Source of the DNA: Amphiscolops sp. MND2022
Taxonomy: Eukaryota
Direction of reading: 5' to 3'
Assembly (NCBI GenBank): GCA_964187785.1
Contig: OZ076409.1
Span: 44,580,001 to 44,644,000 of the forward strand
Length of the DNA stretch: 64,000 nt
Shown: positions 1-64,000 of the stretch, piece after piece
Layout: each line of letters begins with the position of its first letter
Numbering within the stretch: position 1 is the first letter of the stretch
Notes under the pieces: generated by a model
Told to the model about the DNA's origin: nothing
Databases searched by the model: none
Seen by the model: the letters and a program-made list of their open reading frames with translations, nothing else
Made by a program: the position numbers and the translations under genes

Positions 1-172
1 CAGAATATGACAAAGATACCTCATTTCAGAATTTTTCATTTTTCTCCATGATAAGGGGTTGTTGACGTTACAGTTATAAGTAGACATTGAATATGTACAA
101 AACTAGATTCACATCCATAAAGTGAGTCTTGAAGAATATTAGTGTTAAATGAAGAAAACTACAACTTAGCTA

Positions 173-884
173 TTAGTTGTTTTTGGGAGACGCCAATTGA
201 AGAACATCGAGCAAAGTTCGTTCCAAAAACTGCCGAGTGTAGTGAAATTGGTCAGTCATGTCGACGCCCCTGGTACGCATCTTGTGCACGTTCAAAGATT
301 TGCACTTTTCGAGCTGTTTCTGCAAAACTTTATCGACCCTTTTCTTGTTCGAATTGGGAAGAAGTTGATTACGTCTCGCCAGACCAATCACTAGTTTGAC
401 ACCTTTAGTTCTGCAAACTCTGTTCCAGAGCATTAGTTTTTCCGTAAGGTCTTTAGGTGACAGTGTTGAAACACTATTGTTCCCTTAAACACATTGTTTC
501 CCAATCAACAATCTTTTTTTAATCGCAAAAAAACTCACTTTTGTTGCTACGGGGCAACAGGGTTAGGGTTAGGGTTAGGGTTAGGGTTAGGGTTAGGTTT
601 GAAAAAAAAACAAAAGAGTACAACTAACTTGGTGGCATTGTGAGCGAATTGTAGAGAATGTCGGGAAAGATAAAGACGAACTGACACTCTGGTCGAGAAA
701 GGGCTCGAAACAACAAAGAGTCAAGTGTAGGTTTTGAAAAGTTTCGTTTAGAAGAGGAGGAGGAGGAGTATTCATGTCGACCGCCACTTTCGGCGAGAAT
801 TTGGATATGTTTATAATGAGATGAATCCTTAATGATTCTAGAAAGATTTGAAGCACCAATAACAATCGCGTGCTTTTTTTCCAT
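173..884 (-). pseudogene. Possible SGNH/GDSL-like coding remnant in two pieces, interrupted by a TTAGGG-containing segment
   Basis: The upstream piece reads HAIVIGASNLSR (block I-like, GDS>GAS). The downstream piece reads DQFHYT (block V DxxH-like). Joining them needs a frameshift near 435-445. Confidence 0.3.
559..597 (+). repeat. Interstitial (TTAGGG)n, 5 full units plus partials
   Basis: agggTTAGGGTTAGGGTTAGGGTTAGGGTTAGGGTTAGG read directly. Confidence 0.95.
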
Positions 885-995
885 AAAACCTGAAAACAGA
901 TGATGTGTTATTTCATTGTCAGAGCAGAATAGTTTTGGTACTAGAACAAATCGTGCAAGTACAGACAAAAACAAAAAAACATGCAAATATTCATA

Positions 996-1339
996 TTAGA
1001 ACTGATTTTTGATACAAAAATACTTATGAGAGTTGTTTATGCGTTTTTGGAGGGCCTGGAGGATACCCACATCAAGGGTACCTTTCCTCCAGGCCTCCAC
1101 ACATGCGCGCAGGAGCCCGCGCTCGTGCTTTCTGATCGCCCAGAAGGCGAACAGATCGAGCACGGGCTCCATCGCCGTCCCATCGATGTAGGATTGGATT
1201 CCCTGCAGCAAAAAGGTAGTGGTTATTTTAACGAGTGTTTAACCTGAAGTTTCGAAAACAAAACTTAACGTACCTCGTGACGACAAATCATCAGCAAAGC
1301 GTCCCATGTCTCCGTCGATATTTCAGTGAGGCAGGAACC
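996..1339 (-). CDS. Possible spliced coding fragment of unknown function
   Basis: GC-richer segment. GSCLTEISTETWDALLMICRHE joins in phase 0 across a GT..AG intron (1273-1203) to GIQSYIDGTAMEPVLDLFAFW. No family recognised. Confidence 0.3.
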
Positions 1340-2475
1340 TCTACATTTTTTGTTAATTAACCCCCAAGAATAATGATCCAAAAGGTCCAGTTCTTGGAGA
1401 TTTAACATTTTGTTTAGGAATTGGTCTCAAGAATTGTTGCTGGTAACTTTTTGTTGCTGGTTGTTCAGTATTGTTGCTGGTGTTTAAATTTCTGAGCAAG
1501 GAATGAATTTTCCGTGCTCGTCAGGCTCAACCCACTAAGCACCTCCTCCGATTTTTTTGAGTTTCACTTTTATCTGGGAAACATCAAAGATTTTAACCCA
1601 GGCACAATTTCCATAATTAATCATTTGGAAACTCGGATAAACAACCATATTCACTTTTTAGGGCCCATAAGACCTCGATCAAAGGCTCGGCTATCTTTTG
1701 AACCTGCTTTCAAAGTGTTGCAGGGTCCACCTTTATTCCTTTGAAATTCAGAACCCACCAAATTTGAGTTTCCAAGTGATGAATCAAAGAAAAGACCGAC
1801 ACTCTGTTAATTGGCATTGTTTTTTTTCAGTTATAATTAACAAAAAAATGTTGCCTTCACAATTCCAAAACAAATTAGAAGGCATTTTGATTGCTTTTTT
1901 TCCAAAAATTTAGCATTTTTTCCCGAAATTTTCATGCTTTTCTCAGACATTTTAGGTCATTTTGTCTCTTTACAGAATGTGAAAATTCGGTGTAAAAAGA
2001 AGCTGGGATGATTTCCATATGCTTGCTGGAATAGTTAATGACTGTTTCCATTACGCAAATGAAGGCAATATCAGGGAAATTTGTTCCACAGCAATCACAC
2101 TTCTAAAGAAAGGTAATATAATCTAAGAGCACATTCATTTCAAAGTTGCTAGATTAAAAGAATTTTTATTGATTCCATTTCCTTTCATCCCATCTGCGTT
2201 CCATTTCCATTCCTAACAAACCACTCCTTCCATTTTTATTACTTTCCAGCACGCCAAGGTAAGGAACTTTCCTTTCATTGCCTGAAATACGAACAAAAAA
2301 TTATCGGGCCTGTATTTCATTTTCGGATTTTGTTCGGCTCTCGGTGATTTTTTTTGTTCGGATATGTCATGTTCGTATCGCAAATATTACGTAACGTTTC
2401 AGAAAGTTTTGTTGTCCATATTTGGTTACTCACTCAACCCCCCCCACATATAATGCCACGTACATCTACTACTAT

Positions 2476-2557
2476 TGTCTATTCTTGAGCCTCAATTTTA
2501 TGTAGTTGTAGAACAATTTGGGGCGGGAAATATCCCGCTGCTCAGAAGGCGTCTTGT
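2476..2557 (+). mobile_element. 3' end of a Helentron-like repeat (family 2)
   Basis: Closely similar to 19495-19575. The consensus ends in a CCCGCTG-ct-CAGCGGG hairpin followed by (C/G)TTGT(T). Confidence 0.5.
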
Positions 2558-2558
2558 A

Positions 2559-3042
2559 TTTTTAGTCGGCGCCTTTTCCCTCAAGGAAAAAAGCCCGACT
2601 ATTACAGTGGGAAGTTTTTTTGGTCGGCGCCTTTTCCTTCAAGGAAAAAAGCCCGACTATTACCGAGGGTAGTTTTTCGTCAGCGCCTTTTCCCTCAAGG
2701 AAAAAAGCCCGACTATTACAGTGGGTATTTTTTTTCATCCTACAAACTCACTCTGATTGGTCCACTTTCTTACAATTTTCACGAGTCATGAATTCTTGCT
2801 TGCGAAGTACTTTTACTTTTTCAAAAGCTTGCGAAGTATTTTTACATCATCTAAGAAATTCAACAGGGCCAAAGAGTACTCCCTTAGAGTATTTTCGGCT
2901 CTGTTAGACATTTTTCGAAAAAAAAAATCACCAAAGGATCCCCTTTCTCATCCCCAATTCACCAATACTTTGACATTTTGAAGTCCTTTTGCTATTTTTG
3001 AGCCTTAGATATGGCGCCGACTTGGGCTGGTCCCGGCTTGTT
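2559..3042 (+). mobile_element. Non-autonomous Helentron-like (HINE/DINE-1-type) element, family 1
   Basis: 5' TTTTTAGTCGGCGCC; 3' GGCGCCGACT (subterminal IR) followed by a GC hairpin and CTTGTT; three ~57-bp tandem units at 2564-2730; no TSD. Confidence 0.7.
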
Positions 3043-3413
3043 TTGATTTGAACTCTAAAGTTAAAAACTTTATAATGATCCAGTAAATTTTGGATTCATT
3101 GCAAAATAGTTCATTTTTAACATTGAGCCAACTACTTCTATCGAGCTTCTCAATCAAAAATCTGTCAACTATACGTGCGTACAAGTTTACAAACACTACT
3201 CGTGCATACAATTGAAGACATCTCACATCAATGCTTACGATAGTTTCTTAATGTTCTGGAAAATTTATTTGCTACAAAAAAGAGTTACAATTATTTGTTC
3301 TTGTAACAATGCAAGCAATCCTGTCGTCAGAAGTGATATACCTAAATGACATGAAAATGTTGACAAATAAACAAAATAGGTATCGGCGAGTTCTAAATTA
3401 CACTAAAAAGGCA

Positions 3414-3593
3414 TTAGAAAAGTCGCAAGTTTGTTTCAGAAATCGAGAGACGCCCATCTTTTTGGACCCTCAGTACGAGGCCGTTGAGAAACCTTTCGCT
3501 CGTAATCACACCGAGGATAGCTGAAGCACTATCATTGGACGATGTACCTTCCTCCACACACACTGTGCTGACTTGAACACGGAATCGTGACGA
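3414..3593 (-). CDS. HPGD-like SDR gene, last coding exon (SSRFRVQVSTVC...FLNGLVLRVQKDG...RLF*)
   Basis: ttttag acceptor, phase 0, 59 codons plus TAA. ASAILGVITSERFLNGLVLRV resembles the HPGD C-terminus [21 protein letters not shown]. Confidence 0.85.
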   Translation of the reverse strand, partial: SSRFRVQVSTVCVEEGTSSNDSASAILGVITSERFLNGLVLRVQKDGRLSISETNLRLF

Positions 3594-3832
3594 CTAAAAC
3601 ATCAAGCGTTTTTCTATAGCACAACCTTTTCATTAGCATTCATGGAAATTGAATGAAACTGTTTTCTCTCCGATTATAAACTTTACATTTTTTCTTTGAT
3701 TATATAAATTTCAGCCGCGATTGAGGTTTTTTAGAGATGCTCTTATTTATTTTTACATTTTAGTTCAATTTGTTCTTCATGGTATATGAAATCACAGACC
3801 TATGGCAAGATCAAAGGTATTTTGGAAATTAC

Positions 3833-3918
3833 CGGCATAGAAAATGTCTCTGTGAATCCAATCACAGCCGAGGAAGCTGCTTTAGAGTTGTCTTTTTCAT
3901 TAGCGTTGCAGACACTTC
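3833..3918 (-). CDS. HPGD-like SDR gene exon (GSVCNANEKDNSKAASSAVIGFTETFSMP)
   Basis: tttcag acceptor, gtaatt donor, phase 1 to 0. VIGFT aligns with IVGFT; the YxxxK position reads SKAAS. Confidence 0.85.
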
Positions 3919-4024
3919 CTGAAACGCTGTCAGATTGTACAAAAGTTGATGGAAGATGAGAGCAAAGTGCTCACACAGAAAATTGCATAAAAAGCAAAGT
4001 TTTTTGTGGTACAAATGAACTAAC

Positions 4025-4109
4025 CATCTGAGGCGGTGGTAAGAATCACGACAGAATTGTCTTTGCCCAAATCTTCATTCATCAGGTTTGCGCACAAGAT
4101 TTTACTGCT
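4025..4109 (-). CDS. HPGD-like SDR gene exon (SSKILCANLMNEDLGKDNSVVILTTASD)
   Basis: ttccag acceptor, gttagt donor, phase 0 to 1. Aligns with VSVISGTYLGLDYMSKQN...IIINMSS. Confidence 0.8.
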
Positions 4110-4574
4110 CTGGAATAATTTCTTTACATAAGTTTGTTTTGAAAATTTGGCTCAGCTATTATAAATAGAAGTTGCTAGAGGTTTTGAGATGCAAGTGCGC
4201 AAATTTTTCATTTGACGCTCATTTTGTATTTTCTAAGCTGTTTTGTTTTACCGATTCAGGAGGCGGTTTACAGTACGAAAGAAAATGAAACATTTGGTTG
4301 CAGCGAATCAAAGTAATTCGGTTCGCAATGGGAAATTTGACATTTTGTTTGAATTTTAGCCCAAAATGACACTTATTGTGTTGTTGGAGACACCATTTGA
4401 ATTTTCTAGACTCATTGTTTTGGCCCTTTTTTGTTTTCCAAAAGCAAATGCTTTGACATTACCATTTTCTAAGGTTTTTAAATGGCTTTGTACTTTCCTT
4501 TATTGCAATACTCGGTAGTGTTTTCTTAAAATCCGTTTGGTTCTTTTGGGGGCTTTAAGAATTTGAAGATCTTC

Positions 4575-5470
4575 TGTTGGCGCCAGTCAATTGCGAGATC
4601 AGAAACTCAAATTCGAACGTGACTGATGAAACTTACAACTCAAAAGACTTAGAAAATTTATCAAGATTTTAGATGGAAAAATACAAGTCTAAGCAAAAAT
4701 GACCCTATGTAAAAAAGGGCCACCCCCCCGTCCCGGTAAACCACTCATTCAATCACCTTGAAACTTGGCACACATATAGTGGTGGTGCTTCCCTAACTTT
4801 TCACTCTTAACAAGCTACCCCGTATCTCCCCTGGGTTCAGAGCTATTAACACCCAAAGAGACCTAGGTCGGACCCCATGAATTACCCAATTTTTGATGTA
4901 TCAATTATTATGTGATTTTCTCATGTGACCTTGAAGGAAATGTAACTCTGTTGAAATTAATGATATTTACATTGTGTAAACATACTTTCTAACCCACCTG
5001 ACCAACATGCCAAAACCACCACATTGTTTGTTTACTTAGCCAATAACTTCATTTTATGCTTTAAATGTCATTTATTTATACCACATATTTCATCTGATAT
5101 TTGATCTATATTTACTGTAGAATTGTAAACCACATGTATACCATTATAAGAGAGAGACTTTAACGACTGAATAGCTGTAGTCAAGTTGGGTCTTAGGACC
5201 ATTTCAATTCTCAATTCATTTCTTCACCTCTTTTCGACTTTTCGCCAAAGACTTAGGGCGACTAAGTTAGTTACTCTCAACTTGTGGAGAGTTGGACGCG
5301 TTAAGAGACAAGGAAGAAGTGCAATTCGGGATCATTGGATCCTACTAAGTCAAGATACAGTCCTTTTAATCTAAGAAGCAAGCAGTGTTCGGTAACGATC
5401 CGCAGTGCCGAGCACCGAATTCAGGGCGGCGTAAAGCTTGGTCAATTGAAGGGATCAAGCAGCCGTTACA
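4575..5470 (+). repeat. 5' LTR (896 bp)
   Basis: TGTTGGCGCC...AGCCGTTACA; about 5 substitutions versus the 3' LTR, counted by eye. Confidence 0.97.
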
Positions 5471-5472
5471 TT

Positions 5473-5489
5473 TGGTCCGCCGACCCGGA
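5473..5489 (+). promoter_or_regulatory. Primer-binding site, probably tRNA-Tyr
   Basis: TGGTCCGCCGACCCGGA starts 2 nt after the LTR and resembles the TGGTCCTTCGAGCCGGA PBS typical of BEL/Pao elements. Confidence 0.8.
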
Positions 5490-6364
5490 CATCATCAGTG
5501 GGCGGACATCACATTGGGCGGACATCAACAGTTGGAGTGGACATCAGTCTGGGTGGACACTACAAGAGGAACGTCGTCTTCATTGTGTGTGGATAGCATT
5601 CGCGGTGGAAGACACGTGAGCAGTTAGAGTCATCAAACGGGTGACACAGCATCTATCTGTTCAAGTAACACGAAGCTTGGAAAAAGCTTCCGTGCTGGTT
5701 TCATTGGCAAACCAGAGAGCTGGGAGGACAAGCCTAATCGTAGGGACCTTCCGAACCCAGAAGTGGCAACAGGTGATCCTGTTCGCACAGCAATCAAAAA
5801 GTATTGCAAGAGTTGTCGCATTGCATTCGAACGGTATCGCGACAAGTATCTGAGACAACTATTCACGACGAACGAGAACTGTGGAGACTGGGTCTACAGT
5901 TGGTGATTGGAACTCTGGGAAAGTGTACACTGGGGCTTTGGTATTGGACTATTGGGCGATTTGGAACTGGATTGGTTGTGTACTCTGGGAGTTGGGCTTT
6001 AGCAGCACTCTGGAGGCAAGTGTGCTTCAATTCCAGTTTGGGACGAGTTGTATCCTTGGGAAACGTATTCCTAATTGAAAGCAAAGGTTTGAACTAAGAC
6101 GTCGCTGCAAGCATATCCACCAAGTAAAGCAAAAGGATCGAGTCATTGGGCGAGATCCACCGAAACAATCAAATCCGTCAAAGAAGGCAAGCATAATTGA
6201 CATTTTGGGTTGATTCTTCAAGAATTGGCGATTGATTACTGGGTTGAGCAGTTGACACCTCAGATCTATCAAATTGCTGTTTTTGGGAAAAGTGACAAAG
6301 ACGTCAAGAAACTATTGTGTAGTCAAAAAACCCCCAGTTAAACGACAAACTGAAATCTGAACAA

Positions 6365-9358
6365 ATGAAAGCCAGAAAGAAAGAAATGCTCGAGGTGCAA
6401 CATCCTCGAATGACAAATGTATTTGATCAAAGAAACACAAATCAGAGTCAAGAACTGATGGACCTCAGATCAAGAGATTTGGAAAATGATTCCGACTGGT
6501 ACGTGTGGCGCTTTTATGTGGACGCCGTGGCCACCCAAGTTGGAAGACTACGGACTCTGATTAAAGAGTTGGATGACAAGCTGGACGAGCAAGGCGCTAT
6601 TCTTCGCAAAGAGGAATTGAACGATTGGGTTTTCGAATATCGCGAGAATAAACAAGCATTGTTGCATAACGTAGATCTTATGTTGGACCTTACAAATAAA
6701 GAAAAGCAAAGACAGCTCAGTCGAAGTGTGACTGAATGGAAAGAATTCTTTGCTGAGTTAGAAGCCAGCTGGGGCTATTGGTTCCCAGATGTAAAGACAT
6801 TGATGAAGGGTCCAAAAGATGAGACAGACAAAACGAAACTTCGCCAAGAGGCAAGTGGAACCTCCACAAATGCGGCAATGAGATGCACTCAAACGAGGAA
6901 GCTCAAGCAAAGTAGCTTCAACCCGACAAAATGCAATTGCTCATTGGAAGTAGCTAGTGAAATGAAATCACTGGCACAATCAAGCAGGGTAACTGAAGAG
7001 GAACGACGCGTTGTTGGAGCATCCAACCCCTCTGATGTGATTAAATCAATCTGGGATGTGAAAGTGTTACCCGAAAAAAGCAACAAAGGGTCAGTCAAAG
7101 CAACCTCAAAGAGCAACAGAACAACAGCTAGTTCTAAGTCATCAAATGCAAAACGAATACTTCTTCTAGAATTGGAAGCAATGAAGAAACAAGATGAAAT
7201 TGATGAGCAGTTAGCTGCAGCAAGACGCAAAGCCGAGATCCGAAAGAAACAAGAGGAGATGGACATGAGGATACTCGCAGAAGAATTAGAAATTGCTAAA
7301 CTCGAAGAAGAAGCCGCTAGAGCCAAACAAGTCTTAAAAAACGACATGGATTCAGCGCGAAATGAAATGCAGCTAAAACTGACACAATCACAGAAAGTGA
7401 CAAAGCAGTTGCAACCATGCAAAGTTCCGCAGGATTGCTATCGGACTTTCAAGGCAATCTCGAACTCAACAAAGCCTCTTACAGGAGCGGAACTGCGTGA
7501 GCAAAGCGCTCACTCTCGGAACAACATGAATGAAGTGGCGAACAAAGAGTCACACCTGAGAAACAACAAAGAAGCCTGTTTTGGGCGAACTGATTCAAAG
7601 AGTATTGTTGGATCACATTGGCGCTCGAACCATAGAAGCGTTGAAAGTAGTTCAATGATGACAACTGTGAAGCAAACTCAACTAAGGCAAACTTCGAGCA
7701 AAGAAAGTTCAAGTGGTCGTAATGAATCGCTGAAAAGAAAAGACGACGTTTTGGGCAAGCAAGAAGAAATGGTTTTGCTCAAAACTCTTGACTGGACAAC
7801 AAAAGGAAAGTGTACAGTGAAAAAATGGAAACCTGAGCAGATGAAGTGTTCAGACAAGTGTCTAAACCATGGAAAGTTGCAAGACAAAACTATCAAACGT
7901 GAAGCGCTTGAAGACTCAAATATGACAAATGTTGAAAGTGATGCAAACAAAGAAACCTCGAAGCGTCTCACAGCAGAATGGATGTGGAACAGGCCAGAAA
8001 CGTTCGTTGTAGACAATGGCTGGCAAGATTTCCGTTCAGGAACCCTCCTCGTAGATACTCAACAAGTCTTGGAAGAAGAGACTCACTTGGTCATGAGTGA
8101 GCACTTGATAGTGCAAACAGAAGAGACCTTGGATTACACAATGACTGAAACTATGAAAGAACATCGAAGCTTAGCCTTCGCATCAAACAATGAAACTTCG
8201 GAAGAAATGAGTGTGCAATTGGAACTGCTGCAAGAGATGGCAGAAGTTTCGACCGTACTACAGGACGTGCGACAGGGGAAACTATTCCAAGTGACAGTGT
8301 CCTATGACATTACTCTACTCTTTGAAGAAGGAAACAAATGTTATGAATTTGTCAAAAGTTATGACTTTGTGAATGAGCAACGATATACACTGCCAGAAGA
8401 CTTGAATGAAATCGTCATGTATCAAAAGCTATGCCACGTTGCAATGAAACATGAAAAACCCGCGAAAAGCAATGCTAAAACGGAAACACAAGTCGTGAAT
8501 GCAACCTTTGGAAAGAAAACGGATTTCGACTTCAAGGAAAGTCTTTTAGAAGAAGCTAACCTGAGTCATAGAAATGTATGGAACCATTGGATTGGTAATG
8601 GAAACTCAGGGATGGACGCAGTGTCACAGGCTAACGACATTGACAAAACACAATTGAGCAAAGGCCACCGCAAGCAACTGAAGAAAAGAATTTGGAAGAT
8701 TGAACATAACTGGAACCTGATTCATGGAATGGAGGAAGGAGCTCAGTTGAACATGAATGGAACACCACAAGATGACACACTTTGGCTACATGATTTGACA
8801 GACAACGTATCAGTGACAAGAACGCAAATGTGTTCTTTGAAAGTACCAGCAACAAGTTCGACCAATGGGTCTTGCAATGGGCCGGCTACACCATTCATGG
8901 CTATGGGGACTCAGCATGGGTCTTTTGGTAAATTGGAAGTTTCTGCTGATCTATCGGAGCCAGTTAGAAACCTAGATGAAAAGAAATTGAAGTTTTGTAG
9001 TGAGAGAAGCACAGTGAATCTCTACAAACAGAAGCGGAAGCAAAACTCCACGGCATTGCAGTTGTTTGGAGAAAACTCGGATGTAGCTACGAAAAACGAC
9101 GTGTCTGTAAGTAAAGAGCAAAATGCAGCACAGCGACTGAGTTCAGAACACAAATCCCCTCCTATTGGATGCAAAGAGAGCATTGAACACAAAAGAAAAA
9201 ACTCCAGTCGCTGTAATGTTGGAAATTCTCTTTATCTATTGATGATGATAATGGATGACTCAATAATCTCTTCCGAACGCCAAATTGAAAGCTTGAGTAT
9301 GGAACGATTAGAGAACGAACTCTCTTTAACCTATCTCCCCGCGGTCAGTCAACTTTGA
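6365..9358 (+). CDS. 997-aa ORF1 of the LTR element; gag-like N-terminal coiled coil, no canonical pol motifs
   Basis: Uninterrupted ORF. A Ser-rich stretch is followed by an E/K/R helical segment (LELEAMKKQDEIDEQLAAARRKAE). No D(T/S)G, YxDD, CCHC knuckles or integrase DDE seen. Confidence 0.8.
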   Translation: MKARKKEMLEVQHPRMTNVFDQRNTNQSQELMDLRSRDLENDSDWYVWRFYVDAVATQVGRLRTLIKELDDKLDEQGAILRKEELNDWVFEYRENKQALLHNVDLMLDLTNKEKQRQLSRSVTEWKEFFAELEASWGYWFPDVKTLMKGPKDETDKTKLRQEASGTSTNAAMRCTQTRKLKQSSFNPTKCNCSLEVASEMKSLAQSSRVTEEERRVVGASNPSDVIKSIWDVKVLPEKSNKGSVKATSKSNRTTASSKSSNAKRILLLELEAMKKQDEIDEQLAAARRKAEIRKKQEEMDMRILAEELEIAKLEEEAARAKQVLKNDMDSARNEMQLKLTQSQKVTKQLQPCKVPQDCYRTFKAISNSTKPLTGAELREQSAHSRNNMNEVANKESHLRNNKEACFGRTDSKSIVGSHWRSNHRSVESSSMMTTVKQTQLRQTSSKESSSGRNESLKRKDDVLGKQEEMVLLKTLDWTTKGKCTVKKWKPEQMKCSDKCLNHGKLQDKTIKREALEDSNMTNVESDANKETSKRLTAEWMWNRPETFVVDNGWQDFRSGTLLVDTQQVLEEETHLVMSEHLIVQTEETLDYTMTETMKEHRSLAFASNNETSEEMSVQLELLQEMAEVSTVLQDVRQGKLFQVTVSYDITLLFEEGNKCYEFVKSYDFVNEQRYTLPEDLNEIVMYQKLCHVAMKHEKPAKSNAKTETQVVNATFGKKTDFDFKESLLEEANLSHRNVWNHWIGNGNSGMDAVSQANDIDKTQLSKGHRKQLKKRIWKIEHNWNLIHGMEEGAQLNMNGTPQDDTLWLHDLTDNVSVTRTQMCSLKVPATSSTNGSCNGPATPFMAMGTQHGSFGKLEVSADLSEPVRNLDEKKLKFCSERSTVNLYKQKRKQNSTALQLFGENSDVATKNDVSVSKEQNAAQRLSSEHKSPPIGCKESIEHKRKNSSRCNVGNSLYLLMMIMDDSIISSERQIESLSMERLENELSLTYLPAVSQL

Positions 9359-9897
9359 TGAGGAAATATGTAGCAGAGCAAATCTTGGGAAACTGTATGG
9401 AGACATTTTCGACTCATCTGGAAATCTTTTCTTTGGATGTTGAAGTAATTATGGAAGTCGAGTTAAATGTACTGAAGCAATTTTGTATCATACCTGTTAA
9501 AGGTTCAAGAGAAAAAGAATTGGTTGAACACAAAAAATGTCGGACGTTGACGATCAAGTTTGGGATAATAGGGAAAACTATCACTTCAAATGAGAGAACA
9601 GTTTTTTGGAAATATTTTGTTTTATGTCAACTTGTCGACAACAACTGTATGGTCAGGGAAATGGATTATGGGCTGGAGAAGCATTGCAGTAGAGAAAGAA
9701 CACAGCAAACAACTGGCAAACATGACTACGGTACAGAATTTCTCAGAAAGACAACGATGACTGATGACAATCTCAGACCACCAGTAGTGAGACTGGCACC
9801 CATGTTCTATGAAAGTGTTTTTCGGGAGAAAAACAAGGCCGGCAATGTTGGCGCCAGTCAATTGCGAGATCAGAAACTCAAATTCGAACGTGACTGA
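9358..9897 (+). CDS. ORF2 of the LTR element with a BEL pol C-terminal tail
   Basis: The ATG overlaps the ORF1 stop (TGATG, 9356-9360). The ORF ends LRPPVVRLAPMFYESVFREKNKAGNVGAS... and stops 52 nt inside the 3' LTR. Confidence 0.65.
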   Translation: MRKYVAEQILGNCMETFSTHLEIFSLDVEVIMEVELNVLKQFCIIPVKGSREKELVEHKKCRTLTIKFGIIGKTITSNERTVFWKYFVLCQLVDNNCMVREMDYGLEKHCSRERTQQTTGKHDYGTEFLRKTTMTDDNLRPPVVRLAPMFYESVFREKNKAGNVGASQLRDQKLKFERD

Positions 9898-10741
9898 TGA
9901 AACTTACAACTCAAAAGACTTAGTAAATTTATCAAGATTTTAGATGGAAAAATACAAGTCTAAGCAAAAATGACCCTATGTAAAAAAGGGCCACCCCCCC
10001 GTCCCGGTAAACCACTCATTCAATCACCTTGAAACTTGGCACACATATAGTGGTGGTGCTTCCCTAACTTTTCACTCTTGACAAGCTACCCCGTATCTCC
10101 CCTGGGTTCAGAGCTATTAACACCCAAAGAGACCTAGGTCGGACCCCATGAATTACCCAATTTTTGATGTATCAATTATTATGTGATTTTCTCATGTGAC
10201 CTTGAAGGAAATGTAACTCTGTTGAAATTAATGATATTTACATTGTGTAAACATACTTTCTAACCCACCTGACCAACATGCCAAAACCACCACATTGTTT
10301 GTTTACTTAGCCAATAACTTCATTTTATGCTTTAAATGTCATTTATTTATACCACATATTTCATCTGATATTTGTTCTATATTTACTGTAGAATTGTAAA
10401 CCACATGTATACCATTATAAGAGAGAGATTTTAACGACTGAATAGCTGTAGTCAAGTTGGGTCTTAGGACCATTTCAATTCTCAATTCATTTCTTCACCT
10501 CTTTTCGACTTTTCGCCAAAGACTTAGGGCGACTAAGTTAGTTACTCTCAACTTGTGGAGAGTTGGACGCGTTAAGAGACAAGGAAGAAGTGCAATTCGG
10601 GATCATTGGATCCTACTAAGTCAAGATACAGTCCTTTTAATCTAAGAAGCAAGCAGTGTTCGGTAACGATCCGCAGTGCCGAGCACCGAATTCAGGGCGG
10701 CGTAAAGTTTGGTCAATTGAAGGGATCAAGCAGCCGTTACA
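9846..10741 (+). repeat. 3' LTR (896 bp)
   Basis: Direct repeat of 4575-5470, preceded by purine-rich AAAAACAAGGCCGGCAA. Confidence 0.97.
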
Positions 10742-10781
10742 TCTTCGGTATTACTTCAAAAATATCAGCCAGAAAACGTAC

Positions 10782-10894
10782 CATGTTGATTTCCAGTTGG
10801 TATTCTGTGAGCGGCTCAGTGCTTTGTTTGACATTAACCAGGTGAAACAGATAGTCAAACAACCCGTGTCTTTTCTTTACTTCCATCAAACAAC
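10782..10894 (-). CDS. HPGD-like SDR gene exon (SCLMEVKKRHGLFDYLFHLVNVKQSTEPLTEYQLEINM)
   Basis: Pyrimidine tract plus gaag acceptor, gtacgt donor, phase 1 to 0. Aligns with [20 protein letters not shown]...TLQINL. Confidence 0.85.
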
Positions 10895-11815
10895 CTTCAA
10901 CAGGAAAAGGATTCATGACAACGGTATTAACAGTGCATGTGTCTGTACTAAAACAATCAGAATTCCAGTCCTGAGAATGAGCTTGAATGACTGGCAAGGA
11001 CTTGTCAAGAACTGGACCTTGCTTGATGTTCCTTGTTCAGCAATTGAAGTCAAGACCTGTAGTTACAGGTCCTCAAAAATAGTAAGCACAAGCAATTGGA
11101 AATGTAAACGTCAGTAAAACGTAAATGTAAACGTAAATACACACAGTTATCACCGGGATGTTCTCGCCCACGCCTTTCAGATCTGAAAAATTTAACAGTG
11201 TCGAAAACGAGTAAAAACCAAACTCTTCGAGATCTTTTGGTATTTATAAGCTTCGACGAAATCAAACAACCATAAGGGGACACTTCGAATAATCTTTAAT
11301 GGATAATTAAAAAGTCTTACAGTGCCGAAACTTACTGCGCGAACCCTGTTGTCCTTCGTGGCTCAGTATTTTTTGCAGAATGTTTCTAGACATAAAAAAT
11401 GAACAAATGGCGAGACTCGAATTTCTGGCCCTGGCAATTTGTCTGGAAACCAAATGGGTCCCCAAAGCTGCAAAAGATGAAAACCAATTGACGAGGGTAA
11501 AGATCCAAACCCAGACCTACATTCTGACAGTAGGTGTATCTAACCATCTGCACCACCGAGAAGAAAAATGTATTTGAAATTTTGATAGTTTGAAGCCATA
11601 TGGATGCAAAAATCTAGGATGGTCTCCATTTTGAGTTTTTCGATTTTTTTCACTAAATTGGAAAAACTAATTTTTGAGTTTTGAGTGGGGCCTCAATTTC
11701 GGCCCTTTTGACGTCATTTTGTCTTTTTTCTGCAGTTGGAGATTCTCGCTAAAGATGAAGGGCTAGCAGAACAAGTCTGACGGTAATAAATCAAGAAAAC
11801 GAAAGTTTTCCTAAC

Positions 11816-11939
11816 TTTTTAGTTCGTCTTGACTGCTTATGTCACACCACTGGAAGCCGATACAACATGAAGTAGTCATCTCTTGCAGCTCTGCCGTACT
11901 TTGTGCGCACATCTCGAAGTTTATGTCGATGAGAATAAT
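11816..11939 (-). CDS. HPGD-like SDR gene exon (IILIDINFEMCAQSTAELQEMTTSCCIGFQWCDISSQDELK)
   Basis: ttttag acceptor, gttagg donor, 124 bp, phase 0 to 1. LID and CDIS match SDR VD and CDV motifs. Confidence 0.88.
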
Positions 11940-12414
11940 CTAAAATGTAAAGTACATCAACTTGTGTCAATTTTCAACAGGTCTATAGGCGTTCTAGTTT
12001 TTCACCGCTCTTCTTATTGCATCAATTGAAGTGAAATCTGAAAATAAAGAATCAAAAACGTGTAAGAATACTTCAATTGTATGTAGCGTCTTTTGAACTA
12101 GTCTTTGAAATGTGATTTCGAATTGACAAAAAAGCTTGCCCAACTTTCATGTATTTGCTCAACCCTATTTATCAAATATGACCAGTTTCAGACGTTTGCT
12201 TTACATTTCAGCTAATCCACTGGAATATGAGTTAGTTTAAAGAGTTTATTTTTATTTTGATATAAGCACAGGGAAAATAATTCCTTCATTTTAAAGAGCT
12301 CAATTGCAGTCAGAATTAGAAAACTGCCCCGATGATTGATTATTCCAATTGGTTGAAATAAAAAGAAATTCAATAGAGAGAAGTAGCCAAAATACAAGAG
12401 CAAGCCAATCTAAC

Positions 12415-12509
12415 CGTAAATCGCCGGTGCAGGAAGTGTTCGGCAATTATTTTGGCCTTTGCACCAGCGCCACCAATGATCACAACAACTCCAGCTTCAA
12501 TCGGCAAAT
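12415..12509 (-). CDS. HPGD-like SDR gene exon (DLPIEAGVVVIIGGAGAKAKIIAEHFLHRRFT)
   Basis: tttag acceptor, gttaga donor, phase 1 to 0. Rossmann beta1-alpha1 segment. Confidence 0.85.
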
Positions 12510-12784
12510 CTAAACAAGCGAACAAGAAGCTGCATTTTCTAAACTCTATCGTGATTATTATTCTTTATCGAAGAAAACTAAGATCAAATTAGAAAATCTT
12601 AATTCTAGCATACTGATCTATGCTAAAACTGGAGTAAAGGGTACACTTTTTTTTGAATTTGGTTTCACACCAAAACTTTTGTTGTCGGAACGTAAAAGCT
12701 TCGAAATAGACTCTGATTACTAATTTATCAACCATTTTTATAAGCATTTAAGGTTTTAAAGTTTGGGGCAAATATTTATCATAC

Positions 12785-13675
12785 CGTCAGACATTTTTTC
12801 TGCAATATGATCTCCATTTTGGGTACTGTAACCAGATTCCGAAGACACTCGTAAGGGTCGCCTTCTTTGCCTATTGCATAATGCGCTGTTTTCAATCGGG
12901 CAAAGCTCATCCTCGTCACATGAGCTACAAGATGGTGCTCTCACTGGAACTTCAAGTACTGTCAGTTTAGCAGTGTTGTCAAATTGCTGGTTTGTCAAAC
13001 TTTTTTCTGAAGGTTGGTTGAAAAAATTCGGATTGCTGAATTTTTGGTCATTCGAGTCAGAAGTTTCAACTTCGAAGTCTTTATACAGGTCATTCGAAAT
13101 CTGCCTTTTAGCCGGATTAGGGTCTTCAGTGACGATTCTAACGTTTTCTTGGGAATATCCATTCAAGGTGAGATAAGAATCGGTTTGAAAAATGTTTCCC
13201 TGTGACGAATTCGAGGTCAAATCGTTGCTGGAGCAGTTTTGACACAATCGTGTCTTTAACACAAACCCGTTCTGAGTTTCAACTGGAACACTGTTTTGTC
13301 TTCCGGTGAACGAAAGCGAATCATCGTCGGAAATTATTTGTTGACTAACAGCATCAGCTTGTTTCCAATTTTCAGCACATTGGAGCAAACTTGTGGCATG
13401 ACGTAAGCACAGATGACTGGTTTGTTTTTGGTATCTGCGTTTCAGTCTCTCAAATTGAGTTGATCTGTTTTTGCATATCTGTTCCAAATAATTGAAGTTT
13501 GTTTCTGGCCACAGAAAATTGGATGATTGCGTATGACCGAAGTTTGAAGATTCCAAATATCTTCCTGTAATTGGCAGCTTCTTTGTTGCAAGGGAAGTTT
13601 CGTCTGTTTGTTTGTAGCTGCTGACTTCAAAATGACAAGTCGTTTTGTAAATTAAACGATCTTTTTGGGCTGAAT
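12785..13675 (-). CDS. Large 891-bp exon encoding a Ser/Asn/Gln-rich N-terminal extension of the SDR-like protein
   Basis: tctttttcag acceptor, gtatga donor, phase 1-1, open frame (part of ORF 12756-13760), phase-compatible with the next exon. Confidence 0.75.
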
Positions 13676-13738
13676 CTGAAAAAGAATAACAATTCCAAAG
13701 AAGAAATTTTTGATTGTGAACATTTGTTTCACTAATTG

Positions 13739-14493
13739 AAACAAGCCGGGACCGGTCCAAGTCGGCGCCCGCTCAAGTTTTTGAATATGCAAAGGAAACT
13801 GTTTTCAAAGTTTTATCACTTTCTCAGTGCCGAAAAATACCCCAAAAGATACGTATAAGACTCGAAAACCACATTTTCCCCAACTAGAAACAAAAAAAAT
13901 CAATTTTTCAAAAAAAAGATTTTTCCGGAAAAGTCTCATAGCGCCGAAATAGCAACTTTTATTTGAGCAAGTACCTTCTCTCAAGCCGAAATCCGCTATG
14001 AAAGGATGAAGGTACCCTTGGACGAAATCAAAATTTCAAAAAACGCACAGAGCCAAAAACGCTTTAGCAAAGGATGATAAAGTATTGAGAATAAAACAGC
14101 TGTTCGGTTAAGCTCAAAAAGAATATGGTTTCACAATACCGAAAAAGTCCAGAAGTGAACCTTTAAGCTTCAAATGATTTTGTATCAACTCTAAATATCC
14201 TAAAAATCAAAAGGGGACCCTTTTGTAAGATTGAAAAATTCTCCAAGAAACGTTATATCTGGTATACTTTATATCCAGAATTCGTTAAATCCGCTATGGG
14301 TTGTGTTTTGTCGAAGGACTCCTTAGCACTTTTTACAGCTCAAATGTAGTATGTAGATTGTCAAAAGGGACTTGCCAAAATTTAAGAACTTTTGGTAGAA
14401 CTATTTAGGACATTTCAGGTGTATCGGAAAAAAAACTGACGAAAAGCCATGACTATAGTCGACTCTTTTCTTCAGAAAAGCGCTGACTAAAAA
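13739..14493 (-). mobile_element. Helentron-like family 1 copy, intronic
   Basis: AACAAGCCGGGACCGGTCCAAGTCGGCGCC at the left and GCGCTGACTAAAAA at the right, i.e. the reverse complement of the 2559-3042 termini. Confidence 0.7.
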
Positions 14494-14842
14494 TGCACAA
14501 TTTTTGCGAAATTCTTACAAATAATTTTGTAAGATCTTGTAAGAAAATGCATAATTGGGAAGAATTTTAGCAACTTTTGCAATTTGCAAAACTAGGGTAC
14601 CATTTGCGAGTTCGTTTGATCAAGAATTTTTTAATGCGGAACTTCTATAGATTGCATCAAAAACAAACGAATGCTACTATCAGAAAATTCTTCGACGTGT
14701 TTAATAATCATTATGGAAACAGAAAATAGATTGAATAATAGAAACTTTTTCCAGGAACTGCTCCGGTGTTGAATCGAACCGTTTCTGCGGGAACATTTCT
14801 GTAACTGATCCAAACAAAATTGGAAGGTTCGGGTCACCTCAC

Positions 14843-14852
14843 CTGTGTTCAT
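14843..14852 (-). CDS. Candidate first coding bases (MNT) of the SDR-like gene
   Basis: ATG AAC ACA G|GTGAGG is a phase-1 donor compatible with the 891-bp exon; it would give a 527-aa protein. Not independently supported. Confidence 0.3.
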
Positions 14853-16449
14853 TGCTTAAGCAATTGCTATCTTCGTTCAGTTCATCAATGGTCAGAGAGC
14901 AAAAGCTGCAGGCTGGTAAAATAATGCGGATAATACCGACAATTGTCTTGTTCTTTGACTGGTCCTTGAAACAACTTGAGTTGTAGTTTAATTGTTCCAA
15001 ATCCGATTACTTGAGATGATTGAATATTCAAATGTCCTTTTACGGAATGTTTTTGCTTCCATAAGTCGATGAAATTTGAAGAGGTTTCTGTGTCAGGTCA
15101 GCACAAGACAACTCATTCTACTTCGATTAATTTACTTACAAAAGAAGCTTCATTATATATTTTTCTACCACTGAGACAAAAGCTGTCAAAAGTAATGCAA
15201 TGTAATTGAATTCAATAAAAATCGTTAAAAGTTTTCTTTGATGATACTTTCAATTTTGCTTTTGCCAATAATGAGACTACGTTTGACCTTTTTAGAGTAC
15301 GCAGAGTAAAATGCTGCTGATTTATCAGAGAAGTCTTGATGACGCAAAACTTTGATATGATTGTTAAGGTATGCTTGTTAAACAATTTTACGCTCGATCT
15401 TTTATCAAAAGTGTTTTGCCTTGAGAAACCTTTACAGAGATTCAATAAAATTTTATTTTGTTTGAGATGTTTTTTAACGAGCGATATTGTTTGGTATTGA
15501 ATCGATAAAAATAAGCTTTTTGGAAAAATTTTATTTCAGATACCAAGTTTGATCAAAATGTGGGTTATTTCCAAGTACAAAATTTGGGTTGAATTTGGTT
15601 CAAAATACTTTGCAGTGTCAATCCCAACTTTTTCACCCGAGAACTTTGAAATAAGTCACCAGTTTAGAAGTAAGGTATTACGTTAAGTATAGCATTATTA
15701 TCATTTATTGAGACTTCTTGGTATAAAACTAATCGAGAAGTTCTCAAAAAACTGCTAGAAAGTGAAATTTCTGATTTTATATTGGAATTCAAAAACTGAA
15801 ATTTTAGAAAACTTTTTGAACCTTGTTGAAACAAAAATGCGACCATGGAGTTGCTTGGACATGTCCATTGCATGTAACAATTAGACTTAAAATGCATGAA
15901 TTGGAATTGATTACAAGGTTCGTACTGGTTTTGATCTTATTCAATTACATCGTGACGAAGTTTGCTGATGACCTAGACAAACAATAAAATGAAACGTCTA
16001 GTAAAATGAGCGAGAAATGTCTTGGAGCAGCTGAAGAACTAGTTTTTGCCTAAAAATGTTCTACAGGGGATCTTGTCTAGTGTCTTAGAGGCTACTCGTT
16101 TTAGAGCTCCAGATCAACCTATGCCAATACGACACATCGTGCGAGCAGTTCTCCAATAAAAGTTCTCGGCGTTCCAGGGTGACCCTACATAGTTACGAGG
16201 TGTGACAAAATATAAGTAGTAGAGACACTTCAATATAGATATCAAGAGTGCAAAACATAACTTTACAGATTCCATTGTTATTTTCCGCCCATATTTCATA
16301 TAAAAAAGGAAAATATTTAAATCAAACGTTTTTTTTTACAAAATTTGCCAAGCACCAAATTTATATTTAACTTTAAGGTTGTTACCCATAGAATTCAACT
16401 CACATTAATTAAGCTTCGTGCGATTTGTATTTGTGGAGATTTCCGGACT

Positions 16450-18250
16450 TTTTTTGACCCCAAGGACCCCAGAATGACCCCAAAATAACACAAAAATGAC
16501 CCCAAAAAAAGAAAATTTTGCAAAAATTTCCAATTTTTTAAGTTTTAATCCAATTTTTGTCACTTTATCGATAGATGTCGTGGATTTGAATGTTGAAAAG
16601 GTTCAACAAGACAAAAACTCGTTGTCCAGTAGCCGTTTATGAAGAGACAAATGCGTTTTTGTTTGGAAAGAAAGACCCAAAAATGACAAAAAACCAATAA
16701 TTTCTCGATTTTTAACGTTTGTATGCAATTTTTGTCATAAATTTGATAGAATTCGTTGATAAGAATGTTGAAAACGCTCAATATGGTACTAGTTCGTTGT
16801 CCAGTAGGCTTTTCCGAAGAGATAATTGCTGTTTTCTAAATGAAAAAACCACAAATTGACACCGAAAATGACAAAAGTCCTTAATTTTTCCGTTTTTCAA
16901 AGTTTTTACGCATTTTTCGTCAAATTTTGGACAGAATTCGTAGATTGGAATTTTAAGGGGTCAACAACACCGAAAGTGACAGAAAACCCGAAAATTTCCT
17001 TTTTTCAAAGTTTTTATGTATTTTTTGTTAAAGTTTCGACAGACTTCGTGTAGTGAAATCTTTTCAAGTTTCAACAATGAAAAAGTTGGTAGTCCAGTAG
17101 TCTTTACTGAAGAGATAATTGCACTGTTCTGAATGAAGATATTTCAAATTGACACCGAAAATGACATATCCTCAACATTTCCTAATTTTCAAAGATTGTA
17201 AGCATTCTTTTCCAAATTTTCGACGGACTTTATGGATTGGAACATTGAAAAGGGCCAACAAGGAAAAAATGTGTTGTCCAGTATGCTCAGAAAAAAGAAA
17301 AATAAGCAATTTTTCAATTGAAAATTGTCCGGACATCTAAAAAGACAAAATGCCGAAAAATTTTCCAATTTTCACAATTTTCGTTGATTATTTGTCGGAA
17401 TATCGATAGACTTCGTGGACTAGAGTGCTAAAACGCCTAAGGCTTGGGCAAACTTGTTGTGTTGTTCCGGTGAGCGTTCGTTATGAGATAAATGCAATTT
17501 GTTAAAGAAAAGTACCTCAAATGGACTTGACGTTTCGAGAAAACTGAAATTTTTGTCGCTTTTGGTGCAATTTCTTTTCAATTTTCGAAAGATTTCGTTC
17601 TAAGTTCCCACACAATCAACTAAATAACGAAAGAACGAGCTATGCAAAACACTTTTTGAAGAGAACATTACAGTGCTTTGCTTCGAAAACACTTCAGAAT
17701 GCCTCCAAAGAAGTCAAAAAATTTCAACATCTTCGTTTTCGTGCAACTTGGGTACTTTTTGAATCGTTGTGGTGTCAGAATTTCAGCAAACGTTCAACAA
17801 AGACTGAACTCGTATTTCATTAGGCTTCTAAAGGAATACTTGCAGACTTCGGTTGGAAAACGGCTGAAAAGTTTAAAATTTGGAAATTTTTGTCGATTTC
17901 TGACGTTTTCGAAACATTTTCAGATAGGAAAATTCGGTAAAATAATAGCTTCGAAAAATTCGAGATAATAAATTTAGGCCCGAAGTACGTTTTGTTTAAA
18001 AAATGCATAAATTATGGTCAAAATTTCCTCAGAATGAACCAATTGTTGGAATAATTGAGAATTTTTACGTTTGTTTTAAATTTTTAGGCAGTTGTTTGTT
18101 TATTTTTTGTGCTACTTCCTTGCATAAAATGGATTTAAACGCTCAATAATGAACAATCCGGGTATCTTCAGTGGGCAAATTCGAAGAAATAACTGAAACT
18201 CTCATTGGAATTGGTCCAAAAACGCCCAAAAATCCATGAAACCACAACAA
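16450..18250. repeat. Degenerate tandem repeat, ~175-185-bp unit
   Basis: A GTTGTCCAGTAG-like core recurs near 16621, 16796, 17090, 17273 and 17461 with A/T-tract spacers. Confidence 0.6.
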
Positions 18251-19494
18251 CGCACGTTGTCTGACATACTAATTCCGATTTTTGTTCAAGCCAAGAAATT
18301 GTTTGAAAAATTGAATTTCCAAAGACATCTGCTTTTAACCTATAAGGCATTCAGAAAGTAATGGGGGAAAAATTGGGATGAAGTTCATCGAGTTTGGAAC
18401 AGAGGTGTCAGAGTTTCCGAACTTTTTTTGACAACATAGTCCCAATTATGGACACTTTCCGAGAATGTACTTCAATCAGATATTTCATAGGCTCAGTTTT
18501 GAAACGTCTAGCTACCTGTGGTGTTTCGAAACAATATCAGACAGTTTATTTGCAAAACTCTCAAATTTTCTACTGGAAAACTTAAATTTCTACCTCATTT
18601 GTCCAATATTTAATATACAGAAACCTCCAAACAAAATCACTTGATAGGTAGTACTGCTTCCAACAAGGAAAAATGTTTCGGGCTACTTCGTGGGTTAGAA
18701 TGGTACAAACATTCAACAACAGCTAAACTCGGTCACCAGTGGGCTTAATTTTGAAGAGACATCTGTAGATTCATGTTAGAAATGTTCCTCAAATTGAACC
18801 CAAAGTTGTCAGAACTATTTCCAATGTTTGACACTTCTGGTGAAACTATGAGAAAATATCACAAACCGGGATCACTCAAATTTCCGAAAATTGCAAAGGA
18901 CCTAGTTTCAAGCTTTTACTATTTTCTCATTGCCAAAAGTTACCTCAAGAAGTACTCCTGAGACTAGAAAACCAATTTTTGCCCGATGGGAATCACAAAA
19001 ACTACAGTTTTTTGATTTTTCCGGCAAAGTTTCATGATGGAGAAACGAGTATCAGCTCGCGAAACTACTTTTCTCGAGCCAAAATCTGCTATGAAAGCAA
19101 GGGGTACACTTCGACCAAATTGAAGTTTCGGAACAACGCACAGAGTCGAAGAAAAACTGAAATGGGGTATTTTCCACAATCAAAAAGTAAACTCATCAGT
19201 TCCACATGATCAAAAGTAACAAAGAAGTCACCCTCAAGACTCGCGAAACATGTTTCCTTTCAGAAAACCTCAAAAATCAAAAAATTTGAAAAAGGTTTCT
19301 CGAATGTTATTCTCAAAATATTTATTGAAATAATTCTTTTTTCTCGATAAGTCGCACCGTTCCAAAAAAAAGCAAAGTGGCCAGCTATCGCAGAAAAAAC
19401 AGATTAGGGGTTTTCTTTAAACTGCTCTACGATGCAGTGTACGATGCAAAGTTTTCTTTTCTTCGAACTTCTTTGCGTTTTTTTAGTGCGTTGG

Positions 19495-19575
19495 ACATTC
19501 TTGAGCCTCAAATTTATGTAGTTGTAAAACAGTTTGGGGCGGAAAACATCTCGCTGCTCAGCGGGCGTGTTGTTA
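19495..19575 (+). mobile_element. 3' end of a Helentron-like repeat (family 2), second copy
   Basis: Matches 2476-2557. Confidence 0.5.
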
Positions 19576-19744
19576 TCAATATGAAACGGCAAAAAACGAA
19601 AAAGACGCAATTGTTTGCATTTCAACAAATCGCTGGCAAGAAAAACTAACCGTCCGTTTTGGCAAACAGTTGTCTCTCCATGCGTCCGCTTTGACCGTTT
19701 TAGCGTGACAGCTGAGCATTTTGAACTTATATCCAATTTAAAAC

Positions 19745-22700
19745 ATGGCCAAGTCTCAAGAACTAGCTCTTCATAAACAGCAAATTGAAAAACTACAAAT
19801 GAAGCTACAGTTATTAATCGAGGCCGATTTTATGGCAACTACTGCTTTTACTCACCAGACTTCACAGGGTTCAACCCCAGACCTATTCGGACAACTACAA
19901 AACAATCTATTATTGGGACGTTCCGAACCAAGTCTTTCACTCAAGAAGAAATGCTAACTATTACCGTGGCGCTACATTAAAAAAGATATCTTCTCTGGTG
20001 GATGAGTAAGCCGAGCAGCACCTGGGAACTCTGGTCATCATCGGAGGCTTCAATGAACAATGGAAGGTCTCGAGGAAATTGAAATCATCCAAAAATCACA
20101 AACTTAGTTCACATCCACTCGATTTATAATATATAATACAATAAAACTTGTTAATCCAGGAGTGGAAGAGAGAGTTGATGCGCTGAAAGAAACTCTGCAA
20201 AAAGTATTGCCTAGAGAAACTGGTATCATCTCGACTGATTTAAATGAGACATTGTATCCCCAATGTTTGGTAATTAACAGTTTCCTCGGACGTGATGGAA
20301 GACATCTTTTTTTCTGGCAACAAACTGATTACAAATGTTTTTCAGGGACAAAAGGGAAACAACCGTGCACTAGCCACAACGAAAAGAACCTGACAAAATT
20401 ACTTCAACAACGACCTTTTCTACAGTGGTTCAAGCTCTTAAAAAATGAATTACTAGATGCAGTCTTTTCGTCAATTTGCAAGTATTTCAAGACACGGCTA
20501 CAAGGCTTATGATGAATATATTTGACAGTCTCCAATCATGTAATTTCAAAATTGGTTCTAAAATGTCTATTGACTTTCTGTTTGCACTCTCTCGAAAATA
20601 GCTTTAATTTTTTTCCTCCCTCATAATCGGAAACACGATATTCCTAGCATTCCTACAAAACTAGCATGTGTTCAAAGGTCATAGGACCCGAGTCGTTTTA
20701 CAGATAAGGGAAAGAGTGCACGTCTGCAATGTGGTGACATAAAAAAGAATCCTGGTCCCACCACTCTACTGGCATGAGACGAACTTTTAGAAACTTCACC
20801 TTTTGACAAAAAAAAACAATTTTCAAACATTCTCATTTAAACGCGCAGAATTTTTCTACGAAACATTACCAGTTTAAGAGACCGGTAGAATCACTTGGTG
20901 AGAATACTGTTGCATTAACCCAATCGTTATTCACTGACTACGATGATGAAGATCTTTGGGTATCGATAAATCATTGTAGGAACCCCACCGTTGGTATTTG
21001 GGTATACAAATCAATCAGAACCGCCGTGGTGGTGTACTGTTTCTGATTCCTAAAAAATTTAAACCGATGCCAAGAGCTGATTTCGATTCAAAAAGTACAC
21101 AATTTGAGAGCGTTAAAGTTGAATGCCAGTGCAGTGAGAATTGAAAATCGGAAACAATTGGTCCAGCCTGCTTATAGTTCTAACAGATCAAAAACAGTGC
21201 ATTTCCTTACCGACATCTAGCTCACTTTTGACGCGGCTATAACTGAGAGAAAAACCTACTTCTCTTAGGTGATTATAATATTATTTACTTCGGCCGGTAG
21301 GACTTCGAATCTTATCAAACTGTCTTGGTTCCCAATAATTTGTTTTTAGCGAATGAATCAAAAACCAACGCGTGGTACAGAAATATCCAAGTCCCTTTTG
21401 GAATATTTTGTGACTGATGATTTTACTTGTAATGAAGAAATTTATGGTTTTCAGTTGTCCAGCTAACTCTGTTTACCATGCAACTCTTTCGTTAAAAAAA
21501 CTACCAATGGGAGAAAAATGTTATGCCTTTTAGGAAAACTATCTATTGCAGAATGCTAGATTAAAGATAAAAAGTAAAATAAGAGACATAAATTGCTTGT
21601 CTTTTTACAACCAGAACAATGCTGAGGATAATTACACGAACTTCGCAGATAACGTATTATTTAAACTGTAGCATGTGCTTCAAAAGAGTGGTTTTCGTTC
21701 GCAATGATAAAACAAAATAATGTTTCAAGATGACAGCTACATATATAAACTGTTCAATTAAAAAACCACAGATAGGGTAAATCGCAAATCATCAGTGATA
21801 CTAGAAACTTGAGAAAAAATGGTCTTAGTTGTCAAAGAAATAGCTTCGCGGACTTGGTCACTGAGCATTCTAACATTGTTAACTTTTTCAAATATCGTTT
21901 TTCTAAAGTAAGTGATGACCTCGGCAAACATTGCAATCTAAGTTAAGTAACAGTCTCAAAGACTTTTCAAATTGTTAGCGTTTGTTTTATCACCAGCAGA
22001 GACACACTCAAACTTCTGAATTCTGTTAATGGACGAAATCGACAGGACCTTCGTACATTCAACCATGGGCACTGAAGGATTGTTGTGCCGAGATAGCTGA
22101 ACATAAAACTGTTTTGTTCCAGGACTTCAACTCGCAATCAAAATTTCTTTCTCGATTCAAATAGGCCATTGTGACACCGATACCCAAAAAGGCGATAGTT
22201 AAAATCCACAAAAAAGTAAGCCCATTTTCCTTACGTCCGTACGTTCGAAGCTTTCACGTAAATTCACGCGAATCAAACTAATGAGTACTTTAGTGGATTT
22301 GACTTGATCACTCAAATCAATTTGGCCTCAGATCAAACGTCCTAACAGCAGATGATCAAATAATCCATTGAGGATACCCGAATCCTTATGTCCTCAACTG
22401 TAAAATGTCTCGGCTTCTTCCTAGATAAAAATCTTACATTTCAGCAAGAACTGAAAAGCGTTCTCAAATGGTCCGTGAAATTAAAATTTCGATTGCAATC
22501 AGAGACTCTTTGAATATAAAGACACGTCTCAATACATTGAATGCGCTCGTTCCCAGCCATATCCATTCCTAATCAAACACACTGAACTCAATCACTCAAA
22601 ATCTTGAGACCTTACTTGACCAAGAGCTCAATTGTGCAAAGAAGTCGTTCTTCAACGGACGGAAGTTCCTCGCAGCGCGCAATTCCAAAATTCAATATCG

Positions 22701-22900
22701 TGTTCTACCGATTCAATTTTCTGGACTTCAAACTCGTATGTCGTTTCTGGAGGCAGTAACAAAATTTACTCCCTTGTTCATTCAAAACCGTGTTTGTCAC
22801 TCCCAATTTTTTTTTCCGGAAAGAAGTGACCCGAAAATTGGATTGTCAAGGCAGACTTCAATATTCCACTCTCGGAATTTGTCTAATGAAGCATGGGTGC
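19745..22900 (+). mobile_element. Decayed CR1/L2-type LINE (esterase-type ORF1, 2A-like motif, APE and RT remnants)
   Basis: ORF1 remnants GTLVIIGGFNE and GRDGRHL; LQCGDIKKNPGP at 20724-20759; LLGDYNI near 21262; KCLGFFLDKNLTFQQELK near 22403; many stops. Confidence 0.7.
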
Positions 22901-23349
22901 AAACTTCTGACCTCATACGCTGCTAATCATCAGGACTCAGCATCCAAATATTACTATAACACGATGAATGTAAAAATTGAAGTATTTTTTGAACTGTTCC
23001 TTGAAAACGGAGAAAATAAAGTTTAAGGAAAAGTTAGTTAGAAAGAATTCTGTTCCATTAAAAATCCTTGACAGCCAACCGTAAGATAATGTTAGGAGGC
23101 TTCGGCCTCTTTATGATTTCATTCTTATCCACCCTGTTTTTTTTAAAAAAAGTTTTGAATAACCAACAAATGTCCTGTTTTCATGCTTACAACGTATGGA
23201 GTGAAATTACTATGTTTTTTGTCTGTTTTGTGTTTTTGTTTCTTCACGAAATTCCGAGGAAAACTGTGTAGTACTGTCAACATAAGTTATGCAAGAGTTG
23301 GAAAACGTGCACATTTTTAATTTCGCATTCACAATTGTGATGTTGCATG

Positions 23350-26300
23350 TGCAACGGATTGATGTTTCCCGCCTCTATCACGTGTCGATCTTATGGGTGA
23401 TAACGATTGTGAGCGGACCAGTACAATCTTTTATCATCGGTGCGTTTCCCGGTGAAGTTTAGGGGAGAGTTTGATCTGAGACGATTTCTAAACTTTGATA
23501 TTCCTCCATCAAATATTCTGCTCTGTACCGTGGCGTTGTCGATCGGCTTTGGAGTCTTCGGGCTTTGGAGATGGTGATCATGTAAACCGACCCTCTGGTC
23601 TAGAGGTCCGGTCGCTTTGTTATTTTGCTCCTGTTCAATTTCAGCAATTGGGTTACTGATACTTTTCCTATCTGTTATTTTGCCATTTGAAGTGGTAATC
23701 GTGTGTGTCCTGTTCGATATTGCTATTTGTGGTGTAATGCTATTTGTGTGGTTGTCTACCTTGGGTGTTCCTAAAGGATGCAGTTTCGAATGCTAACATC
23801 AGGGTACTTTCAAGGAAGAAAAAACTTTATTTAGAAACTCTTTTTTTATTTTTCTTCAAATTGGTGAAAACTGGGCAGTCATATCGACAACTCCATTGAT
23901 TGAGTATACCCTCAAGGTATCAGGTTTTGCTGAAATGTTTTCTAATGTAAGTTTTTCAAGTTTTTCTAGTTTCAGCAAGTTCCTTATTTCCGCATTAGGT
24001 TTCCGTCCATAATGAAGTTCCACAGGCGATTTTCTCAGCCTCGTGTCGGGCGATTTTCTCATTACTTCCAGACGGGTAACCATAGCTTTGCCGAATATTT
24101 CTCCTGCTTTGACAATAGTGAGTACAGTTTCTTTCGAAGCTGAAACTCTTCGTTCTACCAGGCCCGTAGGGGTGTGTAAAGACGGTTTTCTTGCAACCTT
24201 CTTGGAAAAAATGGCCCGTGGGAGTGTTTTTGTCCGTTTTAATCGTTTTCAGTACCGCATTTAGTTGGATCTACTGTTCGAGAAATCCTACGGCCGTTTC
24301 TCAGTCTGTTGTTCTACAAAAACGTTCAGCCATTCACTAAGACGGTCAATTAACAATAGGTTATAAAACCGGTGATTGTTCTCCGTGATTGGTCTGATGA
24401 AATTCAATAGGATTTCTTCGTTTGGACTATTCAGTGTTAGTATTTTGTTTTTTTTCCTGGTACGTTAGTTATAATGTACTCACCTGACATTTTGCAGATG
24501 ATGCAGCTATCTTATTTCATCTGAAATGCTTGCTTCTTTTTTGGCCAACAAAAGTGGCCTGCTTAGAGTGACATCTCGTTGATCGCGGGAAGGAGGCGTA
24601 TCATTGTGGTTAGGATATCCTTCCACAGAACTAGTTTGTCTTCAATGAAGACCAGACCGAACCTGCTTTTTTTGCTTGATACTCTTCGGGTATCACTTCG
24701 TGGTGTTGTCGTTCCAATCACACTAGTGTCTTCAGCAGAAATGGATCGGTGGTAGGTTCGGTCATCAATAGCTGCAATCCTGCAGAAAAATATTTTCCTT
24801 CAGGGTTTCGACGAGCTACCAGTTCGGTTTTGACAACATGGACACTTTTTACGCAACGTATGGTGGCCAGCTGACAGCTGGCACTTCGTGAATTGCCATG
24901 TCTTAATCCGTCTCAAGGTCGAGATCTCCGTTTTCCATGAGAAACGATATAACCTGGTTTTGCTGGTTACATCGGATTGGGGGGTTGATTGTCTTTTTCG
25001 GCCGTCATTTAACTGTATTGACTTTGGTGTTGGTGTCTCCGTCTCCCAGAATCGGTCCACAGTTCTGATGATTTGTTGTGATCGCACATCGATTGCTTTT
25101 TGTTCATTTATGAGCTTTGGTTCGTAGTACCTCTTCCGTCTCCCTCCGGTGATGCGGTAAAAGCCGCGGGCTTTACAAGTTTCCTTCACCTTTTGATCAA
25201 TTCTGTTGTCCTACCAGATGAATCGACAACCTCAAAATTATCTATCAATTTGCATCCTCAGAAACGATTAAGTGTGGAGTGTTCGATTTAACGCGGGCGT
25301 TCGCTAAGTTGATAAGGCAATCAATGGTGGTTTGTTCACGCGCGACAGCCAACTGACGTTGGTTGTTTGTTTTTTGCTAGCACCCGTCTGTTTCGTTTTC
25401 TGTTCCGTCTGGTCGGTATGATTGCTTGTGCAACCGTATTCGGAGATAAAATGTTATTGCGGTGGAATATTGTTGATGACGTAGGCGTCTTCTGTTAGCT
25501 GCTGCTGTGTTGTCGGATCTTCTGAGGTAACCCGTTTGTGCTTAATGTTTACCGGCTGTATGGCTCACAATAATAATGAAGTGTGCTACTCAGTCCAGAT
25601 ATCTTGTTGTTCGTGCGCTGTATGTTTAATTGGACCGACTCAGTCCAATCAACGGCTCGAGTGGTTGGTTATCCGTAAATTGTTTTATCGGTTCACCTTA
25701 GATGTTCAGGCGAAATTTTTCTAAACCCCCACTACTGCTAGTAGTTCGAGTTCATTTGTCACAATTTTTGTCGTTGTCTGATGGGAAATTGCTGGCACAT
25801 ATTATTGCTTTAGCCTTCCATCGGATTGCTCCTTCCATTATTTTGCTCCACTGCCTTTGGGACTGACGACTGTTGTTATGATGTTCCGGGAGTTTCAATT
25901 ATAGTGAGCCATAGACGGTCTTCCGTGTTTTTTTGTTCAGTATTTTGAAGTTTGAGTTGAAGTGTTAAGTTGATGAAGTTTGTCTTCAGTATTCATTTTA
26001 CTGGTGAACGACTGTTTTTGATTAATTTTTCTGTGAGCGTTGTTAACCGTCGAGGTCTTCGTGTTGAACTCCGCACTTTTGTTGCTTGTTGGAGCGTCGA
26101 ATGGATTTTTGCTTTTATTGATTGGATGGTGTCTTGTGACCAATTGTCTTTTCCATCCCAACGCTGCTTGTTGTTTCTTCTTTTATAGATTCACCCTTTT
26201 ACTGGATCGACAATTTTTTTGCAAAAATGTCCTGTTTTCTGATTTCGCGCATTTTGTCCCTTTGGCAGGGGTTTCATGTTGTCGCGATCAATTTGGGGCC

Positions 26301-27200
26301 CCGCAACTGTTACCATCTTTATTTAGAGAATTTTACTGGTTTCTCGACAAGGTCTTTTCATGGGGTTTGTTTTTTTCTGCTGATGTAACAAATTGTTTCC
26401 CTCTTCTGTCTCTCGTGAGTCATTCAGTTTTTCGTACATGTACTTGTGTATGGCATCGATTATTGCCTCCATCGACATGGCATTTTTCCTAACATCTTTC
26501 ATAGTCACCGTTTGGCTTTCAAACAAGGGATAAAATTTTTGATGTTAGTGTTTCGGCTGCGGTACGTGTCTCGTGTTCGCTTTTTTTTTCGAAGAAACCT
26601 TTCCAGATATCCACTGCAGATTCTTCATTTTCTCGTTTAAGGTCAAAAACATCTGCTATGTTGGAGGTTTCTCTCTGGAGTAAGAAGTAGGAGAAAAAAT
26701 GCTTATAGCTTGTGTAACGGTGGTGAACTTCTCGTTTCTGTCAAGCCGTGATAGCGTTTTGTCCAGTCTCCCATAAAATACATCTTTTATTTCAGTATCC
26801 AGTTGTTCACGGTGTTTTGGCAGTATTTTTGTCCTGTTTGCTTTGGTTCACAGGTCCATTTCTTTCGTCCTATATTCTTATGTATCGTACAAACTTTTGC
26901 TATTATGGGTGTGATATTTTTTGTCGAGCGTTGCAAGAAGAAGTTTCTGGGTACAAGTCCGGTATGTCATACCGTTCATTGTGCCTTCGGGCAGCAGGTG
27001 TCCATTTGTCAGTGATCCTCCTGTCATCAATGTTGACTTTCCATTTCGTTTGTCGCTCCATTTCGTTGTTTTGTTCTTGTGTTACCTTCCACTGTATGTT
27101 TCGTTGTTCGAAGTGTATGATGATGTGATGTTACTTCAATGGTTATTCTGACTGCACCATGTTGTATTTTGTCGTCTCTTAGTGGAAGAAGAACGTTAAG
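23350..27200 (-). mobile_element. Decayed Ty3/Gypsy pol region
   Basis: RNase H-like NELELLAVV(W)GLEKFRL near 25705-25757; integrase-like LHTPTGLVERRV near 24145-24180 and KSPVELHYGRKPN near 24000; RNase H lies upstream of integrase. Confidence 0.7.
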
Positions 27201-27669
27201 CGAACTAATCTGTATTCATTTTTTTGTAGTTATGTTTGCACTAGTGCTTCTGCATTTAGTTGGCAGGTACAAATGCAGTAAGTAGCAACTATAGAGTAAT
27301 TAATCAAACCAGTCTGAGTTTATGGCTTGTGAACTGGCGCTCTCTACTTCAGTGTTTTACACCTTCATCAAATCGTTAACTAAAATTCAATGTCTTCAAA
27401 TTAGACTGACTTCGAAAATAACCACAAGACGTATTCGAAAAAGTCAAATTTTTAATGAAGGAAATTTAAGCGATTGAAATACGAACACAGATACCGAGAT
27501 ATACTGTTTGCGAAGAAAGAGTTTTTTTGGAGTTCAGAAAAAAACGGTAGTACTATTTTGCTTGCATGGTAGAAGAATCACTGCTGCTTTTAAAAGAACA
27601 CACAACTGAGTGTAAGGTTAAGATGTTTTTTTGCTTCAAAACATGTCCCTTTTTTCAATTCATGAAACA

Positions 27670-28091
27670 GATAACAAACCGGGAAATTTTTTTCGAAATT
27701 TTTTTGAGTTCTCCGGTAAGTCAAATAGTGCCAAAAAATGTAGAATGTGGGACCCTTTGGGGTTTTTTGAACATCCATTCTGTTGCAAAATATCAAACAA
27801 ATTGATGGGGGGAGCAATAAAAAAATTTGGAAAAAGAGAAATGTCTCACAGTGCCGAAAAAAGGGGGAAAGTCTCATAGTGTCGAAAAAAGTGGAAATTG
27901 AAGTACCCTTCTGCTTTAGAATGACTTTTTTAATCTCATGTTAGAGGCTTTGGATGCGTTGAAAATGGAGTACTAAGTACATATGGTAAAAGTTCATAAT
28001 GCACAAAAAGTGGACCGATCGCGTTGAACTGACGAAAAAAAACTAGCCACTGTAAGAGTCGGGATTTTTCCTCGAAAACACCGACTAAAAA
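27670..28091 (-). mobile_element. Helentron-like family 1 related copy
   Basis: Ends CCGACTAAAAA; shares the gtctcacagtgccgaaaa internal motif with 13739-14493. Confidence 0.55.
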
Positions 28092-29408
28092 CAACAATAT
28101 AACAACCGACTGTGAATAACTGCTTAAAATTGCTAGAACAAGACCTCTACTAATTCTTTTGACCGCTCTTCCGTTTCCGCGTTGTTTGCCAGCAATATTA
28201 GAGTAAATGGCCACCAGTGTAGTCTTCGACAATCACTTATTTAGTTTGTATACATGGTAGTGGCAATGTCTCGGGGTTTGAAATATTAGGCTAGCAAAAT
28301 TGGAAGATGCTGAATACTGCTTTTTTTGGACATTTTTACTCAAAATAACCAGCGTGCAAAGTTTCTCTAAAATTTCAAACTGTGGAGTATGACAATTTTT
28401 TCAGTTTCGAGATACTAGATGACAATATATTTTGAACCGATTCGTATCTGCCAAACTATTAGAACCGCGAATCAGAAATTTCAGTGGACTTATTATATTG
28501 AAATTTGGATTCATTTGATTTTCAAAATGTATCCAAAGAAACACGGCTTGAAAATGAAAAAAAAACGAGAGTCGCCAAGAAGTTTTCCGAAAGAAGAAAA
28601 TGACTTCACTGGAACAATGAATCTGGCAAGAAAATGATGCATGATTAATCTAAATCAAATAATCTTTCTGTACATTCCAAAACTATTTGTATCTGTAACT
28701 TCAACGAGCAAAAAAATGCCAAAAAGGGAACAATGTAAAATATTGTTGGAATCTCGAATCAAATATATATCAATGCAAAAGTTCAAAAACTCTATAGTAG
28801 CCCACGTTGATTCGAGTACTCAAACTGTGAAGTCCCAAGCAATGAATTTCCAAGATTCTCGAATCAGAAACATCAGCCATTCTTCGGCCTTGCTTAAGTG
28901 TCTCTCGCTTCGGTTGGAGTTAACTTGGTTAACATGGAATAAGACGTGTAGCTGATGTTTGTATTCAAATTGATATCACCCTAAACGCGCTCTGATATAA
29001 ATACAAAGTCGTCATAAAACACGAATTTGAGTTGACAATTACACCAAAAAATATTGATAATTTATGAAATGCATGTATAATTGCAAGGTTAAGCCATAAA
29101 TTTATGCTGGTTATTTGACCTTCATTACTCAGTAAAGTTTGCAAATGGTCAATCGTCGTCTTCGCAGTACCCAGATAGACCCGTATTACGTTGATGAGTG
29201 TTTAAATAGAAAAATGCACTCAATTTGCAAAATCAAAATAAGTGGAAAGTGAGACGTAAAAAGGGAAAAGACAAGAAATTTTTGATTTCTTTGTTTGTCA
29301 AACAAGGCCGATTGGGTAAAACCTGGCGTTCAAATGCATTTATGCACTGTTATAGAGAACTTTTGAAGCTAAGTCGAGCTATTCTTTGCTAAGATTCTTG
29401 ATTTTCAT

Positions 29409-32400
29409 CTGAGGTGCCAACATTGGAAGATGTTCTTGAGAAACAAAAAAACTGAAAAGCCACAAATGTGGACTGTTTCTAAATTTCTTCCTTCTTATGC
29501 AAAAAAAATTAAAATTCAAAAAACACTTCGTCTTGATTAGGCGTATGGTAACAAAAACCAAGTTTTTCACGAAAAATATCTTTAATTAATTTAGGTTAAA
29601 AAAGTAATCATATTTTAATAAAATGATGTTTATGATATCAATATTTTCAAGTATACACATTTGTTAACAATGTTGTAGGTTAGGATATATTATATTTTGC
29701 TAACTATATTTATGTGTCAAAATATTCATTTATGTTTAAAAAAATTAAAGTCTAAATGGTTGGGACTAACCAGGTGAGTCACGTTTGTGAAGTTTGATGG
29801 GGTAGATTTGAGTTCAGAAAATTAGCTTGACTTTAAGTCGAGCTAAATTTGGATGTGTAAAGACCAAAAAGTTGTCTCTTATTATTCAGCTGACAAACAT
29901 TGAAAGTTTCTATGATTAGTTCTTTTGCCCAAAAAAAATTGGAGAACCTGAAATGAACTTTCAGCGCACATCATGCATCGTGCATAATATTACTATTTCG
30001 TCCTCGATTTTGCATTTTTTGTTCAAAATAAAATTAGTCATAAGTGAGACAGCACGGACATTTGCGACTTGAGTGGTGATCTCTGCTATCTAAAAAAATT
30101 AAAGGCGAATGTATCAACAATAAAATGTAATACGTTTTGATTTTCCAGATGAAAACAGTAGCATGTATGCAATATGCGCACTTCAAAAACGCAACCGTTT
30201 GAGACTAGTAAAAAAACTGGTCACTTCATTGCTCCAACGCTTCAACACCAAAGGAGACTATGTTCCACGCTAGAGATTGTCGGCAAATTTGATGATTAAT
30301 TCAAATTTACACCATGGAGTTACTCAAACAGCTCGTTATTATCTTTACCATAATTATGTGCTCCCGAGCTCAAATTACAGGTTGGAAATTAACATGGTGC
30401 TTCCGAGCTATCGAACCATTGAAAAACCGTAGTTTAACTTAGTATTTTGGGAGTGACAACTTGACAATTTAAGTGTTTTATTTTTTATTTTAATGCTAAC
30501 GAACTGTCCAAAAAATGTGAAATATTTCAGAGTGAAGAATTTACAATGGCGAAGTTTCCGGGAACAGAAATTTCAGGAACGCAACCACAAATAGAGCTTT
30601 CAGAAAACAGTTATTTTGAAAACACATAGTATTTTTTCTCTCACAACTTGTGAGGAAGTTACAGAGGGGTGAGTATGCGGTTAAACCTATAGTTTAAAAA
30701 AGCTGTGTACGGTATATGAAAGTACATTAAGCTAAAGCACAAAAAGTGGAAGTTCCATCTATCAGCCTACTTTTGAAAAACTTCCAGAGACAATGCCAGA
30801 AACTATTCACAGGGGGACCCTTTGGATTCAATAAGGCTCATTTCATGAATACATGGATAAACTGGACGAGGGGCAGTTTCTTAAAAGTAGAAAAACTAAA
30901 AAAACAGCTGAAAAACCATCAGGGTCTTATGAACCAATTTAGATTAAAATAGCTTTGTAATTCCGATAAAAGCGCAAAATAATGATAGAACTGGTTTTGT
31001 ACACTATTTTATGTTACAATTGAAGTTGTCATTGCTTGGATAATTAGAAGAAATTTATACAGGATACTCGGGGCAATGATTGAATGCGATGTTCACTCCA
31101 TTTTCTTTTGCTCGTTGAAGGTTTTCTAATTGCACTGAGGTGCCAACATTGGAAGATGTTCTTGAGAAACAAAAAAACTGAAAAGCCACAAATGTGGACT
31201 GTTTCTAAATTTCTTCCTTCTTATGCAAAAAAAATTAAAATTCAAAAAACACTTCGTCTTGATTAGGCGTATGGTAACAAAAACCAAGTTTTTCACGAGA
31301 AATATCTTTAATTAATTTAGGTTAAAAAAGTAATCATATTTTAATAAAATGATGTTTATGATATCAATATTTTCAAGTATACGCATTTGTTAACAATGTT
31401 GTAGGTTAGGATATATTATATTTTGCTAACTATATTTATGTGTCAAAATATTCATTTATGTTTAAAAAAATTAAAGTCTAAATGGTTGGGACTAACCAGG
31501 TGAGTCACGTTTGTGAAGTTTGATGGGGTAGATTTGAGTTCAGAAAATTAGCTTGACTTTAAGTCGAGCTAAATTTGGATGTGTAAAGACCAAAAAGTTG
31601 TCTCTTATTATTCAGCTGACAAACATTGAAAGTTTCTATGATTAGTTCTTTTGCCCAAAAAAAATTGGAGAACCTGAAATGAACTTTCAGCGCACATCAT
31701 GCATCGTGCATAATATTACTATTTCGTCCTCGATTTTGCATTTTTTGTTCAAAATAAAATTAGTCATAAGTGAGACAGCACGGACATTTGCGACTTGAGT
31801 GGTGATCTCTGCTATCTAAAAAAATTAAAGGCGAATGTATCAACAATAAAATGTAATACGTTTTGATTTTCCAGATGAAAACAGTAGCATGTATGCAATA
31901 TGCGCACTTCAAAAACGCAACCGTTTGAGACTAGTAAAAAAAACTGGTCACTTCATTGCTCCAACGCTTCAACACCAAAGGAGACTATGTTCCACGCTAG
32001 AGATTGTCGGCAAATTTGATGATTAATTCAAATTTACACCATGGAGTTACTCAAACAGCTCGTTATTATCTTTACCATAATTATGTGCTCCCGAGCTCAA
32101 ATTACAGGTTGGAAATTAACATGGTGCTTCCGAGCTATCGAACCATTGAAAAACCGTAGTTTAACTTAGTATTTTGGGAGTGACAACTTGACAATTTAAG
32201 TGTTTTATTTTTTATTTTAATGCTAACGAACTGTCCAAAAAATGTGAAATATTTCAGAGTGAAGAATTTACAATGGCGAAGTTTCCGGGAACAGAAATTT
32301 CAGGAACGCAACCACAAATAGAGCTTTCAGAAAACAGTTATTTTGAAAACACATAGTATTTTTTCTCTCACAACTTGTGAGGAAGTTACAGAGGGGTGAG

Positions 32401-32863
32401 TATGCGGTTAAACCTATAGTTTAAAAAAGCTGTGTACGGTATATGAAAGTACATTAAGCTAAAGCACAAAAAGTGGAAGTTCCATCTATCAGCCTACTTT
32501 TGAAAAACTTCCAGAGACAATGCCAGAAACTATTCACAGGGGGACCCTTTGGATTCAATAAGGCTCATTTCATGAATACATGGATAAACTGGACGAGGGG
32601 CAGTTTCTTAAAAGTAGAAAAACTAAAAAAACAGCTGAAAAACCATCAGGGTCTTATGAACCAATTTAGATTAAAATAGCTTTGTAATTCCGATAAAAGC
32701 GCAAAATAATGATAGAACTGGTTTTGTACACTATTTTATGTTACAATTGAAGTTGTCATTGCTTGGATAATTAGAAGAAATTTATACAGGATACTCGGGG
32801 CAATGATTGAATGCGATGTTCACTCCAATTTCTTTTGCTCGTTGAAGGTTTTCTAATTGCACT
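29409..32863. repeat. Near-perfect tandem duplication of a ~1727-bp unit
   Basis: 29409-31136 versus 31135-32863; identical ORFs at 30746 and 32473; about 3 substitutions and 1 homopolymer indel seen; CT microhomology at the junction. Confidence 0.95.
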
Positions 32864-33399
32864 TCAGTGTTTTCATTGGACAAGCGTTTTGTAAATTGAT
32901 GAAATTTATAAATTTTAGTCGGCGCTTCTCCAAGGAAACCGACTGCAGCACTGGCTTTTTCAAGACCAGCGAACTGACAGGTTTCTTTAAGCACATCACT
33001 ATGAGTTGAATCATAGTAATTTGTAACTTGCAACAAATAGATGCATAGTAATTGCCACGTGGTATAGAGGATTTCTGACATTTCTGAGGCGTGAGAAGCA
33101 TGAGTATGTGAATTCGAGTCTCGCACTGAACCAAAAATTTTTCATGTTTGCAAAAGTAGAGCCCTGTTTGACCCTGTTTCGGTAAAGCACATTATTTCTT
33201 CTTGTTTCATTTATTATAGCATCTAGGAATTTTTAGTGTCGACAGTTGTCTGCCCCCGTGTTTCACCCTTACATTTTCATATATCGCTGAACATTCAAGA
33301 AAGCATTCCAAACCTTATGCGCTGAAAAATAAAATGCTAACAAAACGACGAGAAAAAAAACAAGACTATTGACGTATGACAGCACCTACAGAAAGCACC

Positions 33400-36300
33400 C
33401 CTCAATGTCTGCTTCTATCAGGTGATGTTGAATTATATCCTAGTTCAATAAAATTTCTAACTTTTAATTGAGCAATTCACTAAAAACAAGAAGCAACTGA
33501 AACTCTTCCATCTAAACTGTCAAAGCATGTTGCACAAAAAGCACAGGTTGAATCCAATACTAGCAATCTTGGAGAAGACTGTATTTATGGTTTCACCGAA
33601 ACCTGGCTGAAAAATTGTGACGATGAAACGTTTTGGCAACTGATACAAGATCACTTCAAAACTTACCAAGCAGATCGCCAGCTAACCACGAAAATAAGAG
33701 GCGGTGGGGTAAAGACAACTGTGCCGAAAAATCTCAATCTAAAGTCAAGAAAAGATTTAATTCAAACTGATGAGAATTATTTTCAGAATTCATGCATAGA
33801 GCGTAATTTACAACTGATGTATGAAAGAAAGAAACAATTGATAAATGGGAGTTATAGCTCTAACAAAGTTGTTCATAATACTTTTCTCGAAGAACTATCG
33901 ACAGGCATAAATTATGCAGTAACCGAAATGAAACCCATAATGTTAATGGGTGACTACAATTTGGACTACCTCAAAAGGAAAGAGAAGTTAAGACACAGTT
34001 TTGTACCTTATGGAATAAACATCACGTACATTATTATTCGTGTATCTACAAGAGTATCAGGCAATTGGAAATATCTACTCGATTATATAATTACAGATCT
34101 ACAGGAAGTTAAACGAGTCTATCTTTCCGATACCCGCCTAACAACAATCCGGGGACTTTTGTTTTGCGACCTCTCTCATCACGTAAATTAGAATGCATCG
34201 AACTCCCAAAGTTACACTCAAAGAACTTTTCGATAAAACAGGCTACAGAGTTGAAGAGCTAAGAAACTTGATTAGTAACATCAATTGATGTTTGTTTTAT
34301 ATTCAAACTTCTGCCTAAAATTTCCACAGATATTCTAGAAAAAGCATTAGGGCGAGGTGCACGCGAAAAAATCTTTTTCGTTAAAAACGATAAAAGCAAG
34401 GTAATCAAGATGACACAAATGGATAAAGTAGAAATCAAGAAATTTGAAACGGGAAATTGACTGACTATAGCATGAAACCACAGTCCCTAACCCACCAACA
34501 AAATCAAAATGACTTAGAAAAAATTAAATCTAATCGTTCAGATTTTCAAAATAAAGACTTCAATAATATGAAATCTAACGTGACAGATAGAATTTCGTTA
34601 CCGAGGACAGCAACAGCTAACGACCGAAAATAGAAAAACTCAGTCTGAAAAACCGTTTCGGTTACAGAATCACTGACCAAAAACGAATTCCGAACTCACT
34701 GAGCCACTGATTTTCTAAATTAGGAGAGTATTTTAATAGAATACAAAACAATAATAAACAAATCAGTCTTCTGTCCACAAGCTTCATTTTCTTACATATG
34801 CTGCAAAAGTGTACTTTCCGTAAAACGAGAGCAAATCTCTCAAAAAAACGAACCGTTGGGCCAATCTGACACTCCAGCTTGTGCATTGAAAGTTTCTTTG
34901 AAAATATGAGCTGAACCGCTTTGCTTCATAATTGATGTCGGTATTGAAAAAAGTGAATTTCTAATCACCTACAACAAGCAAATTTTATACCGATTCACGA
35001 GAAAGGTGACAAGGAAGATCCTGATAATTGCAGAAAAACAACAATGTCACCGTCCGTAGCAAAAGTGTTCAAACAAGAACAACTGAACGAACACCTTGAA
35101 AGGATCAACTTACTCAAACAATTGCAATTTGGTGTCAGAGCAAAATATTTTACCACGGATGCTTTACACTGCGCTATGGAAAATATAAAAAAGACCTAGA
35201 TGCCAGTCGAATCAAAGTGGCACCTTTTTTGGACCAAACAAACGCATTCTGTTCGATGTCTCATGAAATCCTTTCAGAACATGGCATCATCTTAACTCCG
35301 GTGGAAAGGTCATCAAAATGATAAAGACACCAAATGGTTGAATTCTCAAAGCTCAGATTGGATTCAACTTTGCCGATGTGTTCCAAAAGGACACTTGTGG
35401 AACCACTTGTTGTTTTCTACATCTATGGTAATGACATGCAGCAATCTGTTATTGAAAACAGTAATGTAATCCAGTATGCTGATGATACAATGATCTTCAG
35501 TTAACATAACGATTTTACGGAAGCTTGCAATAATTTACAGCAAACAATATAAAACTTAGTCATTTTCTTCGATTTACACCAATTAACAATCAATCCGAAC
35601 AAAAAAGAAATTGTTTGTTTTTGAAAACCAACAAAAAACAATTTTGCCAGAAGTCACACCTTGAAAGTTAAAGATGAGATAAAAAAATATCAACAACTGT
35701 GAAATATCTAGAAGTTTATCTAGATCACAATTTGAAATATCAAGATGATGTGAAAAAATGGCTACTGGCACCAAAACACTGTAAGCTATACGTGATATAT
35801 TTCCAACTGTGACACGATTAATAACACTCAGTGGCTACTTTCCAGTCACACACCTTTTCAGCTGTCGTTTTAACTATTGTCGGTGGAAACTTGACTTGAA
35901 CTCTCGAAAAACAGTTCAATTGAGCAATTAAAACTTTGACCATTCAACAGATCTCAAAATTCGACGTAAAATCTTTCCCGTTCGCTGTTTTTACAATTAC
36001 AAACACCATTTGTACCTTTGGAAATCTAAAATAGTGTAATTCCAGCTTCTAATAGAAAGCTACACTTACTGACTACTAAACCACATGTCACATAAAAGAA
36101 CACCAATTGAATAATCAGATACGACAATAAGATAGGAGTTTCTACTCAAAGAATATTTCAAGAGAACATTACCCTTGCGGACGACCCTGCTGAGAAACAT
36201 GATCCGGAAGAAATGTTTATACAAAACAATGAAAAAAAGAATCAAGTCTTTTCATTTCCAAAAATACCTAAAATGAAAAGACCGACCGCAATAAATGGAA
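33400..36300 (+). mobile_element. Decayed CR1/L2-type LINE ORF2 (APE endonuclease plus RT)
   Basis: LLLSGDVELYPS; GFTETWL; RGGGV; LMGDYNLD; LLDYIITD; PIHEKGDKEDPDNCR; QFGVR; QYADDT (YADD 35475-35486); frameshifts and stops. Confidence 0.9.
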
Positions 36301-38713
36301 CAATATGTTGGAGTATTTTTTGTTTTACCTAATTCGTCCTCATAAACACCATCTTTCACCCTTGCACTACGTTTTTTATCACATATATTATTTACACTGC
36401 CTATTGAAATAGAAACGCATTTGTAATATTATTTCAAGTAGGAAATACGGTGTTTTTTTCAACGGTTGCAATCTTTTTCGTGTAAGATAGTTGCCAATCG
36501 GCGTCCTGTTTACTGCGTAAAATCTTCACGTATTTCAAGTTGCTTACGCCATAGTTCGGAAATTCTTCCGAAACAAAAGAGCGCCAAAGCTGTTTCAGAG
36601 AAGGGGTGCCCGAAGAAGAAAAAATCTTAAACTCGAAAAACCATGAAAAAACAATCTCTCAATAAACGATATTCAAAATAAAGTGACGCCTTTGCAGATG
36701 ACAGTTGGTCTATTAGAGCTTCCAGTGAACCGTATAAATGATGGACAGATTTAAAAGACTGTGTCTTTATGTCTAGCAAGTGACACATCGGTCCCATGAA
36801 ACTAGAAACTTATTTTATACAGCTTATTCAACTTAATATTCGGAGTTTTGTATCTCTTTCTCACGCTGTTTTATCAATGGAAATGCATGTTAATGGTCAT
36901 GTAAACCAGTGAAACTAGCAGTATTTTCTGGTATTAATAGTTAGTATACAAATGTATTTGTACTATTGATCAGAATAGATAATGATAAGTTGCAAGGTAG
37001 AAGGTAACGCGGTCGAATTGAAGCCATTACTAGTCAATACGATGCGTGGACTTTTTACATGATTAGCCAATCAGATGCTAGCATTCTTTCATTCATTGGC
37101 TCATTCATCTAGTCTCATGTAGTCAATTGGACCGTAGGTCCACAGCATGAAAATTACGTAATACTATCAGAATATGTAAACAAATACCTGTCACGTACTG
37201 CTGTTGGTATAAGATTTAAAAAGCTTGTCGCTTTTACGTCCCCCCAATATATTTTAAAATGACAATCCCTATAGTGTTACTATTTACACTATGATCTCAT
37301 AGTGACGTAATTATAATTATTGTCTTAGGGGCCCTTTGCCCAACTCAAACGCCATTTTTAGTATCATGACAGCCACTCTTATGGAATGTCAAGCCTTTTC
37401 CATTATAAATAAAAGCACCTCGTGGTCCATGGAACACAATTCGAATATCTCAACCCTGCCACAATTCAATATCATTCTGAATACAATCCAATCTGTTCTT
37501 TCGAATACTTTCACAGTTGAATTTGCCTAGTTTGTGAGATTGATTGTGTCAATACTATTTCCGCAATGAAGTATAGCCAATTTCCTTGATGCCTTCAACT
37601 AGGAAACAGAAAGCAAACGAAAAGCGCTCAAGACGATTGGACGGCATGTTTGATAATATAGAAAAAACGGACGTTATGTGGGTGGTTTTCCAATACAAAA
37701 ACTGGAGAGTGACACTGATGATATAAATAATGAAGTGGACCTTGAGTCCTGTAGACTTAGGCAAGAGATGGTTCAAAATAGCGAGGACTTCAGATCATCA
37801 TGATAATGATTTTTAAACACAAACAGCAGAGAAAACTGTGAAATTACCATTGAGACTGCTAAGTTTACAAACTATGAGATCACGAGCCACGTTACAGGAA
37901 ATTCAACGAAATGAAAAGAGACTTAAACACACAATTTTCAGACTCTATAAATTCGGCGAAAAACGAAAAGGTGCTTCCGGCATTTCAAAGTTTGGTATGA
38001 GTGGCAGTCAAATGGCTGGGTTGTCGAGAAATGCTGACCAAAGGTCCAAAAGACTAAACGGGACCGCCGAAGTTAGAAAATCCTGGCGAATTCCCCCAGA
38101 GTTAGATCAAAACTTGAGTAATCAATGCAACCTAACTAGGGAGAACTCATTGGACTCCCAAAGAAGTGAAATTGATTACGACAAACGTCCAAGAGAAAAT
38201 ATAGAGAAGTTAAACCTGATTGAAGAATATATTGTATGACCTGGCCTTCCTTTTTCCGTGGCACTTCGCACTCCTCTAGGTCTCCCTTCGTAAGGAATGT
38301 AACCATAGCAGATCATGATTGCATTATTTACCAAAAAACGTTTGTGCTTTATTTCTCTTTAACATTATTGATAATCTCTTTTTTGATAATCTTCGTAATA
38401 TAGGCGTGTGGTGAAGTCATACCTTTGTCGAAGAAACCTTGGTTAACGTCATATGTTTGCGCTCTGATAATAATTGAAACCACAGATTTATGATTAATTA
38501 ACAACCTAATAACTAGTTAACTATTAATTCAATAATACACGTTTTATTCAAAAATTTGTTTGCTTTTCATTTTTCATACTAGTATTACTTTGAATTGTAA
38601 AATTCTTAAGCCCTGTTTTGAATGCTGACAATGGAGAAGGTTCTGAAAATACCTTTCTCAGGACTTGTTGCAAACTAGAGTAAGATGTGAGCCAACATTG
38701 TTTGATATAATAC

Positions 38714-38778
38714 TTCGGTTAACGTCATACTTTTAGCATGTCCCCGAAAGTATGACGTTAACCGAGGTCAACTGTACT
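38714..38778. mobile_element. Tc1/mariner-type MITE remnant (hairpin ending CAACTG|TA)
   Basis: CGGTTAACGTCATACTTT...AAAGTATGACGTTAACCG inverted repeat. Confidence 0.45.
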
Positions 38779-39029
38779 TCTAGCGGACTGAATAAAAAGC
38801 CATAAAAACGTTTTTAGGAGACAGACGTTTTTTCATGAAGCGCCGACTAAAAAATGATGCCTTTCAAAGTTCTTTCCAACGAAAGTACGTTATGCTCTTC
38901 AAGAGATTTTGCCGATTCACTAATTCACTTATTGGCAACGATTGAGTGTTCTGATAAATTGGAGAAGAATGGCAGTAATACTTGAATATGTCAATGAAAC
39001 GTTTCTATTATTATACAAACTCACATTGA

Positions 39030-39210
39030 AAAACATGTTTCACAAAAAATTTTGGTCAACAGATTTTTGATAAACAAAGAAACAAATTTTGGTCAACAAA
39101 TTTTTTTCTGGAAGAATCACTCTTCCAGGAAAAAATTGTTGACCAAAATTTGTTTGTTTGTTTGTTTATTAAAAATTTGTTGACCAAAATTTTTTGTGAA
39201 ACATGTTTTT
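39030..39210. repeat. Palindromic AT-rich element (~85-bp arms, 5-bp loop)
   Basis: AAAACATGTTTCACAAAAAATTTTGGTCAAC...GTTGACCAAAATTTTTTGTGAAACATGTTTT. Confidence 0.8.
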
Positions 39211-39642
39211 ATTTATTGTTTCAATGCCGGAGTCCGAATTGAATCAGTGTTTCTGAGTCCATTATTATCCCTTAATGCCTTATTGAGCTCATTATAGATT
39301 AATGTTGAATTTTTGCTGAATATAAACAATAATTATTAACTGCAATCATTAAATATTAGAGAACGGAATTGGCTCCAGATGTAAGCACCGCCCAATCACG
39401 GAAATGAATATTGTGATCCTGGCCCAACCTCAAGAAAACTTTTGCTTCTGAGGTTTTCTCTAACAAATTGATGTCAAGGCAAACAGAGCAGTTTGATTTT
39501 TGTCAGTCAGCAGTATGAGGCGTTTGTTTCTGCTCAAATAGCAGAGTTTTTTTCCAATCTTCGAAAACTACACAGCGAGGTTCAGACAGAAGATTATCAG
39601 ACTGAACTGATTTTCACACATTTTTAATTCTGTATTTTTCAG

Positions 39643-39900
39643 AGGATAGTACCGGTAGATCAATTAGTACTTTGGTAGTTACTGTGAGCCATACGACAAA
39701 CGGAAATCAAAACGACCCTTCACTGCTGACAGTTCAAGACGCACAATACCAGACCCAAGTTTACCCTCTTGATGCGACAGTTAGCGTTGAGACCAGTGGC
39801 AGCGACAAGTTACTCATATCTGGTCTGACTTCCGGGCACTGTTACTCAATTGATTACTCTGATTCAGCGTACGACGGTGATGCAGCAACGTTTTGCACAA
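39643..39900 (+). CDS. Internal phase 1-1 exon encoding an FN3-like domain
   Basis: tatttttcag acceptor, gtgagt donor, 258 bp open. LLISGLTSGHCYSI resembles the FN3 strand E-F motif (I.GL.PG..Y.I). Confidence 0.65.
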
Positions 39901-40143
39901 GTGAGTTTTAGTTCTTAGAGTACTACTACTGCTACTAGGTGACCCTCAAAAAAGGGTACATCATTTATTTTCCGGAACCGAATATTAATAAAATAACCCA
40001 ATAGTGAACAAAAACATTCGTCTCGAAACGTAGACCTGAACTTAGCTGTCAACCAAAAAGTGGCAATTTTATTTTCAAACTGTGATCCAAAATATTGCCC
40101 TGGCTAAATTTTTCGTTGTCAAAGTACACGAAAATACTGCCTC

Positions 40144-41146
40144 TGTCGGAACGTGCACAGGTCTTGTCTGACGCTGTGCTCTGATTGTTCCCTTCTCCAC
40201 TATTGGAGGATAACTTTTCGGTTAATGCCAAAACTAATCCAGTAAGATCGCTAATCTGTTTATTCATTTCTGAGAAGCGTTGATCGATCGATCTTTGCTC
40301 TGAGTTGTTATTAGTACGAATAAGATTTCCATCGTCTAACTCATCAATGTGGTCTCTAGAAAGGACCTCAGGGACACTACATTCACTTTCTGTATCGCTA
40401 CTTCTGTCATGTTTATCCATCCCGCTCATAAACACTGGGATAGAACTTCTTCCTTGGGAACGAGTATTGACCATTGTAAAGAACAAACGGAGTTTTTAAT
40501 GTTTTATTGAGTGTTGGTAGTAGTAGGTTGGAAACGTTGAATTTTGCAATATCAAGAACTAATGTGGTAAGCAACTGTACGTTATAACTACACAAAATCT
40601 ACTGATGGTACTATATTTGCTGGTGTCAATTATGGCGACGTTGGTCACGTGACCACATCAATCAATCATATCTCATTGCTCGTTCACACCTTGGTTGGTA
40701 ATTGCGCAATTTTTGGCGTAGCACCGAAACAGAACGCAATTGCGTTGAATTGCGTTGCTATAGTTACATGACTCAATATTTGGTATTGAATGTGGTTACA
40801 CTAATAGCATCATATGAGTGACTGACTAATCTATATATTGAATACGGGACTAATAGTGTTGAAATGAATTCTAATGATGATATGTCATCCACATTACTTT
40901 ACTACCAACTAAAAATGATGCGAATTTAGTTTACAGAATAAATGTATCAAATATACGAAAATGGGTGAATGAGGCAAGGTTATTTAGGGATTGCATTTGG
41001 CAAATTCGAGTTCGAGTTTCGTGATGTGGTTTGGTTCACCACATTTTCAATTTCCATTTGCTGTTTGCTGGTTTCTTCTTCATCTTTTAATATGTAGGGT
41101 GATTTCCTACATTATTGTATGTATTTTTCATGCCTCAGGCATGACA
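40144..41146 (-). mobile_element. Probable 3' LTR of a minus-strand LTR retrotransposon, with an ORF starting inside it
   Basis: TG...CA ends (TGTCGGAACG at 40144, ATGACA ending 41146). On the minus strand a PPT-like AAAAAGACCCGGAG precedes TGTCAT. The MVNTRS... coiled-coil ORF loses coherence at the boundary. No partner LTR in the window. Confidence 0.5.
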
Positions 41147-42206
41147 CTCCGGGTCTTTTTTGAAAAGAACATGTAATGGGGGTGGTGCAAATTTGTTTCT
41201 CATCGTTAGAGAGTTCGGTCATTGTATTCCCGTGAGCAATTTTGAGCTCGGTATCAATCGGCTGTTGGGAATGGCAGTGATGTTGTCATAGTAACCACAG
41301 TGGTAGCGGTTATTCGGTTTCACAACTGTAATGTTCAACTTGTCGATTCGTTGTTTGTATTGGCGAGCGAGAGGAGGAAATGGTGTTCGCGCATGGACCG
41401 AATCACTTCGGCCGAGAGTAAATAGTGAGTTGATGTGGTGATGTTAGCCACGTCATCCGGTCGTGCGCATTGTTGTTAGCAGTAGTAAGAGAATGAAAGT
41501 TGAACTCGCAGGAAATTAATGTAACGTGGCAGCGTATATAATTACTCAGCTTGGTTGGAAATCATTCTGAAGAGAATAGTGGAGGCAGTCGTGCGCTTTG
41601 TAAACAAATCTTCGTCGATGCCAAATACGAATCCGATAGAGCTTGTACACTGACTACATTGTTTACCGTTTTGCAGAAAGAGGCAGTTGGTGTCAGTATT
41701 GCGATAAATTGGATGGAGGTAGAAAACGTTTGCTAAAAGCGTCAGTTTTTCGATTGTTTTGAGATTAGATCAAATAACATAAACAGGATAGGGTAATTAT
41801 ACAATTAGTCTTTGTTGATGATTTGAGTAGCGGAACATGAAATATCCCTTTTGCCGTTACGGTAACTTGGGGTAAAACTGGAGTAATTATGGTTCTTGTA
41901 ATTCAGTTCCTCCTTTGTGAAACCATTTTTTTTGTAGAACAGTGGAAGGTTAGTTAAGCAGTAGCGATCATAATCATTCGAATCAGTTGATTCTTTGGGA
42001 GGGTAATTTTACTGGAGAATAACTTCGAGTTGTGGGTGGGTGCACTCTTTGAGGAATATGAGAATTCTCCGATACGAAATGATGTGGTTGATCAAGCCTC
42101 TTCATTGTCAAATGGAGATAATGAAATCTGGTAGATCGCAATGCTCACCGTTTGCCATAGGTCGTGAGTTTTTATATTAGCAGATATTGTTATCTTCAAC
42201 GATTGA

Positions 42207-43241
42207 ATGTCGGCCGTGGATCCGTCTTATGAGGAAGTATCCTCACTTGTGCAAGCACCTGAAAGTTTATTATCAGAGCTATTGAGCTTGGGTCAATCTT
42301 CGGATGGAGGCGATTTACCAGCGGGTGTTGATGACGTGCTGGCAGAAGGGACAGTCGCAGTTTGCTGCCGGTTTGCTGAACGTTCGGATGCGACAAATGT
42401 AGAGTCAGCTGTATCTCTGCTCGAGATAGCGTTATCTAACGAATTCCGTAAGTACTTGTCATTTGTTGTTGATTTTGTTGATTCTCGGGTAGGGTTGTAT
42501 GACACATCAAGGCAATTTAAAGACAATGGAATAACGATAAGGTGTAGGGCGCATACCGTCTCATTGTTTCTTCAGAACTTCCCGGGAACTATTGCCTCGG
42601 ATTCACTGTTAGGGCGGTTTTAACGGGTATGAGCTCATGTTTCATTTTGGCGTTGATATGTTCTAGAGGAACTGAGTTTGGTGGAGATTGTCAAGGTGCT
42701 GCGTGGCATGTTACGTACTGGTGAGCCATCATCGGGTACTTCTGGTGCCGCTGCAGAGGAGCCCAGACTCGAGAGCAATCTTATTGGTAGTGATTGGTGG
42801 CTTCGTTGTTTAGGTGATCCCTCCAGCGAGTCCCTATCTATGGTTACTCTGCTCGCATCAATCAATGAGCTTGAGAAGAAATTGTCGCATGTTGTGAAGG
42901 CTACTGTGGAATCGGCGCTGGGCCGGCTGGGCACTGTTGGTGCTATGGCTATTGGAGAGTTCAAAGAGCGTCTGAAGACTGTCGTCGTCAATGCAGCGAC
43001 TGCCGAGGAGGCGTCTGGGCCGTCGACCAGTGGTGGTACTGGTGGTATCCAAGCCTCGGTAGTTGCTTCAGTAGTTGCTCCGCCTGCTGGTTCAGTTACT
43101 GTTCGTGAGGGTGGGTCAATTGCGAGCTCCACTATGCCTTCAGCTTTCGGGGATGTCCGTTCTGCGATGACATCTGTTGTACCTCAGACTGGTGCTGTGA
43201 AACCTGGTAAAAATCTCATAAGATCACATGACGGGATTTAG
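42207..43241 (+). pseudogene. ~345-codon ORF of unknown family broken by three in-frame stops
   Basis: ORFs 42207-42623 and 42678-43241 share one frame; stops are TAA 42621, TGA 42630 and TGA 42654. Confidence 0.6.
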
Positions 43242-44030
43242 TAATAACGGTTAAAAAACTATGTTTCATACAAAGGTTTTTTTCTTTTTTGAGTTTTCTT
43301 TACGCTGAAGAAGGTTCCGTTATCAGCAGTGGTGCAGTAGTGTCTATTGCTTTTCAGTTCGGACCCGGAAAATCAAGACGCTGAAGCCGTCCTACTTTGT
43401 TTCTGGTGTCGTGGGAACTTTCGTGGGTTTTCCCCCGTGTCATCGACGGTTATGCCCGTTGTCTGCTGTGCAGGGCAGATCTGAGCATCGCTGGTCGTGG
43501 CTTATCTTCATTGTGGGATCATTGGAAGGGAGTCGAGCACACCAGATTGGAACAAAATATCGCATCATGACCCAAAGGCCACTACTTGATAAGTGTTGTT
43601 GAGCTGTAACGGCCGAAGAAGATCAAAGAATCAGGCGTGAACGGATGTCAGAACCACCGGTTTTCATGGAATCAGAGTTGAGTCTGACGGTCGAAGAGCG
43701 GATTGCCATCGAAGAAGAAGAGGAGGAGGAGAGTCAACGGCCACAGTTGTCCGAAGAAAGTACAAACTATTTGTGGTTGTGTAATTTCGTCGTCGCCTTT
43801 GCTAATTCAACGGCGTTTGACGTGGTTTTACGTCTCGTGGATGGTTGGTGTGCGTGTACATCAGCCGAGTTGCGGTTCGAAAGCAGGACTTTGAATTATC
43901 CTCGATGTCAGGTACGTGTTGCTTCTATTATTGTGTGTATAGGTTTTTCATAGATGTCGTTGTTATCAGTGCATTGTATGGCCTAGTTTTAAGTGAGGTT
44001 GTGCGTGTGTGTGTGTATGGGTGTGGACGA

Positions 44031-44733
44031 AACCAGAGTTGGTGGGACATAGACCCCACTTTTTACTAGGCCTTGGTGGGACGGGCACAAGGTGGAACAT
44101 AATAAGTGGGACACCATTTCACACATAGTGCAAAATGCCTAAAATTGAATAAGAAACCATTTGAGAAAATGTTCCACCAAGTGCCTTACACTCCACACCT
44201 ACACATTTTTACAGCGCCGACAAGCGGCCAAAAGTTGTCATCGATGAAATCCGCGTTTTTGATTGGTTAAACGGATTGTGTGTATGTCCCACCAACAATG
44301 CGTGAAATGGCCCCATGCGTCTCGGCCGCTGATTCGTCGGCGAGAATTCTGTGTGTATGTCCCACCAACGCGGGTAAAACACTTCGGCTTCTGATTGGTC
44401 GACGACTCCCCAAAGTGTATGTCCCACCAAGTGATGGGTTTTTGAAATGGGACGAACGCCGACATCGGATCGTCAAGTCGGAACTCGAATCGTTTTTATC
44501 GGTGTGAGTCCCACCAAGTATGATAATTTTTTTTGGTGATTGACCTCTTTATAGTTCATGTTGCTTCATTTGTAACACCGCATTACTATGATTCATTTAT
44601 GATATGTCCGACAGGGTATGCCCCAAAGTGCTTGTCCCACCAAGTACCAAGTTTTGAACAGGTTTTTGAACAGGACAAACCCTGATCGGTTCCAGTTTTG
44701 TGCAGTCGCTAAAAACGATTGAAGTTCCACCAA
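44031..44733. repeat. Array of GGTGGGAC/GTCCCACCAA motifs in both orientations
   Basis: Forward motifs at 44039-44112; reverse motifs end at 44180, 44295, 44368, 44430, 44517, 44643 and 44733. Confidence 0.8.
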
Positions 44734-45069
44734 GAATAATACTGAGATTTAACAGTAATGACAATTAGTAGAGTTGAGTTTTCTGATGAAAAATCCCCCA
44801 ACAAAATAAATAACAAAAAGATAATGAAGTCCCCCAACAGACCCATTTATTTAAAGACCCTCACCATCCCCCACCATGAGGGGTGCAAAATAAAAAACTA
44901 TTTGATAATTAAAAATTATCAATTGATTTGATTGTTAATTTGATAAAATAAAAAATTATTTGATAAATAACCTTCAAAAAATTCTATTAAATTATTTATT
45001 TTTGGTTTAAAATTTTTTGGTTTATTACAACAAAAACTGTCTTCAATGTCTCAAATTTGGCATAATTTT

Positions 45070-45670
45070 GCCCATCCCCCCGAGTAAACTGAAACAAGAG
45101 AAAGAGAAATACTGAACACAATGATTTGAAGGTCCTAATTAGTTATTTAGTTCTTTCAGTTTATTTTTTGGAATACGTTTTTTAAAAGGGCTTCAGAATT
45201 GAGAAAGTATATATGTCTTAGCGAAATTTCTAGCATTTATAAACTATTACATTATTTTTTGTTCAATAACTCACCCCCCCTCCCCACGCAAACGAGCTAA
45301 TTGAAACAAAAAGAAGAACAGAACACAAAGATTTGAAGGTCCTAATTAGTTATTTCAGTTTATATTTTACATGGGCTACTGAATAGAGAAATTAAATATG
45401 CCTCAGCGAAACTCTAGCATTTAAATATTAATTTATTCAATAAACCCCCACCGCAAACGAGTTGAATGAAACAGAAATGAAATACTGAGCACAAAAATTT
45501 GAAGGTCCTAATTTGTTATTTCAGTTTAATTTTTGGAATAAGCTTTCTTACAAACGCTTCAGAAAGGAGAAATTATATTTGCCTTAGCGAAAATTATAGC
45601 ATTTATAGATTAATTTGTTCGACACACAAACGAGGAAAATGAAAACAAAAAAGAAATACTGACCACAACT
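45070..45670. repeat. Degenerate ~170-205-bp tandem repeat (about 3 units)
   Basis: ATTTGAAGGTCCTAATT core near 45124, 45331 and 45497. Confidence 0.7.
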
Positions 45671-46019
45671 ACATGTACAAATCATATTACGTAATCAACT
45701 ACAAATCATATTAATCATGACGTCACAGCAGTCCTGACATTCGGTGAAAATTTCGTTCAGTCCCAGCATGGTTCGTAAACGGATTTACAAAATTTCAGTT
45801 TCGTTGACAATTGAGAATTCTCAGATTTCTCAGAATTCTTCTCCGATTGATCCTCATCATCGTCATTTTGTTTGCATCATTTGAATCGCTTTGCATTTGT
45901 TTGCATTATCCGCAACTTCCTGTCTTCATTTTGGATTACTTTAAGCGGATTATTTGTCAACTCTCTCAACATTCATCAGTGATGGATTAATGTTAACAAG
46001 CGCGTTCATGTTAATAACG

Positions 46020-46333
46020 GGTGAATTCCCAGATAACATAAGAGCAAATAACATAAAAACGAAAATAGTTTCAAATAACATGAAACTGAAATCAGTTTGA
46101 CTAAACATAAACAGAAAGAAAGCTTGTTTACGAGAAAGTTTTAGCTGTCAAAAGCATTCACAATTCAAAAGATTCACTCAAAAAAGTATGAAAATTAAAA
46201 ATAAAGTTTCGTGAGTTCGATTACTTAACCTGGTATTAGGTTTTATTTTTATGTTGTTCGAAATTAATTTCATTTTTATTTTAATTGAACCTAATTTTGT
46301 GCTATTTGTTCTTATTTTATTTGATACCTAATC
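46020..46333. mobile_element. MULE-like MITE, same family as 60294-60608
   Basis: GGTGAATTCCCA(G/A)ATAACATAA start; internal sequence shared with the 60294 copy. Confidence 0.55.
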
Positions 46334-46445
46334 GTTAAATACATTCCTATCATCGAATACAAACTTTGCAGTTGCGGAAAATTCCCATTTTAAACATTTC
46401 ATAGAGAAACTTTACGGCCGAATGTCGTTACCATTAAAAAAATGA

Positions 46446-46613
46446 GGATCTTTTCTGTTAATTCCCCACCACTGTCAGCGATGAGTTTCAGTTGCAGTTA
46501 GAGCTATAAAATACTGCAATTTGATTGTTTGTTCCTATTAATTCAGTGATAATTTCACTTGACCGTTTAACTGGGGGGAATTAAACTGGTGGGGGGATTA
46601 ACAGAAAAGATCC
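46446..46613. mobile_element. Small GG-ended MITE (Merlin-like)
   Basis: TIR GGATCTTTTCTGTTAAT; flanks AAAAATGA/AAAAATGC (7/8). Confidence 0.65.
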
Positions 46614-46839
46614 AAAAATGCTGCACGAAATCAGTTAATTTTTCCATTGAACTTAGTGAGAAATCTTTTTCAACAAAAGTGTTATCAATATGTTTCTAAC
46701 GTTAGAAATGAAACTTTTGTGTTAGAAATCCATCATTGATTTTCATCATCTGTTAAAGTCTTTGATTCAGTACGTAATTTTTGATTCAATACGTAATTTT
46801 GTAATGGTGAATTTCCAAATAACATAGTCCGGGGATAAA

Positions 46840-47215
46840 CAGGGATGTAAAAAATTATATTGTATTTAAATATATTGACAATGAATAAATAAAATATAGT
46901 TATTTGTGGTTTTGTACAAGGCAATTTATTTATTTTTTGATCCAATGTACTTGTGTTTTGGGCCATTATATTTTGATATTCATTTTAATGTTTGCAAGTA
47001 TTAAAAGAATTGTAGAATTTTGATCTTTCACGCGAAATACGCGAAGAGCCATTTCAGGAAGTTTCGTTAAAATTATTGAGGGTTATAAAAACAATATATT
47101 TTCTCCTCGCACAAAATTGGGCAATATATTTAATATATTCATTGTTAGTCAGCAACTATTAAATATATTTATTTTTTTTAAGATAAATATTTAAATACAA
47201 TATTTTACATCCCTG
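46840..47215. mobile_element. hAT-type MITE
   Basis: TIR CAGGGATGTAAAA; flanks GGGATAAA/GTGATAAA (7/8). Confidence 0.7.
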
Positions 47216-47604
47216 GTGATAAACGAATGGAATCCCTATATTCTAATCATTTCTAACCTATTTCAGTTCAAATTTTGAAATCATTGACATTTGAAAAACG
47301 TTCGCTTTATTTACTACAGCTTTCGCTCATTTATTACATATGGTATTTCAAAACGTACACGTACTTCCATTAAAATAGCAACGCGGTGTGATTTTGAGTA
47401 ATATTCAATGAAATAGCGGTGTCGGGTCACAAGTCCGAAGGATAAAATTAAAATTTTCTCGTCCAATAAGATTTCAGAAATCCAGCGTCGTTCAAGATTT
47501 ACCACACATACTTCTCTGCAATCTGATTGGCTGACGTGGTCGAACAGGAACGAAGTCCGTTCAAAGATGAAAAAATGAATTTTTCAATTTCCCCCAGTTA
47601 GACA

Positions 47605-47730
47605 TATTCACATACTCCTAGTGCCCTAAATGCAGGAGCAAAGCGAAGCGGAACGACGTGCCACATGACCATGCCTCAATGTTGCTACTTGCCGAAGGGA
47701 GCGAAGCGACCGAGCCATACAACAAATATG
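47605..47730. repeat. ~130-bp dispersed repeat; inverted copy at 58914-59041 and split copy at 52375-52720
   Basis: Shared CCTAGTGCCCT...CTCAATGTTGCTACTTG...GAGCGAAGCGACCGAGCCATACAACAAATATGC. Confidence 0.75.
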
Positions 47731-47778
47731 CTAAGTATTTTTCGGACTTGTGCAACCCAAATTCATTTTCGGACTTGT

Positions 47779-50225
47779 AATAGCAACGCGGTGTGATTTT
47801 TAGTAATATTCAATGAAATAGCAACGCGGTGTGATTTTGAGTACAGTAGCCTTCTAAAATAACGCAACCTCATTGCATAAAATAGCAAATTTCAAATCCA
47901 AATATCTCGTAAACTGTCACAAATACAAAAAACTGTCAGCTAGGAAAGTTTCTTAGAATTCTATTTAGTTTACAAAAATGTTTGTTTGAAATTTCTACGA
48001 CCCTTACTGAAAAAGTTAGAATTTTCAATGTTTTGTTTTCATTAGATTAGGACTTCGTTAGCCGAGTTTACTGGCTCTAGTTTTACTTCTTGTCCGCTTC
48101 CAAAGCTTCTCTGTTGGCTAATACCCTCTTTTTGAAAAACACGAATATTTGTGTAATACATAATTCATTTTCCTCTCTCTGCGCGTTTCTCGGCGTTTAC
48201 GAAACCAGAGTTGGTGGACCTAGACCCCCTTTTTTACTAGGCCTTGGTGGGACGGTCTACGTTAACTCAAACAATTTAGAGCTTTGTACAGAAAATGACT
48301 GTATATGAAAAAATTAATTGATCATCTAAATACAAAAATATATATGAAAAGGTCAAATCAACAAGTTTCTTCTGTTGAAGCAGTAGTGAAAGAGTGGCTC
48401 GAGAGGGCTTATAATTTCTTCTTTCTGCTGTACTGGATTTGATTTGAGGGGTACTGGTTGTGTTTAGAGCTGAGCCCTAAAAGGCTTAAGAAGCTAAAAG
48501 AAGAAGATTATTGTTCGGTCTCCAGATGTCATCGAAAATGATCTCTTCATCGTACGTGTTTTTTTGTGTAACTTCGTACTTTGTTTTCCCGTTGGGGTAG
48601 AACACTTTGCAGTAGTAGCAAAACCCAACTTTGCGTGGGGTATTCGACTTTCCATGTAATTTAATAACTGCGTTTTCGCTGTTTTGTGAGATGAGTTTAT
48701 CCATTGACCTGGCAAGAGAGGCTGATTGATGGCAGAATGAGAACAGAAGGAGGCGAGAGATTGAATGATGACAAAAAAGAATAGAGACTGGATTGTTTGA
48801 GTTTGTTTGGCAACAATGAAAGAAATGTAATTGAAAGCCAAACTTTTTGGTTAATCCTTATTGGTTGAAATACTGCTTTGATGTCAGAATAAAGTTATAT
48901 TAAAGTGTTTCGTTCTAATTATTTAATTGTAAATGGCTTTTACCATGCCGTCTTTTTCAAAGGTAATTGTATTTTGTCATTAATTGCGCAAAATGCCCCC
49001 TCCCCAAGCGACCGCAAGGGAAAAAAAGACACAAGGTTTAATTCTGACTGTATTGTAGTACGTCAAATTTTAGTACGAAAAAGACGGCATGGTAAAAGCC
49101 ATTTACAATTAAATAATTAGAACCAAACACTTTATTATAACTTTATTCTGACATCAAAACAGTATTTCAACCGATAAGGGTTAACCAAAAAGTTTGGCTT
49201 TCAATTACATTTCTTTCATTGTTGCCAAACAAACTCAAACAATCCAGTCTCTATTCTTTTTTGTCATCATTCAATCTCTCGCCTCCTTCTGTTCTCATTC
49301 TGCCATCAATCAGCTTCTCTTGCCAGGTCAATGGATAAACTCATCTCAGAAAACAGCGAAAACGCAGTTATTAAATTACATGGAAAGTCGAATACCCCAC
49401 GCAAAGTTGGGTTTTGCTACTACTGCAAAGTGTTCTACCCCAACGGGAAAACAAAGTACGAAGTTACACAAAAAAAACACGTACGATGAAGAGATCATTT
49501 TCGATGACATCTGGAGACCGAACAATAATCTTCACGTTAAGCCTTTTAGGGCTCAGCTCTAAACACAACCAGTACCCCTCAAATCAAATCCAGTACAGCA
49601 GAAAGAAGAAATAATAAGCCCTCTCGAGCCACTCTTTCACTACTGCTTCAACAGAAGAAACTTGTTGATTTGACCTTTTCATATATATTTTTGTATTTAG
49701 ATGATCAATTAATTTTTTCATATACAGTCATTTTCTGTACAAAGCTCTAAATTGTTTGACTTAACGTAGACCGAGAAACGCGCAGAGAGGAAAATGAATT
49801 ATATATTAGAGAAGCTTTGGAAGCGGACAAGAAGTAAAACTAGAGCCAGTAAATTCGGCTGACGAAGTCCTAATCTAATGAAAACAAAACATTGAAAATT
49901 CTAACTTTTTCAGTAAGGGTCGTAGAAAATTCAAACAAACAATTTTGTAAACTAGATAGAATTCTAAGAAACTTTCCTAGCTGACCGTTTTTCGTATTTG
50001 TGACAGTTTACGAGATATTTGGATTTGAAATTTGCTATTTTATGCAATGAGGTTGCGATATTTTAGAACGCTACTGTAATATTCAATGAAATAGCAACGC
50101 GGTGTGATTTTGAGTAATATTCAATGAAATAGCAACGCGGTGTGATTTTGAGTAATATTCAATGAAATAGCAACGCGGTGTGATTTCCAGGTAATATTAT
50201 ATGAATTAACTACGCGGTGTGATGT
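47779..50225. repeat. 38-bp minisatellite split by the foldback element
   Basis: Unit AATAGCAACGCGGTGTGATTTTGAGTAATATTCAATGA at 47779-47843 and 50077-50225, with a further unit near 47374. Confidence 0.85.
47844..50076. mobile_element. Foldback-type Tc1/mariner-like element with ~1.0-1.1-kb inverted arms
   Basis: Arms 47844-48958 and 49077-50076; 118-bp spacer; CAGTAGC termini; TA TSD confirmed by uninterrupted neighbouring minisatellite units. Confidence 0.92.
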
Positions 50226-50667
50226 TCAGTTAATTAATTCCAGCCAAGGGTGTAAGGTTCGCAGGGACTGTCAAAAATTAATGGAACGTGGTTTAATTAA
50301 TGTAAATCGCATTTGATGTACGAATTTGTAAGTATTTTGCACACAATGCTTTAATTTTGACCGGTTAATAATGTTTAAATAATGGCCATTAATGGTTTAT
50401 TTTATTTTCCCTTAATGTATGGAACACATATGTTTCCCATTAATGTATGGCCAAGGGAATAATCAAGAAAATAAATAATTTAAGTTATTGTAGGTTTATT
50501 GTTCGAAGGCTTGAGGAAACCAATTCACTTTCGCAAAATTTCATTTTTCGGCTTAGTGAATATTCTGCTTCGTGACACCTCACCCTGTAAATGAAGGACC
50601 CCCGTCGCAAATCCTTTGTATGTCCGTGCACCATGTTTATTAGTTTCGAGTTTCTAGGTGTCAAACA

Positions 50668-50886
50668 ATGAGGGTGAAAAAGAAGCCTCAAGCTATAAAA
50701 TGCACAGAAGATTGCCTCATCTGCTTCGAAAACTTTAGAGTAGAAGACCTTCAAAGCTTCCATCTAGAACATAGTCTACATTTAGCCTGTAGAGATTGTA
50801 TAAAACATTATTTAGATAGTTTCGCAAGTGCAGTTGTTACATGTCCTTACTGTAGATTACCTGTAAATTGTATTTTGTACAATTAA
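50668..50886 (+). CDS. 72-aa intronless RING-finger-like protein
   Basis: CLIC...HSLH-LA-CRDC...CPYCR, ATG to TAA; third ligand His rather than Cys. Confidence 0.7.
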   Translation: MRVKKKPQAIKCTEDCLICFENFRVEDLQSFHLEHSLHLACRDCIKHYLDSFASAVVTCPYCRLPVNCILYN

Positions 50887-52068
50887 AATTTTGTAAAAGT
50901 GTAGTTAGCAGGGCTTCCGAGTTTTAACTCGCAGTTATTCAACTGTAATTATTAGGATGCAATTAATTGATTTAGACAGGTCAATGGCAATCAATTGACT
51001 GAAACTTTTACAATTAATTGTGATTTTTTGCCTGGAATGAAGCAATAAAATGTGACGCACACTAGAAATAATGATGAAAAAACGGAAAACACAAAAATGC
51101 CTAATTATATTGATTTTGATTTCATAGACCTCTAATTAAATGAAAAACTTCTTTACTACCGCGGATTAGGCCTTAGATGGTTTTAGATGAGTTATTTTCA
51201 AATGAACCCGTGAAACTTTCGAAGATGAATAGACTATCTTGGCATGAAAGTCTTATTACCGAAATTAATGCTTCAGCTCTTGCGAAAAAGTGATGAAGAA
51301 TTTGCAAGTTTCTCTTATCAATTCATTGATTTTGGTTCAATTTGTTTGAAATATTTGATCCCAAATAAAATTTCGGAAGCTCTGGCAGTTAGCATATTTT
51401 TGTACTAGAATTTGTAAACTTAGATTTTTGAGACCCCTTAGAGGCCACGTTCTCGGCGTGGGTCTTGTTATGGGCGACACCGTGTGATCCCCTAACTGAG
51501 AGCCTCTTTGAAAATACATGATAATGGGTGTCAGTGTTTCAAGGTTGTGATTTTTGATCATAACTTTCACTTCAGCCCGACATTTTTTCTGACAATCAAA
51601 GTTTCTGAATACGAGCATTGGTAGAACATGCACACAAAAGTTTAGCGGTTTACTTTAGGTTGAGTTTTGTCATTTTGATTACAATCATTGAGTTCAATTG
51701 AGATCAATTCAAATATTCTTTTTCAAATGAATGGGTAGAACTTTGAAACGAAAATATACAAAGTCTGAGTGCAATTATATTTTCATTATATTTTCATGCC
51801 AAAGAATGATTCGTCCAAAGATTATTGCATTTATATTTTATTATTTATATTATAAATGTCCCACCAACTCTGGTTTCGTAAACGAACATAAGTTCAAATG
51901 TTATTTGGGAATTCATCAACTTTACATGCTCATTACACGGTGCTTCTTTTTCAGAGTTGTGAAGTTGCTTGCTAGCAGCAGGCACAATAGCATGCTCATC
52001 TCTTATGAATCATCACATTTCGTTTCCTACAGTTACATGTATAATGTGATGGAAACGAACTGTGATGA

Positions 52069-52153
52069 CGTTATGCTCGGCTGCTATCACAATCGCACGT
52101 TGTACAACGGTGTACAACGTGCGATGATTGTGTGATAGCAGCCGAGCATAACG
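52069..52153. repeat. 85-bp near-perfect hairpin (tiny MITE-like)
   Basis: CGTTATGCTCGGCTGCTATCAC / GTGATAGCAGCCGAGCATAACG plus inner ATCGCACGTTGTACA / TGTACAACGTGCGAT. Confidence 0.85.
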
Positions 52154-52867
52154 CCACAAAACTATTTTGCTTCAGCAAATTCGCACCTTGCCCGAATTGT
52201 CAATGCCCTTTAAGTAGAACGTTGCTGCTCTGAATACATGTACTGTGAAGGTATTGTAAGGTGCCTATTCATACAGCAGAAAATGAAAACTTGGACCCAT
52301 ACAGCAGTATTCAAAATACTAGCTTTTAGTGCTGTTACAGCCAATATGTTGGAACTTGATTTATTTGAAAAGGTTTGCATACGCTCCCTTCGCCAAGTAG
52401 CAACATTGATTTGAGTTAAAATTCAGTTTTGATGAACTTATTTTCCCCCGCCTAATTCCTCTGATTTTCTTGTCTTTCCAAGACCAATTATCTCAAAACT
52501 TTTGTCGGTTTCAATCTTAGCTTACAGATTACCGTGAAGAGTTTCGAGGATTCCTGGAACTACTTCTATCTTTTCCTTTAGTTCTGTTTTACTATGTTAT
52601 ACAAAGCCTAACTTATTGGTGACCTAACTCGTTTCATGTTGGTTAGTTGGTTTTTTGATTAAAATCATTCACATTTCCACAGCATTGTTTTAAAGGGCAC
52701 TAGGGGTATGTGAACATATCTGACTACGTTATAATAATATTTAATTTTTATGTTAAATGGGAATTCAATGTACTTTTATGTTCTCTGGGAATAAATTTAT
52801 TTTTGTTATTTGCATTTATGTCATTTGGGAAACCACCTTAAATTTTACTTAACCAAATAGTGGTTGA

Positions 52868-53324
52868 CAGGGGTTGGTAAAAGTTAATTGAAATTATATG
52901 GTAGCTGTTTTTTGGAAACAATTAATTTCAATTGGTCGTTTTTGCAATCAATCACTGAAATTAATTGCAAAATTCAAACAAAAAAGCAGCTAGACAAAGT
53001 TTAACTTTTTAAAAGATAGCTGTCTCCACAAGTGTATTTACTCCACAAATGAAAGTTCACTTTGAGAAATAATTGAGATTCCAGTTTACGTGGGATTATT
53101 CTCTGACACAAATCTTATCAGACAAATCCCGCCATGCTGAAAAAAACGGCTAGATTCGATGTAGGCAAAATATAAAGTGAATTGAAACGAAAAGTATAGT
53201 CTATAATTGCAGTTAATTGCGTGTTTTGCAATCGATGAATTGGTTTTATCGACGGCTGACAATCAATCAATTGTGAGAGATGAATGCAATTATTTGCAAT
53301 GCAATTAATCTTTACCAATACCTG
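52868..53324. mobile_element. hAT-type MITE
   Basis: CAGGGGTTGGTAAA / TTTACCAATACCTG; flanks GTGGTTGA/GTGGTGGA (7/8). Confidence 0.7.
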
Positions 53325-53787
53325 GTGGTGGATTTTGCCAACTAAAACTTTCTGTAGTTTGTAGATTTTTCCATTTGTAAGACATGACAAATTCAATTTT
53401 TTTTTACCAATTCCGTTTTTTTACCAACTATTTTATCAACTATTTTGCCCCCCAAAAAATCAACTATTTTCCGGTTCCTATTTATGTTTAGTAAAATGAA
53501 TTTCATTTTTGTTAAATTGAACTCGTTATAAATTTTTTCAGTTTAAAACTCATCCATCTTGCGATGTCCCACCTAATGCCTGTCCCAACAAGGGCATGCA
53601 AAAAAGTGTACATGTCCCACCAACGCTTACGAAACCAAACTGAATGCATTTAATTTTCTGTAACTTAAAAAAAACAAATGCAATTTTGGCAAGTATTTTA
53701 TACTAGATTAAATTCTCAAACTTTCTCAGCTGACAGTTTTTTGAATTTGTGACAGTTTTCAAGATATTAAGATTTAGATATACTGTA

Positions 53788-55080
53788 CAGTAGCGTTCTC
53801 TGTTAATATCGCAACCTCATAGTATAAAATGGCAAAATTCAAAACCAAATTTCTCAAACTGTCACAAATACAAACTTTTGCCAGCTGGGAAAGTTTCTGA
53901 AAACTTTATCTAGTTTACAAAAATGTTTGTTTGAAATTTCTACAACCGTTACCAAAAAAGTTGAAAATTGCAATCTTTAGAAAATTTTAGTTAAAATTGG
54001 AGTTTTTCGAAAATAGAGTAGCTTAGAATTGATTTTTTAAATATATTCTTTTATTTGATTCGGAGACTTTCTTTAATCTCCCGAACCTACTGAATTGTTT
54101 TGATTGAGAAATTTGTTCGAAAAAAATACACTATATTTTGTGTCTATGAGCACTGAACTACGTGTACCAAACCAGAGTTGGTGGGACATAGACCCCCTTT
54201 TTTACTAGGCCTTGGTGGGACGGGCATTAAGTGGGACATAAAAGGTGGGACCTGTATTAAGATTGGTTATAAGAATTGTATTTAGAAAATTGATGATTTT
54301 TCTTTGAAATCAAAAAAGTGTTCCGATAAACTTATATCAGCATCCTCAGGCAGGGGTTGGTAATAATGTATTGCAATACAATACAAGCCTAGCAATAAAT
54401 AATAAATAAATTGAATGAATTGAAAAAATAAATTATTGAACTTATTTAAAATAAAATCAATAAAAAAACTCAATCAAATCTGCTACAGTCCTGACATTCC
54501 AATATGTATTCTTTATTGAACTGGAGGAATATCTGCGCCTCTAGGTTTGATTGGAGATGTCTCCTTTCTATAATTTGTGAATACTGCTCGGTTAGCAAAT
54601 CACAGCTCTCGGCGTCCACTCAAATTCTACTAACAATTCAATTATCCCGCAACAATACGTTTCAGTTTACTGTAAAATTTATTTACCAAGGAAATTAATT
54701 TATTTTTATTTCTTCGTTCTCGAAATAAATAATTCTTATTTATTTATTGACAAATTTTTTTCAATAATTATTTATTGCCAACCCCTGTCCTCAGGAGGTT
54801 TGGGGGCAAATGATTGACTGAGTTTTTCAAATAATTCTTTCAACTTTATGGAAATCCAGAAAAAAAAATACAAATTTGATTAAATTTTGTCAAAATTGCA
54901 ATTTCTAACTAATGTATTTTTTGTCACAGAAATTTCAAATCGACATTTTTGTAAACTAGATAAATTTCTTAGAAACTTTCTTAACTGACAATTTTTCGTA
55001 TTTCTGATAGTTTTTAAGATAGTTTGATTTGAAACTTGCATTTTTGCACAATTGAGTTGCGATATGTTAGAAGGCTACTG
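53788..55080. mobile_element. CAGTAGC-family Tc1/mariner-like non-autonomous element
   Basis: TA|CAGTAGC...GCTACTG|TA; ~200-bp TIRs homologous to the foldback ends; GTGGGAC block at 54170-54252; a partial right arm abuts at 53690-53787. Confidence 0.8.
54351..54787. mobile_element. hAT-type MITE nested in the CAGTAGC element
   Basis: TIR CAGGGGTTGG(T/C)AATAA; perfect 8-bp TSD TCCTCAGG. Confidence 0.88.
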
Positions 55081-56271
55081 TAGAACGTTCCTCGTTACAT
55101 GTACGCTAATCACAAAAGCATGCTCAATCACATTGCGTTTCTTTTCCGTCCGTCGTTCAATGAACTCCAGTCTATGCAACAAGCTAGCTGTAGGTTGTGA
55201 ATGATGAATGCAATTTTCATGCTCAATCACATTGCGTTTCTTTATCAGTTCAATTCCCATCACAACGAACTAAATTATGTTAGTTGGAACGTTATCATTA
55301 TTATTACCTTAATTCTTTCACCGTTTTTCTTTCTGCAGTAATTTTGCTGCTTATATTCGAAGAAATACGGTAAGCAATGGCATTTAGGATAAATTTTTCA
55401 TGCTTAATGTGGCTCTAATCGGGGGCGGCTTATATTCGGGGGCGACTTCTATTTGAAAAATTATATTTGAAACAACTTCTATTTGAGATATTTGTGTTAT
55501 TTGCTCATATTATTTGGTTCGTGATCTTCAGGGCGACCAAATATTGACGTAATAATTCAAAAACAAATGACTTCACTATTTCTAAAAAATAATTTTATAA
55601 TGACCAGGGTTACCGAAAAAATTACTTCAATGGAAATACCTGCAACAAATATATATTAAAAATTTATTTTTGAGATCATGGAAGAAAAATGATTTATTTT
55701 TGGATCTTGAAGTAAAAATTATGTATCTAATCGCCAAAATAATTCTGCAATGACGAATTGCGTCGTCAGCCAATAGAATTGTGTCGCATTGGTTGACACA
55801 AACTCATTTGCGACATGCATTGTCACCACTGCATGCGGAGGCCATTCAATTTCTCCATAATAACAGGGAACTCGGGTCGGCAGAAAATGTTTCAAAAGTT
55901 ATATAATTGTATAACTCATTTGACTGTAAAATATATTGTGAAATTATTGCAATAGATACCACCAGATATTGCATGGAATAGATACAACTGTGATTGTTGA
56001 TGTTCCAATCGCCTCCACCGTGGCAATAATGCAGCGGTATTGAAAGCAATGTCCTTCTCCACTTCCTCGCGCAGTATAATTACTCAAACCGGGCGTTTTT
56101 GGACGTATTTGTATATTTTGTCTAGATAATTGTTTTTCCTCAGCGCGCAATAGAAATAAGTTATTGAGAGCCGCAATGATAGTGCAATACAAATGTGGAA
56201 GACCTGGCGGAGAAAAAGGAAAAAAAGAATTGAGTTTACTAATGAAAAAATGTGATTGAACAAGTTTATTG

Positions 56272-56727
56272 GGACCATGTGATCTATTTCCCCCCCCCAA
56301 ACCGCGGCGGGGGGAAATAAGACACAAGGTTCAAATACCATTATGTCGACATCGTTGCGTTGAAATTTTAGTCCAATAAAATAATTGATGTCGACATAAT
56401 CCTATCAATTACATTGACTGTCAGTTAAAAGTTGCTCATTAGATTTTATAGCGGACAAAATTTGCGCTAAATAAGGGCCTTTCTATACAATTTTAGCATG
56501 TTCCCAACGTGAATTTCTGCTATTTTGGACAATAATATCAAAAAAATATATGATATTTTTTTGCCTGAAGTGTCCAAACAGTTGTGGAGACAATCCTCTA
56601 AGTATTTACATTCATATAATATTCTCTTATTAGCGAAATATTTTTATTCAAGAACAAAATGTGCTTTCGTGTTGGGGGGGATATTCCTAACAAGGTGTAC
56701 CTGGGGGGGAAATAGATCACATGGTCC
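56272..56727. mobile_element. Merlin-like MITE
   Basis: Perfect 25-bp TIR GGACCATGTGATCTATTTCCCCCCC; perfect 8-bp TSD GTTTATTG; decayed relative at ~60865-61090. Confidence 0.85.
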
Positions 56728-56819
56728 GTTTATTGTTTTTTTATACAAAGTCAATGTAAATAAAAATAAAATCAGTTCATTTGAAAAAGTTTTATAATTT
56801 CTGAAATTGGATCAACCTC

Positions 56820-56895
56820 TCACTTCCATTTAAGCACGCTCTCTCTCCTGCACTGAGGGCACTTCACCCAAATGATGCTGTCAGTGGTCGTTTGC
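56820..56895 (-). CDS. Micro-RING gene 2, exon 2 (RQTTTDSIIWVKCPQCRRESVLKWK*)
   Basis: tttacag acceptor, phase 2, supplies the last CxxC pair, TGA stop. Confidence 0.7.
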
Positions 56896-57355
56896 CTGTA
56901 AATCACAGTATGGATAATTTATGAACACAATCATGAATAAGTTAGTTCATTTCAAACTTTTTGTTCCGTTTTATTAATTCTTGATCTGGAAACGGAGTCA
57001 TGTGCAGGGGATTAGACACTTTGTAGAATGTTAGCTCCAACAATTATTTTGCCAATTTCAATAATTTTTGAACGTCTAATTGGACGTCCCACCTTTCATG
57101 TCCCACCTTTCATGACCCACCTAATGCCCGTCCTACCAAGGTCTAGTGAAGAAGGGGGTATATGTCCCACTAATTCTACTTTACTCAACGTATCAAGAAT
57201 TACTCAAAAGTAATAATTTCATGGCATCAAAAAACTATCTTTGAAATAACGAAAGTTTTTGGAATTTTGTTCATGGAAATATGGGAAACTTTTGAAGTAA
57301 AAAACATTGTCAGCTTCAACTACAAACTTCAAAAGCAAGGTTCTGTAAAACTCAC

Positions 57356-57468
57356 CTCTCTAGGCTTTTGATCCAAGCCTTACGGCACACCCGGCATATT
57401 GCGTGTTTCTCATCAAGCCACCAAATAAGGTTGTACAGTTCCTCCCCACAAACGGCACAGAGCAGCAT
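57356..57468 (-). CDS. Micro-RING gene 2, exon 1 (MLLCAVCGEELYNLIWWLDEKHAICRVCRKAWIKSLE)
   Basis: ATG at 57468; AG|GTGAGT phase-2 donor; CxxC...HxxCxxC. Confidence 0.7.
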
Positions 57469-58162
57469 TTGGATACTTCGTAGGAAAAGTGACGAAATTT
57501 TGAAGATTAAGGTGTTTTGATAGTGTTTTGCTATCAGTGTTAGGAGCTTGAATGATCAATGGAGTCAAATCATTGACGAAAAACATCGTTATTTAACTCT
57601 ATCTTTTATCTATTCCTTGCTTTGTTTAGTAAAAGTTTGTTTTGTCCTTTCACACAAGTAACCATCTACTTAAACATTTGAAATAACGTCTTGTACTTGC
57701 ACAATTTTCTATGTTAGTGATATTAGTGAATCAAGTAAATTACCACCAAGTTTTGAAATAAAAGATGATATGCGAAAACTGCTGTTAGTTTAAGTTTCGA
57801 AATACAGTGAATAAAGATTCACATCCAGAATCACTCTTTAAATATAAGGATCCCTCTTGATATATTGTCTGGGGATTTTTTGTTAATTCGTTTTGTTTAA
57901 TTTAATTTATTGTCTGTTATTCTGTCAAAATCCTAAAATAATCATTGGTATGAGCTAAAACGATTTGATTTGAAAAATTTAATTACTTTGTATAATGATT
58001 AAGCATTATTCAGAATGATAAATGAAATAATTCAAAAATGTAGAAACAACAAAGAACTCTCAAATGTAAAACATCATTTACGAGAGAAAAAATTCATTGA
58101 ACTCATTCATTGAGAAAAAATGTCTGTGTTTTGAGGAACCCAGACTTAGTGGGACATTGACC

Positions 58163-58671
58163 CAGGGCTGGATTCAATTAAATTGCAATACAATAACGTT
58201 CCAATCCTCAATTATTGCAATTTTCAAGACGGCATCCCACAATACTTGCAATCATTGCAATTATTGTACAATATTTTTTGGAAGAAACGATAACATTAAA
58301 ACAATTTATTATGTTTTTTGGGAGTATTAAATCAAGGTACTTGGTTATTGATTAGGTTGTCGATGGTTTTAACGTTCCAAATGTTTTTATTAGCGCAAAA
58401 AAAAATTTGAGCTTCCAGATTAACAGGTAGCAATGATTTTACCACACGACAAAAATAGTTTCAAAAGCATGTTTTGAAGTAAAATACGGAAACTGTTAAA
58501 TTTTCAGGCAGATTTTAAGAAAAATTGGCGAATACCACAAATAGTGAAATTGAGTACAATATTTTTCAGTGGTGACACAATTATTGCAATATTTAATTTC
58601 GCCTCCCACAATAATTGTACGCAATATAATTGCAATAATTGTACACAATAATTGCGGATGACCCAGCCCTG
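58163..58671. mobile_element. hAT-type MITE inserted into a GTGGGAC block
   Basis: CAGGGCTGG / CCAGCCCTG; perfect 8-bp TSD CATTGACC; the flanks rejoin into the GTGGGAC consensus. Confidence 0.88.
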
Positions 58672-59329
58672 CATTGACCCCCTTTCTATTGAACTTTGGT
58701 GGAGCGGGCAATAGGTGGGACATAAAAGGTGGGACCTCCTATGAGACAGTGAAAATTGACAAAAATGGTGCCGTTGTAAGTTCGCCATATTTAAGTTCGC
58801 CACGTATAAGTTAGCCCGTAAAACTTAGCCACGTTTAAGTTAGCCACCATATAAGATCGCCACGTTTATTTTCGCCACATTTCAGCTAATATTGATTTAT
58901 TTGAAAAAGTTTGCATATTTGTTGTATGGCTCGGTCGCTTCGCTTCCTTCGCCAAGTAGCAACATTGAGGCATGGCCATATGGCACGTCGCTCCGCTTCG
59001 CTTCGCTCCTGTATATAGGGCACTAGGGGTATGTGAACATACGATCTCGAGTCCGAAAATTATTCTTGCACAAAATAAACATTTTTACAATAAAAAAGCT
59101 GAATTAGGGAGAAAGTTTGCTACTTGGCAATCGGACCATTATAATGTAACGCCATGTCTCATCTGACCCAAAGTAATTAAATAATGTCGACTTTAATATT
59201 ATTGATTTTTTGCTACTACTAGTTATTTCAATTTAATTTTCCGTGGGACTTGTTCTTTCGACACGCAGAATAGTTAATTTTAATTAAATACCTCGATGAA
59301 GCAAAATAAGAAAAAATAAATATAAAACA

Positions 59330-59870
59330 TCTCAACAATCTTTCGGATATGTTTTCATTATCGTCAGATGAATTTCGAGAAGGTACATATAAATGCTTTT
59401 CTATGTAGGAAGATTGAATATCCGCAATTTTTTCAGGTGTTGTTTCATCAGAAAGGTCTTCTTTCAATGTTTTTCCATACCATTTTTGAAACTCATTCAA
59501 GATTTGTGTTTGTTCTGTAAGTATTTCGCCTTTATCAATTTTCAGCAATTTGATGTTGTTTTTATTACGTCTAGAAGCTAACATATTTTTCAAAGCCTTC
59601 GGATCACCTTCATTCACGTCAGACAAAATAATATTCTCCAATTGGGTTACTTTCGAGAACAAACTCTTCTCATGTTCATTTCTCTCTCGCTTAACTTGAA
59701 TGCTAAGGTTTTTGAGAGAGCTCCGTAAACGAGTTTTGAATAACTCATATTGACTGGAAGTTATAGATTTCATTTTGTTCAAGTAGAAGTTCAAAACGTT
59801 CGAAAATTTATCTTTATTTTGCAGCACTGAGTGATCTAGTGACGTCATCGGTGAGCTCATATGCAGAAAG
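59330..59870 (-). mobile_element. L1/Tx1-type ORF2 fragment (linker between endonuclease and RT)
   Basis: YELFKTRLRSSLKNLS...RRNKNNIKLLKIDKGEILTEQTQILNEFQKWY pattern. Confidence 0.55.
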
Positions 59871-60293
59871 TAATTGAACGGACACCATTGACTCTGTAAA
59901 AGGCTGCTGGTTATTCGCGGGAAATTCGCGGTAATTCGCGCCACGATTAACCAGCAGGCCTGCTGTGTATATAAATTCTAATTATTTCACTGTAAATAGG
60001 GGACTATAGCTCAGAGCAACAGCTTCCGCTTGTTGGTATCACCGAAGTTAAACAACACTTAGGAGGAGGGTTCATTGGCATCTTTGTGATCATATCTGTA
60101 GATATCATAGCTGGCTCTGAGCAACTGTCCCCATTTTGAAAAATTTTGAAACAAAAAGAGTTCATTTTAAATATCCAAATATCTTTAAAACTGTCACTGT
60201 TGAATGTGAACTGTTGTCAGGGGTACCGCAAAAATAATTCATTGTGGAATTAATGGCCATAAATATTTAATTTTTTGGGTCTTCCATAAAAAT

Positions 60294-60608
60294 GGTGAAT
60301 TCCCAAATAGCATAAAAGCAAATAACATAAAAACAAAATTAGTTTCAAATAACATAAAAATGAAATTAGTTTCAAATAACATAAAAATGAAATGGGTTTC
60401 ACTAAACAGAAAAACAAAATTGTTTACGAGAAAGTTTTAGTGGTCAAAAGCATTCACAAATCAAACGATTCACTGAAAAAAGTGTGGAAATTACAGATAA
60501 AATTTTCTGAGTTCGATTGTTTAACCGGGTATTCGGTTTTATTTTTATGTTATTTGACACTAATTTTGTTTTAATGTTATTTGCACTTATGTTATTTGGT
60601 ACGTAATC
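60294..60608. mobile_element. MULE-like MITE
   Basis: AAATAACATAA/TTATGTTATTT subterminal inverted repeats; flanks CATAAAAAT/TATAAAAAT (8/9). Confidence 0.65.
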
Positions 60609-61137
60609 TATAAAAATAATTTATTTTTGGACAAAGGAGTATTGCCATAATTTATGGATTTCTGAGAATTATGGCAGCCATTATTTTCACAGCATCCAGG
60701 TAGTCCCACTTACCATTTACAAAATAAAATTAAATTCATTTAGCATAAAAAGAAAACCAAATTCCAGGTTTTTGGAATTCCGAGAAAATCACTAAATTTT
60801 ATCTGTAATTTTCATTTTTTCAGCAAGTCTTTTGAATTGTGAATGCTTTAGGCAACTAAAACTAGACCATTTGTCCTATTTCCCCCGAAGCGACCGCGGG
60901 TTAAGACACAAGTTTCAAACACTAATTTGTCGAAAAGCCTCTGTCAAGTCAATCCTCTAAGTATTTACGTTCATATATATTATTTTCTTAAAAGTGCAAT
61001 ATATTTTTTCAAGAACAAACTTTGTTTTTTGTTGTTGGGGCCGTTTCGAAGCAAGGTGTATAGAAGGGGGATTGAAAAAGACACACGGTTCTGAAAACTT
61101 TCTTGTAAACATTTTTATTTGGAACTGGTTTCATTTT

Positions 61138-61337
61138 NNNNNNNNNNNNNNNNNNNNNNNNNNNNNNNNNNNNNNNNNNNNNNNNNNNNNNNNNNNNNNN
61201 NNNNNNNNNNNNNNNNNNNNNNNNNNNNNNNNNNNNNNNNNNNNNNNNNNNNNNNNNNNNNNNNNNNNNNNNNNNNNNNNNNNNNNNNNNNNNNNNNNNN
61301 NNNNNNNNNNNNNNNNNNNNNNNNNNNNNNNNNNNNN
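61138..61337. other. Assembly gap (200 N)
   Basis: Run of N. Confidence 1.
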
Positions 61338-61718
61338 ACCAAACAAAAAGGGAAGAAGAATGAGTCTGATAAAGATGACGATGACGATGACGACGACAAG
61401 GAAGATGAAGAAAAGTCAGACGATGACGCTTCATTCCAAGCAGATGAAGCTTCCGATGGCTCTGAGGAAGCCGAACGAAGAAAGCCCAAGAGAAAGAAGA
61501 GAACAACTGCTGCAAGGCCAAAAGGTGCCCCCAGACGACTATGGCCGAAAGATCAAGAAAAGGCGTTGAGAAAGGAATTTCGAAAAGAAATGATGGAAGG
61601 GCGTCTGCCCGGTCAAGATGTCTGTTTGGAAGCAATGAAGAGGTATCCTCATGCACAAAAGTGGCAAGATATCAAAGACAAAGTGAGGAATATGCAGGTC
61701 AGCGATGCCAGAAAATGA
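61338..61718 (+). CDS. 3' end of a protein with an acidic tract, basic NLS-like segment and C-terminal Myb/SANT-like module; 5' part lost in the gap
   Basis: DDDDDDDD...RRKPKRKKR...RRLWPKDQEKALRKEF...LPG...C...KWQDIKDKVRN then TGA. Confidence 0.65.
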   Translation, partial: TKQKGKKNESDKDDDDDDDDKEDEEKSDDDASFQADEASDGSEEAERRKPKRKKRTTAARPKGAPRRLWPKDQEKALRKEFRKEMMEGRLPGQDVCLEAMKRYPHAQKWQDIKDKVRNMQVSDARK

Positions 61719-61804
61719 AAACTGTTGGAAATTTCAAAGACTTTCAGTTCAAAACTTTTTTATTTTTATCAAATGGTATTTATATCGACAGTTATATTTT
61801 TTGA

Positions 61805-62524
61805 ACGCTGAATTGATTTAACTGTTTTGAATTTTCTGACAGCTTGTTCAATATGTTATATTTTGTAAACGCTGAATTGATTTAACTGTTTTGAATTTTC
61901 TGACAGCTTGTTCAATAAGTTTGAAATGTTTATCGGACTTTGTTGTTAAAGTTATTGCTTCTGCTTATTCAGTTTTGTGTTTTCTGAATTCACTTCTGCG
62001 TCCAACTATTTCCTTATTTTGTTCAAGTTAGAATGAGTTTTATTTTATTCCTAATGTGTTATCAGAGGGAGCGATAGCGGTAGCGAAAATTCTGCATGAA
62101 CTAGCGATATCGATAGTTAGCGAAAAGTTAAAGCGTTAGCGGACACTTTTATTTGCTTAAAGAATTGAAAATTGACAAATGCAATATTTTATTGAGATTA
62201 ACTTGACTCACTCATCTTATTGGCTTTGGCTCGGCTTTTAGTTTCTTTCGAACGGTTATTCAGTGTAAAGAACGCAAGGCGAACCAGATTTTGCCCAATT
62301 TTTTTTCAAGTTTTGTTACTTTTAGAGTACAATTCTGAAATCTTATATCTATGTTGAAAATCAAAATTTTTTAATTAGCAATGGGGGGAAGGGTTTATTA
62401 AAAGAATGCGTGCATTCAAATTTTGTTACTTTCAGAGTACAATTCTGAAATTATTATATCTATGTTGAAAATCAAAATTTTTTTATTAGCAATGGGGGGA
62501 AGGGTTTATTAAAAGAATGCGTGC
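61805..62524. repeat. Two short tandem duplications (~64-bp period at 61805-61917; ~110-bp period at 62310-62524)
   Basis: AACGCTGAATTGATTTAACTGTTTTGAATTTTCTGACAGC twice; TTTTGTTACTTT...AAAAGAATGCGTGCA twice. Confidence 0.85.
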
Positions 62525-62993
62525 AAATTGCCTAATTTTTACAGCAACAGGTAGAACAAAAAACTGTAATTCGTCATAAACTGAATAGGAAAGGGGCAAA
62601 AAAGCATAAATTCAGCTATTGCACAACACATTCAAGTTTGTGTTAATGTCCTACCAAGGCATGTGGCTTTTTCTATGTTTTGTAGTCTCAGACAGTCTAA
62701 GATAGAATGTGCATGTTCGACCGCTTTTATGTGAAAGTTCGACTGTTTTGTTCGACCGGTCAAATGTGAGTGTAAATGTTCGACCTTATGCGGATTGTGC
62801 CGGCAGTTCGACCAAGTGCGGATTCTCACACATGTGTGTGTGTTTCGGTGTAAATGCTTAGGTGGACTTTGGACTTAAGGTAGTTTTGTGTTGTAGATTT
62901 TGGTGTTGTATGGGTTGTATCCCTACGTGTTGGACCGACCGGACTCTTTGCTGGAGACTAGTTGCTGTGCTGGTATGAGCCTGTCTCAGTGCA

Positions 62994-63890
62994 ATGGGCA
63001 CTGGATGTACAGTTCAACAGCAATATCTTGATGTCACCCAGTATTTTAAACGAAAGTGGACTGTTCAGCAGGATGAAGTGTCTGTAGTTGAAGACATAAT
63101 TTCGATGTGGCTGTCATACCTTCATTGGGATCGTTGCGGTAAGTTGAAGCAAGTGCTGGACTTGGTTGTCGTCATTACTGTTACCGGTACGTACGAGACT
63201 AACTTCGGTGATGAAGCTCCTACTGCATTAGATGTAGATACCTTGTCATCTAGTCTACACTTAGTGAGGAGTTGGTTTACACACTCGTTTGTGGGACAAA
63301 CACGCAAGAACTTATGAGGACTGTTACGGCTTTCGGAGTCAACCGATATGCTCGTTTCGAGGTTGTCCGACGGAGTGCGCGGAAAGCCCTGGGATCAACT
63401 GCTCAAGATAGGGCTCGATCAAACTTTGGAGCGTTGTGTCAGCATTTTGACAAATGACCTTAGTTCCTCTGTTGTGCATATGGTTGACGATTACAGGTCC
63501 GCAGTGTTGGCGCAGCTAAATGTTATGGAAGTCATCGCAACTAGTCCTGTCCGTATTTCAAGTAGTCCGAGAGTGAAGGGTTCAGCTGGTCTTTCCAAGA
63601 GAAAAGGAGCGCGCGTACAAGCTGCTCTGCAGATAACTACTGGAACGAGTGAAGTCGGCACCAGCGGGAAAACGGTTAAGAAAAGTGTGCGTCGTTCTGG
63701 CGCGAAAGGAAGAGGTCACACTTCTAGTACTCGCGGGCAGCGTGGAAGAAGGACAGGAGGGAAGCCGTGTAGTTCTAAGACTTTAGTCTTATCTAGTTGT
63801 GCTAGTAGCCCAACAACTCTTGGACAGAAGAAATCGACTACTAAAAGGAGGGCAAAATGGACGATTGCCGAATCATCAGATGAGTACTAG
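62994..63890 (+). pseudogene. ~298-codon ORF with one in-frame TGA; distant homologue of 42207-43241
   Basis: ORFs 62994-63317 and 63348-63890 share one frame; KNL*GLLRLSE versus KVLRGMLRTGE. Confidence 0.55.
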
Positions 63891-64000
63891 CGCTCATTGT
63901 TTTGTTCTTGACGACTTGTAAACTTTTCATTGCTATGGATTTGTTTTTTGTTTCTCATTTCGTTGATTCTTGGTTCATGCTGCATATACCCGTTGTATTG

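Follow-up and report, generated by a model that had tools for sequence, protein, structure and literature searches.

A young enzyme-less BEL/Pao family that keeps a long, largely novel reading frame open, with strong evidence for selection on its translation in cis

The element at positions 4575..10741 of the window, the whole 64,000-nt stretch of Amphiscolops sp. DNA analysed here, is an enzyme-less BEL/Pao derivative and a copy of a family, family A, with at least 150 young copies in the genome. A nonsense deficit among the changes shared by copies, domain-wise amino-acid constraint and an AUG-free leader together provide strong evidence, drawn from comparison of the copies, that translation of the family-A ORF is probably selected in cis. 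Family A is a young non-autonomous BEL/Pao derivative and, to judge from the termini that it shares with complete relatives, is likely mobilised by them in trans. The reading that we prefer, at a probability of about 0.5, is that the protein made from each RNA would tether that same RNA to helper Gag through its N-terminal domain and coiled coil, and that the open tail of the frame would block decay. LTR elements that lack autonomy are commonly regarded as passengers, either non-coding or in decay. The copies of family A instead amount to a natural mutation screen, which shows selection in a family without enzymes for the openness of a long and largely novel frame and separates the ORF parts where amino acids matter from the parts where only translation matters; translation-packaging coupling in LTR elements, and competition of retrotransposon parasites for helper particles, thereby become testable.

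The element and its complete relatives

All BEL/Pao structural hallmarks (TG..CA LTRs, 5-bp target-site duplication, tRNA primer-binding site and polypurine tract) are present in the element. Its two LTRs on the + strand (4575..5470 and 9846..10741, 896 nt each, both TG..CA) carry exactly 5 mismatches, the 5-bp duplication TCTTC flanks both element ends perfectly (4570..4574 and 10742..10746), and the primer-binding site (PBS; 5473..5489, +) is complementary to the 3′ end of a host tRNA, so that the recent insertion features named in the original prediction, nearly identical LTRs, a perfect duplication and an intact PBS, were all borne out. The 5′ LTR combines a U3 of helper type 1 with an R/U5 of helper type 2 and includes a TATA-like TATAAG at 5145. 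The PBS, identical in the helpers, matches an intron-containing tRNA with a GTA anticodon, arrayed in the same genome, which is read from this anticodon as a probable tRNA-Tyr. A tandem array of such intron-containing tRNA genes, with a period of ~212 nt, runs from G000:C6:56171527 onward (L179) and matches the PBS; the tRNA pattern has 209 matches genome-wide, and among the matches listed most lie within this array.

The ORF (6365..9358, +) is 997 aa long in this copy and about 1178 aa family-wide, the family frame terminating inside the 3′ LTR. An open frame of 3 kb was rightly considered unlikely by chance (~1e-29 from base composition), and the other two sense frames across the region contain 75 and 69 stops. 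The description of this ORF as intact was wrong for this copy, in which a frameshift near codon 992 (~9340) cuts the family frame to 997 aa, the remainder of that frame lying at 9289-9897. An inherited frameshift was considered and rejected, since its sole other carrier (L144) ranks 84th of 95 in identity. On the + strand the family frame comprises a novel N-terminal domain (N-domain, aa 16-148; 6410..6808), predicted to form a helical bundle and also found in sister family B; a coiled coil originating from the gag of helper type 2 (7106..7350); a family-A insert with unconstrained amino acids (7352..7954); a filler module found in several derivatives in place of RT-RH-IN, with the frame maintained (7967..8734); a family-A extension, frameshifted in this copy (8762..9762); and the last 44 codons of helper pol, the end of DUF5641, running into U3 (9763..9897). 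The 44 residues of this pol remnant (9763-9894) overlap the polypurine tract (PPT; 9824..9845, +), which is common to the helpers.

The helpers were located via the shared 34-nt PPT/LTR junction, which has 494 exact matches in the genome; the first 30 comprised 11 A-type 3′ ends, 8 B-type, 1 chimeric and 10 with an integrase, that is, 20 enzyme-less derivatives and 10 integrase carriers. An unbroken gag-pol frame of 2133-2140 aa was present in three of the eight integrase-bearing copies fetched. The helpers fall into type 1 (L096/L098) and type 2 (L099). Scanning one helper of each type recovered DUF1759, protease, RT, Peptidase_A17, integrase and DUF5641 in full, and the two types are separated by a deep split with synonymous sites saturated. 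Family A and the helpers have the same PBS, PPT and LTR ends, with LTR blocks 89-92% identical, and helper ORFs, like that of family A, end in U3. The short flanks of the ten best Peptidase_A17 loci contained nothing that matched the element at the DNA level. Complete helpers sharing the PBS, PPT and LTR ends, the autonomous partners that the original prediction had proposed to look for, are present in the genome, and the proposed non-autonomous BEL/Pao lineage was upheld, both the termini and the coding remnants tracing to complete BEL/Pao elements and the enzymes being absent.

As had been claimed, the ORF lacks catalytic motifs, CCHC, D[ST]G, YxDD and HHCC all being absent in frame, and a Pfam scan of the 997 aa returned 0 families. 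The gag capsid (DUF1759) and zinc knuckles are absent from the family-A ORF, as are protease, RT, Peptidase_A17 and integrase, all four of which are present in the helpers. Only two parts of the family-A protein match the helpers, namely the gag coiled coil (helper type 2; 65-67% amino-acid and 77-81% nucleotide identity) and the final 44 residues of pol, and ~85% of the ORF is without detectable helper homology. Three short "pol echoes" had been taken as the only faint remains of pol. Compared with the pol proteins of two helpers, with random ORF windows as the null, they were matched by 21-46% of random windows in five of six comparisons; in the sixth only 1.3% of random windows scored as well, and the match lay at an unrelated place. 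That claim had also overlooked the two real helper remnants, the coil at 7106-7350 and the pol tail at 9763-9894, and the idea that the ORF derives from pol by decay and scrambling was not sustained, pol homology being undetectable in repeated comparisons.

The filler appeared RT-like by eye, and a degenerate pol was considered as its origin and rejected, because in profile tests against eight helper gag-pol segments, shuffled or reversed sequence did at least as well; comparisons of the filler with helper pol by hhalign, tblastx and nhmmer (best E 0.095) were likewise all negative. Searched against 1.84 billion representatives, the filler had 167 hits, the best 150 of the 167 being mostly short fragments, and 8 hits inspected look like relatives of the same elements; beyond these the filler has no known homologue. 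Derivation of the N-domain from the N-terminus of helper gag by divergence was also rejected (hhalign probability 0.2%), and the N-domain had no match among proteins of 1746-4985 aa, which is weak evidence. An ESM Atlas search gave no usable match. In the AlphaFold2 model, aa 16-148 form a helical bundle and aa 259-349 a long helix, with pLDDT mostly 65-83 in these parts; the N-domain model was moderate (mean pLDDT 60, pTM 0.40), with nothing at E<=0.001 in fold searches of the PDB and BFVD, and the filler model was poor and unreliable.

A genome DNA search yielded 34 scored candidates, all spanning the whole internal region at 90-100%, and an N-domain search yielded 700 candidates, of which 150 were scored, with identities of 83-100% throughout. 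Of the 96 family-A copies compared, 44 are open over at least 1140 codons and 67 carry a perfect 5-bp target-site duplication, 8 being without one and 21 not having both ends found; the median identity of 94 LTR pairs is 99.2%. Sister family B (~900 aa; at least 51 copies, L041-L065 among them) has the N-domain and middle filler of family A, a coil and leader of helper-1 type, and DUF5641 at its end; by eye, a decayed start of a helper-2 coil can be seen just 5′ of its helper-1 coil. Graded derivatives with the same termini also occur (L112 to L115): L112 (G000:C1:5315400-5322900) has gag, protease, filler and DUF5641 in a single 1454-aa frame, L113 has capsid, filler and DUF5641, and L114 and L115 are shorter or chimeric. 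L112 and L113 thus keep more gag (DUF1759) than family A, with the filler replacing RT-RH-IN in frame.

Several other features were seen in the window. A 338-aa open frame at 12756-13772 (-), ~2 kb from the element and without a Pfam match, is a possible host exon. A decayed retroelement-like fragment with an A-rich minus strand lies at 23000-27000 (-), and decayed frames that look endonuclease- or LINE-like by eye lie at 33484-34191 (+) and 59228-59977 (-); a Pfam scan of two frames among the decayed retroelement-like fragments gave no match. A 1729-nt tandem duplication of 99.8% identity at 29409-32863 is either very recent or an assembly artefact, long nested inverted repeats at 47842-50078, with arms 97-99% complementary and flanked by 38-nt repeats, are foldback- or MITE-like, and an N run at about 61140-61340 interrupts an acidic open frame (61095-61718).

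Frame openness and amino-acid constraint across copies

Changes among the 96 copies were divided into private ones, seen in one copy and mostly post-insertion, and shared ones, seen in several copies and passed through replication. Over codons 1-1140, counted per codon column with no tree, which is a heuristic under recombination, the private changes, which look neutral, comprised 44 stops and 1384 others, and the shared changes 0 stops and 1030 others, against 32.7 stops expected at the private rate (P 6e-15). The deficit extends to the insert (0 shared stops vs 7.1 expected) and the extension (0 vs 12.1). The copies sampled were the best-matching ones, and one pair among the 96 shares a flank. 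An alternative reading is that a few young masters amplified and their best-preserved copies were sampled. The young LTR pairs (median 99.2%), the fetching of only top-scoring copies and the choice of open frames for the maximum-likelihood (ML) sets would all fit such inertia or ascertainment. We regard it as very improbable, because 1030 shared substitutions include not one stop, the divergence between copies reaches 10% or more, and the deficit holds separately in two subsets: 0 shared stops were found vs 12.8 expected in a DNA-picked subset of 30 copies, and 0 vs 15.2 in 60 copies picked by the N-domain only and thus regardless of the 3′ ORF. Moreover, the leader, read as codons in three frames as a control, showed no such deficit, with 5-19 shared stop changes vs ~5-6 expected. 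The family-B counts (0 shared stops vs about 12-14 expected) were set aside, because a protein search had picked those copies.

Indels followed a similar pattern: 51 private frameshifts vs 23 private in-frame events, and 14 in-frame types (107 copies) vs 6 frameshift types (19 copies) among the multi-copy indels. The multi-copy frameshifts sit in or beside single-base runs, and their carriers were nearest neighbours in none of eight pairs checked. A stop at codon 1150 is present in 4 copies, and the chimeric copies L107 and L109 share an end ~125 codons early; the 3′ end of the ORF is dispensable and late truncation is tolerated. Upstream of the start, no sense ATG occurs in the 1228 nt formed by the 3′ part of the LTR and the leader (5137..6364, +), compared with 22 on the antisense strand (18.8 expected). 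Over the 850 nt compared, 70 of the 96 copies have no upstream ATG, and a single one is common to 16 of the 96. An AUG-free leader is as expected if ribosomes scan to the start.

Amino-acid constraint was assessed by comparing omega for changes in >=3 copies with that for singletons. From singletons to changes in >=3 copies, omega fell from 1.01 to 0.34 in the N-domain (p 0.003), from 1.35 to 0.43 in the coil (p 0.002) and from 1.31 to 0.63 in the filler (p 7e-4), and changes in >=3 copies gave 1.13 in the insert and 0.9-1.0 in the extension. The ML estimates, from sets selected for open frames, agreed with these values, at 0.35-0.44 for the N-domain, 0.36 for the coil, 0.66 for the filler, 1.35 for the insert and 0.81 for the extension. 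Helper capsid, RT and IN are far tighter (ML omega 0.06-0.12) and the family-A coil (0.36-0.43) is under weaker constraint than the helper coil (0.13), the N-domain being comparable to the helper gag N-terminus (0.41). Across the A/B split, the N-domain retained an omega of 0.29-0.31 at a dS of about 0.77. The ~700 codons outside the N-domain, coil and filler drift freely, and the frame there is still open.

The nonsense deficit and domain-wise constraint establish the ORF as being under selection, as originally proposed. The original prediction had offered a remodelled protein and mere frame openness as two options, and each fits a different part: the first the N-domain, coil and filler, where amino acids are constrained, and the second the rest, where openness alone is kept. 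HMM searches found no Pao domains in the ORF and sister copies did not show neutral ORF disruption, the two outcomes that it had named as speaking against it. A cis requirement is suggested by the sequence data because, if the protein acted in trans, copies with a stop could be carried along by their open sisters, of which there are dozens.

Could translation be all that is selected, ribosomes having to come close to the 3′ LTR if the RNA is to be stable or properly localised, with a partnerless protein whose weak amino-acid constraint merely avoids toxic or stalling products? The ~700 codons at omega near 1 without shared stops and the tolerated late truncations would agree with this, as would the nucleation of Ty1 assembly sites by translating RNA, as described in the part of the source consulted (PMC3945221). 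We consider it somewhat unlikely, given that constraint falls mainly on two predicted helical domains, where it lasts over the A/B split, and that the coil protein was kept while its synonymous sites diverged.

Module exchange and candidate roles of the protein

A helper-2 U5 accompanies a helper-2 coil in 96 of 96 A copies, and a helper-1 U5 a helper-1 coil in 27 of 28 B copies, the remaining one being without a U5 in the fetched stretch; thus, coil type tracks U5 type in 123 of 124 copies. U3 types are split 48/48 in family A, and the U3 (window 4575-4938), unlike the U5, has been exchanged freely among A, B and the helpers. Such free exchange implies that particles bring together RNAs from both pools and that helper matching is not strict. 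Between A and B, dS is 0.74-0.80 in the N-domain and 0.43-0.47 in the filler, compared with saturation between helpers 1 and 2; with the modules of A and B much closer than the helpers, the N-domain and filler moved between helper backbones. Each lineage kept the coil matching its 5′ RNA end, and comparison of the family-A coil with that of helper 2 (dS 0.87-1.17, dN 0.2) indicated that the protein is conserved and the RNA sequence is not. Plain physical linkage of U5 and coil may explain part of this pattern.

In the combined account that we prefer, the N-domain and helper-type coil, which come first in the nascent chain, are predicted to bind helper Gag while still joined to their own mRNA. 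The Gag-bound chain would then pull its own RNA into helper particles in a co-translational form of packaging, and the unconstrained 3′ part would stay open because early termination might destabilise or mislocalise the RNA, for instance by nonsense-mediated decay. Without a capsid or zinc knuckles, the family-A protein is not itself a particle subunit in the usual way. Several observations count against this combined account, namely the tolerated 3′ truncation, the free U3 exchange, the weak coil constraint, the upstream ATG shared by 16 of 96 copies and the lack of a match for the N-domain fold.

A cis-acting job unrelated to Gag, such as RNA export or anti-silencing through the N-domain with the coil as a self-oligomerising stalk, would suit a domain that is the most constrained, not detectably helper-derived and present in both A and B backbones. 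It appears improbable to us, since neither an RNA-binding domain nor any other known domain or fold emerged from Pfam and fold searches of the family-A protein, and coil type follows U5 type almost throughout. Tethering to Gag could be extended, tentatively, to a satellite class of LTR elements with their own particle-entry adaptor, in which the N-domain and a helper-matched coil would dock the RNA on Gag, several hundred sequence-free codons would serve as translational tether and decay shield, and modules would recombine between helpers.

Comparison with known systems

Among titles and abstract beginnings of the open-access literature, no comparable BEL/Pao family was found, and repeat databases may already catalogue family A. 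In the parts of the sources consulted, neither the non-coding non-autonomous elements of PMC3286476 nor the BEL/Pao elements with a captured viral glycoprotein of PMC7642597 matched it. Plant TR-GAG elements, as far as the source was consulted, are non-autonomous LTR elements with an ORF at the gag position and without enzymes, which retain GAG or GAG/protease domains, whereas family A keeps only a ~90-aa gag coil and no GAG domain (PMC13570524); L112 and L113, with DUF1759 retained, fit TR-GAG as so described better than family A does. In Ty1, the proteins are reported to show no cis-preference, which counts against a cis model for family A (PMC3945221).

The autonomous BEL/Pao (Belpaoviridae) helpers (L096/L098, L099) resemble family A in PBS, PPT, LTR ends, coil and pol tail, and differ in their 2133-2140-aa frame with DUF1759 through DUF5641, domains that family A is without. 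A further parallel is offered by those defective-interfering RNAs of positive-strand RNA viruses whose frame has to stay open, with selection acting on cis translation and not on the encoded sequence. They belong to another replication system, and in family A the protein is partly constrained too.

The closest known system to family A, within the part of the source consulted, is mouse IAP 1Δ1, a non-autonomous element that is more active than its helper and has a gag-pol fusion reported to be cis-acting and to help retrotransposition (PMC6466679). Both have a single in-frame ORF from the gag position to the pol end. As would be expected of a cis-acting fusion of this type, family-A copies losing the frame appear not to be propagated, which is read indirectly from 0 shared stops vs 32.7 expected. 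As described there, native gag and pol were joined in IAP 1Δ1 by a simple deletion of 1.9 kb; the cis requirement of family A is read from copy variation and not from an assay. The family-A ORF is not an in-frame deletion of native gag-pol, most of it having no detectable gag-pol homology: its capsid is absent, and its modules have been swapped between two helper backbones.
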